Assembly: GCA_964371705.1 (NCBI GenBank)
Contig: CAYJNH010000001.1
Coordinates: 1-62,100 of the forward strand
Reading direction: 5' to 3'
Length of the DNA stretch: 62,100 nt
Source of the DNA: an uncultured Muribaculaceae bacterium
Lineage (GTDB): Bacteria; Bacillota_I; Bacilli_A; RF39; UBA660
Shown here piece by piece: positions 1 to 62,100 of this stretch (its first letter is position 1; each line of letters begins with the position of its first letter). A program made the position numbers and the translations under genes. The notes under the pieces are model-generated. The model saw only the letters and a list, made by a program, of their open reading frames with translations, did not search any database and had not been told where the DNA came from.

Positions 1-192
1 GAAATGGAATACATAAGTGATTTTAATGAATTATTAAAATATAATGTTATGACGGTTCCAGCTTTAATAATAGATGAAAAAGTTGTATCAGTAGGAAAAA
101 AATTAAATCAAAAAGAAATAGAATCATTATTAAGTGGAAATAATGATTCTTGTGACAGTTCATGTTCTTCATGCAATTGTGATTGCAAATAA
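1..192 (+). CDS. small thioredoxin-fold protein (redox-active disulfide protein 2 / Thioredoxin_3 type), C-terminal part; 5' end is outside the window
   Basis: The ORF is open to the window edge. YNVMTVPALIIDEKVVSVGKK resembles the C-terminal strand-helix of small glutaredoxin-like thioredoxins. It ends in an unusual Cys-rich tail, CDSSCSSCNCDCK, with a TAA stop. Confidence 0.5.
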   Translation, partial: EMEYISDFNELLKYNVMTVPALIIDEKVVSVGKKLNQKEIESLLSGNNDSCDSSCSSCNCDCK

Positions 193-220
193 AAAATTGT
201 GTTTTTTATCACAATTTTTT
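191..220. terminator. bidirectional rho-independent terminator candidate between convergent genes
   Basis: Inverted repeat aaaaaattgtg (191-201) / cacaatttttt (210-220), with A and T runs on both sides. Confidence 0.5.
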
Positions 221-484
221 TTATGAATTAGAATTTTCTAACTCATCTTCAAGTTTATTTATTTCTTCACTTATTTTTGTACTTTCAGCGTTTTCTAGTT
301 GATACCAATTATTATTGTAAGCAAAATAATATAAATCTTTAGCTGTTTTACTAACATCTTTAAACATTGCAAAATATTTTTTATAAATATTATCACAACT
401 AGCTTCATTTAAACTAATAGCCATATTAACAGTCATATTTTTTTCTGATGCTAATATGTCAAATAAATAATATTTGTCATTCAT
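221..484 (-). CDS. CotF-like (Coat F domain) spore coat protein
   Basis: 87 aa helical protein. DILASEKNMTVNMAISLNEAS...LYYFAYNNNWYQL resembles the Coat F domain pattern. Its start overlaps the stop of the upstream gene at 484. Confidence 0.5.
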   Translation of the reverse strand: MNDKYYLFDILASEKNMTVNMAISLNEASCDNIYKKYFAMFKDVSKTAKDLYYFAYNNNWYQLENAESTKISEEINKLEDELENSNS

Positions 485-744
485 TATTTGCTTTCCTCCT
501 TTAAAATAGCAATAATTGTATTTGCATGATTAGTATGCATATCAATTAAACTAGAGAAAATAGTTTTCATATCTTCATCAGTAACCTCATTTATATATAA
601 TTTTAATTTGTTAATTATAATTAAATTCCAGTTAAACATATCACTAAGATAAGATAAATCTTTAGTACTAACCATATTAGGTGTTTTGTTCATAATCATT
701 TCCTTTCTAAGAATATTATGTATAAAAAAAACTGATTTATTCAT
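484..744 (-). CDS. hypothetical small helical protein, translationally coupled to the CotF-like gene
   Basis: 86 aa ORF in an operon-like minus-strand array. No motif recognised. An internal Met (MIMNKTPN) may be the true start. Confidence 0.35.
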   Translation of the reverse strand: MNKSVFFIHNILRKEMIMNKTPNMVSTKDLSYLSDMFNWNLIIINKLKLYINEVTDEDMKTIFSSLIDMHTNHANTIIAILKEESK

Positions 745-1567
745 CAGTTTTTTCTTTGTGATTTAATTTGTAAAGATTTATTGAAGGTGTATTAAATAAT
801 CTAAAAGGATATTTTTCAACTCCTAAACCATTAGAAACAAATATATGTGCATAATCACTAGATGATGGATAATGCATGTCAGTATATTTTTTAGCATTTT
901 CTTTATTTATAATCGGTCCAAAAAAAGGTAATCTAACTGATCCTCCAAGAGAATGACCACTTACAAATACATTAACTGTACCTTTAACTTTATCAATTAA
1001 ATCAGGTTCATGTATTAAAGTAATATTATAATTAGAAGTTATATTTTCATCTATTTTATAAATATCATCAGCATTAATATCCGTTATACCAGTAATAACT
1101 ATAGGGTCATTGCTATCATAAAATAAAGTATAAGATTCATTATCAAGGAATATAAAATTACTGTCATCCAAAATAGTTTTATAAGAATCAATATTTTTTA
1201 AATCATTGTCACCAGCAATAGCAAATTTATGTAATGAAACTTCTATATTTTTCAAACCTTCTATAATTTTTTCTTGCTCATTATCACTTAGTTTATACGT
1301 ATTATCAATTAAATCTCCAGTAAAAAATACTATATCAGGTTTTAATTTATTAATATCTACAATTAATTCCTCAAATTTTTTAATTGAATTATATTCATTA
1401 AACAAAACATCTGAAAAATGAACTATTTTTAAATCATTAAATGATGATGGAATATTCTCACTAGAAATAGTATATTGATTTATAGTAAATTCATTTATAG
1501 CTAAAAATCTAGAGTATAAAACAAATCCTACAATAACTATAATAACTAATAAAATTAATTTTTTCAT
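737..1567 (-). CDS. membrane-anchored metallophosphoesterase (calcineurin-like, YkuE-like)
   Basis: N-terminal TM helix. Phosphoesterase motifs HFSDVL, TGDLID, GDND, HEPD and GHSLGG appear in the canonical order. Confidence 0.8.
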   Translation of the reverse strand: MKKLILLVIIVIVGFVLYSRFLAINEFTINQYTISSENIPSSFNDLKIVHFSDVLFNEYNSIKKFEELIVDINKLKPDIVFFTGDLIDNTYKLSDNEQEKIIEGLKNIEVSLHKFAIAGDNDLKNIDSYKTILDDSNFIFLDNESYTLFYDSNDPIVITGITDINADDIYKIDENITSNYNITLIHEPDLIDKVKGTVNVFVSGHSLGGSVRLPFFGPIINKENAKKYTDMHYPSSSDYAHIFVSNGLGVEKYPFRLFNTPSINLYKLNHKEKTDE

Positions 1568-2286
1568 AAAGTTCCTCCTAAAATTATAAAAATAATTGCG
1601 ACTATATTATGTATCATATGCAAGGTGACAGAAGTCCATATATTGTTAGTTTTATGGTGCATTATTGCAAATGCAGCTCCTAAAATAGCATAAGGTATAA
1701 TATATATTAAACTGGCACCCATGACATGTATATAACCAAATAAAAGTGCACTGGTTATAATGTAATATTTTGTGTTGAAAAATGCATTTCTTATATTTAA
1801 TCTAAATATAATTTCTTCATTGAATGGAGCAATTATTCCCATAGTCAAGAATGATGCTAAAAATGTATTGGATAGTAAAGTTCTATTGCCTTCCTCGTTA
1901 GCAGCAATGTCACCAGTAAGAAAAACAATAATATAGTTAATAATCATCATTAAAACAAAACCTATTAACCACCATTTTAATCCTAAAACAAAGTCTTTGC
2001 CTTTAAAATTATCTAGGTCACTTACTATTTTTTTCCTAAAAATAATAAATAAAATAAAACCAAGTAATAAATATGAAAAAAGAAAATAAATAGTATCACT
2101 AATAAATACAGCAAAAATACTGTTCAAAATAGCACTAGAAAAAAAGTATCCTATTACATATAAAATACTTACTAAAATTTTATATTTATTTTTTTGTTCA
2201 CTAATTTTACTCATATAAATAAATATATCATATATAAGCAGTTTTATCAATTTATAATTGAATATAAAAAAGATATATGATAACAT
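1564..2286 (-). CDS. CPBP family intramembrane glutamic endopeptidase (CAAX protease-like)
   Basis: Polytopic membrane protein with FNEEIIFR, then GYIHV and HMIHN motifs. It overlaps the downstream gene with ATGA. The true start may be the internal Met at 2214 (MSKISEQ), which would leave room for divergent promoters. Confidence 0.7.
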   Translation of the reverse strand: MLSYIFFIFNYKLIKLLIYDIFIYMSKISEQKNKYKILVSILYVIGYFFSSAILNSIFAVFISDTIYFLFSYLLLGFILFIIFRKKIVSDLDNFKGKDFVLGLKWWLIGFVLMMIINYIIVFLTGDIAANEEGNRTLLSNTFLASFLTMGIIAPFNEEIIFRLNIRNAFFNTKYYIITSALLFGYIHVMGASLIYIIPYAILGAAFAIMHHKTNNIWTSVTLHMIHNIVAIIFIILGGTL

Positions 2287-2309
2287 TATTATAAGAGAGT
2301 AGGTACCAT

Positions 2310-3017
2310 ATGAAAAAATTGTTTTTGCTAATACTTATAATAATACCAACTACAATAAACGCAGCTTGTACATATGAACAGCAAGCAGATTTAAGAGAAG
2401 AAGCTTCATTAATTGAAATAAGTTATGAAGAAATGGAAAGAGAAATAAATTCAAATGAATATATTCAGACAGAAGGTCAATTAAATAATGAAGGCTCAGA
2501 TGCTCCAGTAATTATAATAGAAAATTATTTTGACATTAATATTTTGAACTTAAGTGAAGAATTGTATATTGAAGTAACAAATGATATAGACGACTCTATT
2601 ATCACAATAAGCAAAAATAATGATGATCAAATTTACCAGTTCGAACACAATAAATTGACAAATGTTTACACATACACTTTTCAGATTTATGGTTCAGAAA
2701 ATTCAAGTTGCGAAGGTGAAATTTTTAAAGTAGTGTATTTAAAAGTTCCAAAATTGAATGAATACTATAATTACGATGCTTGTAATATACATAAAAATGA
2801 AGATGTTTGTCAAAAGTATACTACATTAGAAAATATAAGCATAGACAAATTTTATGAAACTATAAACTCAATTAATATTAATGGTGATAATACAAATATA
2901 CCAGAAAAACATGATGAATTAGAAAAAAATAATTATATAATCTATATTATTTTTGGTACAGGCGCTATATTAATAACAATTGCTAGTATAGTAATTGTTA
3001 AAAAGAAAAGGACATAA
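2310..3017 (+). CDS. module 1 gene A: Sec-signal protein with conserved cysteines and a C-terminal TM anchor (paralog of 6525..7256)
   Basis: Signal peptide MKKLFLLILIIIPTTINA. C-terminal TM helix plus basic tail VKKKRT. Clear homology to 6525..7256 (shared C.YE(Q/E)QA, YFDI.ILN, CQKYTT). Confidence 0.6.
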   Translation: MKKLFLLILIIIPTTINAACTYEQQADLREEASLIEISYEEMEREINSNEYIQTEGQLNNEGSDAPVIIIENYFDINILNLSEELYIEVTNDIDDSIITISKNNDDQIYQFEHNKLTNVYTYTFQIYGSENSSCEGEIFKVVYLKVPKLNEYYNYDACNIHKNEDVCQKYTTLENISIDKFYETINSININGDNTNIPEKHDELEKNNYIIYIIFGTGAILITIASIVIVKKKRT

Positions 3018-3020
3018 ATT

Positions 3021-5978
3021 ATGAAAGAAAAACAATTTTACATTATACTAATAACTTTGTTTTTTTTGTTTGCTTTCGCTGGTGAAGTAAAAGCAAATGT
3101 TTCTGTACATACTATTTATGATGTAGCACATGAAAATATAGAAACGGGATTGAGAACACCAAATAAAAGTTATTCATGGAAAACAACTGACGTAACAAAT
3201 AAAAATGGAAATCCTTATATAAAAGATGAAAGTCATACTACAAATCATTCATATACAACAAAGAAATATAGTATGACAGTTAATGGTAAAATATATTATC
3301 TATATTGTTTGGATGCTAACTTAAATTCTGTGACAAGAAATGCATACTACCCAGAATATCAATTGTTTTATCATGAAAATTTAGAATCACAAGCTTATGA
3401 TGCTGGTATGTTAGAAATTTTGTCAAAAGGTTATCACAGAGATAATACGAGTTATTCTGGCATCTCAGGAAACGATTTTTATTATGCAACTATGATTGCT
3501 CTTAGAGCCTATAGTGTAGGTTTTTGGAATAAAGGAGAAAATACTTTTACAGGTTCTTATCCTGAATATGCAATAATTGCAGGGAATTATGGAGCATACT
3601 GGGCAGCAAATGCTCCAACAGGGATTGTAGCTGACTCTATAGGTCATTTAAGTAATAGAACAAATGGTGGAATTAAATTATATAATAGGTACTTAAATTC
3701 AGGTGTTCCAACAAGACCAGGGACTAATTTTTATTTCGCAGAAGATTATAAGGAAAATATTATAGATACAGCAAAGTATTTATTTTATTCAGGCATTGTA
3801 GCAGCTGAAGAACATGCTGCAAAATATGGGCAAAATGTAACTCCAGAAAAAAGTGGTACTATTTCAGACCCGGTAATGCATGAGTCTAAAATTACATTAA
3901 ATAATGAAGGTTTCAAAGAAATAACAAGAACATACACTATGAATGCAACAGATTTTAGTAATGGTAAAATTACTAGTTTTAATATAGAAAAAGACTTAAG
4001 TAGCGAAATGAATATTACGTCTCAAATTTATAAAATAGATGGAAGTGAAGTTCCTTCATTAATCAATGTAGATTTATCGACTAATCCGAAAATAGAAATA
4101 ATATTAAAAATAGAGGCGCTAAAAACAGAAGATTGCAGTAATTTTAATTATAAAATTAATTATGAATATAGTTCGGAAAATACTACAGAGTCAGCAGGTG
4201 GCGGTGGTTACATAAGAGACAATGGAACACAAAAATTATATTTTTATGATGCAGATGTTTCTTCAGGTGGATCAGAAACTAGTTCAACAGAAAAATCAAT
4301 AAATGCAAACATAAATTTATGTCCCATATCATGTGATATAGAAGCAAGTTTTAAAAATGATTGTCAGAATTTAGATGAAGATTTACATAGTATAGGGTAT
4401 ATCAAAGAAGAAACCAATATAGTAAATTGTGTAATTAATAATTTAGATGAAGCAGGAAATAGTTATGTTGCCACAGGATGTGAATTTACAGATGGAAATA
4501 TTTTAATACCTGATGAAAATTCTTCAGCAGAATTATTAAACAATAATCCTTATTGTAGTATATCTTGTAAAGAAGATTACACAGATATAAGATATCCTGG
4601 AAAACAAATTGTGCAGGCAGGAAGATATTTTACAATTGGTGCAGAAATATCAGGTACTAAAAGTTGTTATACTGATGTAATAGATAAAGATTTATATGAA
4701 GAAAATATTCAAGATATATTAGATAGCATTAGGCCGTTAGAAGAAATAAAAGCGGAAATAGAATTAGAAACAAAAAAATTAAATGCATGTAGTACATGGG
4801 AAATAGATTTCAAACAAACTCCAGAAATAAAATATAGTTATAATTCTGGATACATAGATTTATTAAAAGGTACAGACGACGAATATTTGAATTTGTCATC
4901 ACAGGAACTAGATTCTCCAAATGTATTATATTGTACTGGGGAACTAAAAAGTGATGAATATAACGAATGTGCTTCCTCGACAACGCCAAATGTAAGTACT
5001 AAAAATTATAATTATAATGGAAGTACAATTTCTGTGTCAGTCAATCAAGCAAAATACTACAAATACAGTACAAGTAAAATCATGAGTTTCAGTACACCAA
5101 AAGTATTTTATACAATAGTAGGTAGTGGAGATATAACTTATGGAAAACCAGCAGACACAGAATCAATACAAATAGATGGACTACCTTTAAAAATAGAAGT
5201 ACCAACAGGGTTATATAATTTCGAATTTTTCATAGATGGTTTAGGAAGTTATTATGGAGATGACAATAATTGTGAATTAGGAAGATTAATAGATTCTGAT
5301 ACTACAAAAGATTCAGTTGATGAAACATTATCCCCAACAGTATTTAAAGCAGACTATTTATGTGAGTATGAACATCCTTATATACCTACAGAAGAATGCG
5401 TAGATTGTGAAACTGGAGGAACATTAAATATTTGCCCAAATTGTATAGTAACAATCGGGGGATTATACTTTAGAGTTTATTCTTCAAATAATTTTGAACC
5501 TAATCCCAATAGAGATTTAGGTTATAACTGGAGTTATAACTATCAAACTAATGATATCTATGGATTCGTTGCAAATAAAGCAGCAATAACACTAGGTTAT
5601 GATCATCGATATGAAATAACTAATGATTTTGGAATACTAATCGAAGGTGAAGAAATATATGCAGAAACTCCAGTATTACGAGTTAATTTAACACCAGAAG
5701 TAGCAAATTATGTAAGAAATTACAATAATAGTGAATCAAGTTATACCAACAATACATTAGAGTGTTATGACTATACAGAAAATGGTGTAGTTTATGAAAA
5801 TGTATTTTGCTACAGTGAATTTTTAGATGATTTACAAGAAGATAACTCAACATTTGTTGAATTTGATTCAAGACCTTTAGACAATAGAGAAAAAAGTTCA
5901 TCGGGATATTTTGAAACTTTCACTGAAGGTATACCTGCGATAGGTCCAACAAGTGTTGGTGGACCATCGTGGAAGTAA
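3021..5978 (+). CDS. module 1 gene B: giant Cys-rich secreted protein (985 aa), paralog of 7256..10441
   Basis: Sec signal ...FAFAGEVKA. Blocks conserved with the paralog include NPYCSISCKEDY, GTKSCYTD, LNACSTWE and CVDCE.GGTLNICPNCIVTIG.LYFRVYSSNNF. Both share the C-terminus PTSVGGPSWK. No LPXTG motif or C-terminal TM helix. Confidence 0.7.
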   Translation: MKEKQFYIILITLFFLFAFAGEVKANVSVHTIYDVAHENIETGLRTPNKSYSWKTTDVTNKNGNPYIKDESHTTNHSYTTKKYSMTVNGKIYYLYCLDANLNSVTRNAYYPEYQLFYHENLESQAYDAGMLEILSKGYHRDNTSYSGISGNDFYYATMIALRAYSVGFWNKGENTFTGSYPEYAIIAGNYGAYWAANAPTGIVADSIGHLSNRTNGGIKLYNRYLNSGVPTRPGTNFYFAEDYKENIIDTAKYLFYSGIVAAEEHAAKYGQNVTPEKSGTISDPVMHESKITLNNEGFKEITRTYTMNATDFSNGKITSFNIEKDLSSEMNITSQIYKIDGSEVPSLINVDLSTNPKIEIILKIEALKTEDCSNFNYKINYEYSSENTTESAGGGGYIRDNGTQKLYFYDADVSSGGSETSSTEKSINANINLCPISCDIEASFKNDCQNLDEDLHSIGYIKEETNIVNCVINNLDEAGNSYVATGCEFTDGNILIPDENSSAELLNNNPYCSISCKEDYTDIRYPGKQIVQAGRYFTIGAEISGTKSCYTDVIDKDLYEENIQDILDSIRPLEEIKAEIELETKKLNACSTWEIDFKQTPEIKYSYNSGYIDLLKGTDDEYLNLSSQELDSPNVLYCTGELKSDEYNECASSTTPNVSTKNYNYNGSTISVSVNQAKYYKYSTSKIMSFSTPKVFYTIVGSGDITYGKPADTESIQIDGLPLKIEVPTGLYNFEFFIDGLGSYYGDDNNCELGRLIDSDTTKDSVDETLSPTVFKADYLCEYEHPYIPTEECVDCETGGTLNICPNCIVTIGGLYFRVYSSNNFEPNPNRDLGYNWSYNYQTNDIYGFVANKAAITLGYDHRYEITNDFGILIEGEEIYAETPVLRVNLTPEVANYVRNYNNSESSYTNNTLECYDYTENGVVYENVFCYSEFLDDLQEDNSTFVEFDSRPLDNREKSSSGYFETFTEGIPAIGPTSVGGPSWK

Positions 5979-6410
5979 GGGGGAAAAATAAATGAAAAGT
6001 GCATACTGGGGATATTGGTTAGTAATATTAGGAGTATTTATCGTAGTGGTAATGCTCCTGGTACAAAACCTAACAACAGGAAATACTCAAAGTTATTCAT
6101 TAATAAAAGAAATAAGTGAAGCATCAATGTTAGATGCGGTTGATTATGGATATTATAGAATATATGGAGAAGCAAAAATAAATAAAGAAAAATTCATGGA
6201 AAGTTTTATAAGAAGAATGGCAGAGTCTACAAGTGGTTCAACAACATACGAAATAGAATTCTATGAAATATATGAATCACCACCAAAAATAAGTGTAAGA
6301 GTATCAAGTAAATCATCTACATTTAATATAGTAGGAGATTCAACAGATTTTGATATAGTAGATAAAATAGATGCTGTATTAGAAGGTAAACCAATCAATG
6401 GATAAAAGGA
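5944..6410. repeat. copy 1 of a 467-bp direct repeat (copy 2 at 10407..10873)
   Basis: By eye the copies are identical base for base, from gtccaacaagtgttggtgg to gataaaagga at a constant offset of 4463 bp. The flanks diverge immediately on both sides. Confidence 0.85.
5992..6405 (+). CDS. module 1 gene C: 137 aa protein with short leader MKSAYWG followed by a hydrophobic helix (possible pseudopilin-like protein)
   Basis: Good RBS (gggggaaaaataaATG). Amino-acid sequence identical to 10455..10868. Confidence 0.6.
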   Translation: MKSAYWGYWLVILGVFIVVVMLLVQNLTTGNTQSYSLIKEISEASMLDAVDYGYYRIYGEAKINKEKFMESFIRRMAESTSGSTTYEIEFYEIYESPPKISVRVSSKSSTFNIVGDSTDFDIVDKIDAVLEGKPING

Positions 6411-6430
6411 TTATTTTAATCTTTTTTTTT
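6405..6430 (+). terminator. weak AT-rich hairpin plus T-run after module 1
   Basis: aaaaggatta / taatctttt stem followed by T9. Present only after copy 1; copy 2 runs straight into the next gene. Confidence 0.35.
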
Positions 6431-6524
6431 GCATCAACAAAGTAAAAACAGGCTTTATTACGACTTGTATTTTATATAATATTATGCTAAAATTAAAGAG
6501 TATATAAGAAAGGCGGAAGATAGA

Positions 6525-7256
6525 GTGAAAAAAACAATTTTAACACTTTTATTACTAATTTTTCCAACAACAATAAGTGCAGCGTCCGAATGTAGTTATG
6601 AGGAGCAAGCAAACTTAACAGATGGAGCAAATTTAATAAAAGTAAGTTATAAAGAAATGGAAGGGATAGTTGATCCAGATACTTATGTGCCTTCAGATGG
6701 AGTTTTAAGTGATCCAGATGCTTTAGAAAATTATGAAAAAACTTATAATTATTTTGATATAGAAATATTAAATATGACAGAAGATTATTATATAGTTATG
6801 AAAAATGACATTAATAGTGACGTTGTTACAATTAATTTTTCAGATTTAAATAATGGTATTTATGTGCATACACAAGAAGATTTACAAAATATATATTCAT
6901 ATACTTTTGAAATATATTCTTCAAGTAGCACTGGGTGTGAAGATGAAGTATACGGCATAAAATATTTAACTACGCCAAAACTTAATTTCTATGCATTATA
7001 TGATGTTTGTGAATCATATCAAGATGAAGCAATTTGTCAAAAATACACTACAATAGAAGGTATGAATGACTCTGATTTTTTTGATAAAATTTCAGATTTA
7101 GATGAACAAAAAGAAACTCAGGCAGAAGATGATCAGGAAAAGGGCGAATCAAGTAATATTATTGGAACTGTAATTTGGTTCATAATTATAACGTTATTAA
7201 TAATCAGTGGGGTTGTTTTATTAGTGATGATGCAAAAAAGAAGGAGAAAATTATAA
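6525..7256 (+). CDS. module 2 gene A: Sec-signal, C-terminally anchored Cys-containing protein (paralog of 2310..3017)
   Basis: GTG start after aaaggcggaag. Signal peptide ...IFPTTISA. C-terminal TM helix plus basic tail QKRRRKL. Confidence 0.6.
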   Translation: MKKTILTLLLLIFPTTISAASECSYEEQANLTDGANLIKVSYKEMEGIVDPDTYVPSDGVLSDPDALENYEKTYNYFDIEILNMTEDYYIVMKNDINSDVVTINFSDLNNGIYVHTQEDLQNIYSYTFEIYSSSSTGCEDEVYGIKYLTTPKLNFYALYDVCESYQDEAICQKYTTIEGMNDSDFFDKISDLDEQKETQAEDDQEKGESSNIIGTVIWFIIITLLIISGVVLLVMMQKRRRKL

Positions 7257-10200
7257 TGAATAAATTTTTAAAATTATTTATAATATCTATTTTTGCATTA
7301 ATTTTAGTTAATGTTCAAAATGTTGAAGCATATTTAACACCAGATAGAAATTATGTTGTACAAGCAGATAAAAGTAATTTTTTTACAGGATTATATTATT
7401 CTACACCTAAAAGTTATGGTGTAGAAAGTGTGCAACATGAAAATGGTATGCCTTATCAAAAAAGTGGTAATGGTTCATATAAATACAATACAACACGATA
7501 TTTCATACAAACAGAAAAAGGACTTACAGCAATATACTGTTTAGATCCTAATTTAGATGGTTCTTTACAAATATCTTATTCAACAGATGCAATGTTTATG
7601 AGAGCTGAGTCTTCTTTAGAACAAAGAAGTTACGAAGCTGGATTAATTGAAATATTAAATAATGGATTTAATAATGTAGGTAATAATTCATATACATATG
7701 ACGGAACTACAATATCAAGCGACGATTACTATTATGCTACTATGTTGGCAGTAAGAGCTTACGCTATAGGTTTTTGGAATTTTGGTTACGGAAACGGTGC
7801 TAATACTGGAACTTATAGACAACATGCTGCAGTTATAGGAAGTTATGGAGAATACTGGGGTAGTCGTACTGGAATTTTAAATTATCCAGAAACAGATGAA
7901 AACAAAACAGCAATATATGATTCGCTTAACATATTAAGTGAAAAATTTAATAATGAAAATGATATGACTACTAGATACGCTAATAGCGGTCTAGGTAAAG
8001 CTTATGATAATTTTTACTTTAATGTTCCATCAGGTGCTGCAGAAAAAACTATAATGTTAGTAGCTAGAGAATTATTTTATGATGGAGTAATTGGTGCTGG
8101 AGAATACGCTGAATCTCAAGAAAATGGTGAAGGTAGTGGTAAATTGGAAATGGGCACAGCAAGTGTTTCATCTACATATATAGATCCAACTACTGAAAAA
8201 CCTAATTTGCCTGAAGATACACAAAAAGCTCCAGAATTCTATCCTTTTGAAGTATATAAAAACATAATAGTAACTATTCCAGAAGATGAAAGTGATACAG
8301 ATGAAGATTCTGATACTGATACTGAAACTGAAGAGGAAAATGATTCATATTACAAAGTAGAATATAGAACTTATTTAATGACTGCTTCAGAATTTGGAGA
8401 AGGTAAAATTACTGCTTTTAGCATTGATTTTCCAGAAAATGAACAAGCAAAATTAAATAAAGTTGATTATTATGTAACAAATGAAGATGGAGTATATGAA
8501 AAAGTGGATACTCTAATTAATTTGGATTTATCAAGTAATCCGAAAATTAAATTTATAATGGAAGTGCAATCAAAAATAGATGGTTTAGTTAAATTTGATG
8601 ATTGTAATAATTCTAAATATACTATTAACTATTCATATGAAACTAAAAATGTTGGTCCAAGTGGAGAAGGGGCATTTTTAGGAAATGGGAATGCAAGTTA
8701 CCAAAGATTTGCGTTATGGGAAGCTGGTACAGATGTGCCGTTTGTAACTATAAATAAAACATATAAACCAGCAGAATGCGAAGTTCCAGAAGAAAAAAAT
8801 TGTGGAACTATAATGGATGTAGCAAATAATTGTACTGAATTTGGAGAAGGAGCATACGGGGATGCAATTAATGTTGGGTCTATTACTGCACCAGAAGATA
8901 TAATAAATTGTGTAGTAAATGGCGAAGATGATGCAGGAAATTCATATACAGCAGAAGGTTGTGCGCTTGATAACGAAAAAAATATATATGTTCCTGAAAC
9001 AACAGAAAACTTATTGACAGACAATCCGTACTGTAGCATTTCATGTAAAGAAGATTACGAATATTTCAAATTTCCAGGAATACAAGAAACACAAAACGGA
9101 AGATATTTCAGTATAGGAGCTGAAATAAAAGGAACAAAAAGTTGTTATACAGATCAAATTGATAAAAATCAATATAATCAAGACATCGAAGAAATAATTA
9201 ATTCTGGAAAGTCTTTTGAAGAAGTAAAAGAAGAAGTTGAAGAAGCAACTGCTAAATTAAATGCATGTAGTACATGGGAAGTTAATTTTAGTCAAAGTCC
9301 AGAAATTGAATATGAATATGATTCAGGATATTTTGATTTAATTCAAAATGATGAGCATAAAGAATTAGATTTAGTATCGCAAGATTTTGAAACGCCAAAT
9401 ACAATGTACTGTGCAGGAGCACTTACAGATGAAAAATATAATAGCTGCAACGGATCTAGTGAAAGAGAATTAAAAGAAGATGTAATACATTATCAAGGTC
9501 AAGAAATAACACTTTCAATTTATACAGCTGATTACTATAAATACAGTTCAACAAAAGTGATGAATTATACTACTCCAAAAGTATTTTATACAGTAATGGG
9601 TACAGGAGATATAATTTATGGTCAAGCTGGAGATGATGATACACTAGTAAATGGGTTACCAGTTAAGGTAGATGTTCCAGAAGGAATGCATAAATTCGAA
9701 TTTAATATTAAAAACCTAGGAAGTTTCTATGATGATAAAAATAATTGTACTACAGGAAGATTGATTGACAGTAGTCCAGATACGGAATCAGTAGCGGATG
9801 TTTTAGGTGTTAATGGATATAAAGGTGATTATACTTGTAGTTATGAAATTCCAGAACCTGAATGTGTAGACTGTGAAGTTGGAGGGACATTAAATATTTG
9901 TCCAAATTGTATAGTAACAATAGGAGATTTATATTTTAGAGTTTATTCATCAAATAACTTTAATCCAAACGACAGAGAATTAGGATATAACTGGAGTTAT
10001 GACTACGATGTTAATGATAAATTTGGATTCGTTATGGAAAAAGCAAATTTAACACTTAAAGGTGAAAATGGAATTGAAGAACTTAAAGAACAAGCTTATG
10101 AAAATGATCCTATTTTAACTGTAAGTTTAACACCAGATATGGCTGATGAAATCAGAGATTATAATAGTAATAATAGTTACACTAATAGTACACTTGTATG

Positions 10201-10441
10201 TTATGATACAGTAAGTGATACTGGTGAAGTATATGAAAATACACAATGTTATAGTTCATATTTAGACAGCTTATCTAGTGATAACAAACATAGTGACAAC
10301 TTCAACTTTATTGATAGTAGAAGTCCTGATGTAGAAGATAGAATAAGTAATAAAAATGAATATTTCGTTCCATTCTTCGGAGAAGAAACAACAATACCTG
10401 AAAATAGTCCAACAAGTGTTGGTGGACCATCGTGGAAGTAA
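7256..10441 (+). CDS. module 2 gene B: giant Cys-rich secreted protein (1061 aa from the internal ATG), paralog of 3021..5978
   Basis: The ORF track begins at 7175. However, RBS aaggag plus ATG at 7256 (TAATG overlap with the upstream stop) gives a proper signal peptide, MNKFLKLFIISIFALILVNVQNVEA. It has the same conserved Cys blocks and the PTSVGGPSWK C-terminus. Confidence 0.7.
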   Translation: MNKFLKLFIISIFALILVNVQNVEAYLTPDRNYVVQADKSNFFTGLYYSTPKSYGVESVQHENGMPYQKSGNGSYKYNTTRYFIQTEKGLTAIYCLDPNLDGSLQISYSTDAMFMRAESSLEQRSYEAGLIEILNNGFNNVGNNSYTYDGTTISSDDYYYATMLAVRAYAIGFWNFGYGNGANTGTYRQHAAVIGSYGEYWGSRTGILNYPETDENKTAIYDSLNILSEKFNNENDMTTRYANSGLGKAYDNFYFNVPSGAAEKTIMLVARELFYDGVIGAGEYAESQENGEGSGKLEMGTASVSSTYIDPTTEKPNLPEDTQKAPEFYPFEVYKNIIVTIPEDESDTDEDSDTDTETEEENDSYYKVEYRTYLMTASEFGEGKITAFSIDFPENEQAKLNKVDYYVTNEDGVYEKVDTLINLDLSSNPKIKFIMEVQSKIDGLVKFDDCNNSKYTINYSYETKNVGPSGEGAFLGNGNASYQRFALWEAGTDVPFVTINKTYKPAECEVPEEKNCGTIMDVANNCTEFGEGAYGDAINVGSITAPEDIINCVVNGEDDAGNSYTAEGCALDNEKNIYVPETTENLLTDNPYCSISCKEDYEYFKFPGIQETQNGRYFSIGAEIKGTKSCYTDQIDKNQYNQDIEEIINSGKSFEEVKEEVEEATAKLNACSTWEVNFSQSPEIEYEYDSGYFDLIQNDEHKELDLVSQDFETPNTMYCAGALTDEKYNSCNGSSERELKEDVIHYQGQEITLSIYTADYYKYSSTKVMNYTTPKVFYTVMGTGDIIYGQAGDDDTLVNGLPVKVDVPEGMHKFEFNIKNLGSFYDDKNNCTTGRLIDSSPDTESVADVLGVNGYKGDYTCSYEIPEPECVDCEVGGTLNICPNCIVTIGDLYFRVYSSNNFNPNDRELGYNWSYDYDVNDKFGFVMEKANLTLKGENGIEELKEQAYENDPILTVSLTPDMADEIRDYNSNNSYTNSTLVCYDTVSDTGEVYENTQCYSSYLDSLSSDNKHSDNFNFIDSRSPDVEDRISNKNEYFVPFFGEETTIPENSPTSVGGPSWK

Positions 10442-10873
10442 GGGGGAAAAATAAATGAAAAGTGCATACTGGGGATATTGGTTAGTAATATTAGGAGTAT
10501 TTATCGTAGTGGTAATGCTCCTGGTACAAAACCTAACAACAGGAAATACTCAAAGTTATTCATTAATAAAAGAAATAAGTGAAGCATCAATGTTAGATGC
10601 GGTTGATTATGGATATTATAGAATATATGGAGAAGCAAAAATAAATAAAGAAAAATTCATGGAAAGTTTTATAAGAAGAATGGCAGAGTCTACAAGTGGT
10701 TCAACAACATACGAAATAGAATTCTATGAAATATATGAATCACCACCAAAAATAAGTGTAAGAGTATCAAGTAAATCATCTACATTTAATATAGTAGGAG
10801 ATTCAACAGATTTTGATATAGTAGATAAAATAGATGCTGTATTAGAAGGTAAACCAATCAATGGATAAAAGGA
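10407..10873. repeat. copy 2 of the 467-bp identical direct repeat
   Basis: See copy 1 (5944..6410). Confidence 0.85.
10455..10868 (+). CDS. module 2 gene C: 137 aa leader-plus-hydrophobic-helix protein, identical to 5992..6405
   Basis: Protein identical to 5992..6405. Followed 15 nt later by the CpaB-like gene. Confidence 0.6.
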   Translation: MKSAYWGYWLVILGVFIVVVMLLVQNLTTGNTQSYSLIKEISEASMLDAVDYGYYRIYGEAKINKEKFMESFIRRMAESTSGSTTYEIEFYEIYESPPKISVRVSSKSSTFNIVGDSTDFDIVDKIDAVLEGKPING

Positions 10874-10883
10874 GGATAAAAAA

Positions 10884-11654
10884 GTGAAAGTATCAGGAGG
10901 AATAAAAAGATTTTTAACCAACAAAAATACTATTACTTTATTAGCTGTAATAGTAGGGATTATTGCACTATGGTTTTTCTATAGTATGAGAGTTAATGAT
11001 GCTATTGATCCAATAAATATCCCTTACGCAGTAGAAGAAATAGGAGCAACTCAAGAAATATTAGAGGAGAACATAAAGTTTGTAGAAGTTAATAGACAAC
11101 TTCTAGATACAATAGAAGTTATACAGTTAAGTAATCAACTTATTGGAAAATATGTAACAACAGGAACATCAATACCTGCAGGAGGATTCTTTTACAATAG
11201 TCAAGTTGTAGATAAACAAGAATTACCAAACGCAGTATTTGATGATATACCTGAAGGATATACACTATTTTCTTTAAACGTTGATATAAATTCAACTTAT
11301 GGTAACTCAATTTATCCAGGTGATAAAATAGACTTATACGTGCAAGCGAATGATGATGTTCAAGATAAAATAATGTTTGGTAAATTTGTAGAAAGTATAG
11401 AAGTTTTAGCCGTTAGAGATAGTGGACAAAATGATATTTTTGAAAGCACAACTACTGGAAATGCAAGTTTGTTATTATTTGCAGTAGATGATGACATGTT
11501 TCACTTGTTAAGTCAAGCTCAAACAATTAGTGGACTTCAAATAATACCAGTTCCTAGAAATAAGGAATATACTACAGAGTCGTCTACGACTGAGGTAAAA
11601 AGTGAATATATAAAACAATATATATTATCTAAAACATTAACAGTAGAAGAATAA
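10884..11654 (+). CDS. CpaB/RcpC-like pilus assembly protein (N-terminal TM anchor)
   Basis: GTG start 8 nt after GGAGG. Single N-terminal TM helix and beta-rich remainder. Sits directly upstream of the CpaF-like ATPase, as in Tad loci. The call is mostly contextual. Confidence 0.5.
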   Translation: MKVSGGIKRFLTNKNTITLLAVIVGIIALWFFYSMRVNDAIDPINIPYAVEEIGATQEILEENIKFVEVNRQLLDTIEVIQLSNQLIGKYVTTGTSIPAGGFFYNSQVVDKQELPNAVFDDIPEGYTLFSLNVDINSTYGNSIYPGDKIDLYVQANDDVQDKIMFGKFVESIEVLAVRDSGQNDIFESTTTGNASLLLFAVDDDMFHLLSQAQTISGLQIIPVPRNKEYTTESSTTEVKSEYIKQYILSKTLTVEE

Positions 11655-11681
11655 AAAAAAGAATAAAAGGTGGTGATTAGT

Positions 11682-12773
11682 GTGAATGATGCAATATTTT
11701 CACAATTAGATTTTGGTCCAATTAAAGAATTTTTAGAAGATGAAAATATAACAGATGTTTCATATACTAATGGCGGCCAAATATGGTTAAAAACACTAGA
11801 TAAAGGTGTATATCAAGTTGAAAAAGAAGGGATTAACAATGCCCTTCTTGAAAAACTTGCTTTCCAGTGTTCTAATGTAATGGGTACGACATTTAATATG
11901 GCACACCCTTTTTTAGATGCTGAAAGTGCTGAATTACGTTTAAACTTTGTTCACGAGTCAATAGCTACAAATGGTATTGCTTGTACAATACGTAAAACTC
12001 CAGCAAAAATAAGATTAAATAAAGAAAAATTACTAGATGAAAAATATGTTACTGAGGAATTACACAATTTCTTATTAACTTGTGTAAGTGGACATTGTAA
12101 TATAATTGTTAGTGGAGAAACAGGTTCAGGTAAAACAGAGTTAGTTAAATACCTAGCTTCACACACTAAAGAAAATGAGAAAATAATTACAATAGAAGAT
12201 ACATTAGAGTTACATTTAGATAAAATTTTTCCACACAGAGATATAATTGCAATGAAGACTAATAACATTGCTTCATATTCTGAAGTATTAGTTACATGTA
12301 TGAGACAAAATCCAAGATGGATTTTACTTTCAGAGGTAAGAACAGCAGAAGCTGTAACAGCAGTAAGAAACTCAATATCATCAGGACATAATATTATATC
12401 TACTATTCATTCAGATAGTGCTAGAAATGTACCAATGCGTTTATATAGTTTATTGGAATCTAATATAGATATAGATCAGTTTTTAAAATCTATACATAGA
12501 TATGTACAATTAGCTATACATGTTAAAGGGTATCTTAGTAAAGAATTAGGAAGATTTCAAAGAGAAATTGTTGAAGTGTGTGAATTTTATGTAAATGAAG
12601 AAAATGAACCACAACATAATATAATATATAAAAGAAATTTAGATGGTAAATTATTAATAAATAATCCGTCTAGTTCTTTAATAAATTATTTAGGTTCACA
12701 AGGAGTAGTTATTCCAGAAAACTTATTTGTGACTGAAAATGCAGAAGCAAATAGTTTTATTGAAAGTTTATAG
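11682..12773 (+). CDS. CpaF/TadA-type secretion ATPase (VirB11/T2SSE superfamily)
   Basis: Walker A motif SGETGSGKTE, then ITIEDTLEL, MRQNPRWILLSEVR and STIHS, at a size typical for CpaF. The ORF track starts at 11670; GTG at 11682 is better spaced from aaaggtggtga. Confidence 0.85.
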   Translation: MNDAIFSQLDFGPIKEFLEDENITDVSYTNGGQIWLKTLDKGVYQVEKEGINNALLEKLAFQCSNVMGTTFNMAHPFLDAESAELRLNFVHESIATNGIACTIRKTPAKIRLNKEKLLDEKYVTEELHNFLLTCVSGHCNIIVSGETGSGKTELVKYLASHTKENEKIITIEDTLELHLDKIFPHRDIIAMKTNNIASYSEVLVTCMRQNPRWILLSEVRTAEAVTAVRNSISSGHNIISTIHSDSARNVPMRLYSLLESNIDIDQFLKSIHRYVQLAIHVKGYLSKELGRFQREIVEVCEFYVNEENEPQHNIIYKRNLDGKLLINNPSSSLINYLGSQGVVIPENLFVTENAEANSFIESL

Positions 12774-12781
12774 GAGGTTTT

Positions 12782-13687
12782 ATGGTAGCGGGTATAGAAT
12801 TAGTTATAATTATAGCACTTGTAATATTTGTAATTATCTATAGAATGAATCCAGGTGAAAATGCTTATAAATCTATAGTTAAAAATGTTAACACAGTTTA
12901 CGATAAATATGCTCCTTATTCATATAAAGTAGTAAGAGAAAAAACAAAAGAATTAGGACAAGAATATAGTGCAAAACAGTATACTTCTCAAATAATTATA
13001 TTTGCAGGAGTAGCAGCAATAATATCATATTTTTACTTTTATAGTATAATTTGGTGTATATTTTATTCAGTAATAGCGATAGCTTTTGTTCCTTATTTAT
13101 CATATTTAAGAACTAAAAGAATTTATAGTGAGTACATATTTGAACAAATTCAAATATATACTACAAATGTAATAATGGAGTTCAATACGACTCAAAGTTT
13201 TATTAAGTCATTAGAGGGAGTTAGAGATTCAGGAATACTTGAAGATCCTGTATTATCTGATTTAAAAAGAATGATAGCTATGTCATATGAAAATGGTACT
13301 ATCGATGAATCAATAATATATTTTAATGAGAAATATCCATATTATATGGTTAAAAATATGAATCAATTATTCTTACAAATAACTAAAGAAGGGGCAAGAG
13401 ACTCAGGGCAAGCACTTGAAAATATGGCAATGGATATAGATGCTTTAGTAGAAGGTGTTTACAGAGATCAAATAGACAGAAAAAACTTCCATTCAAGATT
13501 TGTAAAATTTGGTATGGTTTTATTTGCTTTAGTAATAGCACTTCAATATATGTTAGGTAGAGATAATTATTTAGACATGCTGGATCTGTGGTATGTACAA
13601 ATAGTCTTACATTTAATTATTGCTGTAAATGCTTACTTTTTAGTAACAGGAGAAAAGTATTATAATGAAAATGTGGGGGTTGAATAA
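12782..13687 (+). CDS. TadB-like inner-membrane platform protein (T2SSF-like)
   Basis: RBS taggagg. TM helix, then a cytoplasmic helical domain, then C-terminal TM helices. One of a pair immediately after the ATPase. Confidence 0.55.
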   Translation: MVAGIELVIIIALVIFVIIYRMNPGENAYKSIVKNVNTVYDKYAPYSYKVVREKTKELGQEYSAKQYTSQIIIFAGVAAIISYFYFYSIIWCIFYSVIAIAFVPYLSYLRTKRIYSEYIFEQIQIYTTNVIMEFNTTQSFIKSLEGVRDSGILEDPVLSDLKRMIAMSYENGTIDESIIYFNEKYPYYMVKNMNQLFLQITKEGARDSGQALENMAMDIDALVEGVYRDQIDRKNFHSRFVKFGMVLFALVIALQYMLGRDNYLDMLDLWYVQIVLHLIIAVNAYFLVTGEKYYNENVGVE

Positions 13688-14475
13688 TGCAAATAGAAAT
13701 GATTATTATTACTGCCATAATATTATTAATAATGACTATAAATGGACATTTAAGTGTATCTAAATTAGTTACTGATAATGAAATTATATTTAGAAAATTA
13801 AAAGAAGAAGATTGGGATTTTTATGTAAGAGCAAGATACGGAGAACACGTTAATCCTAATGTTTTATTCAACAATAGAATAAAATATGGATTGCTAGTGT
13901 TTGCGATACTTATTATTGCATTTATTCAAGACTTTTCTAGTTTATCTATTTTAATATCATTAATTGCAGGTTTCTTAATGTTTAAATATAACTATGTACA
14001 AATAAAAGGATATTACAAAAAAAATATGCATCATATAGATTCAATGTTACCTCATTATCTTAAAAGTATAGAGATATTGATACAACATTATACAGTGCCG
14101 GTAGCTTTAGGTAAATCAATAGATGATGCACCAGAGATATTTAAACCAGGATTAAAAGAATTAATAAATGAAATAAATACAGGTGATGGAACAATAAACC
14201 CATATATGAATTTCGCTAAAAAATATCCAGTTAGAGATTCAATGAGAATGATGAGACTTTTATACCGTTTATCATTAGGTAGACAAGAAAGAAAACAAGA
14301 ACAAATACTTACATTTTCTAAATCTATTTCAAATTTACAACAAAAAGCAAGAGATACAAGATATAAAAATAGACTTGAAAAAATGGAAGGTAAAACAATG
14401 GCAATGTTAGTAGGTACAGGACTTGGAGTAATGGTTTTGCTTATCTTAGCCGTACTTCAATTAATGAATTTATAA
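13687..14475 (+). CDS. TadC-like inner-membrane platform protein (T2SSF-like)
   Basis: ATG overlaps the upstream stop (TAATG). LPHYLKSIEILIQHYTVPVALGKSI resembles the T2SSF core. TM helices at both ends. Confidence 0.55.
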   Translation: MQIEMIIITAIILLIMTINGHLSVSKLVTDNEIIFRKLKEEDWDFYVRARYGEHVNPNVLFNNRIKYGLLVFAILIIAFIQDFSSLSILISLIAGFLMFKYNYVQIKGYYKKNMHHIDSMLPHYLKSIEILIQHYTVPVALGKSIDDAPEIFKPGLKELINEINTGDGTINPYMNFAKKYPVRDSMRMMRLLYRLSLGRQERKQEQILTFSKSISNLQQKARDTRYKNRLEKMEGKTMAMLVGTGLGVMVLLILAVLQLMNL

Positions 14476-14501
14476 ACTTTACACAAATTGTAAAAAAAAA
14501 A

Positions 14502-14530
14502 TTGATATAAAATTAATAATAAGTTATAAT
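14502..14530 (+). promoter_or_regulatory. sigma-A-type promoter in front of the pilin genes
   Basis: TTGATA (14502-14507), 17 nt spacer, TATAAT (14525-14530). A strong RBS agaggagga follows. Confidence 0.55.
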
Positions 14531-14558
14531 AGTAATATAATAGAGGAGGAAATTTTTA

Positions 14559-14813
14559 ATGAAAGAAGCAACAGGAGAACTAAATATGACTGTAATAACA
14601 GTTGTAGCAATAGCAGCAGTAGGAGCATTTTTCTATGTGTTCGTATGGCCAGCAATACAAGGAAGTATAGAGCAAAACACAAGATGTGCAGCAGCACAAG
14701 CATGTACCACAAATGCTGATGGTACATCAATGACTTGTTCATATGACGAAGATGGCGATGGTACATTTGAAGTAACAAATTTACAGTGTCCAATAACAGA
14801 TGCAACGAATTAA
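14559..14813 (+). CDS. small pilin-like protein 1 (84 aa), leader MKEATG followed by a hydrophobic helix
   Basis: Strong RBS. Short charged leader ending in Gly, then a hydrophobic segment of about 22 aa and a small 4-Cys globular part ending in CPITDAT. Confidence 0.65.
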   Translation: MKEATGELNMTVITVVAIAAVGAFFYVFVWPAIQGSIEQNTRCAAAQACTTNADGTSMTCSYDEDGDGTFEVTNLQCPITDATN

Positions 14814-14825
14814 GAAGAAGATAAT

Positions 14826-15110
14826 ATGAAAGAAGCAACAGGAGAACTAAATATGACTGTAATAACAGTCGTAGCAATAGCAGCAGTAGGAGCATTTTTC
14901 TATGTGTTCGTATGGCCAGCAATACAAGGAAGTATAGAGCAAAATACAAGATGTGCAGCAGCGCAAGCTTGTACTGATAATGGTGATGGAACTATGTCGT
15001 GTTCATATGATGAAAATGGTGATGGCGATTTTACTGATACAAATGATGGAGATATGAATGGATCATTAATTTGTCCAATAACGGATGCAACTACAAACAC
15101 TGCACCATAA
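14826..15110 (+). CDS. small pilin-like protein 2 (94 aa), tandem duplicate of pilin 1
   Basis: The first 50 aa are identical to pilin 1, with only a few synonymous nucleotide differences. The C-terminal part has diverged. Confidence 0.6.
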   Translation: MKEATGELNMTVITVVAIAAVGAFFYVFVWPAIQGSIEQNTRCAAAQACTDNGDGTMSCSYDENGDGDFTDTNDGDMNGSLICPITDATTNTAP

Positions 15111-15130
15111 AAAAGAAAAGGAAATAAATT

Positions 15131-15361
15131 ATGAAAGAGGCTGTAGGAGAATTAAACACAACTGTAATTGTTGTACTAGCAATAGGGGCTTTTTCAGCCT
15201 TTTTTTTCACTGTGTTATGGCCTATGATAGATAATAATTTTGAAGAAAGTTCGAATTGTAGTGACGCTATTTGTGGTTCAGAAAAAAATGCAAATAACGA
15301 GGTAGAATGTTATATTAAAGGAAACGAAGATAATACATTCTTTTGTCCATATAAGGGGTGA
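15131..15361 (+). CDS. small pilin-like protein 3 (76 aa), leader MKEAVG
   Basis: Same architecture as pilins 1 and 2, with 4 Cys in the C-terminal part. Confidence 0.6.
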   Translation: MKEAVGELNTTVIVVLAIGAFSAFFFTVLWPMIDNNFEESSNCSDAICGSEKNANNEVECYIKGNEDNTFFCPYKG

Positions 15362-15367
15362 TTATAA

Positions 15368-16186
15368 ATGAAAGAAGCTATAGGAGGAACATTTTTATTC
15401 AATATAGTAATATTATTTATATTGCTTTTTACTGGAATAATGACTGTTACTATCAATAGATCCAAAGCTTTTGCAGTAAAAGATGATATTGTGGGTGTTA
15501 TAGAAAAAAACAATGGCGAAATAAGTTCTTTAGACGGTATACATGATGAAATAGTAGAAGCTATGACAAATGATTCATATAGAGCTGTAGGAACATGTCC
15601 TGATGGCTATACTGGTTATAATAGAGAAGGTGTATTATCTGGAGGTATATCAAATGCTTCAGAAGGATCGTCAATATGTATTCAAATGATAGAATCTGGT
15701 GATGTTATTGAAGAAGGTTCTCAAGGATCATATAATAAAATAACACCATCAGTGGATTATTACAAAGAATCAGGTAAATTAGTTCAAGTTAATTTATCAT
15801 ATGAAATTAATAGCGTTGAAAGCAAAAGAAAAATATTTTTATCATCATTTTATATGGAAAAAAATGGTAATAAAACCTATGATTACATAAGGGTTAACTA
15901 TGATATAGTAGATATTACTTTATCTGCCAAAGAAATGATTATTTATTATAAAGATGGAACTAAAATAGTAGGAGAAGTAAAAAGTATAGATGAAATAGAT
16001 TCTCCTCCAAATAATATATACAATATAAGTGATGGCAGTGAAACTGATATTACAGTAGAAAAAACTAGATCATGTTATTACAAAATAATGGTTTTTTATA
16101 ATCTGGATATACCAGTATTAAAAAGTATATTTAATTTTAATTTAATAGGTGAAACGAAGGTAGTAACAGGGTGTGATTTTAGTTAG
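15368..16186 (+). CDS. pseudopilin-like protein (272 aa; TadE/TadF/TadG-like role), leader MKEAIG
   Basis: Leader plus hydrophobic helix. Shares GTCPDGY/GKCP and the C-terminal ...FYNLDIPVL..FNF.L.GET motif with 16199..16645. Confidence 0.5.
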   Translation: MKEAIGGTFLFNIVILFILLFTGIMTVTINRSKAFAVKDDIVGVIEKNNGEISSLDGIHDEIVEAMTNDSYRAVGTCPDGYTGYNREGVLSGGISNASEGSSICIQMIESGDVIEEGSQGSYNKITPSVDYYKESGKLVQVNLSYEINSVESKRKIFLSSFYMEKNGNKTYDYIRVNYDIVDITLSAKEMIIYYKDGTKIVGEVKSIDEIDSPPNNIYNISDGSETDITVEKTRSCYYKIMVFYNLDIPVLKSIFNFNLIGETKVVTGCDFS

Positions 16187-16198
16187 GAGGAAATAAAA

Positions 16199-16645
16199 AT
16201 GAGAGAAGTACAAGGAACAACATGGATATTTGGTCTTGTTATTACTTTTATATTTTTATTTGCTGCTTTTTTAATTTTAGCAATAAATTATACTGATTCA
16301 TTTCGAATAAGAAATGATATTATTACTATAATAGAAGAGTATGAAGGTTATCACTCTACGAGTGCTGAAATTATAAATGATTTTTTACTTGCTGAAGGAT
16401 ATAAAACAACAGGAAAGTGTCCAACCAGTAATAATGAATCAGAACCAGTTTATCAAACTGTAAGTAACTTAGATTCATATACTGTTATAAATGCAGAAAA
16501 TGGTACAAACTATTCGTACTGTGTAAAAAATGAAGACGGCATATTTGAAATAATTTTATTTTATAAATTCAATTTGCCAGTGATTGGAAACTTTTTAACC
16601 TTTCAAATAAAAGGTACAACAAATAAAATAATGGATTTTGAATAA
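16199..16645 (+). CDS. pseudopilin-like protein (148 aa), leader MREVQG
   Basis: Strong RBS aggagg. Leader plus hydrophobic helix. Paralogous C-terminal motif FYKFNLPVIGNFLTFQIKGTT. Confidence 0.5.
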   Translation: MREVQGTTWIFGLVITFIFLFAAFLILAINYTDSFRIRNDIITIIEEYEGYHSTSAEIINDFLLAEGYKTTGKCPTSNNESEPVYQTVSNLDSYTVINAENGTNYSYCVKNEDGIFEIILFYKFNLPVIGNFLTFQIKGTTNKIMDFE

Positions 16646-16657
16646 ATAGGAGGATAT

Positions 16658-17650
16658 ATGAATGTAATAGTATCAAATAATTATCAAACACTTTTAGGTA
16701 CACTTGAAATAGATGTAATAAAAAGCATCAATGGAGTATTTGAAGTTTCGGAAATAATAAATCAATTTAAAAATTTCTTTTATAATAAAATGATTATTGA
16801 TGTAACTGCTATAAAAGATTATGAAAAAATAGAGGTCATTCAAGAATTATCAATGAATTTTGATATGAACAATGTAATATTACTATTAGATGATTCACAA
16901 ATAGTAAATTCACCTAGCTATTTATCACAGTTAGTATCAATGGGGATATATAACTTTACAAAAAAAGGTGAAGTTGTTACTTTTTTAATAGATAATCCAA
17001 ATTCATATAAAGATGTAGCAAATTATCAACATTTAAATAATCAACCAGAGAGTGAACAAATTAAATTAAATAGCAGTGCAGGTGTTGATAAAGGTTTTAT
17101 TGGTCAAAGAATTATTGGCATAAAAAATATGACAGTACATGCTGGTTCTACTACACTGGCATATATATTAAAAACACATTTACAAAAATATTATAGTGTT
17201 AAATGCATAGAACTAGATAAAAATGATTTTTCATATTTTGGAGATAAAGAACTTCTTAATACAACATCGGATAATATACATAATTTTATAAGAATGAATA
17301 GTGGAATAGAGGTAATTATAGTAGATTTAAATAATTCAGGTGAAATTCCAAATTCTGAAACATTATACTTAATTGAACCAGGAATTATTAAGTTAAATAA
17401 ATTAATCAAACAAAATAACAGAATATTTGATGCACTAAAAAACAGTAAAATAATATTAAATAGAAGTACACTAAATAGTAAAGATGTAGTAGATTTTGAA
17501 AAAGAATCAGGGAGTAAAGTATTTTCAAATATTCCTAATATAGATGATAAAATAGATAAAGAGGCTTCAATAGTAAGTTTGTTAACATTATTAGGTTTCA
17601 CAAGATTAAATGAAGATAAAGAAAATAAAGGTATTTTTGGTATATTTTAG
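16658..17650 (+). CDS. TadZ/CpaE-like localisation protein (receiver-like N-domain plus ParA/MinD-like domain with degenerate P-loop)
   Basis: IIGIKNMTVHAGSTTLAYIL occupies the position of the MinD-type KGGxGK[ST]T loop but lacks the Lys. No TM helix. Position in the Tad-like locus supports the call. Confidence 0.4.
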   Translation: MNVIVSNNYQTLLGTLEIDVIKSINGVFEVSEIINQFKNFFYNKMIIDVTAIKDYEKIEVIQELSMNFDMNNVILLLDDSQIVNSPSYLSQLVSMGIYNFTKKGEVVTFLIDNPNSYKDVANYQHLNNQPESEQIKLNSSAGVDKGFIGQRIIGIKNMTVHAGSTTLAYILKTHLQKYYSVKCIELDKNDFSYFGDKELLNTTSDNIHNFIRMNSGIEVIIVDLNNSGEIPNSETLYLIEPGIIKLNKLIKQNNRIFDALKNSKIILNRSTLNSKDVVDFEKESGSKVFSNIPNIDDKIDKEASIVSLLTLLGFTRLNEDKENKGIFGIF

Positions 17651-17704
17651 TTGACATAATAACTAATATTATATAGAATATAAAAAAGGAAAAGGAGTGA
17701 TTAT

Positions 17705-18148
17705 ATGTTAACGCTAGCATTTTGTGCAGAAACATGGTCAATATGGAAATTAGTAGGAGATATACTAACAATATTTAAAATAGTAATTCCTATAATTATA
17801 ATAATAATGGGAGCTATTGATTTAGGAAAAGCAGTAGTATCAAGTAAAGAAGATGAAATAAAAAAAGCAACAGGATCTTTAATGAGAAGATTTATTGCAG
17901 GTATTATAATATTCTTTATACCAACAATAGTAAGTGTAGTATTTAATGTACTAGATAACTTTGGAGAAATTAGAAAAGATTATACAATATGTTCGACATG
18001 TGTATCAACACCTAGCGAATGTAGAGCAGTAGCTCTTGATTATTGTGATTATAATGACGAAGGTGAAAGTCAATTAAACGAAGAAGAGGACAACGATTTA
18101 CCATGTTTAAGTGAAGATGAATTGTTTCCAGAAATAATTGAAGAGTAA
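17705..18148 (+). CDS. two-TM membrane protein with Cys-rich acidic C-terminal tail (paralog A)
   Basis: RBS aaaggag. The N-terminal region of about 95 aa is nearly identical to 18241..18639. Tail: CSTCVSTPSECRAVALDYCDYNDEGE... Confidence 0.55.
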   Translation: MLTLAFCAETWSIWKLVGDILTIFKIVIPIIIIIMGAIDLGKAVVSSKEDEIKKATGSLMRRFIAGIIIFFIPTIVSVVFNVLDNFGEIRKDYTICSTCVSTPSECRAVALDYCDYNDEGESQLNEEEDNDLPCLSEDELFPEIIEE

Positions 18149-18240
18149 AATCTTCTTTTTTTATGTAAAGTAAGTCAAATATATTGACTAAATAAAAAAA
18201 ATTTTGTAAAATAAGAATATAGAAAAGAGAGAGTGATTTT

Positions 18241-18639
18241 ATGTTAACATTAGCGTTTTGTGCAGAAACTTGGTCAATATGGAAATTAATTGGAGATATA
18301 CTAACGATATTTAAAATAGTAATTCCAGTAATTATAATAATAATGGGAGCTATTGATTTAGGAAAAGCAGTAGTATCAAGTAAAGAAGATGAAATAAAAA
18401 AAGCAACAGGATCTTTAATGAGAAGATTTATTGCAGGTATTATAATATTTTTTGTACCAACAATAGTAAATGTGGTATTTGGGGTAATTGATAATTTCAA
18501 TGGAGATGTTAAAAGTGACTTTTCAGTATGTTCAACTTGCTTAGCATCACCTAGTCAATGTCAATCTGCATCAAAAGAATACTGCGCAATTGCTGAAAAT
18601 GCTGCGGATTGTGTAGGTATTGTTTACGATACAGAATAA
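18241..18639 (+). CDS. two-TM membrane protein with Cys-rich C-terminal tail (paralog B)
   Basis: Near-identical N-terminal two-helix core. Diverged tail: CSTCLASPSQCQSASKEYCAIAENAADC. Confidence 0.55.
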   Translation: MLTLAFCAETWSIWKLIGDILTIFKIVIPVIIIIMGAIDLGKAVVSSKEDEIKKATGSLMRRFIAGIIIFFVPTIVNVVFGVIDNFNGDVKSDFSVCSTCLASPSQCQSASKEYCAIAENAADCVGIVYDTE

Positions 18640-18644
18640 TCAAC

Positions 18645-18675
18645 AAAAAAATGAACGAGAGTTCATTTTTATTTT
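18645..18675. terminator. bidirectional rho-independent terminator
   Basis: aaaaaatgaac / gttcattttt stem with GAGA loop and flanking A/T runs, between convergent genes. Confidence 0.65.
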
Positions 18676-19088
18676 GTTAAAGTATATATATTATAACTAT
18701 TTTTATTATTACAAGAAAGAGTAGTTTTAATGCTATAAGTATTTTCAGATATATAAGTTAATTTAGAATAACTATTTTTTAAAATACAATCATTTAAATC
18801 GTAAGTAAAGTTAGATAACTTATTTTCTTCAAATAATAATTTAAAATCTACAGTAACAGCTTCATTAAGTTTAGTTGGAAGCTCACTTTCGTTAAAATAT
18901 TCTATCGCTGCATTTTCAAATGATTGTAAATTAGAATTGAACTTAAGTTGCTCATCACTAGTTGGAGCAGTTGCTTTAGTAGTAAAATAAAACATTATAA
19001 CAAGTATAATACCTATTACTAAAAATATTCCGATTTTAATTAATAATATTTTCATATCAAGTGGTCTTTTAGGTATTTCTTCGTACAT
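18669..19088 (-). CDS. hypothetical N-terminally anchored extracytoplasmic protein
   Basis: 139 aa with a single TM helix (ILLIKIGIFLVIGIILVIMFYF). No motif recognised. Confidence 0.45.
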   Translation of the reverse strand: MYEEIPKRPLDMKILLIKIGIFLVIGIILVIMFYFTTKATAPTSDEQLKFNSNLQSFENAAIEYFNESELPTKLNEAVTVDFKLLFEENKLSNFTYDLNDCILKNSYSKLTYISENTYSIKTTLSCNNKNSYNIYTLTK

Positions 19089-19224
19089 AATTCATCTCCT
19101 AACTTTTAATTAATCGTTATTCTACCATAAATCATAAAAATAGTCAATGTATTTAATGTGATACAATATATATAAATTGATTAGATTATATATTTATGAT
19201 ATTATATAAAAGTAAGGAGAAAAT

Positions 19225-20118
19225 ATGAGTTTAATAATAGAAAATTTAAATAAAACATATGGAAGTAAAAAAGTAGTAAATAATATATCATTTAAATTAG
19301 AAAAACCTGGTATATTTGGATTACTCGGAACAAATGGCGCCGGAAAAACAACAACAATAAGAATGATTTTAGGTATCTTAAATAAAGATAGTGGAACTAT
19401 ATTATGGAATGATAAAGAAGTATCAAGAAAAGAAGTTAACTTTGGATATTTACCTGAAGAAAGAGGTTTATACCCAAAAAGTAAAATTTACGACCAAATA
19501 GTATACTTTGCAAAGCTTAAAGGAATGAAAAAAGAATTAATAGATAAAGAAATTAATTACTGGTTTAAAAGGTTAGAAGTAGAAGAATATAGAAACATGC
19601 TAGCAGAGCAGCTATCTAAAGGAAATCAACAAAAAATACAGTTTATTATATCAATAATACATAACCCTGATTTAATAGTCTTAGACGAACCTTTTTCTGG
19701 ATTAGATCCAGTTAATACAGAATTATTAAAAAGTGTTGTATTAGAGCTTATAAACAAGAATAAATACATAATAATGTCATCTCATCAAATGAATGCTATT
19801 GAAGAGTTTTGTACAGATATACTAATTCTTGATCATGGTAAAAATGTAATGCATGGCAATATAGAAAGTATAAAAGATACATATGATGCAAAAGAAGTAA
19901 TAGTAAACACTAAAGAAGACATAATATCTATTTTAAGTGATTTAAAATTTGATTACAATAAAATCAATAATACATATAGTATACAAATAAATAAGGAAAA
20001 AGACGCTCATAAAATAATAAATTTATTAATAGAAAACAAAGTATTTATTAATAAATTTGAAATAAAAAAACCAAGTTTACATGATATTTTTGTAGACAAA
20101 GTTAAAGGAGGGAAGTAA
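19225..20118 (+). CDS. ABC transporter ATP-binding protein (ABC-2 / NatA-like exporter)
   Basis: Walker A GTNGAGKTTT, signature LSKGNQQK, Walker B LDEPFSGLD. Confidence 0.9.
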   Translation: MSLIIENLNKTYGSKKVVNNISFKLEKPGIFGLLGTNGAGKTTTIRMILGILNKDSGTILWNDKEVSRKEVNFGYLPEERGLYPKSKIYDQIVYFAKLKGMKKELIDKEINYWFKRLEVEEYRNMLAEQLSKGNQQKIQFIISIIHNPDLIVLDEPFSGLDPVNTELLKSVVLELINKNKYIIMSSHQMNAIEEFCTDILILDHGKNVMHGNIESIKDTYDAKEVIVNTKEDIISILSDLKFDYNKINNTYSIQINKEKDAHKIINLLIENKVFINKFEIKKPSLHDIFVDKVKGGK

Positions 20119-20119
20119 T

Positions 20120-21358
20120 ATGTTAGATTTATATGAAGTAGGTAAATTTACTGTACTAGAACTCATAAGAAAGAAAGTTTTTATTATAACTAATATTATA
20201 TTTTTAATAATAATATTAATAGCTTTAAATATAAATAACATATTAAAATTATTTGATGTAAACATTGAAGATGCATTTATTGAACATGCACTGGTAATTG
20301 ATTCAGAAAATTTAATGAAAGATAATTTAGTTTCAAATGAAGTTCTTGAAAATACCATAACTTTTGACGTTGAAAATAAAAATTATACAAAAGAAGAAAT
20401 AAAAAATGTAGTAGATGAAAATGAATATGATTACGTAGTAGAATTAACTAAAACTGAAAATATAGATATCATTTATACATCTAGTAATGGTGAAACAACA
20501 TATAATTTTGAATTTTTATTATCATACATAAAAGAAACATATAAAATGGTTCAGCTTTATTCACTTAACTTAACTGAAGAAGAAATTAACAATGTTAATC
20601 CGATATTTGAACTTGAATTAGTTTCAACTAATCCAGAAGAAGAAACTGGAGCAGTTGGAGCGGGTATTGGAATAATTTTATCATCTATAATGTTTTTAGG
20701 AATATATATGTTTGCTTATCAAGTATCTGGAGCAGTAACAACAGAGAAAACATCTAAGATTGTAGAAACATTACTTACATCAACTAATAGTAAAAATATT
20801 ATTTTAGGAAAAACATTGGGTATAGGATTATTAGGAATATGTCAAATATTGTTTTTAACTATTTTCACTGTAGTTGGAGCATATATATTTTTACCAGCTG
20901 GTATAATTGAAGAAATTGCTTCACAAATAAATTTAACAATAGCACTAGTTAGCTTCATATATTTTGTACTAGGTTACTTATTATATTCATTTTTATTTGC
21001 TTTATCAGGAGCGATGGTAAATAGATTAGAAGATGTAAATATAGTAAATACTCCAGTAAATTTAATTGCGGTATTAGGATTTTATTTAGGATATTTTACA
21101 ATGACTGATACTAGTGGAATATTAAATAAAGTTGCTTCATACATTCCAATATCATCGATGTTTTCAATGCCATCAAGATATTTTATGGGAGTAGCATCGA
21201 TTACTGAGGTAATTATTTCAATAGGTATATTAATAATTACTATTATATTAATAGCGTATATATCAATAAGAATATATTCAAATGCAATATTAAATAATGG
21301 TAGCAAAATGAGCGTTAAAGGATTAATACAATTATATAAACAAAAAGATAAAATTTAA
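20120..21358 (+). CDS. ABC-2 type permease (NatB-like)
   Basis: Tightly coupled to the ATPase. N-terminal TM helix, large extracytoplasmic loop, then about 5 TM helices. Confidence 0.75.
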   Translation: MLDLYEVGKFTVLELIRKKVFIITNIIFLIIILIALNINNILKLFDVNIEDAFIEHALVIDSENLMKDNLVSNEVLENTITFDVENKNYTKEEIKNVVDENEYDYVVELTKTENIDIIYTSSNGETTYNFEFLLSYIKETYKMVQLYSLNLTEEEINNVNPIFELELVSTNPEEETGAVGAGIGIILSSIMFLGIYMFAYQVSGAVTTEKTSKIVETLLTSTNSKNIILGKTLGIGLLGICQILFLTIFTVVGAYIFLPAGIIEEIASQINLTIALVSFIYFVLGYLLYSFLFALSGAMVNRLEDVNIVNTPVNLIAVLGFYLGYFTMTDTSGILNKVASYIPISSMFSMPSRYFMGVASITEVIISIGILIITIILIAYISIRIYSNAILNNGSKMSVKGLIQLYKQKDKI

Positions 21359-21388
21359 AACAAACTTGATAAAAAAGTTTGTTTTTTT
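21357..21388 (+). terminator. rho-independent terminator
   Basis: aaaacaaactt / aagtttgtttt stem followed by a T-run. Confidence 0.7.
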
Positions 21389-21424
21389 AATGAGATAAGT
21401 GTTATAATTAAATGGGAATATTAT

Positions 21425-22504
21425 ATGAATAAAGAAATAAAAAAAGTTCTTAATAAAATTGAAAAAGAAGGATATGAAGCCTACATAGTAGGTGGTTTTG
21501 TTCGTGATAAAATATTAAACAGAAAATCTTTAGATGTAGATATATGTACTAATGCACTTCCCAAAGACATACATAGTATGTTTGTAAATAATACATTCAA
21601 TAATTATGGTGGTATTAATATTAAAATCAATAAATTTAATATAGATATTACAACATATAGACAAGAGTTAAGATATGAAGGAAGAAAACCTGTTGAAATA
21701 AAATATATAAATAATTTAATAGATGATTTAAAAAGAAGAGACTTTACAGTAAATACTTTATGTATGAATCAAAATGGAAAAATAATAGATTTACTAGATG
21801 GAAAAGCAGATATAAAAAAAAGACTGTTAAAAATTGTTGGTGATCCAGATAAAAAGTTAAGTGAGGATCCTTTAAGAATATTAAGGGCAATAAGATTTGC
21901 TTGTGTATTAAATTTTAATATAGATGATAATTTAAAATTATCCATTATTAACAATGCGTCATATGTAAAAACTTTATCTAATGAAAGAGTTAGAGAGGAA
22001 TTAAATAAAATATTATTATCTAAAAATTTTTATTATGGAATAACTTTATTAAAAGAATTAAATATAGCAAAAGAGTTAGATATTACATTTAATAATGTAA
22101 AATACTCAAGTGATTTATATGTGATGTATAGTCAATTAAACATATCAGAAAAATATTTCACAAAAAATGAAATAAATACAATAAATAAAATAAAAGAAAT
22201 TATAAAGTATGGTAAAATAGATTACATGACATTATATAACTATGGATTATATTTATGTATGATGACTGGTGAAACAATGGGGTATACACACTCAGGAATT
22301 AACAAAGTATATAAAACTATGGAATTAAATGAAAGTAAGCCTCTTGATATCAAATCAGATGAAATAATAAAAATATTAAATATAGAGCCAGGTATCAAAA
22401 TAAAAGAAATACAAAATGAAATAACAAATAAAATATTAGAAGGAAAATTGAAAAATAATAATAAGGAATTAAAAAAATACTTATTAAACAGGGTGGAAGT
22501 ATGA
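21425..22504 (+). CDS. cca: CCA-adding tRNA nucleotidyltransferase
   Basis: GGFVRD, D.D and RRDFTVN motifs of class II nucleotidyltransferases. Confidence 0.85.
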   Translation: MNKEIKKVLNKIEKEGYEAYIVGGFVRDKILNRKSLDVDICTNALPKDIHSMFVNNTFNNYGGINIKINKFNIDITTYRQELRYEGRKPVEIKYINNLIDDLKRRDFTVNTLCMNQNGKIIDLLDGKADIKKRLLKIVGDPDKKLSEDPLRILRAIRFACVLNFNIDDNLKLSIINNASYVKTLSNERVREELNKILLSKNFYYGITLLKELNIAKELDITFNNVKYSSDLYVMYSQLNISEKYFTKNEINTINKIKEIIKYGKIDYMTLYNYGLYLCMMTGETMGYTHSGINKVYKTMELNESKPLDIKSDEIIKILNIEPGIKIKEIQNEITNKILEGKLKNNNKELKKYLLNRVEV

Positions 22505-23121
22505 GAAAAGATAATAAAAAATTTGTAATTGATACTAAATATATAAAATATTCTTTATCAAAAGAGCTTAATATAAATGAATTTTTATTACTTATGTATT
22601 TTGAAAATGAATATGACCCGATATTTGATATAAATATTATACAAAAATTTACTTCTCTAAAAGAAGAAAGTATAATGGAAGCTTTTTCATCTTTGGTTTT
22701 AAAAAAAATAATAAATGTGGAATTAGGTAAAAATGAAAGTAATAAAACTGTTGAAAAAATAGTGTTAAATGATTTTTATGATAATTTAAAAACTGAAAGT
22801 AAAAAAACTGAAAAAAAAGAAACTACAAAAGATATTTTTAGTATATTTGAAGAAAAATTTGGAAGAACATTATCAGGTATGGATTTTGAAATAATTAAAG
22901 CCTGGATTGAAAAAGACTTTAAAGAAGAAATAATACTAGAAGCATTAAATGAAGCATCATATAACGGGGTAACTAATCTTAGATATATAGACAAAATTCT
23001 TTATGACTGGAATAAAAAAGGGATAAAAACAAAAGAAGATTTAACTAATAAAAATCAAGTAGAAAAAGAAGAAGAGTTTGAAACAAGTATTTTAAATTTC
23101 GATTGGTTAGACAATGAATAA
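22501..23121 (+). CDS. dnaD: DnaD-family replication initiation protein
   Basis: C-terminal DnaD/DnaB_2 repeat (FEEKFGRTLSGMDFEIIKAWIE...NLRYIDKILYDWNKKGIKT). Conserved dnaD-nth adjacency. Confidence 0.75.
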   Translation: MRKDNKKFVIDTKYIKYSLSKELNINEFLLLMYFENEYDPIFDINIIQKFTSLKEESIMEAFSSLVLKKIINVELGKNESNKTVEKIVLNDFYDNLKTESKKTEKKETTKDIFSIFEEKFGRTLSGMDFEIIKAWIEKDFKEEIILEALNEASYNGVTNLRYIDKILYDWNKKGIKTKEDLTNKNQVEKEEEFETSILNFDWLDNE

Positions 23122-23722
23122 TATTGAAGGCAAGTTAAATCAAATGTTTCCAAATCCTGTATGTGAACTAGAATATAATAAAGATTATGAATTATTAATA
23201 TCAACAATGTTGTCAGCTCAGTCTACGGATAAAAGAGTTAATAAAGTAGCAAAAGAGTTATATAAAAATAGTTTAATTGAATTAAGAGATATGGATATAA
23301 TAAAACTTGAAACCATCATTAGATCCGTTGGTTCATACCACAAAAAGGCTTTTTATATAAAAGAAATAACTAAGTCATTAATAAAAGATCAAAATAGTAT
23401 AGTTCCAAATAATAGAGAATATTTAGAAAGCCTACCTGGAGTCGGTAGAAAAACAACAAGCGTTGTATTAGCAAATTTATTTAATGAACCAAGCATAGCA
23501 GTAGATACTCATGTAACAAGAGTTTCAAATATTTTAGATATAGTAGATAATGAATACAATGTTGTGAAGATTGAAAAGCAAATAAAAAAAGAATTTGACA
23601 AAGAAATTTGGAATAAAATTAATAGTCAAATGGTTCTTTTTGGAAGATATATATGCAAGGCAAAAAAGCCTGATTGCATTAATTGTTCTTTTGAAAAAGA
23701 ATGCAAAAAAAAACCTATTTAG
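23114..23722 (+). CDS. nth: endonuclease III
   Basis: HhH-GPD fold (LPGVGRKTTSVVL, VDTHV) and a C-terminal 4-Cys Fe-S cluster loop (CKAKKPDCINCSFEKEC). Confidence 0.9.
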   Translation: MNNIEGKLNQMFPNPVCELEYNKDYELLISTMLSAQSTDKRVNKVAKELYKNSLIELRDMDIIKLETIIRSVGSYHKKAFYIKEITKSLIKDQNSIVPNNREYLESLPGVGRKTTSVVLANLFNEPSIAVDTHVTRVSNILDIVDNEYNVVKIEKQIKKEFDKEIWNKINSQMVLFGRYICKAKKPDCINCSFEKECKKKPI

Positions 23723-23730
23723 GTTTTTTT
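23705..23730. terminator. bidirectional terminator between nth and ponA
   Basis: aaaaaaacct / aggttttttt inverted repeat. Confidence 0.6.
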
Positions 23731-23741
23731 TAATTGAATAA

Positions 23742-26354
23742 TTATGGTGTACTTTCAGTTTCTGGTTTAGTGCTTTCTTCCTCAGTACCGTCTGTTACAG
23801 CATCATCTACATTAGAATCAGCTGTAGTTGTTATTTTTGTTTTAACGCCATCACTTTCCATTTGTTTGTATTTTGTTAATGATGATACTACAACAAAATT
23901 TTGAGTTTCCCCTGCTTTAAATTCATCATAGGTAAATGAATTAGTAGCAGTACTTCCAATAAGAGTTAACGTACCATTAGTATCTAAGTATATATCATAT
24001 ATCACATCACCCATATAAGAGTTATTGTAGTTTATTCTAGCTTCATAATATTTAGCAGCATGATCTCCATAATATTCATTAAAATATTCAGTAAGGAAAG
24101 TTGGATTTAAATAATCAGGAGTTTTAATTTTATCCCATGTAAGTTTAATTTCTTTTCCATCATATGTAGATTTTAAGTTAGTAACATCTTCAAGACTATC
24201 ATATCTACTAGAAACCTCAGTAGGTTGAGTACCACTTTTAAATTGAGCAGAAATAATTTCCTCTTCAGGAGTATTAGGTCCAGCTAATTGAAGTGGGTAA
24301 GTGCTTTTTTCTACTTGTACAGTAACTATATTAGCAGTGGAATTAGTAAATCTTTGATTTGCATTATATATCTGTTCGCCAACAGCTTTACTTAATCCGT
24401 TTCTAACAGGACCTGCAAGTGCACTAGTTAAGTAATATTCACTACTAAGTTTATCGTATCCAATCCAAGTAGAGAATGAATACTCTGGATTATAACTTGT
24501 AACCCAGTTATCCATTATAGCCCAAGAAGGAATACCTAGACTTTCAGCAGCTTTAGCATCAATAGTTGAGGTACCAGTTTTAGCAGCTAAATCAGTTCCA
24601 GAAACATATATTCCAGAAACACCACTTCCAACAAGCATATTATTTACCAAATATGCAGTTTCAGCACTCATTGCTCTTTCTTTAGTATATTTATGTTCAA
24701 TTACTTCTTCGCTGTCATTAATACTAACTTTGGTAACTGAGTAAGGTTCAATGTAATAACCATCTCTACCAAATGCAGCATAAGCAGCACTAAGTTCAAT
24801 AGGAGATACTCCATCAAATCCACCAATAGATGCAGATTCATAAAGGTCAGTACCATAATCAATTCCTAGGTTATGTACAAAGTCTTCAATATAACCTAAG
24901 TCAACTTCAGCTACTTGTTGAAAAGCAAGTAGAGCTGGAATATTTCTAGAAGCAACTAGTGCATCTTTCATAGTCATTTCTCCCCAGAACTGATTATCCC
25001 AGTTTCTCATAGCAGTTCCACCAGTATAATTAGCTGCTTCATCTAAAAAGAACGAAGATGGAGAACTGTTTAAATATTCAATATGTGGACCAAATGCAAA
25101 TATAGGTTTTGCTGTAGAACCTGGTTGTCTTCTTACATCAGCTCTATTAGTACCAGTAGGTTGATAGTCAACACCACCACTCATAGCAACTATTGAACCA
25201 TTTTCCATACTAGTAATAGCCATACCGAATTGTAAGTTACCATAACTATCAGGTATATCATAACTTTCTCCAGTTTCAACTTTATGTAATATTTGTTGAA
25301 TGTTAGGATCAATTGTAGTATATATTTTCATAGGAACATAATATGGATTTAATCCATCAGGATTAGCATCAGATTTTGTTAATTCTCTTACTTCTTCAAG
25401 TACATAATCAATAGGTGCTTGTAAATAATTTGAAGTAGTTTCAGATTGCTCTTTTAATAAAGACTCAACAGGTACATCTAATACAGCTTCTTTTTCATCT
25501 TCAGAAATATATCCATGTCTTACCATAAGAGTTAAAACTATTTCTTGTCTGCTTCTAGCACTTTCAGGATTTTTATATGGATTATGAGCATCAGGAGCTT
25601 GGAACATTCCAGCAAGTAGTGATGCTTCAGCAAGTGTTAACTCAGTAACTGATTTTCCAAACAAATATTCAGAACCTTGCTCCACACCTGTAATACCAGT
25701 ATAGTTAACATTGTTATCATTACCAAGCCATTGTGAATTAACATAAAATTCAATAATTTCTTCTTTTGTATAAGAACTTTCTAATTTAAAAATTGACATA
25801 TATACATCAGTTAATTTACGTATTATACCACTAATACCACTAGTTTCAGATGCATCTGTGTATGTGTTTTTTACAACTTGCATTGATAAAGTAGAAGCTC
25901 CACCAGCTTCATCGTTTCCTAGTAACTGACCTATAGTAGCTACTGCAAATCTAGGTGCATCAAGACCAGTATGTTGGAAAAATCTAGAATCTTCAGTAGC
26001 CACAATGGCATCAATTAATACCTGAGGTAACTCTTCATAAGAAACTAATTCAATATTATTTTCACCGGTTCTCATTAATTCATTTCCATTAACATCATAT
26101 ATTATAGTAGCTTCTTTTTCATATAATAATTCTTTGTTAAAGTCTGGAGCAGTAAGAATAACATATAATCCCAGTAAAAGAATAGAAGTAGTTAGTAGTA
26201 TAGCAATTGTAAGAATAGATCCCAATATAATTGCTTTTACATTAATTTTTTTCTTCTTTTTAGTAGTATCAATTTTTTTTGTTTTCTTTACTTTTTCAGC
26301 TTTAACCTTTGGGGCTTTCTTTTTTTTACTTTTATTTAATATTTTTAATTTCAT
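23742..26354 (-). CDS. ponA: bifunctional class A penicillin-binding protein (PBP1A-type)
   Basis: Glycosyltransferase motifs EDSRFFQHTGLD and RKL. Transpeptidase motifs STAKP, SRN and KTGT. N-terminal TM helix. recU-ponA arrangement as in Bacillus. Confidence 0.9.
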   Translation of the reverse strand: MKLKILNKSKKKKAPKVKAEKVKKTKKIDTTKKKKKINVKAIILGSILTIAILLTTSILLLGLYVILTAPDFNKELLYEKEATIIYDVNGNELMRTGENNIELVSYEELPQVLIDAIVATEDSRFFQHTGLDAPRFAVATIGQLLGNDEAGGASTLSMQVVKNTYTDASETSGISGIIRKLTDVYMSIFKLESSYTKEEIIEFYVNSQWLGNDNNVNYTGITGVEQGSEYLFGKSVTELTLAEASLLAGMFQAPDAHNPYKNPESARSRQEIVLTLMVRHGYISEDEKEAVLDVPVESLLKEQSETTSNYLQAPIDYVLEEVRELTKSDANPDGLNPYYVPMKIYTTIDPNIQQILHKVETGESYDIPDSYGNLQFGMAITSMENGSIVAMSGGVDYQPTGTNRADVRRQPGSTAKPIFAFGPHIEYLNSSPSSFFLDEAANYTGGTAMRNWDNQFWGEMTMKDALVASRNIPALLAFQQVAEVDLGYIEDFVHNLGIDYGTDLYESASIGGFDGVSPIELSAAYAAFGRDGYYIEPYSVTKVSINDSEEVIEHKYTKERAMSAETAYLVNNMLVGSGVSGIYVSGTDLAAKTGTSTIDAKAAESLGIPSWAIMDNWVTSYNPEYSFSTWIGYDKLSSEYYLTSALAGPVRNGLSKAVGEQIYNANQRFTNSTANIVTVQVEKSTYPLQLAGPNTPEEEIISAQFKSGTQPTEVSSRYDSLEDVTNLKSTYDGKEIKLTWDKIKTPDYLNPTFLTEYFNEYYGDHAAKYYEARINYNNSYMGDVIYDIYLDTNGTLTLIGSTATNSFTYDEFKAGETQNFVVVSSLTKYKQMESDGVKTKITTTADSNVDDAVTDGTEEESTKPETESTP

Positions 26355-26899
26355 TTATAATCCTCCATTAATTTATCTATACCTATTATGTAATCTAAAC
26401 CTTTATTATAATTATAATATATTTCTATACTATTTTCACATATATATTCATATGGTATACTTTTTCTTGTATAATTTTGTATAAAGTCTAATATAGTTAT
26501 CCCGTTTAAAATAAAATATTTGTTATTCATAGATAATATGATAAAAGCTATTCCTCCATGAGTAATAATATTTTTAATATGCTCCAACTGATGCATGTGG
26601 ATATTAGATAACGAATAAGAAGTTTTATTCATAGTTTCCTTAGCATCAAACTCAATATATTTACCATTATATATCCCATTATAATCAAGAGTAGATTGCT
26701 CTTTAAAATACGCATCTGTTATTTTTGAACCACAAGATTTTACTATACCAATAGGTGTAGGTTTTTTGTAAATAATTGCTATACTTTGTTCTAAATAATA
26801 AGAATTAGCATCATTTATTATACTTTCCAATACCATACCACGATTTGAATAACTTTTGAATTTGATAGTATTTTTTTTAATATTATTTGGATATTTCAC
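26351..26899 (-). CDS. recU: Holliday junction resolvase RecU
   Basis: Typical RecU N-terminus (...NRGM.LE..IN..N.YY) and an ATGA overlap with ponA. Confidence 0.8.
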   Translation of the reverse strand: MKYPNNIKKNTIKFKSYSNRGMVLESIINDANSYYLEQSIAIIYKKPTPIGIVKSCGSKITDAYFKEQSTLDYNGIYNGKYIEFDAKETMNKTSYSLSNIHMHQLEHIKNIITHGGIAFIILSMNNKYFILNGITILDFIQNYTRKSIPYEYICENSIEIYYNYNKGLDYIIGIDKLMEDYK

Positions 26900-27104
26900 C
26901 TAATCACCTTATATACATTATAACATATTTTAAAAAAATAATCTCTATAAAAATAATGAAATCTTTTGTCGAAAATAAATTTTGTTAATCACAATAGTGT
27001 AAAATGTAATTGGAGGATGGTTATGAGAGTAGATTTTTTCTTAAATGAATTAATAAAAAAGGTAAATTCAGCAAATTCTAAAATTTATAATTTATCTAAG
27101 CACC

Positions 27105-27134
27105 TTGACAAAGAAGGGTAAAATCAAGTATAAT
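27105..27134 (+). promoter_or_regulatory. sigma-A-type promoter upstream of gpsB/rnpB
   Basis: TTGACA (27105-27110), 18 nt spacer, TATAAT (27129-27134). Confidence 0.5.
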
Positions 27135-27158
27135 TTTTATTGTTAGAAGGTGTTTAAG

Positions 27159-27488
27159 ATGTATACTGATAGAATTTATTTAACTCCACAGGAACTATAT
27201 GAATATGATTTCAAACAAGATGCAGTAGGCTACAGAATGAAAGAAGTAGACAAAGTTCTTGATATGGTTATTAGAGATGAAACAGAGTACATTAATACAA
27301 TTAAAAGTCAAGAAAAACAAATAAAAGATTTAACTGACGATAATATAAAACTTAAGCAAGAACTTAGAAGAACTAAGATGGAGCTTGAAGAAATGGGAAA
27401 AATTGAACATTTAGGAGCCCCAAATAATGTAGACCTTCTAAAAAGAATTAGTCAGTTAGAAAAAATAGTATATGAAAAATTAGATTAA
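27159..27488 (+). CDS. gpsB: DivIVA-domain cell-cycle protein GpsB
   Basis: LTPQELYEYDFKQDAVGYRMKEVDKVLD is a DivIVA N-terminal domain. Short coiled coil. Position next to recU-ponA and rnpB as in B. subtilis. ATG at 27159 is preferred over the track start at 27150. Confidence 0.75.
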   Translation: MYTDRIYLTPQELYEYDFKQDAVGYRMKEVDKVLDMVIRDETEYINTIKSQEKQIKDLTDDNIKLKQELRRTKMELEEMGKIEHLGAPNNVDLLKRISQLEKIVYEKLD

Positions 27489-27834
27489 AACTGGGCAAAT
27501 GCTGCATAATTTTATTGTGTAGAGGAAAGTCCATGCTCGCATAAACTGAGATGTTTATAGTGTTTGTGTTTAGGGAAACAATAACCTAAAGTAACTTCGG
27601 TTAACGGCTTTGAAATAACCTTTAATGGTTAGAGTAAATTTAAAAGTGCCACAGAAACGAGTTTTTTAGGAAACTAAAAAAATGAAACGAGGTAAACCCC
27701 ACAAGCGAGAAACCCAAATTTTGGTAGGGGAACTTTTACAAGGGAATTTAACTAAGTAAAAGGCTAGTAATAGCAGATAAATATTTGCCGCTTTCAATAT
27801 GAAAGTACAGAACATGGCTTATAAGTTTTAATTT
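27484..27834 (+). ncRNA. rnpB: RNase P RNA, type B
   Basis: Hallmark strings GAGGAAAGTCCATGCTCGC, AGTGCCACAGAAACG, GGTAAACCCC, GCGAGAAACCCAAATTTTGGTAGGGGAAC and ACAGAACATGGCTTA. P1 pairing of attaaaact (27484-) with agttttaat (about 27825-27833). End positions are accurate to about 5 nt. Confidence 0.9.
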
Positions 27835-27857
27835 TTTTAAATATATTATAAAAAGGA

Positions 27858-28343
27858 GTGAAAAAAGTGGACGAGATAGGTAGTCTTTTAAAAGAGACAA
27901 GGGAATCGTCAGGAGTGAGCATCAGCGAAGCTTGTAAAGATTTAGATGTGAATGAACTCAGTATAGAAAATATAGAAAGTGGAAAAATAGGATCTTTTAA
28001 AGATGTTTTTGAATTAAAAAAATTAATATATGATTATTCAAAATATCTCGGTTTAGATTCTGATAAAATTATAGACGACTTTAATTATTATTTATTTGAA
28101 TATACTTCTAAAATACCAGTAAAAGAACTTGAAAAAACAATTGAGTTAAAATTTAAAGAAGAAAATGAAGAAAAAAATAAGGTTGTGTCACCTTATACTA
28201 AAGTTAAGAAAAAAGCAGACTCAAAGTATTACATACTAGTATATGTTTTAATAGCACTTTTAGTAGTTTTAGCAATGGCTTGGGCTATAAGACAAGTTAC
28301 TATAGCAAGGGATTCTGCAACTGTGATAAGTTATAGAAGATAA
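27858..28343 (+). CDS. RodZ-like cytoskeleton protein (XRE-type HTH plus TM anchor)
   Basis: N-terminal HTH (IGSLLKETRESSGVSISEACKDLDV), one TM helix near the C-terminus, and a position upstream of pgsA as ymfM/rodZ has in Bacillus. Confidence 0.6.
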   Translation: MKKVDEIGSLLKETRESSGVSISEACKDLDVNELSIENIESGKIGSFKDVFELKKLIYDYSKYLGLDSDKIIDDFNYYLFEYTSKIPVKELEKTIELKFKEENEEKNKVVSPYTKVKKKADSKYYILVYVLIALLVVLAMAWAIRQVTIARDSATVISYRR

Positions 28344-28354
28344 AGGAGTAAAAA

Positions 28355-28957
28355 ATGAAGTTGAATTTACCAAATAAAATAACACTTGCAAGAATATTTT
28401 TAGCAATTATTATACTTATAATGTTAATGGTTCCATGGGAATCATTTAATGTACAGTGGCCAGTGTATGTATATAAAGATATATTAATTAGTTTAGAATA
28501 TATTGTTGCAGGAATATTATTTTTAATAGCAGCATTAACAGATTTTTTAGATGGCTATATAGCAAGAAGTAGAAATTTAGTAACGGATTTTGGTAAAGTA
28601 GCAGACGCTATAGCAGACAAAATATTAGTTAACGGATTACTAGTAATACTTGCATATGAAAGAATTATTCCTGTAATCATCCCAGTGGTTATTATTACAA
28701 GAGATATTATTACTGATTCTTGTAAATCAATTTGTGGTAATAAAGGTAGTGTGGTAGCAGCATCAAATTTAGGGAAGTTAAAAACTATATTTATGATGGT
28801 TGGCTTAACGCTAGTAATGTTTTATGATTTTCCGTTTATATTATTCAATTTTAATATAGGCGAAATTTTATTAATGATTGCTACACTGTTATCAGTAGTT
28901 TCAGGAGTTGAATATGTATACAATTCAATGCCTTATTTATTTCCAAAGGACAAATAA
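28355..28957 (+). CDS. pgsA: CDP-diacylglycerol--glycerol-3-phosphate 3-phosphatidyltransferase
   Basis: CDP-alcohol phosphatidyltransferase motif DFLDGYIAR....T.FGK..D.IADK, plus multiple TM helices. Confidence 0.9.
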   Translation: MKLNLPNKITLARIFLAIIILIMLMVPWESFNVQWPVYVYKDILISLEYIVAGILFLIAALTDFLDGYIARSRNLVTDFGKVADAIADKILVNGLLVILAYERIIPVIIPVVIITRDIITDSCKSICGNKGSVVAASNLGKLKTIFMMVGLTLVMFYDFPFILFNFNIGEILLMIATLLSVVSGVEYVYNSMPYLFPKDK

Positions 28958-29031
28958 TGTCCTTTTTTTAATGAAATAACCTATATCAAAAATAATAATT
29001 TGAATAGTATAAGTTAGAGGAGGAATGTATT

Positions 29032-29370
29032 ATGAATAATTATTATGAAGGACATAGTGCATCTAATATGTTAAATGAAACAAATATGGAAGGAATGACC
29101 GAAGCAGTTGATCCAAATATGACAATGAATCAAAATATGGAAATGGGATGTTGTTTTGATCCATGTATGCAGCCTATGCCATGTGAACCAGTTTATGAAT
29201 GTCCACAAGAAAAAGTATGCCACAGGTACATAAATTACGAAGTGCCACACATTATGCCATGCAATACAAAAATTATTAATCATCATGTATATAAACATAC
29301 ATTTAAACCATGTTACTCATGTTGTGAAGAAAATGTAGTATGTAATGTTTACGGACCAAAATGTTGTTAA
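29032..29370 (+). CDS. CotD-like Cys/His/Met/Pro-rich spore coat protein
   Basis: RYINYEVPHIMPCNTKIINHHVYKHTFKP resembles the CotD repeat (V.P.....T...NHH...H). 15 Cys in 112 aa. Confidence 0.45.
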   Translation: MNNYYEGHSASNMLNETNMEGMTEAVDPNMTMNQNMEMGCCFDPCMQPMPCEPVYECPQEKVCHRYINYEVPHIMPCNTKIINHHVYKHTFKPCYSCCEENVVCNVYGPKCC

Positions 29371-29371
29371 G

Positions 29372-29396
29372 AAATCTCAGTTAGAGATTTTTTTCT
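29372..29396 (+). terminator. rho-independent terminator
   Basis: aaatctc / gagattt stem with T-run. Confidence 0.6.
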
Positions 29397-29402
29397 TACA
29401 CA

Positions 29403-29431
29403 TTGACTTTTTGTAACATTTTTGTTATAAT
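29403..29431 (+). promoter_or_regulatory. sigma-A-type promoter with extended -10
   Basis: TTGACT, 17 nt spacer (ending TGT), TATAAT. Confidence 0.55.
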
Positions 29432-29463
29432 TTATTTACTTATTTATTAAGTAGGGGGATAAT

Positions 29464-30006
29464 ATGGAAAATTTTAAAAGAGACATTATGGATAATTCAA
29501 TAGAAGAAATAACTGAATTACTAGAAAATTATTATTTAGAAGTTCACAAAAACAATGAAAGTTCGATATCATTTTTTGACAGTGTTTTTATATTACAAAT
29601 CATAAAAGATATGAAACCTAGTTTAAAAACTGCTGATGATATAAAAGAGTTCTTTAAGAATAACTATGAAAAATTAACAGCGATTCATAACAACAATTCT
29701 TATTTTAAACTTCATGGTTTAGCAATCAGTCTAATATCAGATAACAACAAAAAATTAGAAGAAAAACATAAATTGACGGTATTTTTTAAAGAAGACTATA
29801 TTTTATATTATGAAGTTAATGATGGTCAGTATATAACATCAACAAGCGAGCAAAAAAAGTTAGCTAAACAAACTCTTGAAACTAGTGATTTACCAGTATG
29901 TTTTAATACATTAAATTCCATGTTAAAAAGAATAATGATAGTTGATTATATTGAAAAACTTGAAAAAGATAAAAATTATAGCGAACTTCAAAGATTTATT
30001 GGGTAA
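29464..30006 (+). CDS. hypothetical protein, paralog pair member A
   Basis: 180 aa. Shares size and the C-terminal motif DLPVCFNTLNSMLKRI with 30091..30630 (GIPVCFITLSDMLMKL). Confidence 0.5.
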   Translation: MENFKRDIMDNSIEEITELLENYYLEVHKNNESSISFFDSVFILQIIKDMKPSLKTADDIKEFFKNNYEKLTAIHNNNSYFKLHGLAISLISDNNKKLEEKHKLTVFFKEDYILYYEVNDGQYITSTSEQKKLAKQTLETSDLPVCFNTLNSMLKRIMIVDYIEKLEKDKNYSELQRFIG

Positions 30007-30090
30007 GTATCAAACTTACTCTTTCATTTGCAATAAAATAGGTGTATAATCTTAATACCAGCAAAATAGTGGTGCATATAAAGGAGAAAA

Positions 30091-30630
30091 ATGGAAAATA
30101 CAATAAAATTGGAAAAAATATTTGTTGATGAATTAACTTTACTTTCAGAATTAAAGAAGGAAAAAAATCCAAATGTAAGATTAGACAGTATAGACTTTTT
30201 TATGAAAATGAAAGAAGTATATAATACAAATAACAATGAATATTTGTTAAAAATTTTAAAAGCAAAGAAGAAATTTTTATTAACTTATGGAAATGATCAT
30301 ACTTATGGAGTTGCAAAAAAAATTACAGCAAGTATGATACCTCAAGAAATGGAAAAATATACAGAAAAAGTAAATTTAGGACATTTTTATGAAGAAAACT
30401 ATCAGTTTATAAAAATTGTGCAAAATGTGGATAAAAACGGCATTATAAGTAATCAAGAAGTTTACACAACTGATGAAATGAAAGCTGAAGCAAAAACTTA
30501 TTTAGAAGAAAATGGTATACCTGTATGTTTTATTACATTAAGTGATATGTTGATGAAACTTTTAGAATTAAAAATAGAAAAACTAAGTATATCTAAAACA
30601 AGAATGACAAGAAAAAGAGCAAGAAAATAA
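30091..30630 (+). CDS. hypothetical protein, paralog pair member B
   Basis: 179 aa with RBS aaaggag. A terminator-like repeat aagagcaag / cttgctctt overlaps its 3' end. Confidence 0.5.
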   Translation: MENTIKLEKIFVDELTLLSELKKEKNPNVRLDSIDFFMKMKEVYNTNNNEYLLKILKAKKKFLLTYGNDHTYGVAKKITASMIPQEMEKYTEKVNLGHFYEENYQFIKIVQNVDKNGIISNQEVYTTDEMKAEAKTYLEENGIPVCFITLSDMLMKLLELKIEKLSISKTRMTRKRARK

Positions 30631-30683
30631 ACTTGCTCTTTATTTTGTGTAAAATATAAGTTATAATGTACATGGTGATAAAT

Positions 30684-31052
30684 ATGAATAATAAAGGCTT
30701 TACAACAATTGAACTTTTAATAGTAGTTGCAGTATTTACAATAATATACTTTATAGGTGTATCTAGTGTTTCATATGCGTTTAGTACCAGCGAAACAGAT
30801 CTTAAATATGATGATATTATAAACATTATTGAAGTGCAAGCTCAAACATATGCTGAAAATAATAGTGATATATTTAAAGAAGAAAACACAGTATATGTAT
30901 ATGTAAAAGATTTGATTGAAAATAAATATTTAGTAGCAAATGAAAATGGGAAAATAATGAACCCACAAGAACCAAATAAAGATTTAAATGATTTAAAAAT
31001 TAAGATAGAAAAAAAAGAAGATAAAATAGAAACTAATATAGTCGAAATTTAA
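30684..31052 (+). CDS. orphan type IV prepilin-like protein (N-terminal cleavage/methylation motif)
   Basis: MNNKG|FTTIELLIVVAVFTIIYFIG is a canonical class III signal with Glu at +5. ATG at 30684 is preferred (GGTGA RBS) over the track start at 30666. Confidence 0.7.
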   Translation: MNNKGFTTIELLIVVAVFTIIYFIGVSSVSYAFSTSETDLKYDDIINIIEVQAQTYAENNSDIFKEENTVYVYVKDLIENKYLVANENGKIMNPQEPNKDLNDLKIKIEKKEDKIETNIVEI

Positions 31053-31136
31053 ATGTAAAAAAGTGTAAAAATTATTAAAGAAATGTATTAACCTTTATAA
31101 TATATAGTAAAATATTATTGTAAGGGAGTGAGAGAA

Positions 31137-31340
31137 GTGTTATATCCATCAATAGATAAGATGCTAACAATAGTAGATTCAAAATATAAACTAGTTCACG
31201 TTGCATCACAAAGAAGTAAACAAATGTTAGAACATAGCCACTATCAAATGAAAGAGTGTGATTACACAAACAAAAAAGAATTAGGAAGAGCTATGGAAGA
31301 ATTAAATGAAAATTTAATAAATTTAACAGAAAAGAAATAA
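31137..31340 (+). CDS. rpoZ: RNA polymerase omega subunit
   Basis: MLYPSIDKMLTIVDSKYKLVHVASQRSKQM matches the omega N-terminus. GTG at 31137, 8 nt after AGGGAG. Confidence 0.8.
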   Translation: MLYPSIDKMLTIVDSKYKLVHVASQRSKQMLEHSHYQMKECDYTNKKELGRAMEELNENLINLTEKK

Positions 31341-31356
31341 AAATTCTAAAAAGTGC

Positions 31357-31385
31357 TTGATTAATGTCAAATATTATGATAAAAT
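31357..31385 (+). promoter_or_regulatory. sigma-A-type promoter for tRNA-Ala
   Basis: TTGATT, 17 nt spacer, TAAAAT, ending about 12 nt before the tRNA 5' end. Confidence 0.45.
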
Positions 31386-31397
31386 AATCATGCTTTT

Positions 31398-31474
31398 GGG
31401 GAATTAGCTCAGTTGGCTAGAGCACCTGCCTTGCACGCAGGGGGTCAAGGGTTCGAGTCCCTTATTCTCCACCA
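31398..31474 (+). tRNA. tRNA-Ala (anticodon UGC), CCA encoded
   Basis: Cloverleaf folded by hand: acceptor GGGGAAU/AUUCUCC with the G3:U70 identity pair, anticodon loop CUUGCAC, T-loop GGTTCGAGTCC, and a 3' CCA. Confidence 0.95.
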
Positions 31475-31485
31475 TTAGTATATAA

Positions 31486-31508
31486 AAACGCAGTAAGCGT
31501 TTTTTTTA
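31486..31508 (+). terminator. rho-independent terminator after tRNA-Ala
   Basis: aaacgc / gcgttt stem with T8. Confidence 0.65.
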
Positions 31509-31527
31509 TAAAAGAAAGTAGTAAAAT

Positions 31528-31899
31528 ATGGTATTACAAAAACTATTGAATAGTCCACTTAATATACAAAATAAAATGTCTCATACTATTATTATTAAAT
31601 ATCTAAGAAGTAACGAGCTTTTTAGAAAAAAAATACATAAAGAAGAAGAAGTAATAAATGTTTTCAAGTCTGTATTTCCATATATCGATAATTTACAAAA
31701 AATAGCTTTACTTGAGGAAATGAATAATCACGATAAAATAAAAAAATATTTATATGAAAATATTGAGTTTATGACAAAAATATTATTAAATAATAATACA
31801 GATTACTTTATAATAGTTAAAATATATTTAATAATAATAAAAAAACATATATATAAATTTGAAGATATAAAATATTTATTTGATAATTTATCAATTTAA
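31528..31899 (+). CDS. hypothetical protein (extremely AT-rich)
   Basis: 123 aa ORF with no motif. Contains KKYLYEN, which recurs at the N-terminus of the next ORF. Confidence 0.3.
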   Translation: MVLQKLLNSPLNIQNKMSHTIIIKYLRSNELFRKKIHKEEEVINVFKSVFPYIDNLQKIALLEEMNNHDKIKKYLYENIEFMTKILLNNNTDYFIIVKIYLIIIKKHIYKFEDIKYLFDNLSI

Positions 31900-31911
31900 C
31901 TGTTTTTGTAA

Positions 31912-32694
31912 ATGAAAAAATACTTATATGAAGATAATAATTTAAATTTTGATGAAGAAGAATTAAATAAATTAAAAAATTATATATTAGAATATTATAA
32001 CTGCAATAATAAAGAAATTGTGAAAAACATAGTTTCAAATCATTTACTATTAAATGAAAGTAAAGAAAAATTAGAAAAAAACAGAGAATTTTCAAGAAAA
32101 TTCGACGAAACATATAACAATTTTTTTGTATATTTAATAAATGATTTGCTAAAAGAACAAAATACAGATATACTAAATTTTAAAAAAATAAATTCAGGTG
32201 CATATTCTGTAGTGTATCAAATAAATGAAAAAATATTAAAAATAGGAATACCTAGATATACTCATAATATTCCCAATCATAAATTAATAATTCAGCCATT
32301 TATAAGGTATAATTTAGAATTTATTTATGTTGAAGTAATGGAGTTAGTCAAAACTAGTGATAATCTTACAAAAGAGGATGTATATTTAATTTATAAAGAA
32401 TTAAGAGAAACTGGAATTGTATGGGCATCACCAATGGTTAAAAATATAGGAATATTACAAAAGAGCAACTGTTCTTATATTAACAACAAAAAAATAGAAA
32501 TAAATCAGATAGCCAATGGTTTTGATCTAAATGCAAAAAAAATATTGTCTTCAGGAGATCTTGTTATTTTAGACACTGATCATTTGTTTTATGAAAATGA
32601 ATTTAATTTTATAGACGCTAAATTAATACCTGATTTAGAATATTATGAAACAAAATACCAATTTGATAAAATGTTTAATAGATTAAAAAAATAA
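31912..32694 (+). CDS. hypothetical protein with weak protein-kinase-like features
   Basis: INSGAYSVVYQINEKILKIG resembles a Gly-loop plus VAIK Lys. EVMEL is hinge-like and ILDTD is DFG-like. The catalytic loop is not canonical. Confidence 0.3.
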   Translation: MKKYLYEDNNLNFDEEELNKLKNYILEYYNCNNKEIVKNIVSNHLLLNESKEKLEKNREFSRKFDETYNNFFVYLINDLLKEQNTDILNFKKINSGAYSVVYQINEKILKIGIPRYTHNIPNHKLIIQPFIRYNLEFIYVEVMELVKTSDNLTKEDVYLIYKELRETGIVWASPMVKNIGILQKSNCSYINNKKIEINQIANGFDLNAKKILSSGDLVILDTDHLFYENEFNFIDAKLIPDLEYYETKYQFDKMFNRLKK

Positions 32695-32764
32695 AATAAT
32701 TTAATAGTGTTATTAACACTATTTTTCTTGTTTTAAACGCTAAAGTTTTATATAATAAATATAA

Positions 32765-34051
32765 ATGAAAGGAAGTAATATGAATATAGCAACTTTATTA
32801 CCAGCAGACAATTACAAAGTGATAAATAAAACTATATTAACAGATTTTGATCGTAAAATATTAGTTTCTTTTTATAGTCCCATAATGGGGCCAATAGCTA
32901 CAAGTTTATATTTAACTTTGTGGCAAGATTTGGATAATTTAGAATTATTTAGTCGAAATTTAATTCATCACCACTTGATGAGTATATTAAAATGTAGTTT
33001 AAAAGAAGTAAAAGAGTCAAGAGAATCATTAGAATCTCTAGGTTTATTAAAAACATATGTAAAAATTGGAGAAATTAACGAATATATATATGAATTATAT
33101 TCTCCTTTACAACCTTATGAATTTTTTAATCATCCTATATTAAATATAGTTTTATACAACAATATAGGAAGAGAAGAATATGAAAGGTTAAAAATTTTAT
33201 ATCAAAAAATAAAAATAGATACAAAAAATTATGAAGATATTACAAAAAAAATAGATGATGTATATAGAAGTGATAACGTGGCTTTTACAGATGATACAAG
33301 AGAAAGAAAAATTAATTCAATAAAAGTAAATGAAAAAATAGATTTTGATATGCTAGCATCTGCTATGCCTAAAGGAATTATTAATGATAAAGCATTTAAC
33401 AAAAAAACAAAAGAACTAATATGTTTATTAGCATTTATATATGATTTAGATACAATTAAGATGACTGAAATATTAAGAAGTGTATTAAATGAATTTGGTA
33501 TGATAGATAAATCTGAATTAAGAATAGCAACAAGAAAATATTATCAGTTTAAAAATAATGCGTTACCAACTCTTGTATACAGATCTCAGCCAGAATATTT
33601 AAAAAATCCAGAAGGCGATAACTCTATGAGAGGTAAAATAATAGCGCTCTTTGAAAATACTACACCATATGACTTTTTAAAAGGTAAAAATAAAGGAGCA
33701 AAACCAACTAATAGAGATTTAAAAACATTAGAAATGTTATTAATAGATTTGGAATTAACGCCAGCAGTAGTTAATGTGTTAATAGATTATGTATTAAGAA
33801 AAAACAATAATAGATTAACTATGGCATATGTAGAAACAATAGCTTCTCAGTGGAAAAGAGCAGGATTAAAAACAGCAAAGGAAGCAATGCAGTTTGCAGA
33901 AAAAGAACATAAAAAATATAGTAAAAAAAGTTATGGAACAGTAAAAAAAGAAACTAAAGTTCCTGTTTGGTTTAATGATTCAATAAAAAAAGAAGAAGTA
34001 ACTATTGAAGAAGAAGAAGAATTAAAAGATTTATTAAAGGAGTTTAAATAA
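32765..34051 (+). CDS. dnaB: replication initiation and membrane attachment protein (B. subtilis-type DnaB, not the replicative helicase)
   Basis: DnaB_2/DnaD-like C-terminal domain (YVETIASQWKRAGLKTAKEA). Immediately followed by dnaI. An alternative start lies at 32780. Confidence 0.7.
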   Translation: MKGSNMNIATLLPADNYKVINKTILTDFDRKILVSFYSPIMGPIATSLYLTLWQDLDNLELFSRNLIHHHLMSILKCSLKEVKESRESLESLGLLKTYVKIGEINEYIYELYSPLQPYEFFNHPILNIVLYNNIGREEYERLKILYQKIKIDTKNYEDITKKIDDVYRSDNVAFTDDTRERKINSIKVNEKIDFDMLASAMPKGIINDKAFNKKTKELICLLAFIYDLDTIKMTEILRSVLNEFGMIDKSELRIATRKYYQFKNNALPTLVYRSQPEYLKNPEGDNSMRGKIIALFENTTPYDFLKGKNKGAKPTNRDLKTLEMLLIDLELTPAVVNVLIDYVLRKNNNRLTMAYVETIASQWKRAGLKTAKEAMQFAEKEHKKYSKKSYGTVKKETKVPVWFNDSIKKEEVTIEEEEELKDLLKEFK

Positions 34052-34941
34052 TGGAAGGACTAAAAGGTATATTAACTAGGGAAAATGAAATATCAATTAA
34101 TAATGAATATCTAAATGCATTAAAAGATAATGATTTTAAAACTGTAGTCAATAAATTAAATTTAGAAGAAAATATAATAAAAAGAAATGTGACAAAGATA
34201 ATCGATACAATTGAAGAAATAAGAACATGTAAAAAATGTAGTGGATTATATAATTGTAAAAATAAGTTAGTAGGGCACGTACTTTTTCCGGAAAATAAAG
34301 AAGATACTTTGCAATTTACATACACGCCATGCAAATATCAAAAAAAATTTGATAAAGAAAAAGAAGAAAAACAAACAAGTAAAAAAGAAATAAATACAGT
34401 TAAAATGAAAGATATAGATATTACTGATAAAAAAAGAATTCCTCTAATCAAATGGATAAAAAATTTTTATGATGAATATTCTCCAAATAAAAATCAAAAA
34501 GGATTATATTTACATGGTTCGTTTGGCGCAGGAAAAACATTTTTAATAGCGGCATTATTTAATGAATTAGCTGATAAAAAATATGCAACAAAAGAAATAG
34601 TATATTTTCCAGAATTACTTAGAAGTTTGAAAGAAGATTTCTCATTAATGGAAATGAAGATGAATAATTTAAAAGAAGTTGACTTATTATTATTTGATGA
34701 CATAGGTGCTGAGAATGTTACAGAGTGGGGCAGAGATGAAATTTTAGGTGCGATACTTCAGTATAGAATGAATGAAGGAAAAACTACTTATTTTACTTCT
34801 AACTTAAGTATAGAAGATTTAGAGTCTCATTTATCAGTTACTAAAAATAGTGATGACAAAGTTAAAGCTAGAAGAATAGTACAAAGAATAAAGCAATTAA
34901 CAGAAAATCTGGAATTGCAAAGTGAAAATAGAAGAAAATAA
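34051..34941 (+). CDS. dnaI: primosomal helicase loader DnaI
   Basis: N-terminal Cys motif (CKKCSG...C), Walker A GSFGAGKTF, Walker B LLLFDDIGAE. Confidence 0.85.
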   Translation: MEGLKGILTRENEISINNEYLNALKDNDFKTVVNKLNLEENIIKRNVTKIIDTIEEIRTCKKCSGLYNCKNKLVGHVLFPENKEDTLQFTYTPCKYQKKFDKEKEEKQTSKKEINTVKMKDIDITDKKRIPLIKWIKNFYDEYSPNKNQKGLYLHGSFGAGKTFLIAALFNELADKKYATKEIVYFPELLRSLKEDFSLMEMKMNNLKEVDLLLFDDIGAENVTEWGRDEILGAILQYRMNEGKTTYFTSNLSIEDLESHLSVTKNSDDKVKARRIVQRIKQLTENLELQSENRRK

Positions 34942-34953
34942 AACATTTGTTCG
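34940..34953. promoter_or_regulatory. possible degenerate LexA (Cheo-type) box upstream of recA
   Basis: aaaAC-ATTT-GTTCG compared with CGAAC-N4-GTTCG. The right half is perfect and the left half matches 3 of 5. It lies just upstream of the -35. Confidence 0.3.
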
Positions 34954-34961
34954 TTTTTGTG

Positions 34962-34990
34962 TTGACAAGTGTTTTTTTTTGTTATACAAT
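34962..34990 (+). promoter_or_regulatory. sigma-A-type promoter of recA
   Basis: TTGACA, 17 nt spacer, TACAAT. Confidence 0.5.
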
Positions 34991-35022
34991 GACAATGTAT
35001 CAGAGTTACATTAGGAGGAAAA

Positions 35023-36048
35023 ATGAAAGTATCAAAAGACAGTAAAAATAAAGATAAAACTTTAGAACAGGTATTAGCAGACATAGAAAAACAATTTGGA
35101 GCAGGGGCCATAATGAAACTAGGAAGCGAAGATCACATAGAAATAGATGTGTGTTCTTCAGGTTCATTAGCCCTTGATGTAGCACTAGGAGTCGGTGGAT
35201 TTCCAAAAGGAAGAATAATAGAAATATATGGTCCAGAATCTAGTGGTAAAACAACAGTAGCACTTGAAGCAGTAGCGGCAGTTCAAAAATCAGGTGGAAG
35301 AGCAGCTTTTATTGATGCAGAACATGCACTGGATCCAGTATATGCAAAAGCTTTGGGAGTTAATATTAATGAATTACTATTATCTCAACCAGATACTGGA
35401 GAACAAGCATTAGAAATTTGTGAAGCTTTAGTAAGAAGTGAAGCAGTTAATATAATCATAATAGATTCAGTGGCAGCATTAGTTCCACAAGCAGAAATTG
35501 ATGGTGAGATGGGAGATTCTCATGTAGGTCTTCAAGCTAGGCTGATGTCTCAAGCTTTAAGAAAATTATCAGGTATAATGAATAAAACAAATACTATTGC
35601 TATTTTTATTAATCAGTTAAGAGAAAAAGTTGGTGTAATGTTTGGAAATCCAGAAACAACACCAGGAGGAAGAGCTTTAAAATTTTATTCTTCTATTAGA
35701 TTAGATATAAGAAGAGGAGAACAAATAAAATTAGGAGACCAAATTCTAGGTAATAAAACTAATATTAAAGTTGTTAAGAATAAAGTAGCTCCACCATTTA
35801 AAATAGCACAAGTTGATATTATGTACGGCGAAGGTATATCTAAAGAAGGAGAACTAATAGACTTAGCATCAGATTTGGGTATAATAGAAAAAAGTGGAGC
35901 ATGGTATTCATATAATAGTGATAAAATAGGACAAGGTAAAGAAAACGTAAAACAATATTTAAAGGAAAACTTAGAAACAACAAAAGAAATTGATGCAAAA
36001 GTTAGAGATTATTATGGTTTTAAAATCAAAGAAAAAGGCACTAAATAA
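35023..36048 (+). CDS. recA: recombinase RecA
   Basis: GPESSGKTT Walker [10 protein letters not shown] Walker B, and full-length similarity to RecA. Confidence 0.97.
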
Positions 36049-36139
36049 ATAAAATAGAGAAAAAACTTGCATAAATAGAAAATAACTTTTATAATAAACT
36101 TATAGAAGTTATTTTTATTCTATGAAAGAAGGAGAGAAA

Positions 36140-37693
36140 ATGGGTAATATTGAATTACCATTTATAACTCTATTTCTTGGTTTAGTAATTGGATTATTTA
36201 TTTCGTGGTTAATAAATGTTTTAAAAAAAACAAATACTGAAAAAAACGCTAATAAAATTATAGAAGAAGCAAAAAAAGAAGCAGACAAATATAAAAGAGA
36301 TAGTTTGTTTGAATTAAAAGAAGAATCTCATAAATTAAAACTGCAATCAGATGCAGAAATTAAAGAAAAGAAATCAGAAATTAAAGAAAGTGAAGAACGC
36401 CTTTTTACTAGAGAAAGTAATTTAGATAAAAGAGAAGAAATGATTCACAAAAGAGATAACTTAATTGATGAAAAAGAAAAAAATTTATTAGCGAAACAAA
36501 CAAGTTTACAAGAAAAAGAGGAAAAAATGGATAAGCTACTTAAAGATGAAGTAGCACAGTTAGAAAAAATATCAGGTTTAAGTAAAGAAAAGGCAAAGGA
36601 AAAAATATTAGAAATAGTAGAAAAAAATACTGCCTTAGAGATAGCAGATTATATTAAAACGGAAGAAGCAAAAGCAAAATTAGAAGCAAATGAAAAAGCA
36701 AAACAATTAATAGTAAGTAGTATGGAAAGATATTCAGACGATGTAGTTGGAGAACAGTCAGTATCAACAATTAATTTACCTAGTGATGATATGAAAGGTA
36801 GATTAATAGGTCGAGAAGGAAGAAACATACGTACGATTGAATCAATAACAGGAGTAGATTTAATAATTGATGACACACCTGAAACAATTGTTATATCATC
36901 ATTTGATCCACTTAGACGTGAAATTGCAAAGGTAACAATAGAAACTTTAATAAAAGATGGAAGAATACATCCGTCTAGAATAGAAGAGATATATGAAAAA
37001 GTTACAAATGATATTAATTCTAAAATAATGGAAATAGGTAATAAAACTATTACAGATTTAGGAATTGTTAAAGTAGATCCGGAAATAATAACATTAATTG
37101 GTAAACTTCATTTTAGAACAAGTTATGGTCAAAATGCACTAAAACATTCGATTGAAGTTGCTAACCTTACAGGATTAATGGCATCAGAAATTGGTGAAAA
37201 TATTGGATTAGCAAAAAGAGCCGGTTTATTACATGACATTGGAAAAGCAATTGACTTTGAAATAGAAGGATCGCATGTAGAAATAGGAGCTGACTTTGCA
37301 AAAAAATATAAAGAAAATGATATTGTAATAAACTCAATAGCGTCACATCATGGTGATGAAGAGGCTAAAAGTGTTATATCCGTATTGGTAGCAATAGCGG
37401 ACACATTATCAGCAGCAAGACCAGGTGCTAGAAATGATTCTTTAGAAAACTATATTAAAAGACTGGAACAATTAGAAGAAATAGGGAACTCTTATGAAGG
37501 TGTTGAAAAAACATACGCAATGCAAGCAGGAAGAGAACTAAGAGTAATGGTTAAACCAGGTGAAGTTGATGACGCTAGTAGTCATAAGATAGCTAGAGAT
37601 ATCAAAGAACGTATTGAAAAAGAAATGCAGTATCCTGGAACAGTTAAAATAACAGTTATCAGAGAAACAAGAGTACAAGAAGAAGCTAAATAG
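36140..37693 (+). CDS. rny: ribonuclease Y
   Basis: N-terminal TM helix, Lys/Glu-rich coiled coil, KH domain (GRLIGREGRNIR) and HD domain (LLHDIGKA). ATG at 36140 follows GAAGGAGAG. Confidence 0.93.
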   Translation: MGNIELPFITLFLGLVIGLFISWLINVLKKTNTEKNANKIIEEAKKEADKYKRDSLFELKEESHKLKLQSDAEIKEKKSEIKESEERLFTRESNLDKREEMIHKRDNLIDEKEKNLLAKQTSLQEKEEKMDKLLKDEVAQLEKISGLSKEKAKEKILEIVEKNTALEIADYIKTEEAKAKLEANEKAKQLIVSSMERYSDDVVGEQSVSTINLPSDDMKGRLIGREGRNIRTIESITGVDLIIDDTPETIVISSFDPLRREIAKVTIETLIKDGRIHPSRIEEIYEKVTNDINSKIMEIGNKTITDLGIVKVDPEIITLIGKLHFRTSYGQNALKHSIEVANLTGLMASEIGENIGLAKRAGLLHDIGKAIDFEIEGSHVEIGADFAKKYKENDIVINSIASHHGDEEAKSVISVLVAIADTLSAARPGARNDSLENYIKRLEQLEEIGNSYEGVEKTYAMQAGRELRVMVKPGEVDDASSHKIARDIKERIEKEMQYPGTVKITVIRETRVQEEAK

Positions 37694-37775
37694 CTTCTTT
37701 TTCTTTTTATTTTCCTCATTTTAAAAAAATATTTATTATCATTAATTAATGCAATAAAAAAATGCATTAAAGCAT

Positions 37776-39440
37776 TTATTTAACTTCCATAATAACAGGA
37801 AGTATTATTGGATGTCTACCAGTTAAAGTATTTATAAATGGTAAAACTTCTAATATAATTTGATTTTTTAAATCAGTATAGCTATAATTATTTTTACTAA
37901 GAAAATCTCTTACGACATAACTAATTTTTTCTTCTATTTTTTTCATCAAATCTAAATTTTCATTAACTAAAACAAATCCTCTAGCAGTAACATTAGGTTT
38001 AATTAATAGTTTTTTATTATTTACATCTATATTAAGTATTGATATTAATATTCCATCTTGACTCATTAATTTACGATCTTTAATTACAACACTACCTATA
38101 TCTCCAATTCTAGATCCATCTACATAAATGTCTCCAGCTGGAACTCTTCCTGCTTTTTTTACTGTACCATTTAAAAGTTCAATAACATCACCATTAGAAC
38201 AAATAAAAGTATTTTCTTCTGGAACATCACAAAGTGTAGCAAGTTCACAGTGAGCTTTTAACATTCTATATTCACCATGCATTGGCATAAAATATTTAGG
38301 TTTAATAATTCTAAGCATCCATTTAAGTTCATCTTCTTTAGCATGTCCAGATGTATGTATTTCTGAAAATTCAGAATTAGTAAATACTCTAACTCCTTTT
38401 AAATATAATTTATTAATTATTTTATTTATACTATCAGAGTTACCTGGTATTGGACTAGATGAGAATACTACTAAGTCATCAGGTATTAATGATATTTGTT
38501 TATGAACACCATTAGCAATTCTTGATAATGCAGCAAGTGGCTCACCTTGAGAACCGGTACATAAAATACAAATTTCTTGTTTTTTTAAACTTTTAGCTTC
38601 ATTTGGAGTAATAAACATAGATCTGTCACTTAAAAGTCCATTTTGAAGTGATAATTCTATGTTATTTTCCATACTACGACCAAAAACTATAATTTTTCTG
38701 TTGTGCTCTTTACAAGTATCAACAATATGTTTAAGTCTATATATATTAGATGCAAACGTTGCAATAATAACTCTTCCTAAATGTTTAGAAATAATATCAT
38801 TTAAAGTTTCATCTACAGAACTTTCACTTTTAGAAAATCCTGGAGATAAAGCATTAGTTGAATCACTTAATAATAAATCAATACCATTAGTTCCAGCTTC
38901 AGCCATTTTGTGTATATCTGCCATTGGTCCAATAGGTGTTAAATCAAATTTAAAATCTCCTGTTTCAAAAATTGTTCCGTTAGGAGTTTTTATTACTAAT
39001 GCAAATGAATCTGGAATAGAGTGAGTAGTATTAATAAAATTAATATTAAAATGTTTTGTTTCTATTTTACTATTCTCATCTATTTGCTCAAAATTATTAT
39101 AAGGGATATTTCTTTCATCAATTTTTTTTCTCATTAAATCTATAGCAATTCTTGGAGCCCAAATTTTTGGTACTTCAATAGAATTAAGTAGAAATGGTAC
39201 ACCACCAATATGATCTTCATGACCATGTGTTATTACTAAACCTTTTATTTTATCAGCATTTTTCTTTAAATAAGTAATATCTTGTATTACGTAATCAATT
39301 CCTAATAAATCATCCTCTGGAAACATAACCCCAGCATCAATTATTATTATTTCTTCTTCGTGAGTTAAAACATACATGTTTTTCCCAACTTCACCAAGTC
39401 CTCCTAAAGCTACAATAGTAGTAGCACTATTATTTTTCAT
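37776..39440 (-). CDS. rnj: ribonuclease J
   Basis: Metallo-beta-lactamase motif THGHEDHIGG, beta-CASP region and a C-terminal domain, with a typical N-terminus (ALGGLGEVGKNMY). Confidence 0.93.
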   Translation of the reverse strand: MKNNSATTIVALGGLGEVGKNMYVLTHEEEIIIIDAGVMFPEDDLLGIDYVIQDITYLKKNADKIKGLVITHGHEDHIGGVPFLLNSIEVPKIWAPRIAIDLMRKKIDERNIPYNNFEQIDENSKIETKHFNINFINTTHSIPDSFALVIKTPNGTIFETGDFKFDLTPIGPMADIHKMAEAGTNGIDLLLSDSTNALSPGFSKSESSVDETLNDIISKHLGRVIIATFASNIYRLKHIVDTCKEHNRKIIVFGRSMENNIELSLQNGLLSDRSMFITPNEAKSLKKQEICILCTGSQGEPLAALSRIANGVHKQISLIPDDLVVFSSSPIPGNSDSINKIINKLYLKGVRVFTNSEFSEIHTSGHAKEDELKWMLRIIKPKYFMPMHGEYRMLKAHCELATLCDVPEENTFICSNGDVIELLNGTVKKAGRVPAGDIYVDGSRIGDIGSVVIKDRKLMSQDGILISILNIDVNNKKLLIKPNVTARGFVLVNENLDLMKKIEEKISYVVRDFLSKNNYSYTDLKNQIILEVLPFINTLTGRHPIILPVIMEVK

Positions 39441-39550
39441 TTATATTCCTTCTTTCTTTTTATAAAGTTAATTGCTTTAAGCATTATACCATAAAACTGG
39501 TAATTTGTCTATTTCCTTTGATTATGATATACTGAAATTGGTGATTATAT

Positions 39551-39949
39551 ATGAAAGTATTAAGTCTTAAAGAACCATATGCTTCACTGATAAAAGAAGG
39601 TATAAAATTAGTTGAAACCAGAAGTTGGAAAACCAACTATCGTGGTGAAATTTATATACATGCAAGTTTAACTAAAGAAAAAACAAATCATAAACATGAT
39701 GATTTCTTTAAACTAACTGAAAACTTAAATAAAAATCCAGGATATATATTATGTAAAGTTAATTTAGTTGATTGTATTTTAATGGATGAGAGTTTTATTG
39801 AAAATCTAAAAAACAATAATAATAAAGAATATTTATGTGGTAGTTATGAAATAGGTAGATATGCTTGGGTTTTAGAAAATATAGAAGTCATTAAACCAAT
39901 AAAAGCAAAAGGACAACTTGGTATATGGAATTTCAATGAAAATATTTGA
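39551..39949 (+). CDS. ASCH domain protein
   Basis: LSLKEPYASLIKEGIKLVETRSW is typical of the ASCH/PUA-like fold. 132 aa. Confidence 0.6.
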   Translation: MKVLSLKEPYASLIKEGIKLVETRSWKTNYRGEIYIHASLTKEKTNHKHDDFFKLTENLNKNPGYILCKVNLVDCILMDESFIENLKNNNNKEYLCGSYEIGRYAWVLENIEVIKPIKAKGQLGIWNFNENI

Positions 39950-39991
39950 TATTAATAGGGATATAATTTATAATAGAAAAAGGTGATATAA

Positions 39992-40975
39992 ATGGGAATA
40001 TTTGATAAAATAAAAAATTTTATAAGTAAAAAAGAAACAAAAGAAGAAAAAGAAGAATTAAAAGTATATGAAAAAGGATTAGAAAAAACCAGAGAAGAGT
40101 TTTCAAATAAATTAGTAAGTTTATCAAAAAGTCATAAAAAAGTAACTGAAGAATATTTTGAAGAACTTGAAAACATTTTGATAATGGCTGATATAGGGGT
40201 AAATACTGTCATGGATTTTTTAGATCAACTAAGGTCTAGAGTAAAAAAAGAAAAAATTTCTAACTCAGAAGATTTAAAAGAAATAATAGTAGATGAATTA
40301 TTTATAATATATGTTAATAATGAAAGTTTAACAGATAAAATGAATATACAAGAAAATGAACCAACTGTAATTTTAGTAGTAGGAGTTAATGGAGTTGGAA
40401 AAACAACTACAATAGCTAAACTTGCACATAAATATCAAAAAGAAAACAAAAAAGTTTTACTCATTGCTGGAGACACATTCAGAGCAGGTGCAACAGAGCA
40501 ACTTAAAGTATGGGCGCAAAGAACGAATAGTTTATTTTATGGAAAAGAAAATTCTGATCCAGCTAGTGTAGTGTTTGATGGTTTAAAATATGGTAAAAAG
40601 GAAAATGCAGATATTATTTTAATAGATACAGCTGGAAGACTTCAAAATAAAGTTAACTTAATGAAGGAATTAGAAAAGATAAATAAAATCATAGGTAGAG
40701 AAATAGCAAGTGCACCTCATGAAACTTTATTAATAGTAGATGCATCAACTGGTCAAAATGGTATTATGCAAGCAGAAAGTTTTAAAGAAATTACTAACGT
40801 TAGTGGCCTAGTCTTAACTAAATTAGATGGTACTGCAAAAGGTGGAATAGTTTTAGCGATTAAGGAAAAAGTGAATATACCAGTAAAATTTATTGGTTTT
40901 GGAGAAAAAATGGAAGATTTAAAAACATTTGATATAGAAAATTATATATATGGTTTATTTAAGGATATGATGTAA
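39992..40975 (+). CDS. ftsY: signal recognition particle receptor FtsY
   Basis: NG domain motifs GVNGVGKTTT, DTAGR and TKLDGTAKGG. Confidence 0.95.
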   Translation: MGIFDKIKNFISKKETKEEKEELKVYEKGLEKTREEFSNKLVSLSKSHKKVTEEYFEELENILIMADIGVNTVMDFLDQLRSRVKKEKISNSEDLKEIIVDELFIIYVNNESLTDKMNIQENEPTVILVVGVNGVGKTTTIAKLAHKYQKENKKVLLIAGDTFRAGATEQLKVWAQRTNSLFYGKENSDPASVVFDGLKYGKKENADIILIDTAGRLQNKVNLMKELEKINKIIGREIASAPHETLLIVDASTGQNGIMQAESFKEITNVSGLVLTKLDGTAKGGIVLAIKEKVNIPVKFIGFGEKMEDLKTFDIENYIYGLFKDMM

Positions 40976-40976
40976 T

Positions 40977-41267
40977 ATGGATAAACTAATATATTTTAAC
41001 AAACTTTTTGATATATATGGAGAATTATTTACTGACAATCAAAAAGAATTATTTAAACTGTACTATGAAGAAAATTTAAGTTTACAAGAAATAGCAGATT
41101 TAAAAAAAGTTTCAAGAGCATTCGTTTCCAAATCTATTAATCAAACTGAAGAAAAATTAGAAGAATATGAAGTAATCATAAAAAGTTTATTACAAAAAGA
41201 AAAAATAAATAATATAATGAAATTAAATGATATAAATTTAATAAAAGAAGAATTAAATAAGTTATAA
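40977..41267 (+). CDS. ylxM: YlxM/UPF0122 family putative DNA-binding protein
   Basis: About 100 aa sigma-70 region-4-like HTH (LSLQEIADLKKVSRAFVSKSI), directly after ftsY. Confidence 0.75.
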   Translation: MDKLIYFNKLFDIYGELFTDNQKELFKLYYEENLSLQEIADLKKVSRAFVSKSINQTEEKLEEYEVIIKSLLQKEKINNIMKLNDINLIKEELNKL

Positions 41268-41422
41268 AGCATATCTTTTATTAGAGGTGTGAAATGAAAA
41301 AGATAATAGAAAATATCAAAAAATTTTTCAACGTTAAAAGTAGTGAAGAAAGCAATAAATAATTTGCTTTTTTTAGTGAAAAAAAATAAGTATTATGATA
41401 TTATTAAAATAGGTGAGAATAA

Positions 41423-42478
41423 ATGAAGTGTATAACAATAATTCCAGCATATGAGCCAGATAGTAAACTTATTAAATATGTAAAAGATATGCTAAAGAAA
41501 AATTTTTGTGAAATATTAATAATAAATGATGGAAGTAATATAGATAAAAAACATATATTTGATGAGCTTTCTAAAATAAAAAAATGTAAAGTTTTACATC
41601 ATGAAAAAAATATGGGAAAAGGAAAAGCTTTAAAAACAGCATTCACTTATGTAATAAATCATAAAAAAAATGTAGATATAGTGATTACAGCAGATGCAGA
41701 TGGACAGCACTTAGTTAGTGATGTTTATAAGATGTATAAAAGTGCATACAAAAGCCAAAATGATTTTATTTTAGGGGTAAGATCATTTGACAAAAATACG
41801 CCTTTAAGAAGTATGATAGGCAATAAAATATCAACTGTACTAATTAAAATATTACATAATATAAATTTAAAAGATACACAAACAGGATTAAGATTATTTA
41901 GAAAAAATCACTTAAAATGGTTAGAAAAAATAAAAGGTAATAGATTTGAATATGAATTAAATGTTTTGTTAGAATCAAAAAAAGAAAATATAAAATTTTC
42001 TGAAGTGCCTATTAAAACTGTGTATATAAATGATAATAAATCTAGTCATTTTAAACCAGTAAAAGATGCCTTTAGAATATTTATGCAATTGATTAAAGGT
42101 TCAAAATTATATGCGGCAAGCTCGCTATTAAGTGCAGGAATAGATATATTATTATTTACATTATTGACATTAGTATTTAATAATATATATGCAGCATTTG
42201 TAACAATAACTTTATCAACTGGTGTATCAAGAATAATTTCATCTCTAGTAAACTACAATTTAAATTTAAGAATATTCACAAACAATAAAAATATGAATGT
42301 ATCTTCAGTCATAAGATATTATGTTTTATGGTCAACTCAATTAATATTTTCAATATTATTAGTTTCATATTTTAGTACATATGTAGTAATTAATATGGTA
42401 TTAACTAAGATAATAATAGACACAGTATTATTTATTATTAGTTATCAAGTTCAATTAAGATGGGTTTTTAGAAAATGA
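41423..42478 (+). CDS. family 2 glycosyltransferase fused to a GtrA-like membrane domain
   Basis: IIPAYEPD ... DADGQH GT-A motifs, followed by 4 TM helices of GtrA type. Confidence 0.75.
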   Translation: MKCITIIPAYEPDSKLIKYVKDMLKKNFCEILIINDGSNIDKKHIFDELSKIKKCKVLHHEKNMGKGKALKTAFTYVINHKKNVDIVITADADGQHLVSDVYKMYKSAYKSQNDFILGVRSFDKNTPLRSMIGNKISTVLIKILHNINLKDTQTGLRLFRKNHLKWLEKIKGNRFEYELNVLLESKKENIKFSEVPIKTVYINDNKSSHFKPVKDAFRIFMQLIKGSKLYAASSLLSAGIDILLFTLLTLVFNNIYAAFVTITLSTGVSRIISSLVNYNLNLRIFTNNKNMNVSSVIRYYVLWSTQLIFSILLVSYFSTYVVINMVLTKIIIDTVLFIISYQVQLRWVFRK

Positions 42479-42533
42479 GTTTAAATACTCATTTTTTTTG
42501 TTGATATACATAAATTTTTATAAGAGGTGTTAT

Positions 42534-43673
42534 ATGAAAAAAATGTTAATTATAATTATAAGTTTTATATCATTTATAAATATTGTTAATGCACAAGATT
42601 TAGCAGTTAATTCTAAAAGTGCTATCTTAATTGAAAAATCAACAGGTGAAGTTCTTTATGAGAAAAATTCGAAAGAAAAATTATCTCCAGCATCAATGAC
42701 TAAAATAGCAAGTATGCTTTTGATAATGGAAGCAATAGACGAAGGAAAACTATCTTATGAAGACACAGTTACTATCAGTAGTGATGCTGCATCAATGGGT
42801 GGAAGTCAAATATTTTTAGAAGAAGGAGATGTATATAAAGTTAATGAGTTATTAAAAGGCGTAGCAATAGCTTCTGGTAACGATGCAGTATATGCTTTAG
42901 CAGAAAAAGTAGGCGGAACAAAAGATAATTTTGTAAAAATGATGAATGAAAAATGTGAAAGTTTAGGTTGTGAGTCTACCAATTTTATGAATCCTCATGG
43001 ACTTGATGAAGATAATCATTATTCTTCTGCATATGATATGGCTCTTTTAGCAAAGGAATTATTAAATTATGAAGATATACTAGAATACACAAGTATATAT
43101 GAAGAATATTTAAATAAACCAGATGGATCAAGTACTTGGCTTGTTAATACTAATAAACTTATAAGATATTATCCAGGAGTAGATGGTCTTAAAACAGGAT
43201 ATACCACACTAGCTGGATATTGTTTAACTGCAACAGCTCAAAAAAATGATTTAAGGTTAATAGCTGTATCAATGGGCGCATCATCCTCTGAAAATAGAAG
43301 TACAGATATTATAAATATGCTTCAATATGGATTTAATTCATATAAGCTATTTGTAATAAAAGATAAAGATGAATCAATTGGCAAAATAGATGTTATCGGA
43401 GGTAAAGTAGATGAAGTTGAAGTATATTTAAAAGAAGATGCAACAAAACTGCAAAAAGTTACTGAAAATAATTTAGAATATACATTTGATATTACTATAA
43501 ATAGTATAAAAGCTCCATTAAAAGAAAATGAAGTAATCGGAAAAGTAGATATAATAGATAGTGATAACAATAAAGTTGATACTCTTGATATAATAGTAAA
43601 AGAAGAAATAAAAAAAGCTAACTTAATCGATTATATAATTAAAAATATAAACGCAATTATAAACGGAAAATAA
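42534..43673 (+). CDS. D-alanyl-D-alanine carboxypeptidase (S11, PBP5-like)
   Basis: Signal peptide plus the SPASMTK (SxxK), SGN and KTG motifs. The start at 42534 follows AGAGGTG. Confidence 0.88.
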   Translation: MKKMLIIIISFISFINIVNAQDLAVNSKSAILIEKSTGEVLYEKNSKEKLSPASMTKIASMLLIMEAIDEGKLSYEDTVTISSDAASMGGSQIFLEEGDVYKVNELLKGVAIASGNDAVYALAEKVGGTKDNFVKMMNEKCESLGCESTNFMNPHGLDEDNHYSSAYDMALLAKELLNYEDILEYTSIYEEYLNKPDGSSTWLVNTNKLIRYYPGVDGLKTGYTTLAGYCLTATAQKNDLRLIAVSMGASSSENRSTDIINMLQYGFNSYKLFVIKDKDESIGKIDVIGGKVDEVEVYLKEDATKLQKVTENNLEYTFDITINSIKAPLKENEVIGKVDIIDSDNNKVDTLDIIVKEEIKKANLIDYIIKNINAIINGK

Positions 43674-43718
43674 TTTTAATTAATAAAGAATCATGGTATA
43701 CTAATTATAGAGGTATAT

Positions 43719-44750
43719 ATGATAAATCAAATAATTTTGTTAATAATATTAATATGCATAAATGCATTTTTTGCCGCTACTGAAATAGCATTCATATCAA
43801 TAAATGATATGAAATTTAAACAAAAGGCAAAAGAAAAAGATAAAAAAGCAATTGAAATAATGAAAATTCTTAAAACTCCTAGTGCTTTTTTAGCCACTAT
43901 TCAAATTGGAATAACTCTAGCGGGTTTTCTATCATCAGCTTTAGCATCGGAAGCTTTTGCAGAAAAATTAGCTCCAGTTTTACACAATATAATGCCGTTT
44001 ATAAGCTTAAGTACATTTAATGCGATATCTATAATAGTGGTAACTATTGTACTATCGTTTTTTATGCTTTTATTTGGTGAACTTATTCCAAAAAGAATAG
44101 CTATGAAACATGATGAGTACATAGTATACAAAAGTATAAATATTATTAAATTTATTTCAATTATTGCCAAACCATTTGTAGCTCTTTTAACTAGTATAAC
44201 TGATGGTGTTTCAAAAAAATTTGGTGTACAAGAATATGAAGAAGAACACATTACAGAAGAAGAAATTAGAATGATTATTAATCAAGGTAAAGAAAAAGGC
44301 GCTATTAAAAGATACGAACAAAATTTAATAAATAATGTGTTAGGTTTCAATGATAAAAAAGTAATAGAAATAACTATTTTAAAAGAAAATGTAGTAACTC
44401 TTGATATAAACTTGACTATAGATAAAACTTTATTGATTTTAAAAAAAGAAGGTTATAAATATAGTAGAATACCAGTGTATAATGATGATGAAAATACAAT
44501 AATAGGTATTTTATATACTAAAGATTTATTAAGAAATATAGATAAACCAGATATGATAATAAATAAAATTATATATGAGCCTTTATTTGTTTCATCAAAT
44601 GATTATGTTAATGTTGTATTCAATAAACTAAAAAGAAATAAAAAACAAATTGCTGTAGTACTAGATAATAACAAATACATGGGAATTGTATCCATGGAAA
44701 ACGTTTTAGAAGAAATTGTAGGAGATATAGTAGATGAATATGGAAACTAA
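43719..44750 (+). CDS. CNNM/TlyC-family transporter (DUF21 plus CBS pair), lacking the CorC_HlyC C-terminal domain
   Basis: N-terminal 4-TM DUF21 domain (FFAATEIAFIS), then a tandem CBS region. The protein ends shortly after the CBS pair. Confidence 0.75.
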   Translation: MINQIILLIILICINAFFAATEIAFISINDMKFKQKAKEKDKKAIEIMKILKTPSAFLATIQIGITLAGFLSSALASEAFAEKLAPVLHNIMPFISLSTFNAISIIVVTIVLSFFMLLFGELIPKRIAMKHDEYIVYKSINIIKFISIIAKPFVALLTSITDGVSKKFGVQEYEEEHITEEEIRMIINQGKEKGAIKRYEQNLINNVLGFNDKKVIEITILKENVVTLDINLTIDKTLLILKKEGYKYSRIPVYNDDENTIIGILYTKDLLRNIDKPDMIINKIIYEPLFVSSNDYVNVVFNKLKRNKKQIAVVLDNNKYMGIVSMENVLEEIVGDIVDEYGN

Positions 44751-47343
44751 AAAATATTATAAAGAAAGTGTAGAGCAAATTTTAAATGAATTAGAGAGTA
44801 ATAAAAATGGATTAACAGAAAAAGAAATTAAATTAAGATTAGAAAAATATGGATCTAATAAATTAGAAGAAAAGAAAAAGAAAAGCAGTATTATAAAATT
44901 TTTTGAACAATTTAAAGATATAATGGTGTTAATATTAATATGTGCAGCAGTATTAAGTTTCATAATATCTTTAAGGGAAAAAGAGTCTTTTTTAGAAAGT
45001 TACATAATATTAGCCATAATTATATTAAATGCAATTTTAGGTTTCATTCAAGAAGCTAAAGCTGATAAAGCAATTGATGCATTAAAAAAAATGTCTACTA
45101 CAAGTGTAAAAGTTAAAAGAAATAATGAAATAAAAAAAATTAACGTTCAAGAGCTTGTTCCAGGAGATATATTAATTTTAGAAGCAGGAGATTATGTCCC
45201 AGCTGATGCAAGGTTATTTTATGTATCATCCCTTAAAGTAGAAGAAGCTTCATTAACTGGAGAATCGGGTTCAGTTGAAAAGAATTTAGAATTAATTAAA
45301 GAAGATGTAATAATTAGTGATAGAAAAAACATGATATATTCAGGTAGTAGTGTAGTATATGGAAAATGTGAAGCAATTGTTACATCTACAGGTATGAATA
45401 CAGAACTTGGAAAAATAGCACTATCATTAACAACAGAAAAAGAAGTAAAAACATTACTTCAGATAAAAATACATAATATAAGTAAAGTTCTTAGTTATAT
45501 CATAGCAGTAATAGTAGTAATTATGCTTTTAATAGGTATAGTTAATGATATGGATATTATGCATGTATTTATCATGGCAATATCACTGGCTGTAGCTGCT
45601 ATACCAGAAGGGTTACCTACGGTTATCACAGTAATATTATCCTTAGGTATGACAAAGCTTGCTAAAAAAAATGCAGTAGTACGTAAAATATCATCTGTAG
45701 AAACTTTGGGTAGTACACAAGTTATAGCCTCAGATAAAACAGGTACAATTACAAAAAATGAAATGACTGTAAGAAAATTTTATATAGATGAAAAAATTGT
45801 TGATAGTGCAGATAATAAAATGCTTAATAAAATCATGTGGCAATGTATAGATGTAACTAAAGATAAAAATAAATATCTTGGTGATCCTACAGAAATAGCT
45901 TTATATAAATATGTAGAAAAAAACAATATGAATTTAATTGAAAAACACGAAAAAATATTTGAGTTTCCTTTCGATTCTGACCGTAAATTAATGAGTGTAA
46001 TAACTAAAGATAATGAAGGGGTAGAAGTTCTTACCAAAGGAAGTTTAAATAGTATGCTTGCTATATGTAAAAAAATATTAGTTAATAATAAAGAAGTTAA
46101 TTTAACAAATGCATTTATAGATAAAATATTAGAAGCAGAAAAAAATATGTCTGATAGTGCTCTTAGATGTCTTGCTTTTGGTTATAAAAAAATCAAAGAA
46201 AAAAAAGAATATAATATAAAAGAAGTTGAGAGTGATTTAGTTTTAGTAGGTTTAGTTGCAATGATAGATCCTCCAAGAGACTCAGTAAATAACGCTATAA
46301 AAACTTGTTTGCAAGCAGGCATTAAACCTATTATGATAACTGGAGATAGTATAAATACAGCTAAAGCAATAGCTAAAGAAGTAGGAATTTATAAAGAAGG
46401 AGATTCAGCTCTTGAGGGAATCACTTTGGAAAAAATGAGTGACACAGATTTAAAAAAAGCTGTAAATAATGTGGTAGTATATGCAAGAGTAACGCCAGAG
46501 CATAAACTTAGAATTGTTAAAGCTTTAAAAGCAAATGGTAAAGTTGTAGCAATGACAGGTGATGGAGTAAATGATGCACCAGCACTTAAAGTATCCGATG
46601 TTGGTGTTGGTATGGGAATTACTGGTACAGAAGTATCAAAAAATGTTTCAGACATAGTTTTATTGGATGATTCGTTTAATACAATAGTAGTAGCAGTAGA
46701 AGAAGGAAGAAATATTTTTGAAAATATTAGAAAAGCTATATGTTATTTATTAACTGCTAATATAGCAGAAATAATAATAGTTTTTGTAGCAATGATTTTT
46801 AACGCTAGCATATTTTTACCAATACATTTGCTATATATTAATTTGGTTACTGATTCCCTTCCAGCAATAGCACTATCTTTTGAAAAAAATGATAAAGATA
46901 TTATGAAAAGAAAACCAAGAAAAAATACAAATACACTTTTTACACCATTATTAATATCAAGAATAGCTTTATCAGCAATATTAAAATCAATTGCAGTATT
47001 GGCATTATATTTTACATCTAATATAATATTTGGCCCAGAAAAAAGTACAACAATTGCATTCTTAGGATTAATATTATTAGAAATGACATTTGCGCTTACT
47101 AGCCGTAATCTATATAAAAATATATTTAATAAAGAATTTTTATCAAATAGAATTATGAATTTATCAATGATCATTTTAATAATACTTCAATTAATACTAT
47201 TTTTAACACCTGCTAGAACATTGTTTGAAATAGTTACATTAAATTTTAAAGAATTTATATACATATTAGTATATGTTATTGCAGTGTTTGGATTAAATGA
47301 AGTCATAAAACCATTTTTATTAAGATCATTTAAAGATGAATGA
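44734..47343 (+). CDS. P-type cation-transporting ATPase (Ca2+-ATPase-like, P2 type)
   Basis: TGES, DKTGTIT, TGD and GDGVNDAPALK motifs, and 10 TM helices. 17-nt overlap with the upstream gene. Confidence 0.92.
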   Translation: MNMETKKYYKESVEQILNELESNKNGLTEKEIKLRLEKYGSNKLEEKKKKSSIIKFFEQFKDIMVLILICAAVLSFIISLREKESFLESYIILAIIILNAILGFIQEAKADKAIDALKKMSTTSVKVKRNNEIKKINVQELVPGDILILEAGDYVPADARLFYVSSLKVEEASLTGESGSVEKNLELIKEDVIISDRKNMIYSGSSVVYGKCEAIVTSTGMNTELGKIALSLTTEKEVKTLLQIKIHNISKVLSYIIAVIVVIMLLIGIVNDMDIMHVFIMAISLAVAAIPEGLPTVITVILSLGMTKLAKKNAVVRKISSVETLGSTQVIASDKTGTITKNEMTVRKFYIDEKIVDSADNKMLNKIMWQCIDVTKDKNKYLGDPTEIALYKYVEKNNMNLIEKHEKIFEFPFDSDRKLMSVITKDNEGVEVLTKGSLNSMLAICKKILVNNKEVNLTNAFIDKILEAEKNMSDSALRCLAFGYKKIKEKKEYNIKEVESDLVLVGLVAMIDPPRDSVNNAIKTCLQAGIKPIMITGDSINTAKAIAKEVGIYKEGDSALEGITLEKMSDTDLKKAVNNVVVYARVTPEHKLRIVKALKANGKVVAMTGDGVNDAPALKVSDVGVGMGITGTEVSKNVSDIVLLDDSFNTIVVAVEEGRNIFENIRKAICYLLTANIAEIIIVFVAMIFNASIFLPIHLLYINLVTDSLPAIALSFEKNDKDIMKRKPRKNTNTLFTPLLISRIALSAILKSIAVLALYFTSNIIFGPEKSTTIAFLGLILLEMTFALTSRNLYKNIFNKEFLSNRIMNLSMIILIILQLILFLTPARTLFEIVTLNFKEFIYILVYVIAVFGLNEVIKPFLLRSFKDE

Positions 47344-47352
47344 AAGGAAAAT

Positions 47353-47679
47353 ATGTATAATTTAGAACTAGAAAAAAATGAAGAAATAATAGTTATTGAA
47401 GATGATATAATTGTTTCAAATAAAGATAAAAGTAAAATATCGACTGTAGCATTAACTAATAAGAGATTACTATTTTTAGATTTACCATTAAATACAACAG
47501 ATGAGAGTATTAGGTTAGCAAATGCATCTGATTATATTAAAATAAAAGAAGTATATTACTCAGTTAATTTAAATCAAATAAAATCAGTTATTAAAGATTA
47601 TATAATATTAGATAATAACCAAGAGATAATAATAGCAAGTAAAAATATTATAAAAAGATTACAGATATTAAGCAAATAG
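47353..47679 (+). CDS. hypothetical protein (possible bacterial PH-like domain)
   Basis: 108 aa. ALTNKRLLFLD is reminiscent of bPH/GRAM-like folds. The call is weak. Confidence 0.35.
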   Translation: MYNLELEKNEEIIVIEDDIIVSNKDKSKISTVALTNKRLLFLDLPLNTTDESIRLANASDYIKIKEVYYSVNLNQIKSVIKDYIILDNNQEIIIASKNIIKRLQILSK

Positions 47680-47687
47680 TCATTTAT

Positions 47688-47715
47688 TTGACAAACGAAA
47701 AGAAAATGATATAAT
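47688..47715 (+). promoter_or_regulatory. sigma-A-type promoter with extended -10 for the argS leader
   Basis: TTGACA, 16 nt spacer ending in TGA, TATAAT. Confidence 0.55.
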
Positions 47716-47721
47716 ATTTAT

Positions 47722-47937
47722 ATAAATGCAAAGGAAAAAAGTAGTAATAAGTAATTTATTTTAAAGTGAGTTTATGGTTAGTGCGAATAAGCAAATAATC
47801 TTATGAATGAATTTTTCCAGCAGGCTATAAGCTCGCAGAAATGCGTTATATATGAAGATGATAGTATTTTGCTATAAGTAAGGTGGTACCGCGGGTTTAA
47901 TCTCGTCCTTACAAATTGCAGGATGCTTTTTATTTTG
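47722..47937 (+). promoter_or_regulatory. T-box leader (tRNA-sensing riboswitch) upstream of argS
   Basis: Conserved T-box sequence AAGGTGGTACCGCG (47880-47893). Stem I elements AGTAGTA (S-turn side), AGTGAG and GGTTAGTGCGA (distal loop). Short hairpin cgtcct/aggatg followed by a T-run. Confidence 0.85.
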
Positions 47938-47951
47938 AAGGGAGAAAATAT

Positions 47952-49628
47952 ATGTATATTGAAAAGCTAAAGGAAATAATCAACGAAGGTTTTAAATCAT
48001 GCGGGTATGATAATGAGTCAAATGTTACAGTTTCAAATAGGCCAGAACTTTGTGATTATCAGTGTAATGATTTGTTTAAAATAGCTAAAAGCTACGGGAA
48101 AAATCCAAAAGAAATAGGAGAAGAAGTAGTTGAAATTTTATCAGATAATAACGCATTTAAAAAAGTGGAGTTTTGCAGTCCAGGATTTATTAATATGACA
48201 TTATCAGATCAATTTATAAACAGTTACTTAAAAGAATATAATAAGGATTTAAAAAATTCTATAACTTCTCAAGTAAAAGAAAAAGTAGTAATAGATTATG
48301 GTGGACCAAATGTTGCAAAACCACTTCATGTAGGACATATGAGAACAACTAATATTGGAGAGTCAATAAAAAGAATTATTGAGTTTTATGGTCATGATGT
48401 TATTAGTGATGTTCATTTAGGAGATATTGGACTTCAAATAGGTCAAGTTATATATAAAGTAATTGAAGATAATTTAAATATAAATGACATAAATATTGCC
48501 TATTTAGATAAAACATATCCATTAATGAGTAAAGCCTGTAAAGAAGATGATGAATTAAAAGAAAAGTGTGCCTTAATTACAAAAGAACTTCAAGATGGTA
48601 ATGCACAGTATCAAATGATATGGAAAAAAATATGTGAAATATCAGTTGAAGATATGAAAAAAAGTTATAAAAAATTAGGTACACATTTTGATTATTGGTA
48701 CGGAGAATCTGATTCATTTAAATATTTGAATGAAACTACAAAAATAATGGATAAAGTACTTGAAAAAAGTAACGGAGCATTAATTGTAGATATAAAAAAG
48801 GAAACAGATAAAAACGAATTGCCTCCGCTTATATATAAGAAAAGTAATGGCGCTTATTTGTATGGTTCAACAGATTTAGCTACTATATATCAAAGAAAAA
48901 CAGAATTTAATGCTGAAAGAATAATATATGTAACAGATTTAAGACAAAATTTACATTTTACACAAGTATTTAGAGCAAGTGATAAAGCAGGATTATTTCC
49001 TGAAAATAAACTTGAACATATTGGATATGGTACAGCTAATGGAATCGATAATAAGCCATATAAAACTAGAGGGGGAGAAACTCCTAAATTAGAAAGTTTA
49101 CTAGAAGATGCTAAATCAATATTCGTATCAAAAAGAGAAGATAATAAAAATTTAAGTGAAGAAAATTTAAATAAAATAACAACTTCTATATTAAAATTTG
49201 CTGATCTTAGTACAACTTATGAAAAAGATTATATATTTGATTTAAATAAATTTTCAGAAGTAAATGGAAAAACGGGACCATATCTTCTATATACTTATCT
49301 AAGAATTAATAAAATAATCAATTCTAGTGAAATAAAACAAGAATTATCTAATCAAATATATAATGAAAGTGATAGAAATTTAAGATTAAAAATATTAGAA
49401 TTAGGAAGATTATTAGATTTAGCTTATGAAGAAAGAAAACCAAATTACATTTGTGATTATGTATACAATTTAGCTTCTAATGCAAATATATTTTATGGTA
49501 TAAATCATATAAATAATGAAGAAAATCAAATAATTAAAAACGATTTGACATATGTACTAAATTTAACAAACAAAATTATTGAAAATCTTTTATATTTGCT
49601 AGGTATAGAAATACCATCTGAAATGTAA
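47952..49628 (+). CDS. argS: arginine--tRNA ligase
   Basis: DYGGPNVAKPLHVGHMRTT (HIGH region) and HLGDIGLQIG resemble E. coli-type ArgRS. ATG at 47952 follows GAAGGGAG; the track start at 47916 lies inside the leader terminator. Confidence 0.9.
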   Translation: MYIEKLKEIINEGFKSCGYDNESNVTVSNRPELCDYQCNDLFKIAKSYGKNPKEIGEEVVEILSDNNAFKKVEFCSPGFINMTLSDQFINSYLKEYNKDLKNSITSQVKEKVVIDYGGPNVAKPLHVGHMRTTNIGESIKRIIEFYGHDVISDVHLGDIGLQIGQVIYKVIEDNLNINDINIAYLDKTYPLMSKACKEDDELKEKCALITKELQDGNAQYQMIWKKICEISVEDMKKSYKKLGTHFDYWYGESDSFKYLNETTKIMDKVLEKSNGALIVDIKKETDKNELPPLIYKKSNGAYLYGSTDLATIYQRKTEFNAERIIYVTDLRQNLHFTQVFRASDKAGLFPENKLEHIGYGTANGIDNKPYKTRGGETPKLESLLEDAKSIFVSKREDNKNLSEENLNKITTSILKFADLSTTYEKDYIFDLNKFSEVNGKTGPYLLYTYLRINKIINSSEIKQELSNQIYNESDRNLRLKILELGRLLDLAYEERKPNYICDYVYNLASNANIFYGINHINNEENQIIKNDLTYVLNLTNKIIENLLYLLGIEIPSEM

Positions 49629-49629
49629 T

Positions 49630-49660
49630 AAAAACTATTAATAAAAAATAGTTTTTTTAT
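49630..49660 (+). terminator. rho-independent terminator after argS
   Basis: aaaaactatt / aatagttttt stem followed by a T-run. Confidence 0.65.
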
Positions 49661-49735
49661 TTGTCATAAATTTGAAAAAAATAATTGATAAAAAAAATAA
49701 AGTATGTTATTATTTTATAGTAGGTGAGGTATAAA

Positions 49736-50347
49736 ATGGGTGTAATAAAAAAAATAATAATAGGTGTGTTAATAACAGTGTTTTTTGCAATAGCCATAAC
49801 TATGTCAATATTGCTATTAAATACAAACAAAGAATTTGGAGTAACTCAGTTTGAAAATTCTTCTTTATTGATAATAGATGGAGAGATATCATCTCCTAAA
49901 TATGAAAAAGGTGATTTAGTAATAACTGAAAAAAAACCTTTAGATAGTATAAATGTTGGAGATGAAGTTTTTATATTTAAAATCAATGACAATGATAAAA
50001 TAAGTATAGAATTAGGTTTTGTAGGAGAAGTATTTGTTGATGAAGATGCAATATCTTTAGAAAATGGAGCAACTTATTCTTCAAAATTTATAGCAGGAAC
50101 AGCAACAGATGTATATAGTGGGCTAGGAACAATAGTGAGTTTATTACAATCTACATGGATATTCTTTTTCTTAATAGTAGTACCATGTTTCTTGATTTTT
50201 ATATACCAAATATATTCATTAATAGTAGAAATTAAATTTGGCGGAGATGAACCATATACAAAATCTGAAAGAAAAGAAAAGTCAGAAAAAAAAGAAAGTA
50301 GACCTAAAAAAAGCAAAACGACAACAACAAGAAGTAGTAGATATTAA
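49736..50347 (+). CDS. SipW-like pseudo-peptidase (S26B fold and topology, catalytic Ser/His absent)
   Basis: It has an N-terminal TM helix, a beta-rich domain, a C-terminal TM helix and a basic tail. GEISSPKYEKGDLVITEKK...VGDEVFIF aligns with GSMEPKYEVGDVLISIEK...KGDAISY of the SipW at 55533. GSMEP, the TH(R/E) His and KGD.N are all missing. Confidence 0.6.
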   Translation: MGVIKKIIIGVLITVFFAIAITMSILLLNTNKEFGVTQFENSSLLIIDGEISSPKYEKGDLVITEKKPLDSINVGDEVFIFKINDNDKISIELGFVGEVFVDEDAISLENGATYSSKFIAGTATDVYSGLGTIVSLLQSTWIFFFLIVVPCFLIFIYQIYSLIVEIKFGGDEPYTKSERKEKSEKKESRPKKSKTTTTRSSRY

Positions 50348-50459
50348 TCTCTTCTTTTTTTTTACATATACATAAAAAATACTAAAAAAACTTATTGTAA
50401 AAAAATGTCTTATATGATAAAATTAAATAGAATAATAGTTTAGAATAGGAAGGTAGTTT

Positions 50460-52853
50460 ATGAGGTCTAGTGGTAGTACTAATAAAGTGTTAAAAAAAGC
50501 TACTAACATAACATTAGATATATTAATTTTTATATTTGGGATTATATTGCTAGTTTCCTTATATAACGTAGTACAAGTTAAAATACTGGGAAATGACTAT
50601 TCCAGTTTTTTTGGTTATACAATATTTGAAGTCCAAACTGGAAGTATGGAACCGGAAATTAGTGCAGGAGACTGGATAATAGTAAAAGAAAAAAAGAGTT
50701 TTGCTCTTGATGATGTAATAACGTTCCAACAAGATGGTAATTTTATAACTCATAGAATAATAGAAAAGTACAGTGACACCTTTATTACAAAAGGAGACGC
50801 TAACAACTCAGAAGATGATCCAATTAACGCTGATCAAATCGTGGGAGAAGTCGTTAGTGTAATACCGCTATTTGGATTATTTAGGATGACACTGTTTAAT
50901 CCATATATATTAATAGCACTTATAATAACAATATACATATATAATATGAAATCAATAAAAAAAGGAGGTATAATAAAGGTGATAAATAAAGTAAAAGAAT
51001 TTTTCGCAAAATTTGCAAAAGGTAAAGAAAAAAAAGAAACAGAAGACTTTTTCAAAGAAGATAACAAGAAATCATTTGAAAATATACCTTCACAACCAAG
51101 GTTTAGAGACTATGAAGAAAGATTAGAAGATCATACTAAACACAACGTAGACGAAGAAGAGGAAATCAAAGAAGAAAAAATAATAGATGAAGATAAAGAA
51201 GAAGAATTAAGTAAAACAATGTTCTTCAGAATGGTATCAGTTGATGAAGATGAAAATGAAAACAAGGTTGTTGAAGATTTTGAAAATGACCAACAACCTA
51301 TAATAACAGGAGATGAACCATTAGATACATTTGAAACTAAAGAAGAACTTAATGTTTTTGAAACTGAAGATAAAGAAGAAGCAAATGTATTCGAAAGTGA
51401 AATAGACGATGATTTTGAAAAAACAGTAAATCAATATGAAGAGCCAAAAAGGGAAACAGATTCATTTATTATCAGCACTGATGATGGAGATTATGAGTAT
51501 GAAAAACCAGAAGAAGAAATAGATGAAGAAATAGAAGTTGAAGAAACAAAAAATGAAATTGAAGTTGAAGAAGAAGTTGAAGAAACAAAAGAAGACAAAG
51601 AAGATGAAGCAAAATTTACTTTAGAAATGATTTTCAATAAACCAGAATATAAAAGAAGCAAGAACATCATAGCTAGAACAATGGCTATTAAAGAAGAAGA
51701 AATAAATAAAACAATAGATTTTATATTTGGTGAAAGTAAAATGCTTGCAAATGAAGCTACGATAAAAAAATCTTTAATCAAATCATATATAGAATCTAAA
51801 TATTACAATATTTTTAGTGAAAAAGTAGCATTACTAGAAACTAAAAAAACAGCTCAAAAGAAACCGAAATATGCAAATTTAAGCAGTATAAGTTTAATTA
51901 GTGAAAAAAATGGATTTGATAGAGCATACGCTACAAGAGTAAAAAAAGTAATAAACAGAGTGTCATATGCTCTTGAAGAAGATAGTGCTAAACTAGCAAG
52001 TATGTATTCAGGTAATGATAAAACTTACGAAGAAAAACTAGTAAAATATTCAAGTTTAATATTGCTTATTTCTAAATTAGAATACTTAGTTGATTTAGAT
52101 ATAAACATGAGAAGTAAAAAGATATTATATACAAAAGAAATTATTAAATTTATAAGTGATTATAATATAGAAAACGATAATATAGAGTACACTGTTAAGG
52201 AAATCATACATTCTCAAAAGCATTTTAGAAGTGCTTCAAAATATTTCTTGGATAGACTTAATACTGAAATGTTTGAATTAATATACCATCCGTTTAAAAC
52301 GGATAAAGCTAAATTTTTATTAGATTTAAAACATAATATAAGTTTCTCGCAAGTTTATAGTGATAGAGTAGTAGATAAAGCATATCAAGAAGGAATAGTT
52401 GCAGAAGATAAATTAAATGTATTATTAACTCTTCTTCAAGCAAGATTGTCACACGATATGCTAACTAGTGAGTTTGTTAATGAATATGTAGTATTGCTTC
52501 CAGATTCATTATGTTTAAAAGATACAAAATTTGAAAGATTATTTAAACAAAATAATGAAGAATACGCTAAGAAAAATATAGTATATTTAATAAGTTATGA
52601 TATTTTTATGAAAAAAGCTGCTAGCATTAAAAATCTAAGGAAAAATGGATTTAGAATAGCAATGTATATTAATGATGATACAAAGTTTGCTAGTAAAAAT
52701 AAAACAGGAATAGCATTAGCAGAATACATATTCATAGATAAACAAACAAAAAAAATAATAGAGTTAGAAAAATTGGTTTTTGACAATTTTAAAAACAAAA
52801 TAATAAAAGACGATATTGATAATAAATTAGAAATTAAGAAGGAGGAAAGATAA
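50460..52853 (+). CDS. SipW-type (archaeal/ER-type, S26B) signal peptidase I fused to a cytoplasmic extension of about 620 aa
   Basis: Residues 1 to about 165 carry a TM helix, QTGSMEPEISAGDWIIV, ITHRII, TKGDANNSEDDP and a second TM helix. An acidic low-complexity linker follows (IEVEETKNEIEVEEEVEETKEDKEDE), then an uncharacterised domain of about 400 aa. Confidence 0.8.
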   Translation: MRSSGSTNKVLKKATNITLDILIFIFGIILLVSLYNVVQVKILGNDYSSFFGYTIFEVQTGSMEPEISAGDWIIVKEKKSFALDDVITFQQDGNFITHRIIEKYSDTFITKGDANNSEDDPINADQIVGEVVSVIPLFGLFRMTLFNPYILIALIITIYIYNMKSIKKGGIIKVINKVKEFFAKFAKGKEKKETEDFFKEDNKKSFENIPSQPRFRDYEERLEDHTKHNVDEEEEIKEEKIIDEDKEEELSKTMFFRMVSVDEDENENKVVEDFENDQQPIITGDEPLDTFETKEELNVFETEDKEEANVFESEIDDDFEKTVNQYEEPKRETDSFIISTDDGDYEYEKPEEEIDEEIEVEETKNEIEVEEEVEETKEDKEDEAKFTLEMIFNKPEYKRSKNIIARTMAIKEEEINKTIDFIFGESKMLANEATIKKSLIKSYIESKYYNIFSEKVALLETKKTAQKKPKYANLSSISLISEKNGFDRAYATRVKKVINRVSYALEEDSAKLASMYSGNDKTYEEKLVKYSSLILLISKLEYLVDLDINMRSKKILYTKEIIKFISDYNIENDNIEYTVKEIIHSQKHFRSASKYFLDRLNTEMFELIYHPFKTDKAKFLLDLKHNISFSQVYSDRVVDKAYQEGIVAEDKLNVLLTLLQARLSHDMLTSEFVNEYVVLLPDSLCLKDTKFERLFKQNNEEYAKKNIVYLISYDIFMKKAASIKNLRKNGFRIAMYINDDTKFASKNKTGIALAEYIFIDKQTKKIIELEKLVFDNFKNKIIKDDIDNKLEIKKEER

Positions 52854-54364
52854 TGGATACAGTTTTAAGATTTTTATACGAATTTTTTGATAATTTTGTG
52901 TCAGGACTACAATCTATTTGGGAAGGTATAGTAGGGATATTTAATTTTGGAAATTATGTCAAAATAATTAATAATTATAGCAAAGAGTTCGAAGGACCGG
53001 AATGGCTATTCATTTTAATAGCTGTAGCATTAATCCTAATTATTCTTGGTTTAATAGGATTTGTAATATTTATTTATGTAAAAAGATTTATAAGAAATAA
53101 AACACACAAAGTAAGTAATGAATCTCTTTTAGAAGAGGTAGATAAACTAAATAATCAAGTTAGAAAACTAATGAAAGAAAATGCTGAATTGATGGCAATG
53201 AAAGTATCTCAATTAGGATTAAATCCGGATGATGAAGATGGTGTCAACCCAGAAGAAGAAGTAGATGAAGAAACTAAAGAAAATGCACATAGGTTCCCTA
53301 AACTTGAACTTATAGATGAAGAGTTTAAGGATTATACAGTTCAAAATTATAATAACAATTTTACATTAGAAGAATTAACAGATAATTTAAGAGCATTTTC
53401 TGCAAGTACATTAAAGCTTTATTATGATTATTCTTTATTAAGAACATTTATTGCTGGTTTAGCATCAAGTAGATTGATAATACTACAAGGTATATCAGGA
53501 ACAGGAAAAACATCATTAGCATACGCTTGGGGTAAATTTGTAGCAAATGATTCAGTAGTAGCATCTGTTCAACCTTCATGGAAAGATAAAACAGAATTTT
53601 TAGGTTACTTCAATGAATTTACTAAAAAATTCACAGAAACGGAAGCGTTAGGAGAAATTTATGCAGCTAGTTTTGATGATAATGTACATACGATAATACT
53701 AGATGAAATGAATATAGCAAGAGTAGAGTATTACTTTGCAGAAATGTTATCAGTTCTTGAAATACCAGCAAGAAGCGAGTGGGTAATAGAATTAGTAACA
53801 AGTGGGTGGCCACATGATGCAGCAAAACTTGACAATGGTAAATTGTTATTACCAGGTAACTTATGGTATATAGGAACAATCAATAACGATGATTCTACAT
53901 ACATGGTAACAGATAAAGTTTATGATAGAGCAGTTCCAATAGATATAAATAAAAAAATCAAACCATTTGATTCTCGTAAACAAGATGCAGTTCCAATAAA
54001 TGCAACATATTTAGAAGGATTATTTGCTGAAGCAATAGAAAAAAATCCTGTTTCTAAAGATGGATTAGATAAATTAGCTTTGATTGATGATTATGTTATT
54101 AAACATTTTAGAATAGCTTTTGGTAATCGTATTATGAAACAATTGACAACATTTGCTCCAGTATATGTAGCATGTGGTGGTCAAGAAATTGAAGCGATTG
54201 ATTACTTTATTGCAAGAAAAATATTAAGAAAATTTGAACAATTAAATATTGCGTTTATACGTGATGAGTTAGATCCATTTATCTCATTTTTAAATAAAGA
54301 ATGTGGTAAAGGAGTTATGAAAGAGTGTATTGAGTTTATAGAGTATATTAAAAAATCAATATAG
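52853..54364 (+). CDS. membrane-anchored McrB-family AAA+ NTPase
   Basis: One TM helix (WLFILIAVALILIILGLIGFVIFIYV, with a KRFIRNK-positive cytoplasmic side) is followed by a coiled coil. McrB-type motifs then appear in order: LQGISGTGKTS, IILDEMNIARVEYYFAEMLSVLE, NLWYIGTINNDDSTY and DKVYDRAVPIDI. The start overlaps the upstream stop by 1 nt. Confidence 0.75.
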   Translation: MDTVLRFLYEFFDNFVSGLQSIWEGIVGIFNFGNYVKIINNYSKEFEGPEWLFILIAVALILIILGLIGFVIFIYVKRFIRNKTHKVSNESLLEEVDKLNNQVRKLMKENAELMAMKVSQLGLNPDDEDGVNPEEEVDEETKENAHRFPKLELIDEEFKDYTVQNYNNNFTLEELTDNLRAFSASTLKLYYDYSLLRTFIAGLASSRLIILQGISGTGKTSLAYAWGKFVANDSVVASVQPSWKDKTEFLGYFNEFTKKFTETEALGEIYAASFDDNVHTIILDEMNIARVEYYFAEMLSVLEIPARSEWVIELVTSGWPHDAAKLDNGKLLLPGNLWYIGTINNDDSTYMVTDKVYDRAVPIDINKKIKPFDSRKQDAVPINATYLEGLFAEAIEKNPVSKDGLDKLALIDDYVIKHFRIAFGNRIMKQLTTFAPVYVACGGQEIEAIDYFIARKILRKFEQLNIAFIRDELDPFISFLNKECGKGVMKECIEFIEYIKKSI

Positions 54365-54385
54365 ATTAAGAAGGGAAAAAAGAGT

Positions 54386-55525
54386 ATGGCAGACTTATTA
54401 AACAAGGATATAAATAGCGAAACTAAAAAGAAAAACAAAGCATTTTTCGATAAAATAACATCAGATATGAGTTATAAAGCAAAAATGAATGGCGATGCTA
54501 TAAATTTTGATTGGATAGATATTGTTGAACAGTCTTGTCCATATCTAGATAATGTTGTAAGAAATCCTAAATTGATACTAGTAAATGAAGCTGAAGTTGA
54601 GTTAATAGAAAAAGCGAAAAAAATTACAGTAGAAAGTATTAAAGATTTAGCAGTGCACAACTATTATATAGATGATGTAACAAAAAATGGAGATGTAAGG
54701 CCTTCTAAAATACTAAATATCAAAAGTGAAGAGACATACAATATTTATGAAAATAGATTTTTATATACAGTAATTTATTTTCTAAATAGATTTCTTCAAA
54801 AAAAAGAAAAAGAGTTGGATGAACTATTAATTGATAGAACTCGTAAGTTAGAATACATTGGTACAACTAGAGTTGCTAATGAAGAAGTAAAAATGCAAGT
54901 TCTACTTAAAGCAACAGACGTATCAAAGCCTGATTTAAACAAAGATTTATTAGATGAAATCGCTAGTATTAGAAAAAGAATGAACAGGGTTAAAGATTAT
55001 ATTTCTTCTTGGTACAGAAGTGAGTTATTTAAACAATTAGAAAAAGCTAGAGTTAAATTAGTTAATCCCCCAATTAAAAAAACAAATATTATACTAAAAA
55101 ACCCAAATTTCAAAATGGCAGTTGAATTATGGAATTTTTTATACAATTATGTGGAAAACGAAGGAAGCAAAAGAAAAGGATTGGATTCTGATGGATCAGA
55201 ATTATTAATGGGACTTTTAGATCATGCCTTTTTAGTAGATTTTTATGTTCTTGAAAGTGTATGTAAAACAAAAAAAGAACAAAAAGAAAAATTAAATCAC
55301 TACGCATTATCTTTAATAAATGATGAAATCAGAAGATTATTAGATTTACTTAAAAAGTGTGGTTTTAAAATAACAGATGATGAAATTCTTGAATTAATTG
55401 CAAACAATTTAGGTAATGATAATCATAATATGGAAGATAAATCAAAAATAGCAAATCAAGATATTAAAAATAAATTTAAAAGTGCGATGGATGATTACTT
55501 AGAAAGGGTACAAGAATACTTGTAA
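54386..55525 (+). CDS. McrC-N-terminal-like partner protein without a recognisable PD-(D/E)xK nuclease motif
   Basis: SEETYNIYENRFLYTVIYFL resembles the NEDT.ANRIIK segment of McrC and DUF2357-type proteins. It sits directly downstream of the McrB-like gene. The remainder is helical and charged, and I could find no D...(D/E)xK signature. Confidence 0.45.
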   Translation: MADLLNKDINSETKKKNKAFFDKITSDMSYKAKMNGDAINFDWIDIVEQSCPYLDNVVRNPKLILVNEAEVELIEKAKKITVESIKDLAVHNYYIDDVTKNGDVRPSKILNIKSEETYNIYENRFLYTVIYFLNRFLQKKEKELDELLIDRTRKLEYIGTTRVANEEVKMQVLLKATDVSKPDLNKDLLDEIASIRKRMNRVKDYISSWYRSELFKQLEKARVKLVNPPIKKTNIILKNPNFKMAVELWNFLYNYVENEGSKRKGLDSDGSELLMGLLDHAFLVDFYVLESVCKTKKEQKEKLNHYALSLINDEIRRLLDLLKKCGFKITDDEILELIANNLGNDNHNMEDKSKIANQDIKNKFKSAMDDYLERVQEYL

Positions 55526-55532
55526 AAGCAAT

Positions 55533-56105
55533 ATGGAAAGAAAAAAAGAAAACAAAATATTCTCAATTATAAAATTAATATTCAAAATTATAATAATATT
55601 ATTTGTTGTTTCATTTATTTTAATGGTAGTGCTTCAAAGGGTAAGTAAAAATGAATTTTCTTTCCTTAATATAAGATTATTTAGTGTACTAACAGGTAGT
55701 ATGGAACCTAAATACGAAGTAGGAGATGTCTTAATAAGCATAGAAAAAGAACCAGAAGATATAAAAAAAGGTGATGCGATAAGTTATCTAGGAAAAGAAG
55801 GTACTTTTGATGGCAAAGTTGTAACACACGAAGTAATAGATATAGAAACAGGGGAAGATGGCAAGTTATTATTTACAACTAAAGGTATAGCAAATACCGC
55901 AATAGATCCGATAGTTTCAGAAGATCAAGTATACGGAGTTGTTTTATTTGAAGCTGTTCCTTTAAGTTTCATATATGGAATAATCAGTAAACCACTGGGA
56001 ATGTATTTACTAATTATAGTACCTATTTTATTCATAATTGGGTATGAAATTGTAAGTAGAATGTTAGAAAAAGAAGAAAAAAGAAGAAGTAATTATAGAG
56101 ATTAA
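55533..56105 (+). CDS. sipW: signal peptidase I, SipW type (S26B)
   Basis: N-terminal TM helix, LTGSMEPKYEVGDVLI, VTHEVIDI, TKGIANTAIDP and a C-terminal TM helix. 190 aa. Confidence 0.85.
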   Translation: MERKKENKIFSIIKLIFKIIIILFVVSFILMVVLQRVSKNEFSFLNIRLFSVLTGSMEPKYEVGDVLISIEKEPEDIKKGDAISYLGKEGTFDGKVVTHEVIDIETGEDGKLLFTTKGIANTAIDPIVSEDQVYGVVLFEAVPLSFIYGIISKPLGMYLLIIVPILFIIGYEIVSRMLEKEEKRRSNYRD

Positions 56106-56119
56106 ATGGAGGGATACAA

Positions 56120-57346
56120 ATGAAAATAATGTCAATAAGCAAATTAAAAGTAATGGTATTAATATTTGCAGTTCTTGCATTTGTGTCCGTTACATATGCA
56201 TGGTTTACTTATACTACTGAAGTTGGAACAAAATTAAATGTTGATGTTATGGCTTGGAATGTAGAATTTACAGATGAATCAACATCAGTAACAAATAGTA
56301 TAGTAATAACATCTGCAGAAATTTTTCCTGGCATGGATACAATAACAGAGTATATAGAAATAAATAACTATGGAGATGCTGATGCAAAACTAACTACTTT
56401 TGTTGAGTCAGCAAGAATATTTGATCAAGATTTATATTTAGTTGATCCAGTTAGAACAAGTGAACAATTAGAAGATGCTCTAGCACATGATTATCCATTT
56501 CATATTGATATTGTATTAAGTGATAATTATTTGAAACATCAAACAGGAAAAAGTGTTTTTGAAGTATCGATTTCATGGCCTCTTGATACAGATAATGATA
56601 AAGAAGATAGTAAATGGGGTTTAGATGCATACAATTTTGCAGTAAGTGAAAACGATAAACTTTTATTAGATTCATCATATGAAATTAGAAATCCTATAGA
56701 GGTTGTAATATCTGTAACTGCAGAGCAACAGATTGAAACTTCAGATATAGCCTCTGATAAAGATTATAGATTAGGTGATACAATTTTATTTGATGTAATA
56801 ACAAATAAATCTTGTACTACAATAAGTTCAAGTTGTTTAAAAACTAATGTAATAGATATAGATAATAAATATTCAGATTCAACAGTAACGCTACTTCCTG
56901 ATATAAAATCGACTTATGCTACTAGTACTTTTACAGGGTATAATGCAATTTTAGCTAATACAGTGGCCACTTGGTCAGTAAATACAAGAGCACTAGAAAC
57001 AGATGATTTACTTAATATAATTTCAAAAGATATAGTAACAAGTTATATTGAAAGAGAAAATTTTTCAGATATAATTATTGGATCAACGAATTATGAAAAT
57101 AGAGCAGATAAAAAAATAAATAGTACAATAGCTTATGGAGGTAATTTTACATTTTTAAATGATAAATTTAATTTCTTATATACAGCTAACTGTGTTTGGT
57201 CAAATACACAGTATGGTGTAGATAGTTCATTTGCATTAAAAGATATAGATGCAACAAGAAGTCAATTATATTCGTTAAGCAACACAGAATACTGTAAAGT
57301 AGTTCCAGTAATAATAGCAGACAAAACAGCATTAAGCACTATATAA
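56120..57346 (+). CDS. TasA/camelysin-like secreted protein with SipW-cognate signal peptide (408 aa)
   Basis: The signal ends in ...FVSVTYAWFTYTTEV (compare TasA ...GTWAAFND). EYIEINNYGDADA is an N.G strand motif. Last gene of the plus-strand operon. Confidence 0.6.
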   Translation: MKIMSISKLKVMVLIFAVLAFVSVTYAWFTYTTEVGTKLNVDVMAWNVEFTDESTSVTNSIVITSAEIFPGMDTITEYIEINNYGDADAKLTTFVESARIFDQDLYLVDPVRTSEQLEDALAHDYPFHIDIVLSDNYLKHQTGKSVFEVSISWPLDTDNDKEDSKWGLDAYNFAVSENDKLLLDSSYEIRNPIEVVISVTAEQQIETSDIASDKDYRLGDTILFDVITNKSCTTISSSCLKTNVIDIDNKYSDSTVTLLPDIKSTYATSTFTGYNAILANTVATWSVNTRALETDDLLNIISKDIVTSYIERENFSDIIIGSTNYENRADKKINSTIAYGGNFTFLNDKFNFLYTANCVWSNTQYGVDSSFALKDIDATRSQLYSLSNTEYCKVVPVIIADKTALSTI

Positions 57347-57386
57347 TGTCTGTTTTTTTTTTTTTTTTGCAATAAAAAACAAGTAA

Positions 57387-58010
57387 TTAAATTACCTGTT
57401 CAAATTTTAAATTAGCATTTATAGTAATAACTAAATCTTCTAGTGAAGCTTGATGTCCAACAGTAGTATCTACTTCATCAGTCATAGTGTTAGTATCTCC
57501 ATCATACCATTCAAAGTAAACTCTAATAACAAATTTTTCATGCTTATAATTTTCTATACCCTTATTAAATATCATTGTGTTTTCTATTACTCCACCAGTT
57601 ATAGAAACTCCATTAAGTGGATTACTAGTAGAAGCTCCGTTTTCAAGAATTTCGTATTTATTTATTATAAAATCTGGTACTTCAGTGCTTACAGCAGATA
57701 ATTCAATGTTATACCTAAATGATAAATCAACATTAGTTGGGTCAACTTCTATATCAAAGTATCCAGTTGATGTAGGAGCAAGTTTGTTGCTACTTACATT
57801 ATTATTAGTTTCAATAGTAGGAGTAAATTCAATAGTAGAAGTAGAATTTTGAACTATATCCGTTTCATTAACTAGTATTTGCCATCTAGATAATGATACA
57901 TCTACATTACCAGTTGTATCAGCAACATACCGAGAATATGTACTACTTATCATGCTAAGAGTAATTACCATCGATACAAACAAAAATAATAATCTAACTC
58001 GTTTTTTCAT
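57387..58010 (-). CDS. TasA/camelysin-like secreted protein, short form (207 aa)
   Basis: The signal ends in ...MISSTYSRYVADTTGN. All-beta composition. Shared late motif IRVYFEWYDGDTN. Confidence 0.55.
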   Translation of the reverse strand: MKKRVRLLFLFVSMVITLSMISSTYSRYVADTTGNVDVSLSRWQILVNETDIVQNSTSTIEFTPTIETNNNVSSNKLAPTSTGYFDIEVDPTNVDLSFRYNIELSAVSTEVPDFIINKYEILENGASTSNPLNGVSITGGVIENTMIFNKGIENYKHEKFVIRVYFEWYDGDTNTMTDEVDTTVGHQASLEDLVITINANLKFEQVI

Positions 58011-58060
58011 ATTAACTCCTTTTTACATTTTAATTATATATATATAATGTACATATATCA

Positions 58061-58096
58061 ATATAAAAAACGTAAATACTATATAAAAAACGTAAA
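58061..58096. repeat. two copies of a 16-bp direct repeat, ATATAAAAAACGTAAA, spaced 20 bp start to start
   Basis: Copies at 58061-58076 and 58081-58096, in the divergent intergenic region. Confidence 0.7.
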
Positions 58097-58114
58097 ATTT
58101 TACACAAAAACAAT

Positions 58115-58143
58115 TTGACATGTTGCTATTATTAAGCTAATAT
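58115..58143 (+). promoter_or_regulatory. sigma-A consensus-like promoter P1 for the 58296 operon
   Basis: TTGACA, 17 nt spacer, TAATAT. Confidence 0.5.
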
Positions 58144-58184
58144 TACGCTTTACATTTTTATTCGACAAAAAGCAACAATATATA

Positions 58185-58213
58185 TTGACTATCAATACAT
58201 AATTTTATATAAT
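58185..58213 (+). promoter_or_regulatory. sigma-A consensus-like promoter P2 for the 58296 operon
   Basis: TTGACT, 17 nt spacer, TATAAT. Confidence 0.55.
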
Positions 58214-58295
58214 AAAGTTGTATTATAGATAAGATGTCAATACAAGTTAGAGAGTAAATATATATCTCTTGTTGATATCAAGGAGATTGATGGAT

Positions 58296-58994
58296 ATGGA
58301 AGAAAGTAAATTTACAATCGATGCGAAAAAAATAAGAAGGGATAAGCAGTTACTAAAAATAGCAAAGCTAGCTATAGTAATAATTATTCTTGCCATTATA
58401 TTTTCGTACTTAGTAATTGGTTTTGTTTATAATAGTGGTAATTTTACCATAACGCTCGATAAGAATTCGTTTTATGAGAAAGGTTTAATCATATATGATG
58501 ATCCTAATTATAAAACATACAGATCAGAGTTGATTGCAGAGTCGATTGATACTTTCGATAATGTAGCAGAGTTATGGTTACCTGCTGACTTAGATTCGCA
58601 TGGGGGCGGTTCTAATAATGGAGATAACTATATATCTTATACATTCTATATCGAAAATACAGGAGAAGCTGCAACTGATTACTATTCTGAAATACTTATT
58701 GATGATGTTATAAAAAATGTTGACGAGGCTGTAAGAATTAAAGTTTACAAGAATGGTGAGTCAATCACTTATGCGAAAGAATCTGCTTCCGGAGATCCTG
58801 AAGAAGGAACAGTGCCTTTTGATTCTGATAAACGAGTAGTATTTGATGAAAACAAGGATTTCAAACCAGGTGATATTACAAAATATACTATTGTAATATG
58901 GCTTGAAGGTTCAGATCCTGAAACAACTAATAATATTATTGGTGGTGAAATTAAATTACACATGGAATTCAATTCAGAAATAGTCGAAAAATAG
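58296..58994 (+). CDS. membrane-anchored short member of the same TasA-like family
   Basis: The TM helix LAIVIIILAIIFSYLVIGFVY lacks the TYAWF cleavage motif. YISYTFYIENTGEAA and ITKYTIVIWLEGSDPE...IKLHMEF match motifs of the 441 and 436 aa proteins. ATG at 58296 (or 58290) follows AAGGAG; the track start at 58269 is unlikely. Confidence 0.55.
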   Translation: MEESKFTIDAKKIRRDKQLLKIAKLAIVIIILAIIFSYLVIGFVYNSGNFTITLDKNSFYEKGLIIYDDPNYKTYRSELIAESIDTFDNVAELWLPADLDSHGGGSNNGDNYISYTFYIENTGEAATDYYSEILIDDVIKNVDEAVRIKVYKNGESITYAKESASGDPEEGTVPFDSDKRVVFDENKDFKPGDITKYTIVIWLEGSDPETTNNIIGGEIKLHMEFNSEIVEK

Positions 58995-59011
58995 GAGGAA
59001 AGAGAGAAGTT

Positions 59012-60337
59012 ATGCAAAAAAGAAACGCAAAACAAAAAAGAAACGTAAGAAATTTAGCTGCAGTAACAACGTTAACTGCGATTATCTTGATAGTTTCAAC
59101 TTATGCATGGTTTATTGGTCTTGACGAAGTAAGAGTAGAAGATTTTACTGTTAAAATCGCTGCTGTTGATAGTTTAGAACTATCACTTAACGGAGCTGAT
59201 TGGTCAGATACAATAAATATTGATCCAGATACAATTGAAGATGTAACTGGAACAAGTGCATATGTAGGAAACACAAATTCATGGACTGGTAGACTTGATA
59301 CTGACACTGACGGAGATGGTGTAAATGATCCAGTTGGATTAATACCAGTGTCATCAGTAGGTCAAATGGACACTGCTTCTTCAAGATTAGTAATGTATGA
59401 AAAAGCTAGTTTAAGTCCAACACCACCATATGGAACAAGATTAATGGCAAGTCAAGTACAAAATCATGTAGATGCTGATACTGGTACTGCTGGTCACCAA
59501 CCAGTAGATGAAGTAGATGGATATATTGCTTTTGACTTATTTGTTAAAAATTATACTGGAGCACAATATATAGAAGCTTTAAATCAAGCTGATGAAGAAG
59601 CTATTTACTTAATAGACGAATCAAATGTAGCCGTTACATTAACAGGAGATAACGGTGGAACAACTGATGCTGCAGAAGATGCAATTAGAGAAGCTTCAGG
59701 AATCGAAAATTCTGTTCGTGTAGCATTTGCTCAAGTAGGACGTGTTAAAGGTACTGAAACTGATGCTGCAACTATTACAGGAATTTCTTGTACAAGTGAA
59801 GCTGGTGTAGTTACTGGTATTTGTAGAACTGCAAGTATTTGGGAACCAAATGATACTGCTCACGTAGACGGTGCAATTAATTACTATAATAATAACTGTG
59901 GTTATAGAGGAACTGCAACTGCTCCAACTGGTGCTGGGTTTACAGCTAAAGGTTGTGTAGCAATAGCTGATGGAACTGCTGCTCCAACATATGCAGTAGC
60001 AACAGATATTTCATCTGACATGGATGTTAACATTTATGATGGTGGATATAACGGTTTAGCTGTACCAGAAGTACCAGCTACAATGCCTGATGGAACAACT
60101 GCTTATCCAAATGCTGGAGATGCAACTTTAGAAGCTTTTGATACATTTACAGATAGTGAAAAAATATTAAATGCTGATGAAAGACCATCAATTATGACTT
60201 TAGCACCAAACAGTATTACAAAAATAAGAGTATATATTTACTTAGAAGGTCAAGACGTAGATAACTATGACTGGGCTATCGAAGGAAAACAAATAACTGT
60301 TGACTTTGGATTCAGTAAACAAATATATGAAGCATAA
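59012..60337 (+). CDS. major TasA-like secreted protein 1 (441 aa) with SipW-cognate signal
   Basis: The signal ends in ...IILIVSTYAWFIGLDEV. Motifs include GYIAFDLFVKNYTGAQYIE, ENSVRVAFAQVGRV and ITKIRVYIYLEGQDVDNYD...ITVDFGFSKQ. Codon usage is visibly shifted to GCT/GGT/ACT/GTA/CGT. Confidence 0.7.
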   Translation: MQKRNAKQKRNVRNLAAVTTLTAIILIVSTYAWFIGLDEVRVEDFTVKIAAVDSLELSLNGADWSDTINIDPDTIEDVTGTSAYVGNTNSWTGRLDTDTDGDGVNDPVGLIPVSSVGQMDTASSRLVMYEKASLSPTPPYGTRLMASQVQNHVDADTGTAGHQPVDEVDGYIAFDLFVKNYTGAQYIEALNQADEEAIYLIDESNVAVTLTGDNGGTTDAAEDAIREASGIENSVRVAFAQVGRVKGTETDAATITGISCTSEAGVVTGICRTASIWEPNDTAHVDGAINYYNNNCGYRGTATAPTGAGFTAKGCVAIADGTAAPTYAVATDISSDMDVNIYDGGYNGLAVPEVPATMPDGTTAYPNAGDATLEAFDTFTDSEKILNADERPSIMTLAPNSITKIRVYIYLEGQDVDNYDWAIEGKQITVDFGFSKQIYEA

Positions 60338-60359
60338 TAGAAAGATATAGGAGGAAAAT

Positions 60360-61670
60360 ATGCGTAATAAAAGTAAAAAAACGAAAAAAGTCCAAAATAT
60401 CTTGATATTTGCTGGGTTTAGTGCAATTATCTTAATTGTATCTACTTATGCATGGTTTATTGGGTTACAAGAAGTAACAGTAAGCGAATTTCAAGTGGAA
60501 ATCGCTTCAACTGATAACCTACTAATATCATTAAATGGACTTGAATGGGGAGAAACTGTTACTTTAAATGAAGGAACATGGACTGCTTATGATGATGCAG
60601 CAGCTACTCCAAGCCAAGTGTATGATGGTCATACAAATAGCTGGGGTGGAAATGGATTAAAACCAATATCAACAGTAGGAACTGTTGATGCAACTTCTTC
60701 TACAATGGAACTTTTTGAAAGAGGAAGTTATACTCACACAGGTGGTGGATTTAGACTTGTTGCTGATAGATTAGCAAACAATGTAGAAGAAACTGCTGAC
60801 AGTGGAATTTATAATGAAGTTGATGGATATGTTGCATTCGATTTATTCATTAAAAACTTTACTGGAGCTCAATATATTGAAGAATATAACCCAGCTGATG
60901 AAGAAGATATTTATTTACTTACTGATTCAGGTGTAGCAGTTGCTGAGGCTGGTACTACTAATGCTGATGGAGATGATTTAGGATATATTGGTGCAGCTAG
61001 TCACGGTATTGAAAATTCAGTTCGTATAGCATTTGCACAAATAGGGCGTGTTAACGGAACAAGTGAAGATGGAAGCTTAATTGGTGGTATTTCATGTACT
61101 ACTGGTGGAGGAGTTACTTCAATTTGTAACGACGCTGTTATTTATGAACCAAACGAAAGAAAACATGAAACTAATGCAATAACTTGGTTTAATACATACT
61201 GTGATAACAGATCTGCTGATGCAGCTGGAGCTTCAGTATATACTAACGACCAATGTAATGTTTCTACTCCAGATACAGGAGCAGACGGAGACTTTACTGA
61301 TGGAAACGTTGAACCAGGATATACTACATTTGCTAATGATCTAGAATTAGATACTTGGGCAGTAAGTGCTCCAATTAATTCTGCAGCTAGATTTGATATC
61401 TATGATGGGCACAATACATTTGATCCAGTTGCTGCTGGTACAAGCGTAGAAAATGTAGAAACATTTACTGATGCTGAAAAAATGATAGCAGGTAATGATA
61501 GACCAGCATTCATGACTTTAGCACCAAATAGTATAACAAAAATAAGAGTATACGTTTACTTAGAAGGTAACGATTTAGATAATATGGATCTTGCTACTGA
61601 AGGAAAACAAATACTTGTTAACTTTGGATTTACAAAACAAAAATTTACAGAAGCTGACTTTACACCATAA
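60360..61670 (+). CDS. major TasA-like secreted protein 2 (436 aa), paralog of 59012..60337
   Basis: Same signal (IILIVSTYAWFIGLQEV) and conserved blocks. Strong RBS taggagga. Confidence 0.7.
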   Translation: MRNKSKKTKKVQNILIFAGFSAIILIVSTYAWFIGLQEVTVSEFQVEIASTDNLLISLNGLEWGETVTLNEGTWTAYDDAAATPSQVYDGHTNSWGGNGLKPISTVGTVDATSSTMELFERGSYTHTGGGFRLVADRLANNVEETADSGIYNEVDGYVAFDLFIKNFTGAQYIEEYNPADEEDIYLLTDSGVAVAEAGTTNADGDDLGYIGAASHGIENSVRIAFAQIGRVNGTSEDGSLIGGISCTTGGGVTSICNDAVIYEPNERKHETNAITWFNTYCDNRSADAAGASVYTNDQCNVSTPDTGADGDFTDGNVEPGYTTFANDLELDTWAVSAPINSAARFDIYDGHNTFDPVAAGTSVENVETFTDAEKMIAGNDRPAFMTLAPNSITKIRVYVYLEGNDLDNMDLATEGKQILVNFGFTKQKFTEADFTP

Positions 61671-61722
61671 TCTAATCATTATTGATGTAATAATATTCGT
61701 AAATAAAATAAATTAGGATATA

Positions 61723-61748
61723 AAGGGGTAACCTAATGGTTACTCCTT
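61723..61748 (+). terminator. strong hairpin after the second major subunit gene (attenuator, partial terminator or mRNA stabiliser)
   Basis: aaggggtaacc / ggttactcctt is an 11-bp stem with one G.U pair and a TAAT loop. There is no clean T-run afterwards. Confidence 0.4.
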
Positions 61749-61771
61749 AATCTTAGTTATAGAGGGAAAAA

Positions 61772-62100
61772 ATGGCTAGTAATAAAAATAAAAAAAATAA
61801 AAAGCAATTAGACATAAAAAGGAGAAAGATTAATTTTAATATATTATTAATTTTTGCTTTTTGTGTCGGATTAATATTAATAGTTGTAACATATGCATGG
61901 TTTTCATCATCATTAGATGCAACAGTTGATTTTGTTAGATTAACAGTAAATAGGGAAACAGGTTTGTATGCATCTCTTGATGGAGTAAACTATGGTAGTG
62001 AACTAATTATTAATGAAGAAAATATTATTAATGGAATAATAGATGAGTACGAAACTCATAATAATAAATGGGCTTCAGGAGGTTTAATTCCTACTTCATC
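61772..62100 (+). CDS. further TasA-like family member, 5' part (runs off the window)
   Basis: Not in the ORF track because it has no stop. ATG follows agagggaaaaa. A basic N-terminus precedes ...LILIVVTYAWFSSSLDATVDF. HNNKWASGGLIPTS parallels HTNSWGGNGLKPIS of the paralog. Confidence 0.6.
   Translation, partial: MASNKNKKNKKQLDIKRRKINFNILLIFAFCVGLILIVVTYAWFSSSLDATVDFVRLTVNRETGLYASLDGVNYGSELIINEENIINGIIDEYETHNNKWASGGLIPTS

Follow-up and report, generated by a model that had tools for sequence, protein, structure and literature searches.

In the 62,100-nucleotide stretch of DNA analysed here (the window), a single gene encodes a SipW-like signal peptidase that continues into a long tail, predicted to lie in the cytoplasm and to end in a degenerate EAL-type fold. 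The fusion is real and conserved, with uninterrupted homologues in about 70 species-level MAGs of uncultured gut Bacilli. The constant partner of its C-terminal module is an McrB-like GTPase together with a DUF2357 protein, rather than the peptidase as such. We lean slightly towards an explanation in which the module is a pseudoenzyme adaptor that couples the peptidase to the GTPase.

The reading frame begins with an ATG that has GGAAGG just ahead of it. Its N-terminal part is predicted to be an intact signal peptidase I of the ER/archaeal (SipW-like) type: residues 20 to 161 match TIGR02228 (signal peptidase I) with an E-value of 9e-21 (74.4 bits, the cutoff being 51.85), and Pfam Peptidase_S24 is matched at 3.9e-6. 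On the Bacillus SipW equivalog NF046067 the fusion scores 69.4 bits, below the threshold of 190, so that by the NCBI criterion the enzyme is SipW-like and not a SipW orthologue. Ser62 (GSM), His98 (THR) and Asp113 (GDAN), which we take to be catalytic by analogy with Bacillus subtilis SipW, are at least 90% conserved in the family alignment and align with the canonical-length paralogue. Hydropathy peaks at about residues 13–44 and 127–163 flank the peptidase domain. Because the N-terminus is basic (net +4) ahead of TM helix 1, the positive-inside rule predicts it to be cytoplasmic, and the two TM helices and the charge distribution would place the tail after TM helix 2 in the cytoplasm too. 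The first 163 residues resemble B. subtilis SipW and other TIGR02228 peptidases in fold family, in the Ser/His(/Asp) residues and in having two TM helices, and the gene, like that of SipW, shares an operon with genes for secreted proteins. Unlike SipW (~190 aa), the fusion carries a 634-aa cytoplasmic extension. When the whole protein was searched against Pfam, NCBIfam, PADLOC and PDB sequences, only the peptidase part was matched.

The extension opens with a Lys-rich segment followed by a Glu/Asp-rich linker in which EVEETK occurs twice (residues 359 and 372), in agreement with the composition given in the preliminary description. Both length and sequence of the linker are poorly conserved among homologues. 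Within it lies a conserved short linear motif, EELSKTMFFRMVSVD, which across the family reads [DE][DE]L[SDE]KTxx[FY]Rx[IV]xV[DN] and in which T253 and R257 hardly vary. When the pattern was relaxed, it matched 60 of the 72 fusion reading frames, with 1–3 copies each, although the match in one of them (L036) looks spurious.

Table 1 Features of the fusion gene and its cluster, in window coordinates.
Feature	Position	Strand	Basis or remark
SipW paralogue of 207 aa with two TM helices, predicted to be catalytically dead	49724..50347	+	Ser and His columns replaced
Whole fusion gene, SipW-type signal peptidase plus predicted cytoplasmic module	50460..52853	+	797 aa, stop codon included
TM helix 1, ~aa 17–40	50508..50579	+	Hydropathy and charge
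Predicted extracytoplasmic peptidase domain, ~aa 41–135	50580..50864	+	TIGR02228 and conserved columns
Predicted catalytic Ser62; His98; Asp113	50643–50645; 50751–50753; 50796–50798	+	Conserved columns
TM helix 2, ~aa 140–161	50877..50942	+	Hydropathy; chain predicted to return to the cytoplasm
Lys-rich juxtamembrane segment, aa 165–215, net +6	50952..51104	+	Composition
Acidic low-complexity linker, aa 216–384 (169 aa), 44% D+E, net -56	51105..51611	+	Composition
Conserved short linear motif, aa 248–262, within linker	51201..51245	+	Family alignment
All-helical lobe, aa 385–598	51612..52253	+	AF2 model
Predicted EAL-fold alpha/beta lobe, aa 599–797	52254..52850	+	AF2, Foldseek, hhalign, invariant residues
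Translational coupling signal	52835..52855	+	SD AAGGAGG in last fusion codons; stop/start overlap TAATG
McrB-like GTPase, 503 aa	52853..54364	+	McrB profile match, PADLOC, hydropathy
DUF2357 (McrC N-terminal-like) protein, 379 aa	54386..55525	+	Pfam PF09823, E 6.5e-8
Canonical-length SipW-type signal peptidase, 190 aa	55533..56105	+	TIGR02228, E 2e-25
Putative secreted substrate, 408 aa, N-terminal anchor ending ...TYAWF	56120..57346	+	Sequence
Putative secreted substrate, 207 aa, N-terminal anchor ending ...STYSRY	57387..58010	-	Sequence
Two conserved cluster genes with N-terminally anchored products of 241 aa and 441 aa	58269..60337	+	Reading frames, conserved order

The 413-aa module that follows the linker (residues 385 to 797) is modeled confidently by AF2, with a pLDDT of 83 and a pTM of 0.83, and consists of two lobes. 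The helical lobe has no recognisable relative in Pfam or PDB sequence searches. The alpha/beta lobe, modeled alone with a pLDDT of 82, is laid out as a beta-hairpin and five parallel strands. When this lobe was compared with 350,542 PDB chains using Foldseek, ranks 1–30 were all EAL domains (best E-value 1.4e-4, query-normalised TM 0.40–0.58), as were ranks 1–16 for the whole module. Degenerate receptors are among the best matches, namely LapD (3pju, 3pjt, 6pwj/k) and FimX (4ag0, 3hv8/9, 4afy). Since the 30 best matches in the PDB are all EAL domains, the EAL-like layout is supported at the fold level, with the qualification that the relationship is read from predicted structures with modest scores and that every sequence-profile test was negative. 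Member by member, 0 of 67 proteins matched PF00563 in hmmscan even at E<=1. A profile of the 67 C-terminal modules returned only noise from the PDB (a TPR design, Nup88 and Cas7, E>0.3), and local hhalign of the module family against seven E. coli EAL domains (PdeH/K/G/L/R/C and BluF) was not significant (P = 0.028, probability 1.8%).

These null sequence tests, together with the weak Foldseek E-values and superpositions at 5–7 Å rmsd over 160–230 columns, are what one would expect if the lobe were not derived from EAL at all and were instead a generic, truncated TIM-like alpha/beta scaffold that resembles EAL by convergence or through model bias. We consider this quite unlikely. The uniform occupation of the top 30 ranks speaks against it, with other TIM barrels following lower at TM ~0.25–0.3, as does the presence in the model of the antiparallel first hairpin specific to EAL domains. 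A greedy profile–profile alignment to the E. coli EAL domains, although statistically not significant, is moreover collinear over 193 columns and keeps the EAL block order: YQP, the GLI helix, the ExxE strand, the G-x-x-x-DD strand, the KxD strand and the EGVE strand.

The same low-confidence alignment indicates what has been lost. The E of EAL, the R, the N, ExxE, DD, KxD and the E of EGVE are all replaced, the positions being occupied by variable residue/H-N/P/I/Y-I/F. The barrel stops after its 7th strand (residues ~781–784 of 797); the last beta/alpha unit has no equivalent, and the C-terminal QG(F/Y) strand of the EAL barrel is absent from both the AF2 models and the hhalign comparison. 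From residue replacement and truncation the lobe is predicted to be catalytically dead as an EAL enzyme. What the superfamily holds invariant (F605, F629, S634, K640, E649, D650, Y676, K687, K690 and G730) coincides nowhere with the metal-binding, nucleotide-binding or catalytic positions of EAL. The preliminary description had proposed an EAL-like layout by eye, with every catalytic residue replaced and the end of the domain missing. The replacements and the missing end are borne out by the alignment and the model. The layout itself holds for the fold and fails at the level of sequence profiles; its five sequence blocks reappear in the greedy alignment, which falls short of significance. Of two checks it had suggested, the EAL profile comparison came out negative and the Foldseek search with an AlphaFold model positive.

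A dead EAL fold behind a membrane enzyme could still act as a receptor. LapD spans the membrane and, through an inactive EAL domain in the cytoplasm, governs a protease whose target is a surface adhesin; FimX couples a dead EAL domain to a pilus-assembly NTPase. By analogy, the lobe could be a degenerate receptor for c-di-GMP or another guanine (di)nucleotide and serve as an inside-out switch for the peptidase or for fibre assembly. The fold matches to LapD and FimX, which have likewise lost catalysis, are consistent with such a role, as are the LapD-like architecture and the identity of the partner as a guanine-nucleotide enzyme. FimX and LapD, however, keep most of their c-di-GMP contacts. 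In the lobe, the EALxR, N, ExxE, DD, KxD and EGVE positions are replaced, the strand with the QG/aromatic motif is missing from the shortened barrel, and the superfamily-invariant residues sit elsewhere. The fusion also differs from both proteins in having neither a GGDEF partner domain nor a Pfam EAL match, and from LapD in carrying the protease within the same polypeptide. GGDEF, DDFGTG and AEGVE motifs are absent from 1.42 Mb of syntenic neighbourhoods, a weak test because this sequence covers only the syntenic regions. A c-di-GMP sensor role for the lobe is unsupported, and we regard the receptor reading as distinctly improbable.

The pseudoenzyme-adaptor reading draws on the genes that accompany the module; this gene context is absent from the preliminary description. 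The GTPase has an N-terminal TM helix (~aa 45–81), a heptad-like coiled coil (~aa 88–120) and the motifs Walker A GISGTGKT, Walker B ILDEMN and signature GTINNDD. Its assignment to McrB is based on the family profile, whose sole match in the PDB is E. coli McrB (2e-5, residues 192–402), with both Walker motifs and GT(I/M)N in register. The protein also matches the PADLOC candidate PDC-M26A (1e-34), and in 29 members hmmscan found no FtsB/DivIC match. Mean column identity is 73%; within the signature N344-N345-D346 is invariant and D347 nearly so. The family comprises >8000 sequence clusters, all annotated as hypothetical. For the DUF2357 protein, PF09823 scores 32.5 bits against a cutoff of 23.3, and a D...(D/E)xK set is missing from its invariant columns, which leaves it with no conserved PD-(D/E)xK nuclease signature.

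The McrB-like gene lies directly 3' of the fusion gene in 67/67 loci (median gap 24 nt), and the DUF2357 gene is present in 60/60. The association also holds where the active peptidase is lacking. An HMM search of 1.84 billion representatives returned 376 module members, among them stand-alone proteins of ~325 aa and a form joined to the dead SipW paralogue. For four such proteins, six contigs (L086–L091) were inspected, and in all six a TM-McrB-like gene directly follows the module. Three further contigs (L092–L094), from a close relative of one of the four, have the same order of a 508-aa gene and a DUF2357 gene, judging from Pfam and the lengths of the genes only. That the genes adjoin and are translationally coupled is only circumstantial evidence for a physical interaction of module and GTPase, which we infer, along with the direction of control and what the substrates are.

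The cluster's predicted gene content matches the CoCoPALM systems, which Bell et al. 2024 (PMC11090510) name in one paragraph and leave unexplored, deferring their description. As in that paragraph, an McrB-family GTPase stands next to a DUF2357 (McrC N-terminal) protein and is associated with genes of the signal-peptidase family. CoCoPALM GTPases are described as fused to an FtsB-like TM helix plus coiled coil; the window GTPase has a TM helix and a heptad-like segment, and its family gave no FtsB/DivIC match in the 29 members scanned. The N-N-D-D string of the GTPase fits the described NxD followed by a second D; it can also be read as NxxD, and in the HMMER alignment it pairs with NTAD without a gap. 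Unlike the accessible account, which mentions neither, the window cluster adds the EAL-like lobe and the fusion of peptidase and module, and the peptidase-tail module appears, against that text, to be an unreported CoCoPALM component. CoCoPALM, EAL and SipW are unmentioned in the accessible supplements of the same paper. Literature searches on SipW with EAL, RF39 with TasA, PDC-M26, and McrB with signal peptidase and TasA gave nothing relevant.

If the pseudoenzyme-adaptor reading is right, the fusion would be a bitopic-plus membrane protein that works at both of its ends. On the outside, the SipW/ER-type peptidase presumably cuts the N-terminal anchors from the secreted products of the downstream genes. 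On the inside, a flexible acidic tether with one conserved motif would hold the two-lobed module, an EAL-derived pseudoenzyme adaptor that would link the peptidase to the McrB-type GTPase. The latter, membrane-anchored and coiled-coil-bearing, would work with the nuclease-less McrC-like DUF2357 protein as a CoCoPALM-type system. With the GTPase as partner, cleavage or assembly on the outer face would be tied to a machine on the inner face that GTP either drives or gates, and the cluster would be an undescribed, probably energy-coupled processing route for secreted fibre or pilus proteins. A more specific version, which we think unlikely, would make the module a hitherto unrecognised core CoCoPALM subunit that senses a cytoplasmic guanine nucleotide signal or the nucleotide state of the McrB-like ring and, by way of its tether to SipW, gates both anchor cleavage and the polymerisation of surface filaments.

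The usual picture of a SipW-type peptidase is a small enzyme that works on its own to mature the subunits of biofilm fibres; McrBC is usually regarded as a motor for DNA restriction, and EAL domains as c-di-GMP enzymes or receptors. Here the peptidase, an McrB-type motor and an EAL fold are predicted to be joined in one invariant operon, widespread in uncultured small-genome gut Bacilli, and the lobe would be a further clear example of an EAL fold turned into a pseudoenzyme that sequence profiles no longer reach. If peptidase and GTPase are coupled as proposed, this would be a new means of controlling or powering the assembly of extracellular filaments across a membrane. It would also give a first concrete and testable component list for CoCoPALM, named in 2024 and, in the accessible text, never described. 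Should the core-subunit version be true, fibre assembly would be GTP-powered and controlled inside-out, by a pathway put together from the motor of a restriction enzyme and an inactive c-di-GMP phosphodiesterase.

The cluster could also be read as a system for anti-phage defence or conflict, akin to McrBC and the CoCoNuTs, in which the SipW fusion is a membrane sensor or effector rather than a housekeeping factor for fibre assembly. CoCoNuTs, the nearest described relatives of the GTPase, are predicted defence systems (PMC11090510), and the weak PADLOC match of the GTPase to PDC-M26A would be consistent with a defence role. Set against this are a gene order that is the same in at least 67 genomes at species level, the very strong conservation of the GTPase, and the housekeeping genes that surround the cluster (argS in the window and in its closest relatives; tsaE/tsaB/rimI/tsaD in L092). 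No nuclease or other effector domain was detected with Pfam, PADLOC or the DUF2357 columns. We hold this reading to be very unlikely.

Conservation also settles whether the long reading frame is genuine. A search with the C-terminal module alone returned 42 homologues, nearly all of 620–714 aa and most with an N-terminal Peptidase_S24, and a genome scan yielded 139 loci with homologues. From the 80 loci kept we recovered 72 fusion-length reading frames, unbroken and 605–823 aa long, in independent assemblies; those of the closest relatives (L001–L004 and L008) measure 763–823 aa. In the source databases these proteins are unnamed. For the window gene we considered an internal start giving rise to a free module and rejected it, as no SD+ATG precedes the helical lobe. 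One close relative (L005), in which the gene is split into 373 aa and 265 aa, could favour an artefact, such as a frameshift, an assembly error or the reading of two genes as one, but the 72 unbroken frames, the long frames of the closest relatives and the missing internal SD+ATG leave this a negligible chance. The fusion of a peptidase to a long extension, as first described, is thus upheld and is kept by orthologues in about 70 species-level genomes; the suggestion that the two parts might prove to be separate genes finds a counterpart in the one split relative and nowhere among the intact frames.

The downstream secreted proteins are called putative substrates because TasA and camelysin searches failed, as did pilin-family searches, and in this they differ from the substrates of SipW. 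In the absence of such matches, "fibre or pilus" is inferred only from SipW biology and the CoCoPALM label. Neither a sortase nor an LPXTG pilin was detected. The 408-aa protein is present in 53/53 loci with room for it and has no family match in Pfam or NCBIfam. A promoter scan found 82 sites against 99 expected, a count that is uninformative in AT-rich DNA.

Three genes of the cluster have the SipW fold: the fusion, the canonical-length peptidase, found in 58/58 loci with room, and the predicted dead paralogue, kept upstream in most loci. Signal-peptidase-like pilin chaperones are known in Gram-positives, for example SipA/LepA of Streptococcus pyogenes. The predicted dead paralogue recalls them in keeping the SipW topology with Ser and His lost, and differs from them in being of the ER/SipW and not the LepB type. 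The 441-aa protein at the end of the cluster has paralogues further downstream in relatives.

The gene at 50460-52853 (+), the sole long frame at its place, starts with an ATG preceded by GGAAGG and encodes a 797-aa protein. Residues 20-161 match TIGR02228, the ER/archaeal-type signal peptidase I (E 9e-21, 74.4 bits, cutoff 51.85), and score 69 bits with the Bacillus SipW equivalog model, under its cutoff of 190. The N-terminus is basic and hydropathy places transmembrane (TM) segments at aa ~13-44 and ~127-163, followed by a segment rich in Lys (aa 165-215, net +6) and an acidic linker (aa 216-384; Asp+Glu 44%, net charge -56) with EVEETK at aa 359 and aa 372. The anatomy given in the preliminary description is thus correct. 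From the positive-inside rule we infer that the peptidase domain lies outside and that everything beyond aa ~163 is cytoplasmic. As Ser62 (GSM), His98 (THR) and Asp113 (GDAN) are kept across the full-length fusion alignment, the peptidase should, judged by its sequence, be active. The linker carries a short motif with the family pattern [DE][DE]L[SDE]KTxx[FY]Rx[IV]xV[DN], a permissive version of which is found in 60 of the 72 fusions described below, with 1-3 copies each.

Used alone as query, the C-terminal 413 aa (the module, aa 385-797) retrieved 42 homologues, nearly all of 620-714 aa and most with an annotated N-terminal Peptidase_S24. Scanning a single genome for each GTDB species gave 139 loci; 80 of them were kept and yielded 72 fusion ORFs without interruption, 605-823 aa long. 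At locus L004 the ORF spans 798 aa, though tblastn gave just half the protein. The fusion of SipW to the module is thus genuine and retained by homologues.

Beyond the peptidase, the whole fusion has no match in Pfam, NCBIfam, PADLOC or PDB sequences. A 67-member module profile found none in the PDB either, and the EAL profile PF00563 is absent from all 67 members even at E<=1. The AlphaFold2 model of aa 385-797, built with the family alignment (pLDDT 83, pTM 0.83), consists of an all-helical lobe (aa ~385-598) and then a beta-hairpin with five helix-flanked strands; in a Foldseek search of the PDB, ranks 1-16 are EAL domains (best E 2.9e-3). When the alpha/beta lobe was modelled alone (aa 595-797; pLDDT 82, pTM 0.80) and compared with 350,542 chains, ranks 1-30 were all EAL domains, including Bd1971, LapD, FimX, MucR, BifA, PdeA, MorA, RocR, RbdA, YahA, DosP, PA3825 and a Listeria EAL (best E 1.4e-4; query-normalised TM 0.40-0.58; 161-230 aligned columns). 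Other TIM barrels form the next fold class, from rank 31 at TM ~0.25. Alignment of the module family with seven EAL domains from the E. coli K-12 genome using hhalign was not significant (P 0.028, probability 1.8%). Its sole local match set the VYLISYD...GFRIAMY block on ExxE...G..alDD, as had been done by eye, and greedy extension was collinear over 193 columns, recovering all five blocks noted earlier. The proposed EAL-like layout therefore stands for the fold and, within a non-significant alignment, for block order, but not for sequence profiles. We consider it probable that the lobe shares ancestry with EAL domains and has diverged past profile detection; convergence on the same fold would account for the silent profiles, yet is unlikely beside the Foldseek ranks and the collinear blocks.

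In the collinear alignment, which is of low confidence, all metal- and nucleotide-contacting EAL positions are replaced (E and R of EALxR, N, ExxE, DD, K of KxD), as the preliminary description had stated for the catalytic residues, and nothing is retained but an acidic residue close to where EGVE would lie. The C-terminal EAL part is missing: the lobe model stops after strand 7, so that the unit with the QG/aromatic motif is absent from the modelled fold. F605, F629, S634, K640, E649, D650, L659, Y676, K687, K690 and G730 are invariant, free and differently fused relatives included; they map to strand 3 and to the helices behind strands 2 and 3, away from the catalytic positions. A c-di-GMP pocket explains this distribution less well than does a protein interface or a new ligand site. 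A crude motif scan of 1.42 Mb of syntenic neighbourhoods detected no GGDEF, DDFGTG or AEGVE. The c-di-GMP sensor role first suggested for the lobe is not supported; it is probably no such sensor in the canonical manner, and a true nucleotide receptor, for which the EAL fold would speak, is improbable with the contacting positions replaced and the invariant residues elsewhere.

We surveyed gene order by tblastn of the window proteins against the 80 loci and found it invariant around the fusion: dead SipW paralogue, fusion, 503-aa gene, DUF2357 gene, second SipW, 408-aa gene and, on the other strand, the 207-aa gene. The 503-aa gene directly follows in 67/67 loci with contig room (median gap 24 nt), and the DUF2357 gene (60/60), the second SipW (58/58) and the 408-aa gene (53/53) are present wherever the contig allows. 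In the window and its closest relatives, genes for 241-aa and 441-aa proteins, with 441-aa paralogues, come next on the downstream side; in more distant loci they are placed elsewhere, often upstream. The dead SipW paralogue counts as a pseudo-peptidase and may be a chaperone-like factor. At 52835-52855 the fusion stop overlaps the GTPase start (TAATG) and the last fusion codons, AAG-GAG-GAA, supply the Shine-Dalgarno sequence AAGGAGG; in many homologues a conserved 'GGE' at the C-terminus may likewise stem from an embedded ribosome-binding site, not from protein function.

Features in and around the fusion gene
Feature	Position	Strand	Description
Dead SipW paralogue	49724-50347	+	207 aa, two TM helices; catalytic Ser and His lost; conserved
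Conserved short linear motif EELSKTMFFRMVSVD	51201-51245		fusion aa 248-262, within otherwise unconserved acidic linker
McrB-like GTPase	52853-54364	+	503 aa
DUF2357 protein	54386-55525	+	379 aa
Canonical SipW	55533-56105	+	190 aa
408-aa protein	56120-57346	+	
207-aa protein	57387-58010	-	strand opposite to cluster

In the GTPase, a TM helix (aa ~45-81) and a heptad-like segment are joined by the motifs GISGTGKT (Walker A), ILDEMN (Walker B) and GTINNDD, and its family profile matches only E. coli McrB in the PDB (2e-5). Its conservation greatly exceeds that of the fusion: median identity is 62%, against 32% for the module. In the protein collection the family forms >8000 clusters at 90% identity, its named members all 'hypothetical' or mis-named DnaC. 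Within the first 80 aa (52853-53100), the ~45 residues ahead of the TM helix are almost invariant across genomes (M1, R6, F7, Y9, E10, F11, F15, G18, G25, Y35, Y42). This is unusual for a simple membrane anchor, and a functional element, extracytoplasmic or interfacial, may reside there. In the 379-aa protein the N-terminal domain of McrC, DUF2357, is recognised at E 6.5e-8. Since it has no conserved D...(D/E)xK / PD-(D/E)xK residue set, this McrBC-type pair appears to be nuclease-less. A defence system, which the kinship with McrBC might suggest, is a distinctly unlikely reading.

An HMM of the EAL-like lobe found 376 proteins (E<=1e-3) among 1.84 billion representatives. Besides fusions of 600-870 aa, these include a large group of proteins of ~320-335 aa in which the module stands free, with both lobes and no TM; P0137 from another lineage (616 aa; L088-L090), in which the same linker and module follow the dead SipW paralogue, not the active one; and forms with other N-terminal anchors. 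The TM-McrB-like gene lies immediately downstream of four unfused or differently fused module proteins in all six contigs read (L086-L091), and gene length and DUF2357 annotation indicate the same order in L092-L094, from a close relative of the free protein. L086 and L092 encode the SipW orthologue separately, in a 253-aa gene located two genes upstream, and there the cluster adjoins tsaE-tsaB-rimI-tsaD. The best evidence at hand for a functional link between the module and the GTPase/DUF2357 pair is that three independent architectures share one constant neighbour. The idea of a sensor wired to SipW holds as far as the fusion goes, but it missed this constant partner, and the module also occurs free or on the dead SipW. 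In the free ~325-aa lineage (L086 11414-12942; L092 14136-17664) a giant gene follows the cluster; its 2641-aa product may be a surface protein.

Bell et al. (eLife 2024, PMC11090510) devote one paragraph to a large clade of NxD-motif McrB GTPases, named CoCoPALM, and leave a fuller account to a later paper, which our literature search did not find. The window cluster fits their definition, as it has the McrB family, DUF2357 and the peptidase association; the window GTPase is compatible, though not decisively so, with the NxD motif and FtsB homology. The accessible portions of their text and supplements contain no mention of an EAL-like domain or of a fused peptidase. As an architecture the fusion is a new variant, with a peptidase of known type joined to an EAL-derived pseudoenzyme within a named, uncharacterised system, and it merits follow-up.

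The N-terminal anchors of the cluster's secreted or anchored proteins end in a conserved S/T-Y-(A/S)-(W/R)-(F/Y) motif resembling SipW-cognate signal peptides, with TLAWF-, TYSRY- and TYAWF-like ends occurring among the 408-aa and 207-aa (-) proteins and the product of 59012-60337 (+). None of these proteins matches TasA, camelysin or a family in Pfam or the PDB; four cysteines are invariant in the 408-aa protein. We propose that the external SipW domain of the fusion would cut these anchors off, while the acidic tether with its conserved motif would keep the helical and EAL-like adaptor at the membrane. The adaptor's docking partners would be the McrB-like ring, itself anchored in the membrane, and the McrC-like activator of this ring; GTP binding or hydrolysis could gate or drive substrate cleavage and putative filament assembly. 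Alternatively, the peptidase might recruit the motor to export sites. Domain architecture, conservation, fold and the lost catalytic residues stand as findings; the interaction, the direction of control and the filament product are inferred.

An artefact can be dismissed: the window sequence has no Shine-Dalgarno sequence plus ATG ahead of the folded module, and, against the 72 uninterrupted ORFs, the gene is split in one MAG (L005, a close relative; 1132-3354, ORFs of 373 aa and 265 aa), an isolated pseudogene or assembly error. NCBI entry P0001 is a 263-aa fragment of this broken gene. The MAGs behind the 139 loci bear the labels Bacilli, Mollicutes, Tenericutes or Erysipelotrichaceae; some of them have placeholder names that are evidently wrong. 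Many of the closest records (L001-L005, L008 and others; GC 23-30%) are titled 'uncultured Muribaculaceae bacterium'; these titles look like placeholders or errors, because such GC and the gene content are Bacilli/Mollicutes-like. The window's P-type ATPase gene (44734-47343, +) overlaps the preceding gene (43719-44750, +) by 17 nt and its stop is TGA; TGA thus serves as a stop, and the genetic code is standard (code 11). A lone tRNA-Ala(TGC) lies at 31398-31474.
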